Assembly: GCA_047495785.1 (NCBI GenBank)
Contig: JBLDXI010000021.1
Span: 744,001-808,000 of the forward strand
Source of the DNA: Lepidodermella squamata
Taxonomy: Eukaryota; Animalia; Gastrotricha
Length of the DNA stretch: 64,000 bases
Reading direction: 5' to 3'
This document shows, in pieces, positions 1 through 64,000 of the stretch. The notes beneath the pieces are model-generated. The model was not told the origin of the DNA. It searched no databases and saw nothing but the letters and a program-made list of their open reading frames with translations. Position 1 is the stretch's first letter, and each line of letters begins with the position of its first letter. The translations under genes were made by a program, and so were the position numbers.

Positions 1-3000
1 TGTTGATCTGGAATCCGGTTTCGAATCGTGTCGTAGCTATAGATAAAAGTTCTAACGGCACGCTGCTCCGTACCAAAGGCGTTGTGAAGAAAATGACGAA
101 AAATGAGGAGTACGAAGTCGATGACCTCGATCGCATAATTATCGTGAGAACCGCTACCGACGAAAAAACTGACGGTGTGTAGTAACCACTATGCTAAAAA
201 AATATTTTAATTTATTTGTAAAAATTTAGAGTTATGGTTCGAATTTCGCCGTCTCGCTCCTGCTCCCAGTGAAAATTTGCCAGCAGTTCCGGAACCAACT
301 AAAACTGAGATGCCGCCTCCGAAACCGCCTGTCGTTGTAATGGGCAATAAGCCTGAACCTGTTCAAACCGAGGCGACTCAGCCTGTGATGGAGAGAATAC
401 CCACTCCAGAGCCGATCCCCCCACCGCCATTATCTTCTAGGTTAACCACAGCAATGCCCAGCCATCAAGATGAAATCAGCAATGAGAGCATGAATGAGTC
501 TGATGTAAGTAATTTTCGAAAAATTCGTAAAAAAAACCCCGATTTTTTGTGTATTTAGCTTCCTGATTTCGACGACTGTCTGAATCCTTTCCAAGCTTAC
601 GTCCCACCTCCTACTGTACCGATTAAAAAATCGGATGCGCCCCCAGTCGCCTTAAAAATTGTTCAACATGCGCCGAAACGGTCGGCAATGTCAGTCAGCT
701 ATTCTACCTCTATTGCCAATACCTCGCCATCCGCCAGTCCTTCCGCGCCGAAAAGGGCCGCGACTTCTGTGTATCCAAGCTCTTCGACCGCCCAATCCAC
801 GGCGCCGTCTATTGTTACTCATCAAAATCGGACGACTGTGAAAGTCACAACCCTTGATGATTCTCTGGACGAACTCGCTGATATAATTCCGAATTTCAAA
901 GCTCCGGCTAGTGTGGCGGAGTTGAGGTCGAAACCAGTTGTACCTGCTGCCCCGTTGGTCTCAACGAAAACCGCCCCGTCATCGTCAACATCGACTCTAT
1001 CAGCGGCTGATCGAGCGAGAAAACTCATGGCCAGCGCTTTGCCGGCTGATTTTCTGCCGGTTAGCGAGAAAGCCGCGGAACCGGAGCCAGCTACAGATGC
1101 GACCCCGACTAGTTCCGCCGCTCCGGCTAAAGCTGCTTCGTCGGACGATGGCGGCATGGATGAGCAGTTGTTGTGTTCGATTTGTCAAGAGCTTTTCCAC
1201 GATCCTATCACAGTCACCCCGTGCAATCACGTGTTTTGCGCAGGTAAAGCTCGAATTTTGGCTATTTTTCAGTTAAATTTTAATATATCTCTCAGGCTGT
1301 TTGAGTATGTGGCTAAGCAAGTCAAAAGATTGCCCACAATGCCGTGGGAAAGTGGAGAAGTGCAACGAAATTCATATAATTAAGAGCCTGGTCGATTCGT
1401 TCCTAGCCAAACACCCTGATCGAAAACGCTCGGCTGAAGAGCTGGCGGAGTTGGACAAGCAGAATACGATAACGAAGAACAAGCCACCAGCTGCTGCTGG
1501 AAAAGCCGCTAAAGGAGGTAAATTTTGCTCGAACGATTGTGCCATTGGATAGATGAACTAAGGCCGTGCTTTTTGTTCCGCTTTTCCGCTTTTTTTCATA
1601 CAGGTCGGTCGTAAATTAAAGCGCTTCGCGATTGTGCTTGAAACTGACTACTATTACTGAATGCCGCCTTGTTTTTATGTTGTTACGACCTATCTCATTA
1701 CTCTTTGTACTGATTTTTGAGCTACGACTCAGTGTACAAAAAACGAAACCGATGATTTTGTTTTGCATGATATGAAAATTTTCCTCGCTTGCTTGCATGC
1801 TTCTCTCTGTGTTGCTTAGATTTTTCGTTACCGAAAATGCTGATATTGTTTTTGTGTTCAAATCGCAGTTCCGGCCAATCCATGGGGCGGCGGCGGTGGT
1901 TACTACTCGGGGGATGACTCGCCGCCTTACTACGACTCGGATGACTCGGATGACTCGGGTCATGATTATGGTCTGTGAAAATAATCCAGCTTAACATCTT
2001 TTTGAAATGTGTTTTACCTAAAGGTTTCCCATTTTTCAACCAACTGCTTGGTCTCATCGGCATGCGAGGCGGCCGAGGCGGTGCTAGGGGTGGACGAGGC
2101 CGGGGGGCTGCGGCGGCTGCTCGCGGTGGTGCTTCTAATATGGCAGCCTGGGGCCTGGTTTGCCGGCAATGTCCCGGCGGCTCGTTAGCAACTGCTCAGC
2201 CTGCAGCGCCTGCACCCGCAAGAGGTGGAAGAGGGAGTCGCGGAGGTCGTGGCAGTCGTGGTGGTCGAGGGCGTGGGGCTGCTGCATCGGTGACCCCGAG
2301 CACTAGTGCCGCGACTTCTGCTACGACGAGCATGACGTCTGTCGCAGGTCCAAACGGCTCAATCACTGCTCCTACTACGTAAGATTTTCAGAAAATTTGA
2401 GTTAGTGAAAGGGCTGAGCGCTGTAGCGAGGGCTATAACTAGGGACAAAGCTATGTTTTCAAAGGTTGGAAATGAAATTTTCCTCACAAGGTTATTATTG
2501 ATTTCTTGCTTTGTTTAGAGGCACATTTTCATGACTATTTAAAAAGTTTTCGCCCAACTTGGGACGAAAGTTTTTGAAGTTCCCCAGCCACTGCGTCCTT
2601 TGACCTCAGGCCGCGTTTCTTCGTTTTCCGTGAATACCGTAACGAGTGGTAACTTTGGACAAAACGTGTTTTTCGAACATTAAAAATCAGGCTTTGCTCC
2701 TAAATTTCTGAAATTTTTACCAAAGGTGGGGACGGTGATTCTTGAATTTACTGCAAATTCTAGAAATTTTTAGAATTTTACCTGACCTTTGGCTAATTAA
2801 TATGTGTTCCGGTAACTTTGGACAATTAGAGGGTAGTTTTGGACACTCATTTGCATATGCAATTTCATTGCAATTTCATTGTGAATTATCTGTTATTCAT
2901 GGTTTTTCATTTAATCTTGGGTCAGATATCGAAAAAAATTATGAGCAGATGGCGCATCATCTGTTTCTCAGAAGTTCAATAAAACTACGTTTCTGCGCAG

Positions 3001-6000
3001 CAGCATACTTAACCCGTCCAAAAGTGTCCAAAATTACCCCAATTTTCACCTGTTTTTCAGGTAAATGTCCTGCTAAAACGCGTCGACGGATTGTCATTTT
3101 TTCTTCGATTATAGGGAGAGTAAATATAGGTGAATGCTCATGCCAATTTTTATTGAAAGCTGTTCGATTTTTAGAAAGATAGAAGGGGGGTCCCAAAACG
3201 GCACCCAAAGTCTAACTGCTTGCAACTTTTTCTGAAATCCGATTTCAGCTCCAATCGTCTTGATTTTTATGTCAAACGAAAGCTGAAGAGACGGAGAATT
3301 TTATGTGAAAACTCCCATGATTTAAACGTTCAAGCCTGAAAAGCTAAACACCTGCAAAGCCGAAAGTGTCCAAAGTTACCGTGTCCACAATCATCACACG
3401 TTACGGTAGTCCCCCTCTTCGCTTTCCGCAGGATTAGTTCCGCGGTTCACCCGTACGCCGTACGGGGAGGCTTGAGATCCTCTTGAGATGGAAAATACAA
3501 TATGCATAACTTGCGTATGGTTCGCTGAAGTCAGGGATTAATTTCTTTGTCTTGGTGTTCTCATCGGCATCAGAATCGCGCTTCTTGTTGCGTTTTGTTG
3601 ATTGCTTAATTTGAGGCAATTGGTCGGATCCTGAGTCAATTCAGGTAACCCTTTTCGACTTGACGAGGCGGTAAACTTGAGAGTTACTCTGATGATGATA
3701 CGGGGAACTACGAATTTTTTATTTCTGAAAAGAAACTCAATTTTCTTGCGAGTTCTGATTCCATTTGAGAACCTTGGTAACTTAGCAAAATGGACGGGAA
3801 GTCAAATAAGCACATGAAATCCACAACACATAAGACGATGTTTTCAGATGAAATATCTCGAAGATGAACTTCGTTTAGTGGTCCGTGAAAAGAAGAATAA
3901 ACTGTCAAAGCTGAGGGTTTATTTCTCCTATGAGATCCGTCGAAACTAAGCCCTAACGCCCAAGGACCATGAGATGAAAGCGAACGTAGATGAGGTCTTT
4001 TAGCAAAGTAGCAACCTTATGGCAATAGCTAATCTTGCACTCTCTACAGTAAGCTCTGATGTCTCTGTGCATCTTACGGAGAGGATCTGCCGGAGAGGTA
4101 GGAACAGGAAAGTTCTGTATAGCAGCAGTCTTCCCAGAAGATCAATATTTACACCTTCACCAGAAACAATTCTTCCCAAAATAAGGAATGTTTCTCAATT
4201 CTCAAACCATTTACATTTCAAACCATTGGCAGCTAAACCCCACTGGGCAAGACGAGATAGAAGTTGTCAAATTCTATCAAGGAGTATCTCTTCCGTGGGA
4301 GCATGCGCAACGATGTCATCCTGAAAATCGACTACAATCTGTTCTAGGCCTTTGAATACGTTGTTTTAATCAGCTTCTGAAGCGTTTGAGAAGGATTCTT
4401 TAGACCCATAGGCATACGGACCCACGCATACTTCTCATCGTCCTACTTGCTACTTGCTACTTTCAGGATGGAGCATAATCTGCCAAAAAGCATCTTTCAC
4501 ATCTATCTTAACGAAAAAACTAGAACCATGACGTCTTTTTATCACACTATCCGACGAAGGAGGTAAACAAAATTCGGGAATAGTTTCTAGATTTGCAGGC
4601 ATATAGTCAATCGTAAGACGAGTCTTTTTAGTGTCATTATTGCCCACTATAACTGAAGCGGAAGTATGAATGGAATCTGAAACTTCTATGCACTTCTCCT
4701 TTAACGAACGATCAGTTTGAATCCTGAGCTGATTTCTTTTGTAAGGGCCTTGTCAGGATTCCTAAGACGAATTCTGTGGTAAAAATTAGGGTCTGTTATA
4801 CAGCCGAGAGAATTAGAGAATACAGATTGACATTTTCGAAGAATGGAGTGAAACTTAAATTTCAGGGTGCAACGAAGATCCTACGTTTTCGATGAATAAG
4901 CATTCATTGTTGAAAGCGGAAGTAGAAAGCGAAACAGTGCTAAGTGCTACGTATGTTATTCACACCCAGAACAGAAAGTAACAGATTGGAACACTCGATG
5001 TTAATTTTGAAGGCAGGATTAAGCAGAAAAAACAGCCAATTCTGCGACTTACAAAGGACTGCCGATGACTCTCGGGCCGGCCCGGGACTTAGTAAATCGC
5101 TAACCTCGGGCTCCTGGACATTCTTCGCAAATAATTGTCCGTCGTAATAACCAATTATCAGCGAATTTTCCGTGTTTGGCGTTATGGTGATGAACAGATG
5201 AGGTTGCCCAAAACAGTGCCCACGTAGAAAAGATTTCTTTTTGGCAATGTTTTCGTTCAGCATTGCTTTCCCACAAATGAGTAGAAAGCACGTCGACGTT
5301 TTTCAGAAAATCTCTAATATCTATTGAATCCATTGTTGATATCTATGTAGCGCACTCAATATAATTTTGCTAAACTTGGAAGACTTATTGAATTTTTCAT
5401 GGCTAATGATCGACATGTTCTTACTTGTAGAATACCTCCCTATACGTGTACCGCAAATTCACATCTGACTTGCCGATGCTGCACTCAGCGATTCCCTGCT
5501 CGTGAAGGCGAGGCCGGAATACCACCAGTTAGATGCGGCCTCTGCCAGAACACCTACTGCCACTTATACTGGGGATGCCAAGCGCCGAGCTGCAATGGCT
5601 GCCTCGGTCCTCTCACAGCTTTCACAGCCTCTTTACACGAGCTAGAAGGCGGTATGGCTGTGTCGACTAACACTGTTGAAGCTGGTCATTTCGCCACCTA
5701 TCTCAACTCGCGCTCTGTCAACCCACAAAGCGTTTTGGACGTTGGTTATCAGCTCATGGATATTAACGCTATGCCAGGTGAGACTCAGATTTTTTGCTTC
5801 TTCTAGTTATATTTTGATTGTTTCAGAGCTGAATGGAACGAATCGTGGATCTGTTGTTTGTCGTCTCTGCTTCAAGAACAAAGTCATACCAGCCATTTCT
5901 TACGCTTACAGGGCTCAACTCACTAGCTCAGATTTGCCTGGTAAATTTTTGATAATAAAATGTTTATAAATAATGAGAATTTTGTGTAGCTCCTGTAATA

Positions 6001-6178
6001 AATCGCCCGAATTGCCAGTGGGGTAAAGACTGCCGAACTCAAAAGACTTCAGTTGCTCATGCTCGGTTCGTAAAATTCCCGATTACTTATAAATAATTGA
6101 TAAAAACTTATTTATTTTTGTTACAGGAAACACAACCACATTTGCTTACCGAGTAACGGCGCTGGTCCGTCTCATTAG
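1..6178 (+). CDS. CHFR: CHFR-like E3 ubiquitin ligase, copy 1 (5' end outside window): FHA - P/S linker - C3HC4 RING - acidic exon - RGG boxes - Cys-rich domain - PBZ
   Basis: Approximate spliced exons: <1-174, 230-504, 559-1243, 1296-1517, 1869-1970, 2024-2378, 5431-5777, 5827-5940, 5990-6065, 6127-6178, GT-AG and phase-consistent. Motifs: FHA IDKSSNGT; RING CSICQELFHDPITVTPCNHVFCAGCL..CPQC; VCRQCP; HLTCRCC, YCHLYWGC; PBZ RPNCQWGKDCRTQ..HARKHNHIC. Confidence 0.92.
2635..3408. mobile_element. Non-autonomous TIR DNA transposon (MITE, Tc1/mariner-pogo type) in CHFR copy 1 intron
   Basis: Left end TACCGTAACGAGTGGTAACTTTGGACA; reverse complement of right end TACCGTAACGTGTGATGATTGTGGACA; TA at both ends; internal GGTAACTTTGGACA-like subterminal copies in both orientations (~2811, ~3024, ~3366). 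Confidence 0.85.
3650..4700 (-). mobile_element. Decayed Ty3/gypsy LTR-retrotransposon pol fragment (RT and integrase), with stops and frameshifts
   Basis: Minus-strand translation gives RLTIDY...KIDVKDAFWQI, YAWVRMPMGLKN, VVDFQDDIVAH (YxDD-equivalent), KCKWF...LGRIVSGEGV; then integrase-like FPSILLSYQGSQMES and SPYHHQSNSQV. Confidence 0.85.
5040..5333 (-). mobile_element. Frameshifted Helitron-like Rep N-terminal fragment
   Basis: Two overlapping frames join into FLKNV..LWESNAERKHCQKEIF / FGQPHLFITITPNTENSLIIGYY, resembling the Helitron_like_N G-x-P-x-LF-x-T motif (recognised from memory, not searched). Confidence 0.6.
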
Positions 6179-6433
6179 TCCGAAAACTCGCGCTTTGTTG
6201 ACATGAATGTTGTGAGTCCACCTCGAATAAAAAAGCGAAAATCATTCTGATTCTGGGGATTAATTGCTCGCATGTGTATGATGCTTCTTGTCTTCGCAAC
6301 ATGTATCTCTTGAATTTTAGCAATTATAAAAAATATGCTAGCTGAAAAGTATTATCCAATGATGTAATAAACTTCTAACGTTTTCTAATGCCCTTCTTGT
6401 CTAGATGTATAGCTTTTAGCGTTATTATGTATT

Positions 6434-8266
6434 ATGGCTATTTGGGGTGAACTGCTCTATAAAGGCGGCCGGACGGTTGGCGTTCATTCGCTAAGGACGC
6501 ACTCGATCACGATTGGGTGGGGCGATAACGCGCACATTCGCCTGTACAATCGAGGCATATCGTCCATTCATTGCCGCTTGCTATGGAACAGCGAGAGATC
6601 TATCGTCACTATTATCGATTTTAGTAGAAATGGTACATGGATTCAAGGCCGCGACGACGTTCCAGATAAACTGCGTTGTGGACAAGAAAGAGTCATCAAT
6701 CATAACGATTGCATAGTTTTAACTTACGATCGAAATCGTTCACCTGGTATGGAAGAATTAGATTTGCCTCAATCTGGATAATTATTCTATATATCTGGTT
6801 CAATATATTAGATATCTGGTTCAAACTTCGAATTTTGTTCCAAGTTCCGAGGACTGCGCCTCGGAGAAGGCAATATGAAGAGGTTCCAGCTACCGATGTC
6901 CAAGTTCCGAATGTTTCGACTTATGAGGCTGCTACTGAAAATCCTCGTGATGTATCGCAGCTAACGGTGCCAACAAAAATTCGGAAAATCGAAGACATCG
7001 CAAGCTCATCCGCCAACGAAGCTGCGTCTACCTCAAAAATCCCGATCTCATTCGTTGAAAATAACTTGATTTGTTTGATATGCCAATCGATCCTATACAA
7101 ACCAGTCACATTGACCCCTTGCAGCCACGTTTGCTGCGGTAAGTCGACCTGAATTCATTAATTAAAGCGTTATTATGATGATTTTTAAGGTGGCTGTCTA
7201 GCGACGTGGTTGAGGACTTCTTTGGGGTGTCCTCAATGTCGACAGCAACTCACCCACGTTGCAGAATCTCATTTGTTGAAAAACATGGTCGAAGAATTGG
7301 TCAAAGCCCATCCGCAACTGGAAAGGCCTGAAGATGAACGGACAATGTTAGATCAGAAATTGTTCGGTTTGCGACATCCGCGACATCCAGGAAACCACCT
7401 GTTAGGCGGAAATAAGACTCCAGGTACGTTACATGATAAATTCGAGTACAGCCGCCTTAAATTTATTTATATCAGACCCGGATAAATTACCCGACGATTT
7501 TTTGTGCCGCCTTTGTCCTGGTTCACTGCCAGCCAGGAGTTTAATCCCATCCAATGGTTCCTGCTACCCATTACCTGAAACGACCTCGAATGACCCCTGC
7601 CTTCCATCCGGAGAACATGAAATCTGCGACTGTTGCAATCAGGTCTTTCCGAAACGCGGCGATATGGACCCGGCCGTGAGAGTGAAATGTAAAATCTGCG
7701 AAGGGACATATTGCCACATGTATTGGGGATGTCGCAGTGAAGCGTGCAAAGGCTGTCTTGGTCCGATGAAAACCTTCAAAGTCCAGCTTAATCATCTCAT
7801 CAGGGGGCTGGCAATGTTTTGCAATCATACGGAATCAATGATATTGCTAGAATACCTTCAAAAGAACCATATCGAACCTGCTGCAGTGTTTCAACGTGGT
7901 CTGGATCGCCTTGAAGCGAATGCGAACGCGTGTTTGTGTTTTAGGTCGATGTTAAGTTGAATCGAATAATTTTGCTTTCAATTTCCAGATTGCCACAACG
8001 TTAAAGCTAACGATCCCGTTTGCCTAAAGTGCATGCGTTCGATCATTATACCATTCATTGCGTTCGACTATCGAATTCAATTGGCGCCATCTGAACTGGA
8101 ATTTCTGATGCCACCGCGTCGGAATTGTCTTCAAGGCAGGAGATGCAATCGAAAGCATGAAGAGAAGCACGCTGAGTTAGTTGCGATTTAAAACCCATTT
8201 GCAATTTTCTATGTAATTTTTCTTTGTTTCAGGAAGTTCAACCATGCTTGCGAGTCGATTGTCTGA
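6434..8266 (+). CDS. CHFR: CHFR-like E3 ligase, copy 2 (compact): FHA - RING - Cys-rich - PBZ
   Basis: Exons ~6434-6746, 6812-7138, 7190-7423, 7476-7931, 7989-8175, 8233-8266. FHA ISSIHC..IDFSRNGTW; RING CLICQSILYKPVTLTPCSHVCCGGCL..CPQC; LCRLCP; HEICDCC; YCHMYWGC; PBZ CLQGRRCNRKHEEKHAEKFNHAC. Several intron positions shared with copy 1. Confidence 0.9.
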
Positions 8267-8764
8267 AATATTTCGAGGTCGTAAATCTGCCGTCCATTGG
8301 ACTTCCTTAACTGAACTCTTATTTATTGTTGAATTTATGAATTGAAGCCTCTAACCTCTAACCTCAAATAGAAATTGTAAAGCATGTGCCATTTTTCATA
8401 TTTATCAAGATCTCGGAAATTTCGCTCTACGCTCTAATCATATTCATTTTGTTTGAAATCAGAAACCAATGAATAAAGAAGTTCTGATATTTACTTATTC
8501 TTCTATCATAGTTGATATTGAATGGTAAAGAATGATGACATGCGAGACCTGGTATATCTTAAAAAATGTTATGTTTGCTGAAATTGCTGGAATTCCGGAG
8601 ATATGGCGATAATTATTATATTGATTGAAATTTTTGTTATTTTTACAATTTTAAAAATGTTTATGACAATCGTCTGAAAAGATAAATTTGCCATTCATTC
8701 AATTTCATTTTTATTTTCTGGTGTCTATTATAGGGCCAGTTGTTAGTTATTTTTGTATTAATAT

Positions 8765-11700
8765 ATGGCGACTAACAAAAACGAAGAAAACGCCCCTCGC
8801 ACCTCGGCATCCTCAACTAAACGGTCATCAAATGACGGAACTGTTGTGATAGGTGGGCGGAAAAAACAGGCCCTTGGCGCCCGCACCGAATCAAATAACG
8901 CAGGTGGATCCGGCGATTTAGCGGCGGCGTCAGACGCCAGTCCGCCGACTCTAGCCATCGCAGAACACCTGACCTGCAGCATTTGCACGGAAATTTTTCA
9001 CGACCCTTGTAATTTATCGCCTTGTAATCACGTGTTTTGTGGTAAATTTTTGGAAAATTCAAAAATTCGAAAAATATGAATTTATGAAATTTTTTAAGGT
9101 GGATGTTTATCGCCCTGGCTAAAACAATCAAATCAGTGTCCACATTGCCGGCAGCGGTATAATAACTTCAGCTTTCACCACATGATCGCCAACATGGTTC
9201 AGGCGTACTTGACAAGTCATCCGGATCGCAGGCGGTCCGCCGAAGAACTGGCCCTACTCGACTCGCAAAACACGATACCGAAAAACAATCAGGAAGCGGC
9301 AGCTCAACAGAGGCAAAACAATTATTCGGACGATTCGGACTCGTCAGACGGCGATGCTGTTCCTCAAGGTTTAAATTCAATTCCTGGAGTCATAAATATC
9401 CAAAATATTGTATTTTAAGGTGGTGCTCATCATTATGCTATCTCTTCTGAGGATGAGTATGAAAGCAGTGCAGATGAGTATGGCGGCACTATTACTTCAG
9501 CTGAATCTAGCATATCTGCATCGGACTACGAAAACGAGTCTGAAGTTGAGAATGAGAGCGACCTCGCCGAAGAGGCAGAAGAAGAGCATGTTGAAGTTGA
9601 GGAGCACAGCGATGCTGAAGATGGCGCGAGTAGTCAGTCGTATGTTGACACTGAGACGAGCGCGGATAGTGACGGGTTGGATGGCGAATTCAACAGCAGT
9701 GCCAGCGAGCATTCTCAATCTGAAAACTACGCGGATGGTGAGTTTTCACCCCCTTGAAAATCGTTGAAAAATCTAGATTTTTTTAATATAATTTCTAGGT
9801 TCTAACGACAACTATGAAGACGAAGAAAGCGAGGATTCTGACGATTATGTTGAGCCTCAGCAAGTTGGAATCGATAGTTCAAGTAGTGAAAGTGATGACT
9901 CGGATGAAGCGCCTCCAGTTAGAGGTGAGTAGAAGGAAATCAAGCTAAAGCAGCATTCAATTTTAGTACATCTTCGGAATTCCAGCAATTTCAGCAAGCA
10001 TAACTAGTTTAAGATGTACCAGGTCTAGCATTTATCTCATTAAGCATTATCTAGCATTTTTTTATTCATTTCCTTGATCGAATTCGTTCGCTACCACGAT
10101 TTTGTATAGGCATTTCATAAACCTAACAAAGCACCGGTGTTTGAGCTCTGGGAGTTGGACCCCGGTAAAAACGATCTTGAACTGTGTCCAGTCGATCCAG
10201 GGTTGAAGGTGCCGCATAGGCATAGGCAATCATTCAGCCCTCTAATATGGGCCAGCAGTAGGTTTTGAAAGCATTTCCAATCTGCCTTTTTGAAAGGAAC
10301 AGTTGAAACCTGAGTAGTTGTGTAGTGTGACCACCTCGAATGGAATACGGTATTATGATCGAACACATGCCTTGATGCAAGCGTAATTCGAGATTATTTA
10401 TCTCGGAAGGCAAGAATGTTCGTATCTGGGTACATGATGAAGTGAATTACAGGCGACAGAGAGGCCATATCCGAAAACGCGCTCTCCTGGTCGTTGTTAC
10501 CAGCCTTCTCCGCATCGCTGGAAACGTCAGAGGAACCGGACCGGGAAAGAAGTCGGCTTACGGGAACGTCGAGCTGGCTGTTGTTTCGCCCGAACTTACG
10601 ACCCTTGGAAGAGAGTTTTAGCGCTGGGATAGAATGAAACAGAATGGAAATGTTGCTTGGGAAGCAGTGTTGACTGAACTGCTTGGGGCGCATTTCATAG
10701 CGCCTGGAATCTGAAACGGCGGCTTCGGGGTAATAACTAGAATCGGCAACTAAGATATGCTTAAAGAGACGCGTGTATGCTTCTGTATCTTCACTACTGC
10801 CATCTGAAACACCTGCAACCTGTAACCACCAACAACCCCGTGTCAGGTTTCCGGAGGATTTTGTACGTCGCATCAACTTGAAACCTTGTCCACTTTCTAA
10901 TTTAGAAAGAAATTACCTTGATGAAGCGATTATAACTTCAAGTAACGCAATCAGAATATTACGTTAAATTCGAAGACCGGTTTTGAATATATGCTGTTCA
11001 GACATAATAGATATAAAGGACAATGGAATAGTCATTGTTAAGGAAGATTTGAGATTCGACAGCTCTTTGCGTTTGAAAGAGAACAGATCTACACTTAGGA
11101 GTTTGATACGAGACGGGTTTAGCAAAAACAGCTGAGAGAAAATGAGGGTCAGTAGAAAGGAATTGGGATATCTAATATTAGCATTATGGACATTTTAAAA
11201 AAGATCGGAGCTGGAGGAAAGCTAAGAAGGTGTAACAAAGAGAGACGCACAATCTAGGAGCCATGCAGCGACTTCATTTGTGAGGCTTACAATTTAGACT
11301 CAATCGAAGTGCATTCGAAGAGACCATTTTCAGGCTTGTGACTACAGCCAATGGCAGCGCAACAAATCATATTTTATCAACTTGTCTCTAAAGCATAAAA
11401 TTACTTAAGTTAACCTAAACTACCTTTAAATTACTCATCTCGTTTAGATTGGACAGTTTGTAGGCTCAAAGTGCGACATGCGATAACCCTTTCCGATTTC
11501 GAGTGGCGCGAAATTAGTTCGGTGCGATTTGATTGCGGAATTGAATGCGGAAAAATATTTCATACAAATTTTATTTGCATAATTTATTTTGCGCGATAGT
11601 TTTGGAGAAAACTGCAAAAATTATTGGAAGTGATCGATTGCGTGTGAATTTACTCAGTACGAAATGCTGCTTATGAAATTATAATGAATCAAAACATTAT

Positions 11701-11991
11701 CATTTCTAGGTTACCCAGTTGACTACGAGGAATCCGAAAGCGAGGATTCTGACGACGATGATGTCAAACCTCAGCTAATACCCGTCCTGCATCCTTCAAG
11801 TAGCGAAAGTGATGGCGATGACTCGGATGAAGCGCCTCGTGTGATGATAGGTAACAACAACGCTGAATCAAGTCCACCTTGATGATATTTAATTTTTTCT
11901 AGCCAACAACTACTACTACGTCACCGAATCAGAAAGTTCCGGCGACAGCGAATTCGGCGATGCCAGCAGCGATGAAGATAGCGATTACTGA
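8765..11991 (+). CDS. CHFR-derived RING protein, copy 3: RING plus long D/E/S-rich tail; no FHA, Cys-rich or PBZ domain
   Basis: Exons ~8765-9041, 9099-9368, 9420-9737, 9799-9924, 11710-11850, 11903-11991, all joined by phase-1 GT-AG introns. RING CSICTEIFHDPCNLSPCNHVFCGGCL..CPHC and post-RING HPDRRRSAEELALLD closely match copy 1 (HPDRKRSAEELAELD). Confidence 0.8.
10086..11300 (-). mobile_element. Highly decayed non-LTR retrotransposon fragments in the large intron of copy 3
   Basis: Minus-strand remnants DHNTVF...FKKADWKCFQNLL (EN-RT linker-like) and NEVAAWLLDCASLFVTP (RT N-terminal-like); many stops, and the pieces are out of canonical order. Confidence 0.5.
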
Positions 11992-12458
11992 ATTCCAAAA
12001 CTCTTTGCTCCTTTTTACATTCCGGATATTTTCTAATAATACGGTGCCTCTGTCTATCCTTCAAAAACTCGCTGAAGTACTGTATTACTGCTGCTTTGTG
12101 TATGTCAAAAGCGATCAAGGTGCGTAAAATCAATGCGCTCTCCTTTCTTTGTTGCGTATAGTAACTTTGTATACAAAATTTGAATGAGATGAAACTCCTT
12201 GTCCATTGCTCAATAATGCTGAAAAAATAGAATACTCTGATAATGATATTATAGTTTCCAAACGTTTTTGCGGCAACTTCCCGATGTTGATAGTTTTGAA
12301 AAACTGACCATCTTTCATTTTTTGAAATAAAAGTAAACGAAGCCCGAGTTCAATTTTACTCGTCGTTATTTTATATAAATAAAAAAATCAATTTGAGCGT
12401 AAAAAATTGGGCTGATGCTGGGAGCAGAGTAATTATGCGGTCAATATTCCAATGTAAA

Positions 12459-14122
12459 TCAAAGTTCAGCTAATTTTAAATCGCCGAGGGTATCTGGTTC
12501 TGTTACAACGAAATGCGATAGAATCGGCAGAAATACGACGATGAGCGAATTCATGGCAGCGAGAACAAATGCCCAGCCGAAGTGGCATTCCGAGGGTTGA
12601 GCCGTAGTTGTTGAGGTGGACGGGTGAATGATATCTCCGGTCGCAAAATCAATGAAAGCCTCAGCGCTGATCTCAGGAATCGCTGGCGACGTGCTCGGCG
12701 GCAGGGTCGACGCGAAAATCGGCGGCGGAAAATCAACCTTAATCGAGCGATCGGGACAAAAAGTCGCCGCAGTATTTGAAGTCACTGAAATAATTTGTTA
12801 TTAAGTTGGAAAATTATATTGATATCAATAAGACTTACTGACTGCGGGAAATACGGCGATCGCCAGTACGAAGAGTCCCACTGAGGATACAAATTAAAAG
12901 CACATCGATGAGTGAAAAATTGTTTACTTGACCCGGGGTTTACAAGCCGAAGATTATTGGCACCTATAATTCCGTCTGAGTGCTAATCATAATAATATTG
13001 GCAAATAACCAATAATAATAATGGCGCAGTTTGTTGTTGTTGATCGTTACACGTCTCATTTCCGGGCAAATATTCGTACCCGGCGTTATTTTTACATTAT
13101 TATTGCGGTTGTAAATAAGGCGTGACCGTAACAATGCGAAATGCCCCAATATATTGTTAATTATATCGCCGATAGTTGTTGATGTTCATAATTTGGCGCG
13201 CCGCGGTGGGATAAAAGCTGCATCATTAGCACCTGGTCGTTGTAGGTATAGGTGCATTTGTAAGAATAGCGGCTAATCCAACCGTATAAACGATCCTATT
13301 TGCTGAGTCTACCTTAATCCGTCTGACCTGTCATTTTGGTATTAGCCCGTGAAAGCCTTTTCGACTGACTCTGGCAAACGAAATGGAGCAAGGTAAACTT
13401 ACAAGCTGCTAGCTGAACCAGGCCAGCAATCCGACACAGCCGACGGACATTCAAATCGAATTCGTTAAGGAACATTAAAACGACAGCAACAATAGCCGCT
13501 AAAAAATAATGAAAAAATAAATAAAAAATCGATCGATAATTTAAATAAAAAAATACCTAGACAAAGTAAGGATGTTCCAATCGCATAGAAAACTCCAACG
13601 ACTTTCCAAGCGGCTTCGCTCGTGAAAATATCCGAGAAGTGGAAATAAGTTCCGAACATCGAGCCGCAAGACGTCATTGTTACAAACGCGGTTGAATGCT
13701 GCTCTGTTGTTTGTGCCAAATGAACTGGTTTGAAAGTAGCCGTTTGATTGGCAAGTTCTGAGGCGTTGTAAGTTCCGGCTGGGAGAACTAAACTTCCATT
13801 CGGCGGATTTCCGATAACTTCGAAGCCTCCACCATCCACAACTATGACGTCAACTATAGCCCCGGTTAGAGGGTCTAACCAGGGTGAAGACGATTCCGGC
13901 GTTGAGAGATCGCCGTTATAAACACAGAATCCATATAACCCTGAAAAAAAACTATTTATAATGAAGTATTTGAATAAGCTGAAAAATCTTACCAAACGAT
14001 TTTCGAGCAACGTGATTTACGACCCAAAATGGTTGCATGAATGCGAAAATCGCAGCCGTCGCGCACAAAATTGATACCGTGACCCATATGACCAAGGTTA
14101 AAGACCATAAGGTGAATGCCAT
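12459..14122 (-). CDS. LHFPL/TMEM211-like tetraspan membrane protein with enlarged extracellular loops
   Basis: Five exons (~14122-13993, 13939-13559, 13498-13403, 12880-12838, 12784-12459). TM1 WSLTLVIWVTVS..FMQPFW; GLYGFC; CG..FGTYFHFSDI..AWK; TM3 ..IAVFP; C-H-F-G-W-A-F-V-L-A before TM4. Confidence 0.8.
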
Positions 14123-16355
14123 GTTTTTGATTAATTGCAATAATTAATTCTAAATTAACGAAGAAGAGGTGAATAATAATTTTCACACTTTCAAAAGTGC
14201 GCGCACAATAAAAAATTAGCAGACGCCTCTTGATGAGGAGTAATTTGTTGGCAAATAGCTGCTGCTATATACGGCTTAAAACTATTTAATCCGCAGCTTT
14301 TATATTTAAAAGATACAGACTCTCTCTCGCTAAAAGAAGTTGTATGGCGTCGCTATGCTATTAATGCGATTTTAACGAGAGACGGCCGCGCTTCTGAGAA
14401 AGCGCGCGCAAAAATTACTAAACTGTAGTGGTACCTACAGCGCGAGGCGTGTTGTATGAACATTACGGCTACAAAACACAGCGCGCAGTGAGTAAAAATT
14501 ATAAATAAGTATACAGAGTATTTATATCGCACTCACGCGAAATACATAGGCGTCGCCGTTTTGTTGGTTTTCTGGTGCCAGCACCGGCCTTGCATTTGTC
14601 ACGTCCGAGGCGCGTCTCATTCGGAAAACAGTAGTTAATAACGGCTTGCTGTAAAAAGCGACGCTACTGTTTGCGCCGCTAGTAACAGATAAATCGAGTG
14701 CGCTCGGAGTTTCGACACAAGTCAAACAACACGGTGTTGACGATGATGATGATGATGAACGCAAAATCAGAGCGCGCCCTGCTAATTAAAGTGCGCTGAT
14801 AATTCGAGTGTGACTGCGCCTTGGCACATCCTTATTAGCAATATATTGTAAGTTGTGATGATGTATGCTGTTCGGGATTACAAATCGCGATTATTTATCA
14901 TAAACGCGTGCTGAATATATAACTCCAGGGGTCTCGAATCGATTGCTGATAATGATGCAGATATAGAAGAATAAGATAGGAAAACAACAAATAAATTTAG
15001 TGCGTTTGACCACAGTTCCTATGAACGCTAATATAATGCACAAAAGCTGCGGAAAAATAGCGATCTCGTGTCGTCGTTGAGAGGCCCCGTGTCGTCTGCG
15101 CCCGGGCAATATCACATATAAAATTGTTGACAGAGCTCTCGACAGTTCTATGTCACTTTGTTTGTGCGCGGTCGCACAGTTTCAACCGCAATGATCTCTT
15201 GCACTTTAGCGATGGCCCCGCGCGCGCTGATGATCGGTCGGCAAACAAAAACGCCCACACTTTACAGGCAAAAAGCGAGACAATGCGGGAAGCCACCATC
15301 AGGCCCTAGCTATTTATTGTTATTACTAGCTGGGCTATTATCCGCCACATTTACCCGCATATACGCGCTCAGGTATACATGGGCTAATTAAACGACGCGC
15401 GCTGGTACCGGCTGAAGGCGTCATTGCAAAACATCATGAACTCTCGCGTATAAAACACGGCACATGTGCCCCTGAGCGAAATATGGATAATAATAATAAT
15501 AATTAATTCAAGTTACGAAGTATTCGAAATAAAATGCCACTGGCACTAAGGCTCGCTCTCACATTGACCCTGACACCATCTCACTCGCATCTAGTTTATA
15601 GATAAATAACAAAAAATAGGTAAGTGATAATGGCCGCCGTGGGCAAGAAGCGGAAATGCGAGCGCGCTCATCATCATCTACCAACCTGCAATAAAACGAG
15701 CCGCTGCTGTTGTTGCGCGTGTTCGGGAAATGATTATATCAACAGTACCCTTACTATGCCCACCTTAAAACGCGCTGGGATTAAAAGGGGCCGGGCGGCG
15801 CTTGCTTGTCTGGTAACCTGTCTGAGAGTGATAAACACGGCTAGGGCCAATAGCGCACAGATATAGCATGGAATAAGGCGAAACGAAAATAATAACAACA
15901 CATTTTGTAGCGACTGCAGCAACATTTATCGCCTTCGGGCACCTGATGCAGTAACAAATAACAACAGCGTTAATGCGCATAAAATATTGCCATAAAACAT
16001 CAAAAGAGATTGAGACATGAATCAAACAAAAAATGGTAACAGTTTTATTGTTGCTCACGTTATAGGATATGGTATAACCAAGGATGAGTAATACAACGTA
16101 CCATTCACCAAACGTTTTCAAAGAAAAAATTTCGAAAAAACGTTCATGTTATTGCTGTCCGTGTATAATAATAATTTTGAAATATTAATAATCAATCAAA
16201 GGTATTGCCAGTAGGTAATAGCTGCCTCAGGCGATATATGATCGGGATCACAATAGGTTTGAGATTATAGGTATTTCGCTCATTAATTTTAGTTAATTTG
16301 TGTGTGGTCACTCTCAATTTCACTGAGATCATTATTTTAGAGACAGATCAAGTGC

Positions 16356-17474
16356 TCATTCGAGCTTCTCTTGTTGTTGGATTGGAAGAGAGATGGCGGG
16401 GTAAGGAGTACGCTGCTCGTTCTAGCCGTATCTTCGGCTGATGCGTTTTCGGGTTTTCGTGTCTTCGATGCGATTTCGGCGCCAATTTTCTTCATTGCCG
16501 CTCGTATACGGCTGCGTTCAACATGAAGTGCCTAAAAATTCAGAGGTGGCGATGAATACAAAAAATACAAAAATTATTCCCTCACCTGTCTTTTCTCTGT
16601 AATTTCTTGAACGCTGCCTGAAATGGCGAGCACCTCTTCGCATCGTAGCTTGATCAGCTTGGCAAGCTGTTCCTGTCGCATTTGCTCGTCTTCACTGTCG
16701 ATCATTTCCATCGCCAAATTGTACTACAACAGCCAAATTAAATTATTAAACACCAAATTGAATTAAATATTCACCTTGACGAGCTTTTGCACGAGGGTTA
16801 GAACTTCGAGCGGTGGGTTGTCTTGCTTGATCAGCGATCTATCGATCAAGTTAAGATTTTCCAGTTTTCGAAGCTGAGCAACAATAGTGAAATGGTTCCA
16901 AGGCTGTAAAACACAATCATAGCTTCGAGTTTTGAATAAAGAAAACCGAATCGATTCTAGTTACTGTAGCTTGTTGACCTGAAACTAGCAGTTCAGTCCG
17001 GTATTGGTAGTATTGAGCTAGAGATGCGAAATTGATCGATTTTTGCGACAGCGACGACGCCTCGCTAGTGCTTCGAGTCATGCTACCATTCGAACTGTCG
17101 ACAGGCGATGGCAAAAACTGCGATGTTGACATGATAGGTTGTTGGCTGCGGCTATTGACAGTGTTCGATTGGTAGATGGCGTGACGCTGTGGGTAGTTGT
17201 GATTGTGCTGGTGGTTATGGAAATAGCCCGAATCCCCCGAGTCGCCTAGGTATAAGCTCGACATATCTCCGGTGTTGCATTGATGATCAGTCGTATCACC
17301 GGCCAAGTCCAGCGAGTTGTTCATTAAGGCGGACGGGCGGCCTCGGCTGTTGACGGGCGACGAGGCTAACAAAGGCGCCGGAAGCTCTGCTGGCTGGTCA
17401 CACGGCGACAGAGGCGACAGGAAAAACGTAGCCGACGGCGCTGCCGGCGGAGACCACAGCGATCTCGACGACAT
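16356..17474 (-). CDS. Uncharacterised protein (~315 aa): disordered SP-rich N-terminus, helical/coiled-coil C-terminus
   Basis: Four phase-0 GT-AG-joined exons (~17474-16965, 16903-16775, 16723-16586, 16531-16356) give a continuous ORF ending EKLE*. No family recognised. Confidence 0.7.
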
Positions 17475-18367
17475 TGCAGCTGTTTTCGTTCGTAATAAGT
17501 TGTTGTTTTTACAGCGGGAAATCAATAGTGAATTTTTGTTTATAAAATATGTTCACAATTTTTGTAGAAAATAAGTATAAATAATATAATAAATTAGTAA
17601 TGCGATAAATTAACGGCTAGGACCTTAATAATCAGTGACCAACTTAATTCCTAGTCGACGCTGAAAAAAGATTTCAACTTTTTCTAGAGCAGCATCATCC
17701 ATTTTTTGACAAAATCGCACTCATTGCAGCACGCGATTATCAAGGTCGTGTGCTTCTCGCGTGAAATCGCGCGTCCGATACGATTCTCACCTTCGTTACG
17801 TAACATCAACGTGGTACATGCATCGCGTTATCCTGGATGTCAAGTGTAACTCGAATGGAAAATCTTTTTTATTTTATTTCTCAATGAAAACTTGATTATC
17901 GTTAATATCAGTTTTGGTTATTTCGTGGCGACAATCATTTTGTTGCTGATCTTTGATTATAGTTGTATCGTGGTTTGATGAGATAAAATATCACTTTTTG
18001 ATAGAAGAATAAACTGAGTTTAGCTTGAACAAAAATAAAAACAGCAACCGAACATACGATGCGTAAAATATTTTCCACGTAGGTATGCCTTGCGTGTTAT
18101 TTTTCAGTCTCTACGTATCATCATCACATCACAGGGGCAAGGAGCGATTTTATGATATGACTACTTCCAACATTTTTACGCACAAAAGTGTTGCTACAAT
18201 TCTTACTCGAAAGGGATGAAAGGATGAAAATAATAAATGAAATAAAGTGACAAAAAAATAATACAACATTCAACGTTGTCGAGAACATTTCTTCCGATTT
18301 TTCCGCAGATAGCAACATCGAAAAGCCGTGTGATAAAATGTTTTCAGGAATAGGAGATCGTGATATT

Positions 18368-20297
<1,930 letters not shown>

Positions 20298-20533
20298 TGT
20301 GCTTATTCTAAATAAACATATGTATAACAGTCAATTCCATGTCGTATAGCATGATCATAATGATTTCAATACACACAAGCCACAGGTTGCAACAAATTAT
20401 AAAAATAAATGTTTCAGTGGAGTAAAGAATCGAAATAAATAGCATGAATCGTGAACCATGTCGGTACCCATTTTGGAGGCTTCAGTTAACCTGCGGTAGC
20501 CAAGGATTATTACACATAAATACAGCTTTTCGC

Positions 20534-20547
20534 GTTGCTAAGGTTTG
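20534..20547. promoter_or_regulatory. Possible RFX X-box half site in the divergent TEKT1/PEX12 promoter
   Basis: GTTGCTAAGG ~240 nt upstream of the TEKT1 ATG; the second half is imperfect. Confidence 0.3.
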
Positions 20548-20897
20548 AATGACAGTTTCTATGCAATAGAAAAATGTTGTTACAAAATTTAATAACGTTT
20601 GAAAATCAAAATAAAATGTCAATTTGGTTTATCAGTGAAAAATAAGAAGTTGCAGATTTTTTTTGTAGTATAGCTTTCGCCGCTCAAGGAATCGTTTTCT
20701 CCTGCTGGAACTTGAACATCCTGTAAACGGCCGCGGCTTAATTCTGCAGCGTTTCGGTGGCACCCTCTTCTCCGAGACCCGGGACGAACTTCTGAAAGCA
20801 CTGTTAAAATTATATGTTCACCACCTATTATATCATCTGTTAAATTGGATTTCTTTATCAGGTATACCTTTTTATCAGATTGAGTTTAGCTAGAAGC

Positions 20898-22042
20898 ATG
20901 GATGCTAAAGTAGCATTGACTAATGTAACTGAGTTGCCCAACATATTTGACATTATATCTGCCGAAAGTGTCACTGGAGAACTTATTCCTTTTGTTTCAA
21001 AGCTATTAAATGCAAGTAGTGGCTTAAATCTATAAAATACTTATTGAGCGGCTGTATTATTTTTCAGGTGTTGTCTTCGAGATACACCGCTTATGGAAAC
21101 TTCGTCAAGAAGAATATCGATGAGATAGTGTTTTGCCTCAACCTTCTCGTAGAAGCCCGCTATTTATTCAAACACAGTAGGTTGCTGAGATTCTAATTGT
21201 TTGCGGCTGAGTTTTGTCATTCAAGATTCTTCCCTTGGTGAGCACTTTTACGAACTAGTGCGCGTGAATAAGGGGAGTGGAACCGGTCTTAGTGGTTCCT
21301 CCAAAGTCAGATCTTTGATTATCCTGGTATAATCGCTTCTTATCTGAGATTTGAATGGCTAAATGCTGAATATATTTTATCCCAGGTTGTAATTCCTTAT
21401 ATTCACCAAAAGCTCTCCAAGTTTTACAACGATGTGATCGCCGCGCTAACCGCTTTTCAACGAAGAGCAGCCCCGGGTGCTAATCAACCTGCCTCCGCCG
21501 AAGTGCTACGCTTTTACATAAATTTTTCAAATCGTGTTCGAATGATTTATGATGCTATCGAATTCGCTCTCAAAGCAATGTATTTGTTGAAATACGCCGA
21601 GGCACCTTCGATTTGGTTATACCTTGCCGGTGTCCGACTTAGAAAAACATCTATTGCCCCTACAGGAGGGGATAGCTCAGGAATGTTTTCCGCTATTTTT
21701 GGTCGACCCTTTTCTGACTTATTTACTCGGTTTTTTGGCGTCGCACTGTTTGGGCTTCGTGTAGCCAGCGTTTGGTCTCAACAGCAAGACGAAAGGCAGC
21801 GGAACGAAGCTGTTTCTCTGGTTGACACGCAACGAAATGTGAAGCCTCCAAAGAAAGATGATCAATTCAAAAATTCTGCTTGCCCTTTGTGCAATGGCGA
21901 GCTTGTGACACCCACTGTCGTGCCTGCCTGCGGTTTAGCTTTCTGCTTCAAGTGTATTTACAAATACGTCATCGATAACGGATGTTGCCCGATCACCAAA
22001 ATACCAACTGCGCCAAAAGATTTGGTGAAACTGTTTTTGTAG
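20898..22042 (+). CDS. PEX12: Peroxin 12 (Pex2/Pex12 domain plus C-terminal RING)
   Basis: Exons ~20898-21011, 21068-21176, 21226-21326, 21386-22042. LPNIFDII, DEIVFCLNLLVE..YL, GEHFYEL.R, VVIPY..KL; RING CPLC..PTVVPACGLAFCFKCI..CPITK..LVKLF. Intron 1 uses a GC donor. Confidence 0.9.
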
Positions 22043-22125
22043 CTTGCCAAAATCAGGCCATCAGTTTCATCGACAATATGATATTGATTATTTTGACTTC
22101 ATTTATTGTTCTTCATTCTAGACTG

Positions 22126-24941
22126 ATGACTTGCAATTTAAGTTTATTTGACACTAGTCTGGAAAAGGTGGTCGAATGTCTGGAGAAACGATATTCGAAT
22201 TTTCTCGGTCCGAAAATCTACACGAATTTCGGCAGCATTTTAGTTGCTGTCAATCCTATTTTCTTGTCCAGTGAAGAGTACGCTGGCCTTTATGGACCTA
22301 GCGCTCTTTCCAACAGCAATGATGCCCATATTTTCGCCATAGCAAAACGGGCCTTGGATATGATTCGCCCAGGTTCGCAAGAAACCGTGGTTGTTATTGG
22401 CGATAGCGGCAGCGGGAAAACTGTCACTGTCGGCCATGTTTTGGATTATTTGACCGCCAACTCACGCTCGGTTAGCTGAAATTACGGTTGCAGATTCGTT
22501 CATTGATATTTTTTGTTTTTAGCCGATTTGCGAAACGTTCTATCAAAAAATCTTGAAGGCGTCGCACCTGATGGAACTTTTTGCTAACGCTCAAACTTGT
22601 CTCAACACGAATAGCTCTCGTTTCGGGAAACTCATCTCGCTGGTCTACAACTGCGGGCCTGTCCCTCAATTAGTTGGCGCAGAAGTGGAAGCTTTTTTAC
22701 TCGAAAAATCACGCGTAACGTCGACCCCAGAGCCTGAAGGCTGCGGAGAAAACTTCCACATTTTACGATTGCTTGTTTCGAAATTGGAGGATCCGGCATT
22801 GTTCGAGCGAGTATTCGGATTTCGGCGTCAAAAATTGGTATCTGGCGAATTTTCATTCAGAGTTGCGCCTTTCTGTCCAAATTTAACGGAGAAATGCTTT
22901 TCTTTCGATCGAGCTCGCCATTTGCTGCAAATCTTCGGATGCGACGAGGAAACGCAAGCCGAGATATTTAAAACTCTCTCAGTCATTCTTCATCTTTGTA
23001 ATTTGGAATTCATTTCTCGCGACGAATCGATGGGATGCGAAATTGCCTATCATTTGCCAAATGTTCATACCTCTGTCTTGTCCCTCCTTTCCCTATTGGG
23101 AATATCCGATTGCCGAGAAATTCAACAGGCTTTGACTACGAAACCAGTGTCAGCTTTATCAGCTCGAAGGCAGAGTGTTTATCGTAAACCGTGCGGAGTT
23201 GGAGAATCCGAAGGGCGACGAAATTCACTGGCTCGTCTTCTTTACTCGCAACTTTTCGAATTTGTCATGCAAAAGATTTGCTCATCAGTTGCCGCAAAGT
23301 CGTCGAACGCAGGAAAGGAATCGCGAATTTCCGTCCTTGACATTTTTGGGTTCGAAAATTTCGAAAGAACTCACAACGATTTCGAGCAGTTATGCATAAA
23401 CTTTTGCAATGAGAAAATTCAGCAGAATTTTGCTCGCATTTGCATAAGTGATGTTAGGAAAGAATTAACTGCTGAAGGCTTGTCGCAAGATTCTGGCGAG
23501 TCCAGCTACTCCGAGAACGATTCAGTCATTGCGCTATTCGAAGCGTCACCCTCGGGTATTTTCTGCATTTTGGACGAGAAATGCCGTTTAAATAGGACAG
23601 GAATCGCCTCTCCGAAATTGGCACCGATCGCATTAATGAGTGGCAAAATGACAAAATCAGTGGCCAACACATCGCCATCTCTTCAATCAAGTGATGATTT
23701 CTACCAGACCTTATACCACAATTTTCGATCCGGTTGCAACAAAAAGATCAAGCTTTCAACTGTCTCTCAACAGTGCCAATTCACGATATGTCATTACGCT
23801 GGCCCGGTTGTGTATTCTTGTGAGAATTTTGTCGATAAGTCAAGGGTAAGACTTGTTATAATTATTGTTGATAAATTTTCTCAATTCAATGTTTAAGGAT
23901 GATGTTTCTCCTGATTTAGTCGCCTTTTTCTCGCTCAATGTGAAAAATTCCTTCGTTTCTTCACTGCTGAGTGCGAAGGCCAAATCAGAAACAGTGAATA
24001 AAGCGACTCCATTAACACCTCAATCGACCAATAGCGACGCGATAACTGTTCGAAAGCGCAGCCTAGCTGCAAAATATCGATCGGCGACCACTCAACTCGT
24101 CAATTTTCTCAACAATTCGACAAATGTTCACTATGTCCGTTGCATCCGGCCTAATGACAAGCCAGCAAGTGTTGAGAGGAGTGTCGCGGATCGTTCCTTC
24201 TCCGCGGAGCACGTTTCAGCTCAACTAGCCAGCGCTGGTCTTGTCGACGTTCTTCGCCTAGCAAATGCGACTGGGAAATTGACGCGCCGCCTGTCTTATC
24301 GAGCGTTTGCTAACGGCTTTTCGCAGCTTTTCAATGTTTTCAACGTCGATTTTGAGCCGGGTGTTGACGTGGAAGAAGCTGAGGATAAAGAAAACTTGAA
24401 TAAGGTGGAGAAAATTGTGGTAATCCCCGACGAAAATCTGAAGCGGCAAGTTCGTAAATTCTGTGATATTTTCGCCCTTCAACCGAATGACGAATTGTTT
24501 TTCGGCAAAAGCAAATTGTTTCTCAGTGATCAATTGCTTTCGTTTTTCCGACGCCTCCTTCTATTCGTTCAAAGGTCTGCCGCCTTGAAACTTCAACGAA
24601 ATTTCAGGAAGTCACTTGAAAGGAAAAGGCTGAAGACCCAGATGGATTTGAAGAAAAACTGCGATTTCGTTGACATTCCAGTTGAAGCTAATCACGACGA
24701 AGTATTTGAAGATTTGTTGCCGCCTCCTCTTGTTTACAGCTCATCTTACGTGCCTGATTTTTCTTCGTTTTTCATCGGCGATGGAATAATCTCAAGACGG
24801 CGCCATTTTTTGACGTCCAACGGCCAAGCTAGCGGGCTTTTTTGGTTCCATGTCAGGCCGAATCCGTTGCTTCCGAAAGCTCATGTTGTCAATTCAAAAC
24901 TTTTCTTCCAACGCTCCAGCGTCACTGACTGCCTCGATTAG
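22126..24941 (+). CDS. MYO19: Unconventional myosin XIX (mitochondria-associated myosin)
   Basis: Exons ~22126-22470, 22523-23844, 23898-24941. P-loop GDSGSGKT, NSSRFGK, DIFGFE, FEQLCINFCNEKIQQ, HYVRCIRPN; one IQ motif; short tail DGIISRRR...FHVRPNPL resembling the MYO19 MyMOMA tail. Confidence 0.85.
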
Positions 24942-25101
24942 TAATCGTGTTTTTTCATCTTTCATAATTTTTGACTTTCATTTTTCTACATGCATGAGGT
25001 TGTTGCCTGTTTTTACCCGTGATATTACAACAAGCTTTGTTGTTGCTTTGTTTTCTAAAATTTATCGCGTTTCTTTGATAGGTATTTTATTATTGAGTAA
25101 C

Positions 25102-28100
25102 ATGGAGCGTTACTACAATGACGGCGATGAGAATAATGGAGAGAATGAATCTGATAGAATGTCGAGCCATAATGAGGACGAAGAGAACGGAAATGGTGGT
25201 GGCATGGGGAGTGAAAATGGCGAGGAAGAACACGAAAAGGAAGCCGGTGATGGCAGTTTCATTGTCAAAGTTCGAGGTCTTCCTTGGTCAGCAACTGCTG
25301 ATGAACTAATTGCATTTTTTGATGGTAATTTTCATCATTTTAATTCAAATTCCGATAAAAGTTATTTCCGATAAGATGCGAAAATTCAAAATGGAAAGGA
25401 TGGGATTCATTTCTTGCAGACGAGTCAAGGCCGGCCCTCTGGCGAAGCCTACGTCGAGTTTGAAAGTGAAGAGGACGTTCAGTTGGCTTTAAAGAAAGAC
25501 AAGCAATACATGGGAAAACGCTACGTTGAAGGTAAACAAATTTTAAGGAGGAATTTTTGAATATTAAAAACGCTTATCCACTTTTCCCCAACCAAACTAA
25601 TAGTTTACGAAGCTCGTGCCTCGGATATGAATCACGATTTGCGCCGAAATGCACCTCGCAGCGGATCTGATGCGGATAAATGTGTTGTGAAGCTTCGCGG
25701 CTTGCCGTTTTCGTGTACAAAAGATGAAATCTTCCAGTTTTTCTCAGGTTTGTTATTTCTGGACTGTCTCACGTTGCTAACTGATTCTCGGGCGTTGTTT
25801 TGTTGAATTGATAATGATTAATTTTTCACCCTTGGCAAACTACGGAAACGGGAGTTATAGCTGTGTTTGGGCTGTATTATTTCAGGGTTGGATATCGCCC
25901 CCAACGGAATTGTCCTCGTTCAGGACCCGAGTGGTAGAGCAACCGGGGAGGCTTTCGTGCGGTTTTCGAATCCAGAGGTGGCATCCAAGGCTATGGAGAA
26001 ACACAAAGAACGTATAGGGCACAGGTAGGGGCTCGTGGACATCATTTACCTTACGGTTAATCTCGCTCTAAAACACTTTCGATGTTTCATTTTTTACGTA
26101 TTTATCGACCTGCGTTTGATTATCATTATATGTGGCTATGAGTTAGTGTTAAAAAATTAATCGAACCTAGAGTGATGAAATTAGCGCACTAATATATTTG
26201 TGGCCGTTATTTAATTAAAACCATCGAGTGAGATATAAATGGTGGTGCCTCGAGGAGGAAAAGGCGGTCAAGTCAAGCTCAAGGTGAGGTAACCGGCAGG
26301 CGAGGAAGGCGGGCACAAATTGACACCATATTATACATCCGTTGGATGGTTATGTAGCTTTTGAGGCCAACGTGTTTTATTACAAAAATTACTTATATTC
26401 GATAAAACAAATTGTTCCGCACGCCTTATTGCCTTGTTTCGTTTTTTGCGCATATATACTTACATACATCATAGTCATTTGCTTTTGTGTGATTGCTACT
26501 AATAACTTATTAGCGCCGAAGATGAAATCACTGTGATTTTTTTGGCTATGATGAGGTTATTTTTTCCTCTTCTCTTGTATCACCCTTGATTATTTTTTCC
26601 TGTTGCACTGTTTTTTCTTGAAAATACGCGATAATTTTTTGCTATTATCGTTCGTTGTCACCATTGGTCCGACCCTTGTTTCTGAATGTTACCCACTTTT
26701 TGACGAATTAATTATGGTTATTTTTCGTCTGATCTGATACAGGTACGTGGAGATTTTCACGAGCAACATTCGTGAATTAGAAATCGCGACTGGCATGGCT
26801 CCTGCGCCTCCCTCGCTCTTCGCCCCGTCTCGAGGTCCGCCAGGTGGGCCTTACGGGCGTTACGATGGATACCCGCCCCCGCCCCCTCCTGGCCCGCCAG
26901 GTTACGGGTATGGCGGTCATCACGGCTATGGTCGTCCTACCCCGTACGATCGACCTCACGTCCCACCTCCGTACCATCGTTCCGGTGGTAGGATGAAGGG
27001 CGGCTATGGAGACGGTGGCTACGCGGAACATCGCCCATATGAGCCTTACGGTCCACCGCCGCCTCACCACCAACCACCCCACGGCTACAACCCCCACGGG
27101 TATGGCGGTGGCTACCCGCCGCAGCATCGCTATGACGGCTACGGGCACCCTCCACCGCCCGGAAATGCTGGCTATCCACCACCTCCGGGTGCCTACCCTC
27201 CAGGCGGGCCTCAGCATCCGCCGAATGCGGGTCATCGAGTTCGCATGCGCGGCTTGCCGTACTCGGCGACTCAACAAGACATCTACGAGTTTTTCCATCC
27301 AATGGTGCCTGCTAACGTTCATTTTATCTACCTGCCTAACGGAAAATTCAGCGGCGAAGTTGACGCTGAATTTCGCTCTCACGAAGAGGTAAGCCTTAAG
27401 CCTCTAATAAAATATGCACTTCAAGATACAAAATCGAAAAATATCGGAGAGGCTTTAAGATAAAAATCAGATTTTCCTGAAACTTTACTAACCAAAAACC
27501 TAAAAAAGCAGAGGATTCCGTCCCACTTGAGAGTTCTGAAAAAATCCTTAGTCGCCAAAATGTGATGGTATGCAGATAATAATGTAAGATAATGTAAGAT
27601 AATGTTTTACATTGATCTTGGGCAGGCGAGCAATTCAATTTCCTGGAAATACCCTCCGAAAAAATAGAAGGCAGTGCCTTATAATTCGGTATTTATCCAG
27701 GTAACCCAAGGTAATTAGGTTTCGCAGGTTGATTAATGATTGGCGAAATTTTATTAATTTTTGGATTTTATGGATTTATTTAATTGATGAAATCGAATTT
27801 CGAAATTTCGAATTTCGAATGCGGGCCTTTAACTTGTGACCAACCAGATTTTTGTCAAATAATTTCGTGCAACTTCAATAGTACTCTGCATCTTATTGTA
27901 TACTGTATACAGCATTTAAGGTGGATTTTTAAAACGCATTTATTTTATCTTTAGGCTACCGATGCGATGCGATTCGACCGGAAATATATCGGTTTGTTTC
28001 TGAAGCGCGATTATTTTATTGTTTATTCATGTTAATATCTTTCAACAGAAAAACGATATATCGAACTGTTCTTATTCTCAAGCCCGGCACCGTCTAGAGG

Positions 28101-28209
28101 TCCGCCAGGCGCCGAACGGGGCGCACCTCCGCCACCTCCCCTCGCACCTCACTCGGGCCGCTCGCCCAAGGGTAGCGGCGGCTATGCTGGTGGCTACCAA
28201 GCCTTCTGA
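25102..28209 (+). CDS. hnRNP F/H family protein (three qRRMs, G/Y/P-rich linker)
   Basis: Exons ~25102-25324, 25376-25531, 25604-25747, 25886-26024, 26743-27388, 27955-27991, 28049-28209. Motifs [62 protein letters not shown]. Confidence 0.93.
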
Positions 28210-28890
28210 TAACTCGACGAGCCTTTCACACGACAAACTTATTATTTTACGAAGAGTTGTATTTCAGCAGCAATCAACGCCTCGGCGATTTTCATAAGAT
28301 GTCCGTTATACGGTGTTGACTAGTAGAGTTGTTGCCTCTATAAAAAAAGAAAAGATGATGTGAATAAATGCCTGTGTGTGTGTGTGTGCGTGCGCGCTGT
28401 TAGCCCGCCGTCTATTGTCCCACTCGCGAATTTTATTCTCTGTTTGATGATTCTCGCGTATAAATATCGATCGGCGAACACGATGTAAATTCAACGTTTT
28501 TGTCTTGTGTAATTTTCAAGCCGCCCATCTGTTTAAATGCATCGCATATTACTACTACTACTACTGCTATAACTACTACACTAGTGGACGTCGCTTTTTC
28601 GTTGTCGGCGAGAAAATCGCGTATTTCACCTCATCGTTATTACACACAATATGTTGTTTATCTATGCGAAGAAATTATAGCGTCTCATGTAAGTGTAATA
28701 AAAAAACTCGAAAAGGGCGTTGAGAAGCTGGCAGTACTTTTTCAAGAACTCTCCACCTTATCCGTAATTTATTTATTGATTTTTTTCACATGTCAAATCA
28801 TAAGAAAGACCTGGAGAAAACTAGAAATTGCATTCCTCCGATTATAAATAATCGAAAATTTTAAACAACATTGATATGAAAGGCCAGGTT

Positions 28891-31113
28891 TTAAAGAGCT
28901 TCCCGGCTCGGTTTATTCGTGCTGTGTTTGTGAACGACTGCGAGGAAAACGAGCGAACTTAAGGCGGATAACAGAAAGATAACGTCGAACCACCGGTGAT
29001 AGAAGTTGAACTGCAGCTCGCCCAGTACGTCAGTAACTAAATAATGTTAAAAATAAACAACTGAGCCACACTTGAGCTAAGGGTGACAACGTACTAATAG
29101 CACGGTATTCGGCGGGCATGTTCATTCCTGTTGAAATTTGGAGTAAAAATATTAAAGAACTCGTCCAGGTTGTTTTCGCTTACGCATTAGCAGCACCAGA
29201 CTAACGAAGTACATGCCCATCAACTGCGCAAGTATGAGCACAATTATGGTATTCGACTTGGAGCTGGCGATAGCGTAGTAAAACTGCAGTCAAAACACCG
29301 CATTAATAATAGATGGTCAACGCATGGTATAGGTACCTTGGTAAGCTGGATCAACAAGCCTCTGACAGATGTGATTAGGATGATGCCCACTAGGAAAAAG
29401 GCAATATGCTGCGACCAAAACTTGACCTGTTCACAGCGGAGTTTTAAACTCATTCCTAGCATTATCGATTTATGAGGCTCACGTCAATTTCGAGGCGAAG
29501 CCAGTCGACGGCTATTATCAACCCACGCGTAATTGGATCAATTTTACCGACGCGATCAAACACGATGTTGATAGTGGACTGGAAAGAGACGAAAAAATGT
29601 ATACAGGACGATTGAAACTTCGAAGCCTTCAAACGTACGATGAAAATTTTCCAAATGCAATAAATCGAGAAAATGTGTCCCATGTAATGAAAATAGCGAC
29701 CTTCCCACGATCTAGAGTAGATTCGCCGGGCCCTTGTGGCGTACATATCAGCTAATTCAAAGCATAAATGACGGACAAATTCTTCCGAGGCGCGAATTTC
29801 CTCTTTCAGCAAAGCAGTATCTTAACGCAGAAATTTAATAAAATTTTCGAATATAATTCAAAATTTTTACTATCAGACGAAGAAACGCTGGTTGCAGCTG
29901 TTTTGAGGAAACCGTACAAACGCCCGGCAAATGAAGGCCGCTGAGGGGTTGCATAATTGCTGGAATTCACGTATAGGGCCGAATTATTGTCGCCCGAAGA
30001 CTGCAGGCCAGTTGTAGACCAAAACATCGAGCTAGCACTTCGACGGGTGGCCCGTGAGGCTGAGGCTTGTTGAACAGCATTGAAAACTATGCGCTTCTTT
30101 TTCGCAATTATCTGATCTTGAAGTAGCATTATTTTTCGCTCGAGTGAGTGGATGTCGAGATCTGTCACTGGTCTTGAAGTGACGTAATAACAACACGTGT
30201 TTTCAACCAGTTTTTTTTCTATAACTTACTTGATAAAATAGGTCATGCACCTGCGTAATGTTATGCGCATTTGTTTATACTAGGCAAATATTCACGGAAA
30301 TAGACGTACATGTATGGATAGTTTACAGCACCGAATCCTGACAGCAGAGCCATGACTGTGACGCCTGTGGTAATTCGGATTTGGAAGTCTCAGATTTCAG
30401 AGATTAAAATTAAGGAGTATACCTATGACGCCGATACGTCCCACACACTGCTCGAAAGATAGAACTCCTGAAAACGTAATTCTAATTCGTCTTAAATTTT
30501 TAATCAAGATTTTAACCGAAATAGCCGACTCGGGAAGCCATAATAGGAAATGGTTCTCCAACCCGCCAGAACAGGTAGAAAAACATTGCCCACGTGAAAG
30601 TTGTCAAAGCTGTTCGCCACTCAGTAGATTGAGGAACTTGATATGATAATAAGTCATTAGAAATTCTCAAAACATGAAATTTGAGAAAATTACGAAATTG
30701 TACTCCGGATATGATGAGATAGCACAGGTAGTACGGCAAAATGAGAACCAGCAATGCTAGCATGAAGTACAGCAAGAATTTCCAGAAAAAGTAACGAGAT
30801 CTGGATCACGATTTGAAATGAACTTATGCGCTAATCCTAATGATCAAGCACTTACCCTGGATCCAAAAAGTCAACAATTTCAAAAATGATGAGTTCAAAC
30901 ATGTTGCATGATAGTGCAAATGTGACAGAATACAGGACAAGTACGCCTCGCTGTGTGATTTCGAAATCGCGGAAAAACCGTCCAAGGAAAAACATCCAGC
31001 CAAATATGAAAAATGACACCTTAAAACATCAAATATTTAGCGAATCGTCATTGTAATATAGCGAAACGGACCTGCGAAACGATGATCACCATGGAGTCAA
31101 ACACAAATGTCAT
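28891..31113 (-). CDS. GPR89: Golgi pH regulator GPR89/GPHR
   Basis: About 13 short exons, including a ~21-nt microexon near 30231-30251. Motifs [101 protein letters not shown]. Confidence 0.93.
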
Positions 31114-31232
31114 TTTCAGCTTCAAATATTTGCAAACTTCTAGGGATCAATACACAAAAAAACAGGGTGGTAATTTCAAGCAATCGTCATTATTTATTTC
31201 AAAGTTGAAGACAATTCGCATTGATAAAAGCA

Positions 31233-31247
31233 ATATTATTATCAATA

Positions 31248-31279
<32 letters not shown>
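31233..31279. repeat. (ATT)n microsatellite
   Basis: About 10 consecutive ATT units plus degenerate flanking units. Confidence 0.85.
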
Positions 31280-33442
31280 GATAGGAACAACGGCTTTGCT
31301 GTGGGATTCAACTCGAAATGTACATTAATTTTCAATCTGCAATAAAGTCCACAAACAATGCAATCCCGGCGCGAACAAAAAACATGACAAAATCGTCTTT
31401 GAACAACTTGCGGAAATAACGGCAACATGACAAGTTGTTTCTACACACCCTTATGAAAGGCTAAAATATATATATTTATAGATCTTGGAACACATGTGTA
31501 GAACAAAACGTTAAGCCAACGGACTCAGTTCCAGTATCACCATGATGAATTTATTATCTTTTTTCTCATCGACGGCTATGCATGAAATCATAGGCGTTAT
31601 TTACGAGAGTTTTAGTATGAATTCTGCCAACGAAGCCTATTATTATTATTAATCAGGTTAACAGCGCGCCAAAATCCCGATTGAAGGTAAATAATAACAA
31701 AAATTAAGGGGAGAAACCATGAACTAAAAAACGAAAAACCATCTCTTTCAAAAAAATTTGAACCAACAGCAACAAAAAGGCATTCATAAGAATCGGACTT
31801 GGGTTGAAGAGAAGAATTTGGTACGGATAAATTCAACTAATTTACCTTGAAATCGTACAGGAGAACGTTGATGGGTAGTATAAGTTATTAAGATAAAGAT
31901 GAAATGTAACGATGAAACAAGGCGTGTTGTTACAACATTATACAATGTACAAAAATGGCGCGAATATAATCAATATTATCATCAATTCGATAGAAATCTT
32001 CTAATATTTTTTCCGAGGAAAAGACGACAACGACAGCTGTTGAATTTTAGTAGCATTCTATACATATAGATACACAAGAACGTGAAATTTCTCGCCAATT
32101 GAAAATATAATAATATTAATTGGGAACGAACCATCAAAGAATCAGTAAATAATAATAGTAATAATAACAATAGGTGCTGCAATTTTATGTAGCTGTATAA
32201 CTTTGCCTGACAATCATCAATAATAAGGTAGGTATTGTCGTCGTTTGAAAATGTCCATCATCATCATCATACCATGTGCACGTGCAAAAATGACATTCTT
32301 TGAAAGAGGATTAGTTATTATTGTAATTTCCCATCGCAATAAACGAATGAATGGGCGAAATACAGTAGTTCCTAGAAGCTGTTTGCGATTAACATTATAC
32401 ACAACTTGTGTTCGAAATCGTACTATAGCAGCTGAAATGGCGCAATAAATAGCAACTGCTGGCAGTCAATTCGCGTCAGATCGATTTTCGCATTTATGGT
32501 ACTCATCATATATGGTTATTTTTCGTGGCGAGAGATTTTCTCGTGTAGCTCTAGCTTCATCAACCAACACTAATTGAAAGCGATTAAGACATCTACTGTT
32601 TAGGTATTAAATTGAGAAAGGCGTTTTAGTGTTGTACATTTTCTTCAAAATTCCGCGATGATTATAGTAGGAAACCAGTTGAGACGATGATGAAAAAAAC
32701 ACGAATGAGAGAAAGGCTGCGAGTCTCACTACGGTCGTCACCTGAACTGAAGTTGACTAGTGAGCCGACCGTCTTCTAGTACAGTATAACCAAAAACAAC
32801 GAAAAACAATGTGTAAATTAATCATATTTCATCTTCAGAACAAGAAGACACATCAAACGAAGTTCTCAACAAAGTGCCGCCAGAGACGCGCAATAAGAAT
32901 GGAACCAACCAGCCATATCATCATCGACTTGAAGACGTTATAAGATAGATAGAGAGAGAGAAAGACAGTCCACAAAGAACTTTTGCTCATCGTCATCATC
33001 ATATTATTATTATTATCATCATCCTTGTATTATAGGCCTCGAATCGCAATTACCAACACCAACATGGTAATGCAGGTTCGCGATGCTACAACAATTATTA
33101 AGGTGGGTATTAAAGCCAAACAACGGGAAATAGTGTGCATTGTTCATCGTCATCTTGTCATTCGTCCTTATAATAAGCGCTACATCATCCCCTTACACTT
33201 GATATTAAGGCGGCTCATGATTTCTGGAAGCTACTGCTGTAAAGGGCTACTATATATATATTCAGGTATCGGTAGTTGTAAACGCGCGCGTTGGTGGTGG
33301 TAGTAACAACAACAATCGTAGTAACGAATAACAAATGAGAGAAAGAAGCGAGGGGGAGAATGAAGAATATGTGTACGTGTGTGCGTGTAGTATAAACCTG
33401 CATGCTACCACAACGACTTAAGTACTCGGAGTGAACCGCCTG

Positions 33443-36400
33443 CTAATGGTGATGTGACGGGGGCATCCCGGGATTTTGCAAGACAATGGGCTGTAAGAGC
33501 GGCGGTGGCGTCGGCACTGCAAAATGGTGGTGCGGCGAAAGACTTTGCAGCGACGTCGAGGTCGAGCCTGGCTCCGGGCCCAAGTTCCTGCAAAAAACAC
33601 CACAACCGCCTTAATTACAAGCCCTCGCCCGCGCACTCTCTCTGACTGGCTTACTTCGTCTTCGGCCGCAAGTACTCGTCGATCGATAACTGCATCACAT
33701 CGGGCCGTTCGTCCTTATTGTATAGAAGACAACGCCGAATGAAAGCCTAGAAACAACAAAAATAAAAAATTGAGAAAATTTGATTTGATCACGTTAACAA
33801 CTTTACAAGTCATCGTGATATTTTTTCTCAAAATTATGAAATAACAAAACATTACTAGAACTCGCACCAAAATTATAAAAGGCATGGTCACGGCTGTTAT
33901 TTTGATGTGACGATCCACAAATTAAGCATTATATATTCAATCCAGAGTGCTTTTTTATCCACGTGTGGATGAAATGCTCTGGTTCATCAAAAAATTAAAC
34001 TAGAAAATGACCATCTAATTGATTTGCCCTAATGGGATTTTTCCAATGTAAGAAACGAATGGAAATCTCACCTTAGCTTCACTGGTAACAGGAGGTTTGG
34101 CAGGGAAGTGGACCTCTTTTGCATTGAGAATGACTTTTTCCTCGAGAATCGACGCCTGGCTCATGTTGTGGCCGAAAGGCTTGCGACCGTACAGACACTG
34201 GTAGAAAATGACACCCACCGACCACACGTCGACCTTCGAGGAGATTTTCGGCGGCACCGATCCGGTGACGAAGCATTCCGGCGGCAGGTACCAGTAGGTG
34301 CCCGCGCCCTGAGAGGTGAGCTCCATCGCACCGTCCTGCACTTTGTCGTCCTCCATGATTTTACTGAGGCCGAAATCAGTCAGTTTGATCTCGCCGAACA
34401 GCGAGCTATTGCCCATCAGAATGTTGCCTGGCTTCAGGTCGTAGTGGATGACCGGAGGTTTGATGTCATTGAGATACTTTAGCGCAGAGACAACTTGCAC
34501 AATGATTGAGCGCGCCTCACGTTCCGGAAGTACTTTACTTTGCTTCAAATGGAAGTCGAGGTCGTTACCCTCGCAGTACTCCATAACGGTGCAGAAAGAA
34601 TTAGAGTCTATGTCGAACACGTCGAACAACCGAACGATGCGAGGGTGGTCCAAATTCTTGTGGATATTGAGCTCCCGGAACGCGTGGCGTATGTAGTTCG
34701 CCTTCTTCTCCTCCTTCCACTCTTTATTCAACTGGTGGATCTTACACGCGACGTATCGAATGTCTTGCAAGTCGAAAGCCTTGTGCACCTCGCTGAAGCC
34801 ACCTTTGCCGAGCAGATTTAATAATAGATATCTCCGATTCAAAATAGTGAAGGCGTTGTGACTATCGTAAAAAAAAACGCACAGCAAGTAATTATCGATT
34901 TTTTGATAAAAATCGCGTAAACATACGGAGAATTATCTTCATTCTGAATGCGCTTTATTTCACGAATGTGGAGATTGCGTTCGCGTTCGAGCTTTTCAAG
35001 TTCGAGCTGCAAATCTGTCTCCTCCTTCTTGAGCGCAGCTTGCCGCAGCCGCATTATTTCCTCCTGCTCGTGATAGTCGTAAATGTTTAGCCTAAAACGT
35101 AAATACAGCAGGTACATCATCATACGCATGTACTGTCGTGAATAACAAAACATACGGATCGACGATAGAGCTCTTCGGAGTTTTAGATGAGGTGCCCGGT
35201 GTTGTGAGGACGGCCGGTTTTCGTTTGAGAAGCGCACGCCGTTGCCGCTCGATTTCGTCCCGCTGTTCGCTGCAATGAGCTTGCCTTTTCGCGAGTTCTT
35301 TGAAAGCAACACCGTCCACCCAGGTTTCGACGTATTGAGACCCTTGCCGCTGCGTGATGAATTGACCGAGGCGATAACTGTTTTCCACCGATTGGTGACG
35401 AGCGTTTTTCCTTTCGAGGTCGCTTTTCTCTATGAGCAGCTTTTTTAGAAATTCGGCACATCGCTCCAGTTGTTCTTTCTGCTTCTCGTTTTGCCGGGTT
35501 GAACTCGCATTCTGAACTTTCATTTGCTCGCATTCCTAACAAATACACAATAGAGTTGTTGAACAAGCCACCAAACACACAAAAGGATATATTTTAGCGC
35601 CTTAATTGGCAGCTTTGTCATAAATTTGATGTAGCAACTGAAAAAATTGGAACCAGTCATTTAAATAGACTGGGCACAGAGTGCTAGTTGCTATAAAACT
35701 GAGTTTTTAAATATATTCTTACCCGGATCAATTGCTCGATCCGCGAATCTCGGGCACCAATGTCGCTGGCTGATTGCTGCACATTTCTATGCATTTCCAG
35801 CATTGTCAAATCCGTTTGCACCTCCCGACTGACAGAACGGCTTGATGACGAAGATGAGTAAGGACCAGACGAGGGGGTTGAACCAGATGACTATAAGGAA
35901 GAAAATCAACATTAATTCAACTGGAAATCCAAGACCCAGAAACAAACAACATAATGTACAGGAGACTGGGCGGTAGGTGTGCGGCCAGGGCTGGTTTGGC
36001 GAAAATAGTCGATAATTTTTTTGCCGCCGTCTTGCTTGCTGACTTTAGCCGCTCCAGAAACTATATGTATCAGATCAGTAAGTGAAGGAAACTGAATGTA
36101 ACAAGGAAACTTACGACAGTTGTTGTCATCACGAACTTTTCTCCGCCGACTCTTTGTTTCAGAGGACTGAGGAATACTATGTTTCGACTTTTCAGGGGTC
36201 TAAGCAGACATTAATCGTTAAGTAAGCAAAAAATCAAAACAAGAGCTCACTTGATTCAAACTCACGTCTGCCTCTCCAGGGCTAGACTCCGTATTTGTTA
36301 TACTGAAAGCACTCTGTTCCGAATTGTCCACCTCAGAACCGGGCCCATTTATAGGCATCACATTAGGCATAGAAAGAGAAAGATTTCGATTCGATTGCGC

Positions 36401-36783
36401 TAGATTTGGAACGAGGCTGTCGGTGGGAATTTGATCCGAACCGAGCACATAATGTGGAGGGATGACGATCGTTTGTATCGACTAAACCGGAAAACGAAAA
36501 TCATGCGTTATTAATCGGACGACCATAGCAAGGAGCAACTAACGTTCTCAGGATTTAACCTCCGTTCGAGGTTTTCGAATCGTCGAGGATCTCGAATGAG
36601 AAGTTGGTGGATTTCAGAATTGGTTACTAAAGTAAAAATGATACAGAAAACGTTGTAAGGTAACAGATATCATCAATGCTTACTCTGATGACCTGGTGAT
36701 CTACCTGGATGAGTTAGAGATTGCATTTGCTGTCCAGTACACGACATACTTCCACTAGTCGCAGAACCAGATGACGCTGACAT
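33443..36783 (-). CDS. TLK: Tousled-like serine/threonine kinase
   Basis: N-terminal [20 protein letters not shown], coiled coils [19 protein letters not shown]; kinase [42 protein letters not shown]. Ends at 33651 (unspliced) or 33443 (extra exon). Confidence 0.95.
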
Positions 36784-38324
36784 AAAGACGAGTGGAAGAT
36801 TCATCAACGCATTGTACGATCGCAATGGTTACACGCCCAAGGACATGCAGCGCGTTGCTTCCCAGCAAAATTGAATAATGAAAGATCTATAAATATAAGA
36901 TCAATTAGCAATCGATAGGTCATCGACAAAAATAGGAAAGAATCAGAGAAAAGGCAAAATGAAGCTAAACGATCTGCGAATAATACGGAGAAAAATTTCG
37001 ATGTATAAATAGCGAAGAAATTGTTGAGAACCACTACGAATGACCCAAGGATGCACTGAACACACTATACATACATCATCGTTCGCGAACCTCAGAAGAA
37101 CTTGTGCTCAACGAAAACTACAGCGAAACAAAAAAAGACAGCGAAAAACTCAAAACTCAAAACGAAAACTGCAAAGTCAAACGTAAAATCATATATTAAT
37201 ATTTTTAATAATTATTTTTGAGGATGATTGAATATTTATTAAAATAACATGAAGTACATAATTTGAATGAGCGCGCGCAATTTTGGGGACGCATTACCTT
37301 TCTGCCTATAAGGGAAAGGCATTTTAGTGTCAATGGCTAAACGATGCCATCGTCGGAATAGCGCCATGATTGCTTGCTGCGGGATTTTTCAAGACAGACC
37401 CAGAATAATTGACAATTGGGAGTTTACGCGATGTGATGGGTCATTTAATTATTTATTGCCTTTGTTTCGACGGGAAAAGCAAGAGATCAACAATCAAATC
37501 AAGGATGATGGTGGAATGAAATGAGCACTTGGCCGAGGAACATGCAAAGATTCATGGACATTATCAAATGAAATGGCATGATTTTCATGAATTCGCCGTC
37601 TGTTGATATATGATGACACATGCTTTTTAATTTGATGAAAACGTCAACAATGAGTGTACGCTTTTCCCCTTTGTAACTCGCCACTTGGAATAGAAGTAAC
37701 TGTAATATGCTACAGCGCTCTAAATCTAACCTTTCTTTAGTTGTAGCGGTAGACCCAGCTTTGACGAGGCGCTTCTGATGGCAGGAATTCCTCCTGGAAG
37801 ACAAGGTAATGTGCCCTCGGCCCCTGTTGCAGGCTACTGTTTTTCACTGCGACCACCCGTGGGATGTCATCGAGACGAGGTTGTAATGATTGGTCGCTCA
37901 ACACATTTTACTTACGCCCGCCGCATCGTGAGCGTGATCGAATGCTTGAAGCTAGGTATTACTCAAGTACGGAGTACTGAACTTTTCTTTTCAGTGACCT
38001 CGGCCCACCTCTTTTCGCTCCTTTCAGTATCGGGCATCGGCGAACGGCAAAAGAGTAAATGATGAGATTTAGAGGCACGTGGAGGCTTCTCAAAAACTTC
38101 AGAAAAACTTGCTTATTCACGTTTTTATTGTATTATTATAGAGGGTAAAAAATGCCTCACATACTAGCCAAAATATGAGAATACATGAAAATACAAGATA
38201 ATAAATAATGATAAATGCACGCTAACGTTGCTCATGAGATGATTTGGAAATGAAATGGAAATGAAATCGAAGCACATTCATCAATGTTGATAGTATCTGG
38301 TCCTTGGCCCAAAACTGTATTTAG

Positions 38325-38684
38325 CTATCGAATCATTCGCCAGATAGTTTGAATATGACGGGAATGAGCTATCGTCAAAGTAGCGCCCCCGATCAGCAGC
38401 GCGACAAGAAATACACCCGGTCCGCAATAGGCGAATTCCTCTAAGCGACCATTTCTCCACAGAATGAAGAGCTGGTCGGTTCGATTAACTCGCACCTGGC
38501 TTTGGCCCGAAATGATCTCTGCTCTCAAAGATGGACAGGGATACGCTAGATCTTCATCGTTGCGGGACACAGTCGTTACAGCTGATTGCTGAACTTGATG
38601 CACGGAAAAAGTTTCACCCCTTTCAATACGAATCGCAAATCTACGTGAAAGCGATTCCAAAATTCGATTGAGACAAGTCGTCAT
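38325..38684 (-). CDS. Hypothetical 119-aa protein with a C-terminal hydrophobic segment
   Basis: Single ORF with ATG 9 nt downstream of a TTTAG acceptor; C-terminal GVFLVALLIGGATLTIA; AT-rich flanks. Confidence 0.45.
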   Translation of the reverse strand: MTTCLNRILESLSRRFAIRIERGETFSVHQVQQSAVTTVSRNDEDLAYPCPSLRAEIISGQSQVRVNRTDQLFILWRNGRLEEFAYCGPGVFLVALLIGGATLTIAHSRHIQTIWRMIR

Positions 38685-39960
38685 AGTTAAAATCTAAATA
38701 GGTATAAGATAACTTCAAGTTGACAGAAAATAAGAAGAACTATTTTTGTTCACATTTTTAGAAGCAAAGAAATAATTAATCGCATAATATTTTTAATGTT
38801 ATCGAATTAAATCGAAAATGTGATAAAAATTATTATTTTTTTGGCTCATACCCACCTAGTTTCTAAAATTATTAATTATGATGAGGAAGTTAGCGCTCTT
38901 TGATTGGTTTGTTTACATAAATAAACATAGGAATTATATATTGTGTCAGAAAGTCATTTAGATTCATGAACGTGGAAGAAATAAGATATAAATGTCTTTT
39001 TAACGACGTGGTTCCCGCTAATCCATCATTCCAAAGGTGCTTTTCTGCGCTGCGAAACTCCGAGATTAATTACTACGCGCACTATATGAGTTGTTTAGCG
39101 CATGTGCAGAAATGTATTAGGCTAGATTTTTCATACTGTTGCAAAATAATATCATTCACGTGTATTAGTAATAACGGTAATTCTGATTTCAACGCGGGCC
39201 TTCACAACTACTTCATAAGAGCTTGAGATACTCACCGCAACTGAGGCTACTTTTCGGATCCGTGTTGCCAGCCCTGTGAAATCGGAATGCGAAATACCGT
39301 GTATTGCCCGAAAAACTGTCCGCCGAAAAACGTCGGCATAATGAAACCAGACACAGATAATTTAGGCCCGAATTAGTAAAATCATGTCGGTTGAACTTGG
39401 TTCATGTTCAGGTTCACGTCCTTTCGTGTCTGACTGTGTGATTTTTGTCCAACTGGAAGGACTTTGACGCAATGGAATGTCTTCTAAAAGTATTAGCAGA
39501 AACTAATTTTTATTGTAAATTAGGGGTTTATTGTTTCATTTGGCGTATTTGGCGTTACGCTCAAGTCATCATTCGATTTTTACGCAAACCCGCCTAAACT
39601 TCGGATTTTGATAGATACATAGGTATCGAATTTCTCTGGACATCATAAATTGAGTCATTTCGGAATGACCGTTAAAATGGACAAAAAAATCTCCTGCGTT
39701 TTAACCTGATGGCGTCGGTGTCGTATTTCCATAGGTAAAAGTATTTTCAACTGAACCCGAGTTCGTCCCGCCAGCTTGCATGAGAAATACGTTTATAATG
39801 AGATGGATAAAATGGGGGCCTATATTATGCAGCTTTGTTTACTGCAGCTTATCACCAGTTTCGACGATTTCGCGCTCATGCTCGAGTGAAATTTGTTTTG
39901 CTCTATGCAATAAGGCCGAGTTACGCTTATACACAGCGGAATGATATCCGTTACGAAAAA

Positions 39961-41407
39961 ATGATATCAAGATTAAATCTCCATTATTTTACTTGCCTAT
40001 TAATTTTATTTCGATGCATCGAATCAAGTTCATTGGTGAATAATGTTTTGGAAGATGGAGGGTATGCTGAGAGTCGAACAGGCAAAGCCACTGATGGCGA
40101 GAAATCGGCGCTCGAGGCATTTTACAAACCATGCCCGTTCCCATGCCGCAATTTCACACAAGCATTCAAAGCTGAGGCTAATGCCATTCGATTTGTAGTC
40201 GACAGTGTGATAACGCTGATGAGCAACGGCTCGGGAGAAGATTTTGTGGTCAAGTTGGAAATCACACGGCTCTGTCGTTTCGACGTGACTGGCGATTTCA
40301 AATCAAACTTCATTCTAAGCATGTTTATTAAATTAGAAAAAACCGGAAAGATACAATTTGATTTCCTGCCTTAAGTAACGGCTGACGAAATGGAGCTGAT
40401 CACTTTGCCGGAGGTGAAAGGAATCTACGTGGCTGGTGTGGTGCCAAGTGATATTCACACATTCGCTGCCGATTACCGGCTGGTAACACCTTTGATTCCA
40501 GCATCTTCCAACTATCCATGGAAACATCTTTGCGCATCTTGCGGAGGCCTTAACATCTCAAACACGTTGGCGATTGATGCACGTTAGTGAAAACCAGATG
40601 ACGTAGCAATTACCGATAATCTTGACGCAAAACTTGGCACCAAACGCAAACTATTTTCAATTTTTTTAATGACCTTGATTTTTTTTTAATTGATGACCTT
40701 TTAAGTCAGGAAATCGCAGACTTTTATATTATAATTATCTGATTTCTTGATAATCATGAAATTCCCAATATACCTTGAAAATTCATTTTTGGTGATTTCG
40801 TTAAAACTAGGACCGTTTCAGTCAATAATGCGCGCAATTAAGGCGGATTTTATATGAGGAATATTCTAGCCGATTATTTTTTCGATTATTTTCAGATGAC
40901 GAAGATCGAATTGATGAATGTCAGTGTGGCGAAGACGTGCGCAAGGCTTGTGTTCACGTGACCATCGGAATCTCAGATGTCGCAATATATGAGCTGAACC
41001 CCCATCACGCTGTTCTGATGGTGATCATCGGCGTCGGTTGTTCATTTTGCGCTTTCGTGCTAATCGTTGGTCTAGCCTACTGGCGCTGGCGTAAATACAA
41101 AGAGCAACGGCGAATCGATCGATCGGTCATAGCTCGATCTAGAGGCTGCGAGCTTAACCACCCTGGCCCTCATGTTACCGGTCAGCCGCCACCAGTAGTT
41201 CTGCCGCGTAATATCATGACTCCCAAAGTGGTTGTCAGTCGGAATTCAAGCAACGATTTCGCTTCAATGTCACATCAAGACTTCGACCACCAAGACGTTA
41301 TGATGATGGGTGCATCAGAAGAGCGACGAGCTTCCTTAACACCCCTCCTCACTAACACAAACAGCCCACCGCCATCGCCAGCCCCAATTTACCGAAAAGA
41401 CCCTTGA
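39961..41407 (+). CDS. Uncharacterised type I single-pass membrane protein (~360 aa)
   Basis: Signal-peptide-like N-terminus; exons 39961-40318, 40376-40582, 40896-41407 (first intron GC-AG); Cys-containing ectodomain; TM VLMVIIGVGCSFCAFVLIVGLAY followed by WRWRKYK; P/S-rich tail. Confidence 0.7.
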
Positions 41408-42790
41408 GTCATATTATTATTTATATCAAAAATAACCTTAGATCAGCATTACGGCTAGTTGAGCCTATTAGGCTGGTTTTAGCAACGCCCATATAGAAAC
41501 AATGAAGTAATAACTAATAACGAGTAAGATGAAAAAGATTAGAGCTACAAGCAATAAATCAATTTTATGATGCTTTTTTTAAACAAAAACGTCCGTGAAA
41601 ATATTTTTCAAGAAATAAATAAATGCGAGGCTGTCGATTTTCAGTTATCAATTGAAAGAAATAATATCAAAAATAGCATAATTAAAGCACAGAAACAGGA
41701 ACAGCTGGTGAAGCCGGAGTTTTTTTTATCGTTGATGTGCTATCAGGTAGGAAGGTCAAAGGTCAAACAGCGAGGCGCTAACTTATATAGGCCATGCCGG
41801 ATGTAGCAGGCTATTTTTTTCATGTTTTTTGTCTGTCAAAGCCAAAGCTTTCAAAGCGACCCAGCAACCGAATCTATAACTGAACGGGATCTGCAGATAT
41901 TTAAAATTCCGATAAAACGCTTTGACGAAAGGAACAATGCTTTCTTCCATTAGCTTTTGCATTATAATATTCTCAAAAATTCAAACTTCACCATCAATTT
42001 TGGGGTCAAGTTCGCTCTGAGCGTAAAAATGCAGAGCTCACTAATTCGGCCTGATCAGGTCATACAAATACTACTTGAATTTAAAGAAAATAATTACCGT
42101 ATCTGGAACCATTTTTTTTTTACCAATTTTCGAAAAAACGGAAGCAGCCCAAAATCAGCAAATAACAATGTGTCCCAATGCTTGAAATGAGTTTGACGGA
42201 AATGAGAATATGTAAAATAGTACATAACTTTATCATGTATTAACTGATATATCTATTCATTTTCCTCAGCTGTACTTACCAGCGATTGCGACGTTCTGTG
42301 TAAATACTACACTGTTTTTATAGGCGTTTCATCCTCACTAGCTTTTGCGTTAATTATATCACACCTGTGAATATGTTCCCTAGTATTTTTTCAAGGAGCG
42401 ATTAATTAATTATCAAGCCCCACATTGCCTTATTCACAGCGAATGTATCCATGCTCATTTGATATGATTTGCATGAATTGATATTAGGGTTGAAGTCAGC
42501 GATTGGTGCGTGGACCACAAGCAGCGCTTGGTTTGATATATACATGCTAAAACAGCACACTTTTGCCTCAGATGCGCAGTAATATTTTCGGCAACACTGA
42601 CATAAACAATTACCCCAGTTCCAAGTACATAGAATAAATGGTTCACCATATGATTGATAGCACGAAGTCTGTGACTTTCCAAATCACACAAAATTATTAT
42701 GAGTGGACTTTGTATCAGGACGATTATAGGAATTTGTATTATTTACGTGCCAAAAAGTGCCACGTGTTTGGCACAAGCTTTTCTTTTCTT

Positions 42791-43291
42791 TAGAGCTAAA
42801 CAATAATCGAATATCACAGCTATGAAAATCAGGTGAATGGGTTGGAATAAAATGGTTAGTAGTTATATATTTGTAATCAAAACAATGTCATAAAATGTAT
42901 GACATTTGGTGTCGCTGCCACTAAAAGAGGTTAAGCAAATCAGTAATTCCTTAATAGTGATATTTTTATACCATTTTGTAGCTTGTGACCTATACTACCT
43001 TATATTGTTGTTTTCTACTATCTCCTAAAATGTCAGCTGTTTTCATGGGAAAACACCCTCGGATCATATGGCGCTACGTGGCACAGTCATGTGACATTAC
43101 GTGCTTTTCTTTTGATCGCAAATTCATAAAAACTGATTTGCTTTATGTCTAAATGGTAGCGACACCAAATAGTGTCATACATTTTATGACATCTTTTCGA
43201 TTAAAACTAATGGTTATATTGCTAGCCATATATTTCCAGCCCATTTACCTGATCACTTCATAACTGTGATATTCGATTATTTTTAGCCCTA
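42791..43291. mobile_element. Foldback-like MITE with ~155-bp terminal inverted repeats
   Basis: 42791-42945 (TAGAGCTAAACAATAATCGAATATCACAGCTATGAA...TGTCATAAAATGTATGACA..TTTGGTGTCGCT..AAGCAAATCAGT) is the imperfect reverse complement of 43131-43291. Confidence 0.85.
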
Positions 43292-43310
43292 TAGGAACGA
43301 TTTTATGTAA

Positions 43311-43487
43311 CACCGTATTTGTTCCAATAGTAGCCCATCCACCAATATAGTAGCCCAGGGTTGAGGAGGTCAAGTCGGTTCGAAAACATAAAAAATGAAC
43401 GATTTACCAATTATTATTTTTCAAAATTTTCAAAATGTCGAGGTTGAAATTTTGGTAGCCCGGGCTGCTATAGGAACAAATAGGGTA
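43311..43487. mobile_element. Short MITE (pogo/Tc1-like TIRs)
   Basis: Left CCGTATTTGTTCCAATAGTAGCCC versus reverse complement of right end CCCTATTTGTTCCTATAGCAGCCC; internal repeat of AATATAGTAGCCC. Confidence 0.75.
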
Positions 43488-43598
43488 TAAGTATATGTAG
43501 GAAATTGATCAGCGGATGCCTAATAATACCTATATAGAATCGCTTTTACCTTCCTTTCATTCTCATTTCAGAGTTTTATTGTTACTGAAAAGCGTGAT

Positions 43599-44887
43599 AT
43601 GGCCGATTTTGCTGGTGTCTTGGTAAACATGCTGGCGAATTTTTTCTGGTTTTTGTTGCTGATATATTCACCCGATGCGGACAAAGTCAGTTTCAATATC
43701 ATTTTTTCGAAATAATCATCTGAAATTTGCATACTGATATAGACCGCTGCACCGAACGCCTTTCTTATTGACATGAATAACGTGAGGGGTTACTTCAAAA
43801 GAAGTCAATATTGGCAACCAATGAACAAAACATCTACGTCAAGCATTAAACATCCGAGCCTACAGAACGTTAACGAGGTTGTATCCCTCAACGACAGCAC
43901 TGTGGCGTTCTTGCTATCAAAAGAGGGACACGTCGGGGTACTTAAATTTGAATCTGATAAGCCCCAGAGTTAATTATCGGTTAATAATCCAATTAGGTTC
44001 TTCGAATGGTCAACGGCGAAGTTTCAATGAACGAAACTTTCCGGTTAATCATGCCGCCGAATGTTGGGGCGAGGGGTGGAATTCGGCATGCTGTCTACGA
44101 CACTCTTACCAACAGGCTGTTTTTAACGATAGCAGACAATACGGGCACTGCCATTTTCTATTCGGAAAAAATAACGTATCCGCGTTTGGATGGCAGAGAA
44201 ATGGCTCTAAATTGCTTTATTCGGTGTTCTGCAAAAGATCGCGAGTTTCGAGGGATCAGCGTGGACAACACGCGGTGGCTGCTATTCATCGCCGAGGCGT
44301 CGATTTACGGCAAAAACGACGGCTCAATCGCTGTTTGGAAACTGTCTGATCTAAAAGACGGAGTTACTAGCTGCAAAGATGTTAAACAGAAAGCTCCCAC
44401 GGCTGAACTGAAGTCATCACCCGATTTACCATTCTTGCCACATAGCTGTGCTTCGTTTGACAATTACATCGCGGTATCGGATCATGCTAATAATTCTGTT
44501 CTCTTGTTCAAGTTGAACGAAGATGGGAAGGACGCCGAGTGTAACAAGCCGGTTCTTGTTCAACCAATTGCAACACTGGGCAACAGTTCCGGGCAAGTTC
44601 GGGAGCCTTGGGGCGTCCATTTCGATCCCGCTGGGAATCTCCTTGGTATTAAAATGGCCATTTTCTTCTGAAATTTTTACGAAAATTGTATTATTTCAGT
44701 TGCCGATAGAGGGAATAAGCGGTTTCAGCTGTTCCATTCTCCCGATTCGTCTCCGACTAAATATACATCTGTATGGGAGTCTGAAAAACTGACTTATCAT
44801 CCGAAATCAGTCGCCGTTCTATCAGACGGCATTCATTTCAAAGTTATCGCCGCATTGTTTCCGCGCCAAGTTTTAATTTTCGGCTAG
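43599..44887 (+). CDS. NHL-repeat beta-propeller protein with N-terminal signal/anchor
   Basis: Exons 43599-43685, 43743-43937, 43997-44645, 44700-44887. NHL-type blades IAVSDHANNSVLLF and EPWGVHFDPAGNLLVADRGNKRFQLF; hydrophobic N-terminus. Confidence 0.75.
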
Positions 44888-44989
44888 ATTTTTGAAATAA
44901 TTTTCTTGAATTCTATATAATACTAGTTGCCTGAAATATACATGTGTTAAAAAAATGTTGGAGCTTTTTATTTCACGGTTTTATACTGT

Positions 44990-46338
44990 TTAAAATTTGA
45001 TATGAGGCGACCGGCAAGTACCGAGGTGACTTTTGACATCTGGTACCGTTTTACTGACGTCGTTCTTAAAAAGACGCTTGCATAGATTGCTAAACCCGAA
45101 TCGAGTTGATTTACAGTCATCCAGTAATGAGTAATTTTCATGCCATTTGAAAAACCGCGCAACTTCGTCGCTTCTCGCCGGATCTTTCAGCCGTTTTAGA
45201 TAGTCAGCCAAACTGTCGGATGTGTCAAATTTATCGGCATCGATGTAAGAACCAGCCGGCGCTACAATCGAGTAATCCATCGCGCCGAAAACAATAGGAA
45301 TAACACCGTATAACAGACTTGCATTGAGTGCTTTGAAAAACTTTTCGGTGATCTGCGATACAACAATTGGCAATTGAAAAATATTTTTAAGGAAGATAGG
45401 AATTTTCATACGTAGTCGTCGCACAAGGAGTTTTCGGCGGCGAAATAGTACCGATATTGCGAGTAAAACACTTCCTCAGTGAAATTTGCGATAAATTCCT
45501 CCGGTCTATGTCCCGAGCAGCTGCCCCACGAATCTACAACTAGGCCATTTTTCTTGAAAGACTCAAAAAGACCGTCACGATTGCTGCCAGCCCTATTTGA
45601 AATTGGAATACACCTTGGCGAAATTTCGGCCATAAATTCTTACCCGCAGTGACTGACAATCCATAGCACATCTTTTTTCCGTGTAGTGAAAGAATTTGTG
45701 AAGTTCAAAATCTTGGTTTCCGAGCTGACAAGTTTGTTTTCAGGGACGACCTGGCAATATGGAAACCAGATATCAGACTGAGCGGTGTAAGTCATTGTCA
45801 GGTTAATTTGCAGGTTGTTAACTGAGTTCCAAGTTTCATCTGATAGTCTATAGAGGGAAATTTAACTAAAAAAAAATGGAATTGACTTTTACGGAACTCA
45901 CCCGCTGTTAGGAGGGGCTTCAAGCAGGTAAAATACCCAGCTTTGATTTGGCTGCCTCTTTGGAGGTAAATCAATAAAATTGATATCTCGTCCATGGAAA
46001 ACCAATCCGTTAGAATTCTCGAGATACGTTCTGTTTGTTGTTACCCAGCACGATCGATTGTTATCGACGTGGACTGTATCGCTACCAAGCTCAGCAAAAT
46101 GACTCGCCCAAGTATCGGAGAAATATGGTGTCCATAATAGAATGATTCTATGATGTAGTCTTCGATCTTTATCTTCCAAGCTTTCCATCGTTCTCAGCAC
46201 GAGTACGTGGCGAAGTTTCATCGAATGAGATGTCCAGGCAAAGACGATAAAAATGCAGGCGAGGCTGGTAATAACCAATGATGCGGCAATTTTGTACCAA
46301 ACTGTTGCCTGTTTTGGCTCAGGGAAGCCTGCCGTCAT
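44990..46338 (-). CDS. Alpha-1,3-fucosyltransferase (GT10), copy A
   Basis: Type II N-terminal TM; IILLWT, LVFHGRD, QSWVFYLLEAP, NLTMTY, WIVSHC; GT10 signature YRYYFAAENSLCDDY/ITEKF, VIPIVFG, SYIDA; four exons. Confidence 0.92.
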
Positions 46339-49300
46339 TTGCCGCCTAAAATCGAAAACAGTAAAATCATAATTGCATCACAACCGGGCCCATGATCTAG
46401 AATAAGATTCTTGTCAAAATGAGGTGACAGGCGACTGCTGTGTAATTATGCAGCGATTAACTATAGGTACTACGCCTCATTAAATTATTTGGTCGACGCA
46501 AAAAGCACGTTATATAACATGCAAAAACTGTATTTACACACGCGTATGCATTGTTTCTAGGTGGAAATACCTGCATTATGCCCGCAGTCCTTCAGTAAAT
46601 CTGAGTTTTTTACGAGGTAAATATTGAAACAATGACCATATTTGGACGGCTCAATCAATGGGGGGCAGACGAGATGGCAGAAAACTCAACCCGAAAGGTT
46701 GAAAGCAGAGGCCAGTTTCTTAGTCTCACGAGATGGGAATCTGAGTGCGCACTAAAGATCGGAAAAAGAAGCAAATGAAAAGATGAAAACTCCTTAATTT
46801 CAATTCCTTATTTGCGAACATTCAATTTTCTTGGATTTTTCATTCAAATTTTCTAAGATCGACCAGAGCGAATTTTAAGCGAGATCTGGGCACACTTGAA
46901 GCGCGTGTTATCAAAAATTTAAATCTTCAAAGTAAATATTGGCCGGTGACTGGTCAAACGGAAGGGACATTGGTAAGGAAAAACATTATGAAAAATAGTT
47001 GTCGATTTTTACTTGAATTTTTTTCTAACAAATTACGAGGGCATTTTGACATTTGAGCGAAAACACATGAGTGTATAGCTAGTTGGAATGCCACGAGGAA
47101 AAAATGTAGCTATGTAACTCTTGCCGAGAGCGAAGAAATAAAAATAACACGACGGCTACGACGAATAGAGCCTAGAGCTGTTGCACACGGGGACACTATT
47201 TTTAAGCAGGGAATGCGCTGGCAGTTATACGAACCATAGCAATGGCAACAAAGTTGTATCTGTGGATTAAATACTGATTCATAGTGCAGGCCTTTGAAAA
47301 AGCAAGCTTCAACCCAGTAGTTTTATACTACCGCGTAGGCTGTAGGCAAGAGGAGATGTAGGTATATGCTGCAAGATGGTTAACAGATGGTTACATGCCA
47401 TTTAACTTGAATAGAATAGGTGTTATTCATCGACAAATGCTCCCAAGTATAGATGCCTCTGCCACTAGATTAAAGAACATTCATCATTTCTCACCACATG
47501 TCCGATATTTTGAATGAAACAGAGACACTGCCAGTTTTCTTACATCCGAGAAAATGAAATAGGCCACAAAATCAAAGTCTAAGTCCGTTTTACTGCTATT
47601 TTATTTTACGGGTCGCGGATCGTATGATGGCGCGGTCGTGGGGTCGCGAAACTCTAAAGCGATTTCTAATAAGAATAGCTGTGCTTCCATCATTGAAGAC
47701 CCTCCTTTATTACTTGATATTAACACGAACCACAATATTAGCAAGTGAAGATGGGCAATTGAGAAATGTAAGCCAACACGTGCAATGTGACAATTTTTCT
47801 TGATTGCTTCATTTCGACTGCTACTGCGATTATTGCGACCTCACCACCGCACCACCAGCCCACCACTTACATGCACACATAAAAGCTAGCAATAAAAACT
47901 AGCCGATGATTCATCTGGGTCACTATGCACTACCCAGGACTAGAATGCCTAAAATGTGGCTGCGATGTAGAGGATGAACAAGGAGGATGCGTTCGAACTA
48001 ACTCAATTCAGCCCCGACCTTTACTCGCTATGATGAGCTCTTGTATAGGTATGCGCAATTTCTTGAATAGGTTCATTCAAGTGGCTGTTCGTACCTATTT
48101 ATGTACGCCATTTTGGCTATACGTTAAGGAATAGCAAATATCGCTTATGTATAAATAGCCTAAATCTTCAAACTATTAAAAACCATGGTTCATGCCGGGC
48201 AACTAACCTGTAAGTAAATGCCCTCGATATCATTCAAATGGAGGTGCATGAATGAGCGGCATCTACTATGGTTCCTTGTAATAAAAAACGAGCTGAAAAT
48301 CGGAGTAAAGTTAGGTGGTGGCGAAAGCTTACTCCTGACATGGAGAAGGAACAAGAGATCCAATGATGACAGAGCATCGCAGGTATATACATAATTTCAC
48401 GGAAGTCGCAGTATAATCTTGTCACCGCGATTTTTATTGCGTGTTCGCCTAGTTTAATACTCCAGCACTGATTTACGTACAAGTTAAAAGCAACATTATT
48501 TTATGTCGCGCATTTCTCCTTTTACTTATATTCAAGTCGTTCTTGATAATCGATCGCGCATGTTTTTTGCTTATTAAGAGGTATATTGCCTATATTATTA
48601 AGAGTTTTAGATCATGCTATTAAGCTATTGTCGCTTTGCGTTTCAAAGGAACCTTATTTATAAGGAAAATTCATTTCAGGATTAATCCGCTATTCATTTT
48701 CATTGAAATAAATAAAAAACTAGCGGCTCCTTTGAAAAACATAACGACGACAGCATGCTATTGCTTAGATACAGAGGTGTGAGATAATTTGATGGGAAAA
48801 TAACTGTTTTTCAAAGATCTCAGGTCACTGGTCACTGGTATAAGCCTCTGGTCCGTTTAATTTTCTATCGAAGGGTCAAAGCCCGGTCAAAAAACAGATG
48901 AAATACATTGATGCAATGGTCGCAGATCTGGATAAAGGGCTATTTTACTCGACGATAAACGAGGATAATTCATCGTATAAATCGCCATGTTTCGTGCGCA
49001 TTTTTTAAACGTAAAAATCGTGGATCAAAAGATTTGCAAATCACGCGATAGAGAAGTTTATTGCGCAGCTTATCCTCTCCCCACGATTTTAGTCCTTAAA
49101 CCTTTTTATGCACAAACCTAATATCCAAGGTTCAACGGGCAGAACCAAAATGAAATGGGCAGGTATTGGTCTTCTAGGCTGCGGCTTAACCTCGACATTA
49201 ATAAGTGCCTTCTAAATCGGATTTTAAGGTAAATAAAAGGAAAAAGAATACGACTTTTAAAGCTATGTAGGATGCTATAGCGTATGATGAAATTTTATAT

Positions 49301-50013
49301 TACGCAGAATTCAATAAAAATCTACGGCATAAACGCGTTTCATAGACTCTCAAGACGTTATTTTTATCCGATGGCGGCTACTCATTTTACTACGGCAGCA
49401 GGCGCGCTTCATAGGTGCCAAGCTGAGCATTTATTTTCAATCACCTAATGTCGCGTTATTTCATTAGCAGGATGTATTGTCGCGCCGAACTTCAGTTTTA
49501 CCGCCAGGCCGCATGCCATGGCGCGTTCGCTATATTTAACAAGTGCACGCGCTCAAACACGTCGCCGCGGTCGACGCAAAGATGTGGGATCAATCTCAAA
49601 GGGCAGGTCATGGTCTATGGGCTTGCAGATATAGAGGATTGCTGTTTTGTTGAAGGGACTAACCTCTGATCGCCACGAGCCAAACATATTGCGATCTGCG
49701 ATAAATCGCTTTGCCGGGTAAACATTTTAATCACACCAGTGTCCGAGCTTGTTAATAATTTATCAAAACTAAGCAAAAATAATTAAGCCCGAAAGGTCCA
49801 TGGCACAGCCTCACAGTCATAAGATTAAATTATGATGAAGCTAGGCAAAAATATTATAATTTTGGCTGCGTGACTACACGCAAAATATTGTATTCATGCG
49901 GGAATATCTTCCTTCATGATGCGAGAAAAAGCATTTCAACTGGGAAAAATTGCTTCAGCTCAAATATGCGGAAAAATTAGACTTGTCCTCTCGCATTCTT
50001 TACTTCGAGCAGT

Positions 50014-51516
50014 TCAACTTTGTATTAAAGGTACAAAAATTAGCCAATAAAAATGACAAATAAAAATAGCTGATATTTGCAAAATGTTAAGCGTATCACA
50101 ATATTTCGATATATCGTTTGAAGTTTTTATATTTGGATCTCTGCACCGTCCCAGGTATGACCTTAGTTCTTTCGCGAATGTCCCACGCGATTCTTTCTGA
50201 TCGAAAAGTTTCCGGCACAAATTTGTGAAGCCGAATTTAGGATAAATGCAATTGTCCGCGAGGTTAAATTGTTTCTGCCACTGGAAATAACTCCTCACAC
50301 GTTCGACATTCTCCTGCCTTTTTAGGGAATTGAGAAATTGAGCTAATTGAGTGACGTTGTTGAACTTGTCTGCATCGATAAAAGAACCTTCAGGAACCAA
50401 ACGGGTGTAGTTATCGCTGCCGTAAACAAGAGGTATCAAACCATAGTTGAGACTGGCGTTGAGCGCAGTTGCAAGTTTCTCCGAAGCCTGCATGCAATTG
50501 AAAAATTCAGAGTTCTAGCCTTTTTGTTTTTCCCTTTTTCTTACATAATCTTCGCATAGCGAGTTCTCAGCCGCGAAATAGAATCTGTATTGCGAAAATA
50601 GTTCGTCCGCTTTGCTGTCTAAATCTTTGACACGCCTTCCCGTGCAAGATCCTAACGACTCGACAGCGATGCCAGCATCGTCCAAAGCGTCCGCGAGATC
50701 TTCCCGATGGCTGTCAGTTCTGGATTAAAAGAAATTATAATTGTCTCAAAACGATGGAATACAGCATTCATCCTTACTTGCAGTTGCTGACAAACCAAAG
50801 CACGTCTTTCTGCCTTTTACTAAAGGACTGAGCGAATTCCTCAATTTTTCGATCAATGTCGGTTAGTTCTTCACTGTTTCCTGGTTTCCAAGGCGCCAAA
50901 TGGCAGTAAGGTTCCCAAACATGAGCTTTCGTTGAGTAGGACATCGTCCAGTTGAAAAGCAACATATTGACCATTTTCCAGCGATACTCTGAAAGCCTAA
51001 ATTAATTTTTTTTATTTATGTCAAATTTTTTGAAAATTTTACTGACCCACTATTTAAGGGTGATTCTAGTAAATAGAACACCCATCGTTGATCTGAAAAT
51101 CGAACATTCGGTAAATCGTTGAGCTGTAGATCTCGCCCATGGAGAACTACAGCATCAGCTTGGGGTAAATAATCTCGTCGTGTTGTGACTATGCATCGTT
51201 GCCCTTCCTCTAAGCCGGGTAATGAGTTTCCGCCGAAGTCGCGAAAGTGCGTCGCCCAGGTTTCATCTCCGAAAAATTCAGTCCATAGCAAAATTGTTTT
51301 AGAATCGCTGTTTTTTGCTGCCTCGCGATGCTCGATCAACGGGCCAACTGGGAATGGAATGTTGAAGATTTTTTCGGCGAGGAAAGAAGTCGAAAAAGAG
51401 CGGTACAAGGCCTTGTAAGCAGGCTCGATGAACGGGGAAAAACTCAGGAACAGAATGGATAAAAACAAGATAGCGAGGAAAGCTCGAAGTTGCTTTGCTA
51501 CGGAGTAGGATACCAT
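50014..51516 (-). CDS. Alpha-1,3-fucosyltransferase (GT10), copy B
   Basis: Same exon layout as copy A; TILLWT, AVVLHGRD, QRWVFYLLESP, FNWTMSY, WFVSNC, YRFYFAAENSLCEDY/ASEKL, LIPLVYG, SFIDA; extra hydrophobic C-terminus. Confidence 0.92.
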
Positions 51517-52071
51517 CGCCCCACATATCTCCCATATTCCACCATACTTATTGGTTGTATTTAATGAAATTCTAAAACGTTGCATATCAAATTGAAAGTG
51601 ATCTTGAGAAAATTCGAAAATAAATAAATGCGACTATATAGCGGATTCATACACATTTAGTGAATGTTTTGAATTACTTGTAGTGATTGAAAATCTTGAG
51701 AGATTATTTCTCCGGCCGTCTAGAGACCGTGTTAATGTTTATTATTCAAGCAAGGGACCTTAAGTTTAATAATTTATGAATATTTACGGATATTGCCACA
51801 AAGGGAACTTTGACGTAATGAAACCACAGGCACGGGAAGTAATAATTTTTATATCGAAAATGGCGTGCATTTTTCTGTTAGGAGCCACATGTTTACTCAA
51901 TTTTACACACTACGATGTAAGGTGCACGGAATCGATTCATACCTACATGTCATGGTCGCTGCACGCGTTGAATAGAGTAAACCTCTTTCATTTAACAAAC
52001 AATACATGTAATGAAACTGCTGCAAGCTGAAATGTAGCAGGTGCATATTTTTACAATAAAATGCGAAACTT

Positions 52072-52251
52072 TAGGGTAAAGTGCCCCAAACTGCAAAAAA
52101 AACTCTGAAGCAGTTTTTGAATTTATGGGAAAATGGTGAGCTTTTCCAATATTTCCTTTTGGAGCCATGCAGTTCGAGGGCTAAGACACCCTAAAAAAAG
52201 TTCACTTCAAAAGTCTGCAGTTTTTTTGCATATTTGGGCCACTTTACCCTA
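52072..52251. mobile_element. 180-bp MITE with TA-flanked TIRs
   Basis: TAGGGTAAAGTGCCCCAAACTGCAAAAAAA ... TTTTTTTGCATATTTGGGCCACTTTACCCTA. Confidence 0.85.
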
Positions 52252-52269
52252 CGACCGAGAAATTTAAAA

Positions 52270-53705
52270 TATTTTTGGTATTATTTATTATTATTTATTC
52301 AAGAGCACAAATCCCAAAGTTGAGAGCTCATAGAAAAGAAAGTTTGCTTGAAGTAAAAATTAGTAGCAGATTATCTTGTCAATTCGGTCCGTTTCAGCAT
52401 CAGTATTTCCAACAAAGATTCAACAATTATAATTTTTTCAGATTAGGTTTAGATAAAAAATATTTATAAACAAGTTGACGGCAAGAAAAGGCATCGTAGC
52501 AAATTTTGAAACCACAATCACATCTTGGCGGTAGGTTAGTGTAGTTCATAATGTCGATTGGGCGATGATGAGGGCAGTGAAAATATAAAGGTAGAGTGTT
52601 GAACAGACTAGGACCGGTGAAGCTAAGAGAGGCCTGACCGTAGTCCAGACGCATACGCGGTATTTTGAATGAGAGCTGGGAATAACGAGTGCGAGACGGA
52701 GGCTTCAGTACAAAAATAGATTTGATGGACACAGGCGCGTCGCCGACAACACAACGGTACATGAGAGTAGCAATATGTACATTACGCTTGCCTTGCAGGT
52801 CGAGCCATTCTAATTCATCACGAAGAGGAGAGGCGTCAGCGGAATCAGAAGCATTCATAATTATTCTCACTGCTTTGTCCTGAAGAGATTGCAATCGTTT
52901 CAAAGATGTGTCACAAGCTTCACCAAGTAATACATCGCAATACTGTAAATGAGAAAAAACTAGACCATTAGCCATTAATTTCAAGCAATTCCTGTTCAGT
53001 CCGTTTTTAGACGCTAGATGAAGAGCAAATAAGCCTTTGCGAGCTTAGGTACAGGCCTTGTCTATTTGCTGACTGTATAACAGTTTTTCGTCGAGAATGA
53101 AGCCTAGAAGAGTGATAGAGTTGGTTTGATCCAGCGAGTTATCGTTAATACTTATAGAAATTTTTCTGGCGGATTTACTAAGCGAGACTATCATGAGCTG
53201 CGATTTCTTACCGTTAACCTTAAGACAGTTTGAGCCTAATAACCAGTTGATAACATTATTAAGGTCGTTTTGAAGTACTGATTCCAATTCAGAATCATTT
53301 TTGGCAGCAAAATAAATGGTGGTATCGTCGGCGTATTGGATTACGGTGGATTTTAGTGATGAAAGTGGCAGCTCGTTAACATAAATTGTGAAAAGTAAAG
53401 GTCCCAATACAGAACCCTGTGGCACTCCATACTTAAGATCAGCTGTGTTCGAAATTTTTCCATTTACTTTGGTCAATTGTTGGCGGTTAGAAAGATAGCT
53501 AGTTAATAATTCGATAGCCGGCTCGTCGAAACCTGCACTACGTAAAGATGACAGAATACCAGGCGTGGTTAAGGTGTCAAAGGCTTTACTCATATCAATG
53601 CTAACTATCGCGATTGTCAAACCTTTGTCAAGAGCGCAACGCCAGTCGTTTGTCATTTTAGCTAGGCAAGTTTCGGTAGAGTGGTGCTTCCTAAATCCGA
53701 ATTGT
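52270..53705 (-). mobile_element. 5'-truncated LINE (CR1/L2-group) RT copy with one in-frame stop
   Basis: QFGFRKHHSTET, SIDMSKAFD, GVPQGSVLGPLLF, QYADDT, LGFILD; ORFs 53045-53656 and 52427-52984 are in the same frame and separated by one TAA; A/AAT-rich tail near 52270-52297. Confidence 0.92.
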
Positions 53706-54417
53706 GAGTATGCAATGAGAACACACCGATTACATCAAAAATTCGTTATTTCAAGGTAAGGAGAAACTGACAGAAACGCTGAACTTGTAAGCGTCCGATA
53801 GAGGTATGGCGAGAAAAATGCGCTGCGCTCAAGTCTTCAATAACAAAGCGCAAAACGATTGCAGATTAAAATCAATCAAATAGTAAGTATTTGATGAGCT
53901 TATTCAGTTTAGTTGGATTTTTTCGCATTGTTCTTACTTTGCGATTTTTCGTCATTTTTATGGGTAAAAACTCACGTAAAACTGAGAAGGTAACAGCACC
54001 ACACGACTATTTTCTGTAAAATAGAGCCACGCGATACGGCTAGTGTTGCAAAAAAATCAGCTGGGAAATTGCCTCGCCTAATTGTCTCATGTGACACTTT
54101 CCTCGAAGCTGGCCTCTGGCCTACCCTAGAGCTCTTTAGATACTTGATTATCGAGAAAATCAGAGACATGCAATTAGGCTATAACGCACACAGCCTCGTC
54201 ATATGAGTCTTTTCTGTTTCTCATCAACTTCGCTTCCCCAAGACTTGAAGCTTAACTGAATTTCGGTGCATTGATATAAAAAATGGGATTCAAGTTGAAA
54301 AGGTTTAACTTATTTTGAGCTGGATGATTTAATAATAAATAATCGTTTTTCGGAAAATTGTAACTTTTACCACGTTTCGTTTTACATTTTGTTTCAAACT
54401 TACATTTATTGTTCAAC

Positions 54418-56877
54418 ATGAAATACCATTTATTAGTGGCATTTGTGATAAGCTATTTTGTTCTGTCGATTCGAAGTTGGGGCGATGATAACGATGAGGA
54501 AGATGAAGAAAGTAATTTGGGCACTGGTAATGTTGACATCACTGAATCTTCGGCACTAACGGGTCGTCTCCAGTCTCCTGAAAAGGAGGCACCAGATGCG
54601 ATGATAATCGATTTCGAGATCCCTACCACTGAACACATTGGACGATGTGAACTTACAAGAAATCGGAATCTGATCCCGCCGAACTTCAAATTGGAAATTG
54701 AAGACGATCCTGAAGCCGGGAAGATGTTTCTGAAGGAAGGGCTCTCGAAAAGCTGCCAATTTTCCGGGGTCGCCTATTTCGATAAGTTGCCCCATCGAAC
54801 AAAGTGTGCGTTCAGTTTTTGTGACAAATTCAAAACTGGCATCGTTTGGTTGCCTGGCGAGGAAGCCTATCTGGGTATGACGATGACAGTCGACAAGAAA
54901 TGGAACTTCACAGTAAAGGGTAAACTGAAGAACTTCACAAGTCTTAACCCTGATCAGCCTGAAATTCAACGCAGAATAATGAAACTGCAGACTGATGAAA
55001 ACACGAAATGGATGCATCAGATGTTACAGGATGTTACTCCAATAAGGCATTGGTTCCATTTACGGCTCATGGTTGTTATAACTCCTGAAGCGTTCAAAGC
55101 TCCAATGCTCAACTCGCAGTTCGACGTAGCTTTTAAAGCAATGACAACTATGATCAACTACGTCAACGTCGTTTGGTCGCAAAACAACGTCCTAATTTAC
55201 CTGCAGCATTTGAAAATCTTGAAAGAGGGTAGCTTCCCTGACAGTGATTGGAACGGAAATGATCCTGATGAGCAGGTCATGGTAAAATTAGTCAGTTACA
55301 TTAAAGCCACCATATGGGTGGAACCTGACAATGATAAGAACATCGATTTCATCGTCGTTATTCGAAATCTGAATGGTGCAAAGAAGCCCGATGCAGCTTC
55401 AACGCTTGGTTTGGCTTACATGGGTACTGTTTGTCAGAAGAGGCACCTGTCTGCTAACATGCTGGCAGTTAGAACTATTAACGATCACACCGTTGAATCT
55501 GGTGTTTTCATATTAGCCGGACTCGTCTCACACGAGCTTGGACATGCTTTCAGTACTTGAAGACTCAGCTTTCATCTGAATTTTGAATTTCATTCATGTT
55601 TTATTTTAGATTCTGAACATGATAAAAGTAACTGCACATGCCCAAGCCCTGATAGGGTTTGCATCATGAACGACAAGGTTGATAAAGGTGCTCACAGGCT
55701 GATCCAATGGGCTTGGAGTGATTGCAGTCGAACATCGATTAATCTCTATAAAACCCATATCACTAAAGCCTACCCTCGGTGCCTTCGAAGATTGCCTTCA
55801 TTGGCGCCCGGATACTCGGAAAAAAGCATTTGTGGCAACGGTATGCTAGAAGATGCAGAAGAGTGTGATTGCGGACCTGGTGCAGATTCGGGCGCTCCAC
55901 CCAGGCATTACTTCACAACGATTTTCTGCGAAAATCCGGCATGCTGCGATTTTAAGACTTGCAAGCTGAGGAAAGGCGCCAAATGTGCTCAGGGCAGTTG
56001 CTGCGACTCGTCAACTTGCTCGTTCTACGACAACCGAACCATTTGCCGCATGCCCCTTACAAACTGCGATTTGCTCGAAGTCTGCCCGGGTGACTCAGCT
56101 CGTTGCCCAATCGACCGCTACTACATGACCGGAACGCCATGTTTTTTCAACAGAACCGAAGGCGTCGCCAACGGGACTTGTTACATCGGCGAATGCATTA
56201 ACCGGCAAGAAAGTTGCGCTCAGCTGATGGACGGCCGTTATGACGAAGTTCTAAGTCCCCACTGCGCGGAGAAATTGAATGTTCGCGGTCAACTTGGCGC
56301 GAATTGCGGTCATAAATATATCCAAACTATGGAAACGGCCATGGCCGAAGTAAATTTCACTCCCTGTCATCCATCTGATGTCGAATGCGGCAATCAGATG
56401 TGCGTTGACGTAGTTGATGATAAACCTGACTCTGAACGCTCTGGATCACTATCAACTTGGAAAGTAGGACAAGATTTCTGCTACTCATTTACGGGTGAAA
56501 GCGTAAGTATTCATTTGACGTCATTGAAATTTTGAAGTTTCAACTTTGATTTACAGCTGCCAGACGTTGGCTGGACACCTAATGGTATGCCTTGTGCGAA
56601 TGGTACTAAATTCTGTCTTGATCAGAAGTGTAGCGAGAACATGCCCTCTTGCAAAGACCCGCCTTGCGACAACTTTGGTAAACATGTCGATCCGCTAAAC
56701 GAGTACCTGGACGATTCTGGTCAAGTTTTCTTGGTAACCCCACGTCCTGTTACGAAACCTCAGCCTCATGTTACCTTCAAAAATGATTCACCATTGGCGC
56801 CTAAGCTTTTCATCACGTCAATTACACCAAGCTTCAAATTTTTCTTAGTTACTGTCATAATTATCAAAGTTTATTGA
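54418..56877 (+). CDS. ADAM-like (M12B/reprolysin) metalloprotease 1: signal, prodomain, protease, disintegrin, Cys-rich, hydrophobic C-terminus
   Basis: Exons 54418-55552, 55610-56502, 56557-56877. GLAYMGTVC; zinc motif HELGHAFNSEHD; Met-turn CIM; [15 protein letters not shown]; disintegrin loop CDLLEVCPG. Confidence 0.88.
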
Positions 56878-57014
56878 AAATCCTCAAAAATAAAGTTTCC
56901 TTGGTTTCAATGAAGAAAATTCCTCCTTAAAATCAGTTTTAATCTATCTGAGTTAATAAGGCGGATCATTAAAAAAGTTCAATTGTTTTTTTCATCTTTC
57001 ATCACTATGTCAGG

Positions 57015-58597
57015 ATGCTGAGACTCCTCTTGGCTCTGGCTTATTTCTCACCCCTGGTTTGGGCAGAATTTTCGAGTGAAGATGACCCTCGAGAAGAGAA
57101 GTTTCTCGGTACTGGACCAGTCATCATATCGGAGCTTCGTACTTTGCATGGTCGGTTAGTGACGGGGAATGAGAAAACTTTGGTTCTTGAGTTTCGAATA
57201 CCTAAAATTGACCTCACGGGGAAATGCGAGTTGCTGAAAACTACCTTCCTAGGTTTCGTTGATACCGTGGGTTCTTGCCATTATACTGGGCTCGCAACAT
57301 TTGACGCTATTCCAGCTCGAACGAAATGTGCTTTTAGCCTTTGTGAACGTTTAAAAGTTGGCTTTATTTGGCTGCCAGGGGGAGAAGCGTGCCTTCTCCT
57401 CTCAATGATCGGAGATGGAATTTGGAGACATTCTATTGTCGGTAAATTCCGTAATTTTCCTATGTTGAGTCCGGAATTGAATGCTAAGGATGAGAGCAGC
57501 CTGTTGATTCGGGAAATTTCCGAAGAATTAGTTGGCAGGAAACCTGTTTCTCGCCGTCGATTGTTTCATTTACGGCTGGCTGTTATCATAACTGGGGAAG
57601 TGTACAATTCATTAGCATTGGAGAGAGATTTTAACAAAACAGTTGCGACGTTCACCGCAGTCATCAACAACGTCAATTTCATTTGGTTGCAGCTCGGCGT
57701 GGTAGTTTACCTTCAACATTTGTCTGTCTATGAAGACCGCGCCTTCCCGGACTCGGATTGGAATTTGAATACAGAAATCGAACGATCCCGCAGAATTCTA
57801 TACCCTCTAGATAATCTTGCCAATAAGGAATACTGGACACATGACTTTTTCCGGCGAAACATTGATTTCATTGTGTTCGTGCGAAACTTGAGGGGCAGCA
57901 AGGGTGATAGAGAAGATGGGATGGTTGCGCTGGGAATAACAAACAGAGGCATCATTTGTCGAAATCCTTCTGCAACAGGTGGCGATTTGATGGTTGTGCG
58001 AACCATCAGGAATCATACGCTAGAAGCTGGCATACTAGCCCTTTCCAGCACCATCGCTCATGAACTTGGACATGCATTCGGTTAGCTTTCCTATTTTCGA
58101 CATTTCTTTACTCAGGGTTCATATTTTTATTAGGTCAGGATCATGACGAACAAGGAAAATGTACGTGCGCAAGTCGAACCACCGGTAACTGCATTATGAA
58201 CAGCACAGCAGATGCAAGAAACGGGCAGCTTTTGCAATGGGCTTGGTCAAACTGCAGTCTTAAGATAATTCACCGATATCTAGATGAAATCGGCGGTTAT
58301 AATGCTGGATGTCTTCAAAGAATTCCGGGTCCATCCGAATTCCGGCGAGACAACACCTGCGGAAACGGCTTGTTGGAAATTGGCGAGGAGTGTGATTGCG
58401 GGCCGGCAATTCGTTACATAAAATTTGCCACCAAGTATTCCACTGATTTTTGCGTATCTCCGAAATGTTGCGACTTTGAAAAATGCCGAATTCGAAGAAA
58501 CATACCCGAATGTAACGAAGCTGATTATTACACTGCGCCGCTATTTCTTCAGCTTATTGCAATTTTAATCGCAATCATTTCATTGGAGCTTTTATAA
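57015..58597 (+). CDS. ADAM-like metalloprotease 2, truncated within the disintegrin domain
   Basis: Exons 57015-58080, 58134-58597. Paralogous to the upstream gene (TKCAFS.C, WLPG.EA, FPDSDWN, NIDFIV); HELGHAFGQDHD; CIM; CGNGLLEIGEECDCG; ends LFLQLIAILIAIISLELL*. Confidence 0.87.
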
Positions 58598-59255
58598 CGA
58601 TTTGATGCTTATAAACAACTAATTGTCCATACTCTCCTGAAGAGGCTGGTTATTTGTTAGTCTTACTGATGGCTGTCAAATGAATCATTATTCCCAGGCC
58701 ACGTCGACTCATTGCGTGCCTGGACAGCTGGCAGCCTTACCTTTTCCTCTCACGTCAAGGAAAAAATGCCAAACTCGCTTATTCCATCCGTGTTTACATT
58801 AACACCGGTTGGTTCTTACAGGTATTAGTCACCTTGCTGGGCTCCATGCCAAATGTTTATGTCACCTTGTGGTTAGTGATAAGCAGCTGATAATTGGATT
58901 ACGCATTTTGGTTAAATTCAACAAGATTAATGATAACATCAAGTACGCAGTCCAAAAAAAAACAAAAGCTGACGAGAAATTTTTTTATTCTTGTTTTTTG
59001 ACAAAAGTTTTCCGGGAGAAGAAAATAATATTATTATTTTTTGCAAATGCAATGGCTGTGAATTACACGACTGAATTGTCTGATCTGTTTGGTATCTAAT
59101 TTATCGCCTGTACAACAGGCCAGCGGGTATGTCAGAAATCACAATCACAAAAAGAACTGAGTTACACTTTTTTGTTTTGGGGAAGACGAACGAAGCACGT
59201 TTATCAAATTCATCTCTCACTAATTTTCGCATCAGTGCGGCTCGTTCACGATTTT

Positions 59256-60988
59256 TTACTGGAGAGGAGAGAACGGAGTCGGGATCAAGATGCGTGAGAC
59301 CATCTTGCGGATGAGCGGGACTGTGTAGGCGACGTTTTCATCCCAGCCCGGGTGCCGCCACGCCGCTTCACGAGTTTCTTTGCGCGACTGCATGTCCTTG
59401 TAGTTCCACAAGTGATGAACGGTGTATAGATTGCCCATCTGTTCGAACCTGTGAGGCAAATTTGAATCCAAAATTGAGGCAATTATTCAAAAAATTATAA
59501 AAAAAACTCTCATAAAAAATCAAATGAAATTCAAAAATTCTCACAAAAAATCAAGAATGGTACAATAAATCTAGGAAACCTATTGCATTATTCGAATCAG
59601 AAAACTATTTAATTACTCATTTTCAATCAATTTTCAACCGATAATATATTTCAAAAATTCCTTATTTCGACCTGCGGTCTATTCTAAAAAGTGGTCGAGG
59701 ATTCAGGATATATTTTCCATTTTTTTTTATAAATCGCGAATGTTATTTTTTACATAAAAAATTCATCATAATTTTCAAGATTTTCACCGCAAAGTATTTG
59801 TTCTGGGTTGAATTTTTCAAATAAATTTTTAAATTATTTTTGCTTACCAGCCGCTGACGGCTTCGTTATTGAGCTGTCGAAATTTGATACCACGCGCCCA
59901 CAAATTGCCCCATTCGATGAGGTTACCAGGTCGCAGTGAATAAGTTCGCAGTTCGTAGATGGACGGTTCCGGTCCAAAGAGTTTACGCGGTTCAGGGTCG
60001 TTCCAGAACGAGAATTTCATCATAATAAGGTTGCGACGCCTGTCAATCAAGCGATTCCGCTCCTTGCGGAACTCGACAAAGTCCTTGTCGGTACGGTACA
60101 GATGCGTGGCCTTGTGCAGATCGCTGTAGTCATTGTATCGCCAGATGTGAACTTAATAAACGAAACAAAGTACATCATTTATGAGGTCTGTCTACATCAC
60201 AGCGCCGCCACACCGGCCGCCACAAAGTGCATAAAATGCGGCTTGAAATGGCTAATATACAAAACAACGTTTATTTTATCGCACTGAATCAGTCACGCGC
60301 ATACTCAAATACATAAAAGACTGCGTTCATTATGTTAACACTTGCTGGTATAAATCATGCATTCTCTCGCGGTACCTTGCACCCTGTGTGGGCGTTTTTT
60401 TCCGGCACCCTTATAATATTGTTAATAACATTACAGCCAAGATTTTTTGCTATTAGGCGCTACATGTGTTTCATGTGATACAACATCGTCGTAAAACAGA
60501 AATAATATAAGAAAATAAACTAACTGGCTTCGTCTTGGTCGCCGATCTCGACTGTCCAGCTGCCAACGAGTTCTGCGCCAGTTTGTTTAGCATTGATCAT
60601 AGAAATGAAAGAAGTACTGAAAAAAAATCATTTGTTTAAGGTGGACTATTTGTGGCTTTGAATTACTATTGTTTGAGATATTCTTCCATATAGCGAGGCT
60701 TGACGTGGTGGACTAGAAAAGGAATGCTTGAAACATGATTGGGAAGTCAATTACGCATGGCTTACTTTGCATTTCATAAGTGTGATGCGACTCAGCCAAG
60801 CGAGCTGCGTGAGGTCCGACAGCGACCTCGCCTGAACCGCCCTGTCGGTCGAAAATTTTACCGAGCCAGCCTTGGCGGCCGCCATCACCGGACTCATTAA
60901 GCCTCGAGGCGGTCACACTCAAGTTTCGCGTCGCCGCATTTCCAGCGCGTTTCAGAGCCACGACGAACAATTGAGCGGGTTTTAGCAT
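59256..60988 (-). CDS. NIPSNAP: NIPSNAP family mitochondrial protein
   Basis: Mitochondrial presequence-like N-terminus; five exons; [77 protein letters not shown]. Confidence 0.94.
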
Positions 60989-61312
60989 TATTTTATCTAG
61001 AATTATATCTACGCGGAAGGTAAACTTTAATTAAAACAAAACTATCTATCACATTTTATTGTCATCTTTTCTTTATATACTTTGATTTACAACAGCTTGA
61101 CATGGTGCAGTTATGTTTCTGTAAAAGCCACAGCCAAAAAGCAACAACACACGCGGACACAACAGGAGGTGCTGAAAGTTGCAAAGGCAGCCATGACAGT
61201 AAAAAATAGCAAATCTCACTCTGCAAAAGCCACACTCAAAATACGATTAAAATGTAACTGAAAAACGAATTCGATATCGCAGAACAACTTTAGTTTGCCA
61301 GAAATTATGCGT

Positions 61313-61597
61313 TTAGTCGTCATCCTCATCATCGTCCTCCTTATGCACGAAAATGTCGTTTTCTTCGAGAAAATTGGCTCCTGTTTTGCTGATAGTTGCG
61401 CCGAGGAATACGAATGGCACGACAACCGCAATGATCTGGATAGTCTTGAGTTTTTTAATGAACGGTTTGGGCAAAATAGCTCCGGATTGGGTCGTCACAG
61501 TTCGCAGGGCGTTGGCAGTTGCCGGAGATTGAATCGTTTGAAGTAATAATTTATTTGAGGATGCAAGGACGCTGGTACGAACCAGGGATCGCAGCAT
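61313..61597 (-). CDS. SMDT1: EMRE (essential MCU regulator)
   Basis: Presequence, TQSGAILPKP, TM with VPF..GATISK.GA.FLEENDIFV, acidic tail EDDDEDDD; intronless. Confidence 0.93.
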   Translation of the reverse strand: MLRSLVRTSVLASSNKLLLQTIQSPATANALRTVTTQSGAILPKPFIKKLKTIQIIAVVVPFVFLGATISKTGANFLEENDIFVHKEDDDEDDD

Positions 61598-62144
61598 TGT
61601 AAATCGTTTATCAAAAAGTGACTCTAAAAACATAAAATAGCCAGAGTTATATTCAAGCTTTCTTTAAATGTTTATTTCTAGGTATTATTAAGCAGATAAT
61701 ATTGGTCTCAAGCGTCGAAACATGATTGCAATCAGATCAAAAATAGTTGCATAATTGAATAACTCACTTTGTAACCTTTCAATAAGCTGAAAGCAGCAGT
61801 ATGGCAATATAAGCACAGTCGAAATGTTAATATATTCGTTGAGGAAGTTTTCATGCACCATGCGTGTGTACCAAAGCTAAAAACTATGTTTTGTGTGTAC
61901 AAAATGCCGGAACTGTGTCCACGACACATGAATTGGAATCGAGTTGACATTGCAATGTTTCGAGATAACAGCAAGCATCAAAAGATAAATTTATCGTAAA
62001 AACAAACGTGGCAAGCAGATCACATTCTGCATTGTAGCGAGATGATCAAGTTCAACAGAAAAGCATTAACGTGGTCAGTATTCGATCAAAGTCACAGGTA
62101 AATCTGTCAGCTTTGCGATAGTAAGTCTTTGAAAATGTTGGAAT

Positions 62145-62660
62145 TTACTGGACCGAAGCGGAGAGACGCTTTTCCTCGGCAATCTCAACGGCGGTTGGAA
62201 GACGGATTTTCTCTTCTGGCTCAACATGCTGCAACTTGTTGGCTTCGAAACTTTCAATCTTCTGGCGAAGTTCGGCTTCACGTTTCTCGTTTTCAATGTC
62301 CTCCGGGGTAGGGAGAACGGTTTTCTCCTCAGGTTGAACCTTGTTCAAATTCTTCGCAGAAAACGATTCAATGCTGGTGCGGATTTCGATTTCACGTTTC
62401 TCCGACTCGATGTCATCAACGGTTGGTAGACAGCTCTTCTCTACAGAGAGAACTGACTTGAGGGAAGGGCGTGAAGTGTGCTCAATCTCTGAGATGACAC
62501 CTTCCTTGACTATTTCGGTTTTCTCCTGGATCAAATCGTCTCTGCTTGGCAACACATTTTTAATTTCGGTGGAAACTGGTCGGAGTTTCGGCTTATCAGA
62601 TTCGGCAACTAGCTTAGCGATCACCTTGGCCTGTTCAGCATCAGCAGTGGTTGGTTCCAT
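62145..62660 (-). CDS. Four-repeat beta-thymosin/WH2 actin-binding protein (tetrathymosin/ciboulot-like)
   Basis: Four repeats of L-x-x-V-x-x-x-(E/I)K-x-x-LP-(S/T)-x-x-(D/E)-(I/L)-x-x-EK; intronless. Confidence 0.9.
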   Translation of the reverse strand: MEPTTADAEQAKVIAKLVAESDKPKLRPVSTEIKNVLPSRDDLIQEKTEIVKEGVISEIEHTSRPSLKSVLSVEKSCLPTVDDIESEKREIEIRTSIESFSAKNLNKVQPEEKTVLPTPEDIENEKREAELRQKIESFEANKLQHVEPEEKIRLPTAVEIAEEKRLSASVQ

Positions 62661-64000
62661 GTTTCAATGAAAAAATCTTGATTACAATAAGTTGGCTATC
62701 AAAAACACATAACACATAATACAAAATAAGTATATGGAGACAATTAACAGAGGCTAAAATCTGCACCAATAAAGGATCACCGCCAACCGTCAGAATGTAG
62801 AATTAAGTATCACCCATACAAAACCTTCCTATAGCCTATCATAGAACAACCCCAATTGCACGTGCGAGGTGACTAAATAGAGTCTTATGGTATAGGCGAA
62901 CACATGCAAGTTCTTATTTATGTCAGCGATCATCATCAGGGTTGTTGAAAGAATAGAGGCCCTCGTCGCTTTCTGGCTCATTCGACGAAGTAATGAGGGA
63001 CACCCATCAGCATCAATGAATCAGGGATTATTCATTCTTCAATCTTCGATTTGCAGAGCGTTGATTGCCAACTGCAGAATGTATGAATATGGAATGCGCA
63101 AAGCTGGAGAAACGTTAGGGACCTTTAGTAGAAATCCGGTTCTGAACACCTGGATGACAGCGCGTAGAACAACCAACAAAGGTCGAGGGTCGAGGGTATA
63201 GGAACATTTCGCGGGCATTCAAAAACTCCGCATTAGCGACTGGGAATAACAAATAAAATATGTTTGAAAATTGAGCTGAGCAATTATGTGCACAGAAAAT
63301 TTCTTGTTGGTGAAGGTCAGGTTACGAAGGAATACAAAAATCTACGCTCGAGAGGCTCCTCCTAGCTGCTTTGAGTTTCGCGGTGCCCGCGATTCGAACG
63401 CTGTTCTGGTCGCTGGCTGTTGGCCAAAAGTCGAGTGTTCCCCATTCCTTCTTATGGTAACCGTTCATGCAATTCGATTAACAGTGATCAATCGCTTATA
63501 TTTGTTATATCACTATTCAGCAGTTCAAGGGCTGGCTTTCGACAGCGAGCATTAAATAATTAGCCGCAAGATAACTAATCAGGGCGCATAATTGATTGAT
63601 TAACCGACTCTCGACTCTAGTAATATCACACCCGATTTGGTGGTTATCTTGCGGGGAATTTTCATGTCGAATCTGATCTCTCATTAGATAATACTTATGG
63701 CGAATGCATGTTAGCGATCTGGTGACAAAACTCCCAGCTTAGGGAATAGGGAACTTCAAATTCATTTTGACTAAACGCGCATTTTCAACTTTTGAAGTCG
63801 TTATTTATCCATTTGTATGCTTTCCTCTGATCGAATGTGTTGCGGCCTAAATATATCTCTTTCCTTTGTGTGTAGCTCTTTCGAAAGACGCCTTTATTAT
63901 CCATGCGATTACTTATTTAATAACAAATATAAATTTTATGATGCTTGTTACGATACAAATATAGTATCTTATATAGCAAGATTGCAATGAAGATGAAAGT

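Follow-up and report, generated by a model that had tools for sequence, protein, structure and literature searches.

Spliced leader (SL) trans-splicing and operons are distributed patchily over the animal phyla, and whether they had a single origin or several is an old open question. A genomic locus in Lepidodermella squamata, a gastrotrich, raises this question anew. A first-pass annotation of the window, a stretch of 64,000 nt analyzed here as a whole, had proposed an operon-like chain of thymosin, EMRE, and NIPSNAP genes in which poly(A) signals lie at a fixed distance from the next trans-splice acceptor. Do the transcripts of this locus carry a spliced leader, and are the three genes transcribed together? 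Our RNA evidence consists of assembled contigs of public runs, whose RNA status was guessed by a tool; the features of the contigs agree with that guess. In particular, runs X1 and X4 behave as RNA, with four GT..AG introns skipped and zero depth over introns and intergenic DNA. These contigs support the SL trans-splicing interpretation of the first-pass annotation, and we consider it probable, at roughly 70%, that thymosin, EMRE, and NIPSNAP make up a unit of three minus-strand genes with one upstream promoter region, resolved by polyadenylation and trans-splicing.

Gene order and gene identities

The three genes follow one another on the minus strand in the order thymosin, EMRE, NIPSNAP, and open reading frames indicate opposite-strand genes on both flanks. 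All features given below lie on the minus strand unless the plus strand is named. Pfam matches above the curated thresholds bear out the names proposed in the first-pass annotation, and each of its motifs is found where it had been placed on the minus-strand sequence. The thymosin CDS (62145..62660; 171 aa) is intronless and encodes four beta-thymosin repeats, with a match to Thymosin x4 (PF01290) at 96.8 bits against a cut-off of 24.8 (E 5.9e-28). The EMRE CDS (61313..61597; 94 aa) encodes a protein that matches the DDDD family (PF10161) with a score of 76.3 bits (cut-off, 27; E 1.5e-21) and is predicted to have a presequence-like N terminus, a single transmembrane helix, and an acidic tail. 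The NIPSNAP coding region (59256..60988) comprises five exons (60988-60766, 60712-60667, 60616-60525, 60151-59846, and 59446-59256), delimited by contig joints that are all GT..AG and adding up to 858 nt, or 285 codons and a stop. Matches to PF07978 score 77.6 and 30.6 bits against a cut-off of 22.3 (E 9.4e-22 for the last exon); family support was obtained exon by exon, exon 4 included, rather than with the exons joined in one query.

A single relative of EMRE, at 46% identity, lies on a 1.1-kb contig without informative flanks, and we found no relative of thymosin at E <= 1e-5. Look-ups of the exact EMRE and thymosin protein sequences returned no record, and NIPSNAP exon 4 found nothing in metagenomes.

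At the downstream end, the NIPSNAP 3' UTR (59029..59255) is delimited by contig ends that fall between 59059 and 59029, with an additional AATAAA beyond them at 58989-58984. A convergent plus-strand gene, ADAM-like, follows. At the upstream end, the region 62698..63900 presumably holds the promoter and outron of the thymosin gene; X1 contigs are of low depth at 62702-63049 and absent at 63050-63397. Because the neighboring gene, with ORFs from ~63945, lies on the plus strand upstream of thymosin, the presumed thymosin promoter would be divergent.

A shared leader on the thymosin and EMRE mRNAs

Contigs of run X1 place the same leader, which is foreign to the window, on the mRNAs of both thymosin and EMRE. 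We refer to this leader of 24-26 nt as SL-A (ATCTGCGAATTTGATTTGTGTCTAAG). At EMRE, X1 contig 2 (61066-61625) carries 23 loose letters that are SL-A, joined at the AG of the TTTTTAG acceptor (61624..61625), so that the first exon base is 61623 and the ATG (61597-61595) lies 26 nt after the AG. This is the junction at which the first-pass annotation had predicted a leader. Trans-splicing at 61623 eliminates from the EMRE mRNA an in-frame upstream ATG at 61633, the start of a 106-aa ORF. At thymosin, the contigs are collinear over 61652-62697, and SL-A recurs as the loose end of X1 at 62697, which identifies the acceptor AG (62696..62697) and the first exon base at 62695, 35 nt 5' of the ATG at 62660. 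In other runs the same thymosin junction carries a second leader, SL-B, in X4 and an SL-B-like variant in X2; both leader classes are thus used on thymosin. The X2 variant has no match in the L. squamata genome and is therefore either an error or derived from a related strain or species. Overall, one leader not templated by the adjoining genomic sequence is joined to the AG acceptors of two unrelated mRNAs, as expected of SL trans-splicing.

For NIPSNAP, where a second leader junction had been predicted at 60996, the evidence is of a different kind. In X4, the spliced contig 21 starts precisely at 60998, the AG of a CTAG motif (60997..60998), and has no collinear upstream sequence; it displays no leader of its own. 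A start at this position is expected if both leaders, which end in ..AAG and ..GAG, are used there. The contig start is suggestive of trans-splicing at 60997|60996, with 60997..60998 as the probable acceptor, 60996 as the first exon base, and the ATG (60988-60986) 8 nt past the AG.

The acceptor motifs resemble cis 3' splice sites, and the AGs could in principle be ordinary acceptors joined to upstream untranslated exons. Against this, the 64-kb window contains no copy of a leader at up to 3 mismatches, and among the SL-B copies listed for C21 the nearest is on the opposite strand, ~60 kb ahead of the window. Moreover, two genes bear the identical leader. We regard ordinary cis-splicing as extremely improbable.

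Leader genes in the genome

The first-pass annotation had proposed a search for SL RNA genes consisting of a leader, a GT donor, and an Sm site, and the genome holds genes with leader and donor for both leader classes. Genomic matches to the 3'-terminal 22 nt of SL-A number 45 at <=2 mismatches, versus 0 for a reversed control; in 44 copies the leader is followed by the GTATGT donor (GTATGTATC). The SL-A genes are arranged in arrays with a spacing of roughly 0.6-0.9 kb and have an upstream block in common. Across 17 paralogs the SL-A exon and donor are identical, and the terminal stem varies with its base pairing preserved. The SL-B leader has 562 genomic occurrences, 394 of them followed by the donor GTTAGTATC (reversed control, 0); the SL-B gene sits in the spacer of an 8.46-kb rDNA unit, beside 5S. 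When the RNAs were checked for an Sm site, SL-B RNA presented a single-stranded AUUUUAG followed by a strong terminal hairpin, and SL-A RNA a conserved terminal hairpin with no clear U-run site. In both classes, SL-A and SL-B, the leader thus forms the 5' exon of small genes present in many copies and has a splice donor directly after it.

These genes bear on the concern that the leader is an artefact, namely a chimeric contig, template switching during SMART cDNA synthesis, or contamination. Adapters of SMART type do occur in X1 contigs, as do some "opposite strands" joints. Against this, two AG acceptors bear the identical 24-26 nt, the leader is itself genomic, with a consensus donor after it in ~44 (SL-A) and ~394 (SL-B) copies, and the independent runs X4 and X2 also carry a leader at the thymosin junction. 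An artefactual origin is accordingly very unlikely.

Poly(A) site, acceptor spacing, and the operon model

The 3' end of the thymosin mRNA could be mapped. The X1 loose end at 61652 consists of an A run and cDNA adapter, where the genome reads on TATAAC. Two genomic A's leave the position of the poly(A) addition site ambiguous within 61652..61654, so that the tail begins 17-19 nt downstream of the AATAAA signal at 61671..61676. Downstream of the mapped site, a U-rich intercistronic spacer (61626..61651) of 26 nt separates cleavage from the EMRE AG, and the first exon base of EMRE lies 28 nt from the site. The value of 28 nt falls within the intercistronic gap of 25-35 nt put forward in the first-pass annotation. 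Thymosin and EMRE, which lie on the same strand, are thus separated by the short distance between poly(A) site and trans-splice site that marks an SL-resolved operon.

Between EMRE and NIPSNAP the distance is known from the candidate AATAAA signal of EMRE (61055..61060), a sequence motif, to the AG, and amounts to 57 nt. The X1 EMRE contig ends at 61066, and DNA contigs of run X3 also break, at 61076/61077; the breaks in this interval are probably due to polymorphism. The corresponding signal-to-acceptor distance for thymosin and EMRE is 46 nt. The spacing is therefore similar and not, as had been proposed, fixed, and it comes from two cases. The window contains 138 AATAAA hexamers, or ~1 per 930 nt per strand. 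Because of this frequency and the two spacings at hand, the motifs alone would be weak evidence; what lifts the locus above chance is RNA, namely the leader at the EMRE AG, the non-genomic poly(A) tail, and the start of the NIPSNAP contig.

In the operon model, all three genes would be transcribed from the promoter region upstream of thymosin into one primary transcript, which would be cleaved and polyadenylated past each AATAAA, with coupled SL trans-splicing at the AG a few tens of bases downstream of each cleavage. EMRE mRNA would be polyadenylated ~15-20 nt beyond 61055, and NIPSNAP mRNA would receive its leader at 60997|60996. Such a unit may co-express two mitochondrial proteins, as the first-pass annotation proposed. 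We infer co-transcription, because the polycistronic precursor is absent from the contigs: none bridges either spacer, and no X1 contig lies in 61626-61651, although contigs drop rare forms.

A different possibility is that each gene is trans-spliced but has its own promoter within the preceding 3' UTR. The genes would then form a tight cluster that is not an operon, or else a "hybrid operon," and trans-splicing would do no more than trim outrons. The thymosin and EMRE 3' UTRs, of ~490 nt and ~270 nt, would offer room for such promoters, and the lack of bridging contigs fits as well. Thymosin exceeds EMRE 6-20 times in contig depth, a poor measure; this very unequal depth is in keeping with separate promoters and does not suggest tight co-expression of the two genes. 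In addition, thymosin as the first gene is itself trans-spliced, and trans-splicing is thus not confined to downstream genes. Separate promoters are harder to reconcile with a mapped poly(A) site just 28 nt from the EMRE splice site, with the opposite-strand genes that bound the unit, and with the fact that such spacing is typical of operons in other SL-using animals, for example Macrostomum lignano with a peak at ~100 bp (PMC8629364). We consider separate promoters unlikely and favor the operon model.

Discussion

The locus shares features with operons of several animal groups. As in Caenorhabditis elegans operons of SL2-type and SL1-type, the genes lie on the same strand, and the upstream gene's 3' end formation appears to be coupled with trans-splicing of an SL onto the downstream mRNA; further points in common are multicopy SL RNA genes, one class of which is 5S-linked, and a U-rich spacer. 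In contrast to C. elegans, L. squamata has leaders of 26-31 nt that show no relation in sequence and a spacer of 28 nt, as compared with ~100 nt in the nematode. In the small sample of two genes, no leader class specific to downstream positions was seen: EMRE carries SL-A like the first gene, and thymosin also carries SL-B. A pattern search of the genome with the SL1 22-mer gave no match. The Rfam models RF00198 and RF00199 (nematode SL1/SL2) also had no match, a weak result since control models matched nowhere either. The nematode SL1/SL2 leaders were discarded as candidates.

In tunicates such as Ciona and Oikopleura, intercistronic regions of operons are tiny or absent, and a separate SL2-like class is not known (PMC1488885). 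The L. squamata locus resembles them in its very short intercistronic region and, in the two genes seen with a leader, in the lack of a separate class for downstream genes. It differs from them in leader sequence, in the possession of two leader classes, one of them in the rDNA unit, and in belonging to a spiralian lineage.

Gastrotrichs and flatworms are sister phyla (PMC11660948). As in the flatworms M. lignano and Schistosoma, the SL RNA of L. squamata is ~100 nt long with a leader, a GT donor, and terminal hairpins, and flatworm operons likewise mostly contain 2-3 genes (PMC8629364). The heptamer CTGCGAA is common to the L. squamata and M. lignano leaders; it is a lead only. Unlike the M. 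lignano leader, which has 35 nt and ends in ATG, those of L. squamata lack an ATG and terminate in AAG or GAG.

Rotifers and chaetognaths are small spiralian or gnathiferan animals that, like L. squamata, have SL trans-splicing. Chaetognaths have operons, and several leader forms occur on the same genes (PMC2481426); by inspection, their leaders are unrelated in sequence to those of L. squamata (PMC2481426). The rotifer leader GGCTTATTACAACTTACCAAGAG (PMC3795323) is not present in the L. squamata genome at up to 3 mismatches, and this leader test does not support a rotifer as host. An Atlas search and a TLK search yielded no usable placement; annelids and molluscs at 76-80% and bdelloid rotifers at 68-72% were the best hits with a name.

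A literature search with 11-17-mers from SL-A and SL-B gave nothing relevant, and searches combining Gastrotricha with trans-splicing or spliced leader found incidental co-mentions; we came across no paper that reports trans-splicing or operons for the phylum. It would be a bolder claim, and one we hold to be distinctly unlikely as a whole, that the locus provides the first RNA-supported operon junction in Gastrotricha together with a two-class SL system sharing ancestry with flatworm SL trans-splicing. If true, SL trans-splicing and operons would go back to the ancestor that gastrotrichs share with flatworms instead of having originated separately.

A clear gastrotrich case would in itself add a data point on the origins of SL trans-splicing and operons, because flatworms are the sister group. 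L. squamata supplies the sequences of the leaders, the genes that encode them, and a junction of poly(A) site and acceptor that has been mapped. The published annotation, derived from direct read mapping, may misplace mRNA 5' ends and operons; the sequences of SL-A and SL-B permit the true mRNA 5' ends and the operons of the L. squamata genome to be annotated.

Results

Organization of the gene block

Thymosin, EMRE, and NIPSNAP follow one another on the minus strand, and Pfam matches bear out these identities from the first-pass annotation, with four thymosin repeats at 62660-62145 and EMRE/DDDD at 61597-61313. The next gene upstream of thymosin lies on the plus strand, from about 63945, and an ADAM-like plus-strand gene converges on NIPSNAP from downstream, so that the three genes form a closed same-strand block preceded by about 1.2 kb of DNA. 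The motifs claimed earlier are present in the minus-strand sequence: AATAAA (61676-61671) and TTTTTAG (AG at 61625-61624, 26 nt before the EMRE ATG at 61597), followed by AATAAA (61060-61055) and CTAG (AG at 60998-60997, 8 nt before the NIPSNAP ATG at 60988). Signal-to-acceptor spacings, proposed to be fixed, are 46 and 57 nt, which are alike, but not more than roughly. As sequence features, these signals and acceptors would be weak evidence by themselves; in the window, each strand has an AATAAA about every 930 nt.

Spliced leaders on thymosin and EMRE transcripts

The RNA data consisted throughout of assembled contigs from public sequencing runs, aligned to window positions 58700-63900. Two of the runs, X1 and X4, have the features expected of RNA: their contigs skip all four GT..AG introns of NIPSNAP (minus strand; 60765-60713, 60666-60617, 60524-60152, and 59845-59447), depth is zero in the long NIPSNAP intron and in intergenic DNA, and X1 contigs bear poly(A) and cDNA adapters.

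The X1 EMRE contig (61066-61625) stops at the predicted AG and continues into 23 letters absent from the window. At AG 62697-62696, 35 nt before the thymosin ATG, the X1 thymosin contig stops likewise, and its loose end consists of the same 23 letters and one extra. The common non-genomic leader anticipated at the EMRE acceptor is thus joined there and also on thymosin; this leader, SL-A, reads ATCTGCGAATTTGATTTGTGTCTAAG in mRNA orientation, the AG belonging to leader and genome alike. The X4 thymosin junction carries a different leader, SL-B (…CTGCGATTGAATATTAAATTTTCTGAG), and an SL-B-like variant occupies the same position in run X2.

A further X1 loose end at 61652 is an A-run not found in the genome followed by adapter, which places polyadenylation of thymosin mRNA at 61652-61654, 17-19 nt past its AATAAA. 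The EMRE exon begins at 61623, which leaves a gap of 28 nt, in agreement with the estimate of ~25-35 nt. No X1 contig lies inside this gap, as judged by bin depth, because the two flanking contigs fully account for that depth.

For NIPSNAP, a shared leader is probable. The first base of the spliced X4 contig is 60998, precisely the A of the AG predicted there, but the leader is not among the loose ends listed for run contigs on 58700-63900. Two leaders with the endings ..AAG and ..GAG on one exon would make a de Bruijn contig start exactly at this position, and we infer that NIPSNAP mRNA also carries a leader.

Leader genes

SL RNA genes were sought in the whole assembly (121,234,032 bases in 151 contigs; L50 13, N50 3.62 Mb; GC 41-43% in the window), and genes with leader and GT donor, as the first-pass annotation had envisaged, are present for both classes. 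The last 22 nt of SL-A match the genome 45 times at <=2 mismatches, versus 0 for a reversed control, and 44 SL-A copies have the donor GTATGTATC directly after the leader. SL-A genes form arrays on contigs C17, C19, C54, and C11, with a spacing of roughly 0.6-0.9 kb, and have in common a block that lies about 35-55 nt ahead of the leader. Among 17 distinct paralogs, leader and donor are invariant and the middle is variable; the terminal hairpin stays paired despite 10 one-sided and 1 two-sided changes at one pair, with further changes scattered over other pairs. No clear Sm-type site was found in SL-A RNA.

The SL-B leader occurs 562 times in the genome, 394 of these followed by the donor GTTAGTATC. 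SL-B genes repeat every 8.46 kb, which is the rDNA unit. In the repeat at L045 (G000:C2:2909500-2919499), 18S (2223-4039), 5.8S (4440-4592), and 28S (4810-8529) are on the plus strand, and 5S (302-420 and 8763-8881) and, beside it in the spacer, the SL-B gene (near 1117-1145) are on the minus strand; about 394 SL-B genes show this pattern. SL-B RNA has a single-stranded AUUUUAG ahead of a strong terminal hairpin.

SL-A and SL-B are exons of SL RNA genes. Both are absent from the window at <=3 mismatches, so joining occurs in trans. An artefact or cis-splicing is excluded: leader genes exist, the junction recurs in three runs, and the leader is missing in cis.

Many dispersed SL-A and SL-B copies lack a splice donor after the leader and run instead into a short UTR and a 170-480-aa ORF (L002, L019, L022, L027, L029, L034, L038, L041, and L043). 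Three of nine scanned ORFs behind such copies encode zinc knuckles of the CCHC type seen in LINE ORF1, and some upstream flanks resemble element tails (simple repeats, G-rich runs, and partial leader repeats). These copies may derive from trans-spliced LINE RNAs by retro-copying; alternatively, LINEs may have inserted where leader and donor meet in SL genes, carrying the leader along.

Other features of the window

Database relatives of the unit's proteins are almost absent. The only relative found for EMRE, 46% identical, is on L031:1-384 (Logan contig, run SRR34431284); it has an acceptor-like motif (TTTTCACAG) 92 nt before its ATG and, in its 5' region, the letters CAATTTGATTTTGT, which resemble part of SL-A. 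At 59391-59867, DNA run X3 splits into two haplotypes with roughly equal depth, one identical to the window; in the region 61076-63900 its allele differs by about 0.5-1%, with small indels. Some X3 alleles also occur in the RNA runs. Together, these patterns suggest marked heterozygosity in the clone. A Tousled-like kinase exon lies at 34015-34887 (minus strand; L044), and a 96%-identical protein is encoded on a 48-kb ENA metagenome scaffold beside phosphoribosyltransferase (Pribosyltran) and DEAD-box helicase genes. The window also holds a reverse-transcriptase fragment (RVT_1; 53045-53656, minus strand), one tRNA gene (18665-18736, minus strand), and two myosin-head exons (22553-24941, plus strand).

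Discussion

The thymosin-EMRE-NIPSNAP unit probably works like an SL-resolved operon. Most likely, the three genes would be transcribed together, as a single precursor that starts upstream of thymosin, with cleavage and polyadenylation following every AATAAA and the downstream mRNAs each receiving their cap through trans-splicing at the AG that comes next; EMRE would have a poly(A) site of its own. X1 contigs have low depth at 62702-63049 and there are none at 63050-63397, which would fit an outron start near 63050. The main rival explanation places promoters within the long 3' UTRs of the first two genes (some 490 and some 270 nt); trans-splicing would then do no more than trim outrons. Contig depths are unequal between genes, although depth cannot rank genes, and no bridging contigs between genes were seen among the run contigs; even with these points in its favor, we consider it rather unlikely.

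Two features set the unit apart from a C. elegans SL2-type operon: EMRE receives the leader also found on thymosin, and the spacer measures 28 nt. With regard to leader use and spacer, the polycistronic unit proposed here would be nearer to tunicate, flatworm, and C. elegans SL1-type operons. The M. lignano leader (PMC8629364) has only the heptamer CTGCGAA in common with these leaders. The rotifer leader is identical across three rotifer species (PMC3795323); this leader, at <=3 mismatches, and nematode SL1 are both absent from the genome, which argues against rotifer and nematode hosts. The Lepidodermella squamata genome paper (Roberts et al. 2024; PMC11660948) does not mention operons or trans-splicing, and we found no report of SL trans-splicing in gastrotrichs in the literature searched.

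The EMRE outron contains, 12 codons ahead of the start codon, an in-frame ATG (61631-61633, minus strand) that trans-splicing strips; ATG is absent from both SL-A and SL-B. DNA-based gene callers would predict a 106-aa EMRE rather than the 94-aa one.
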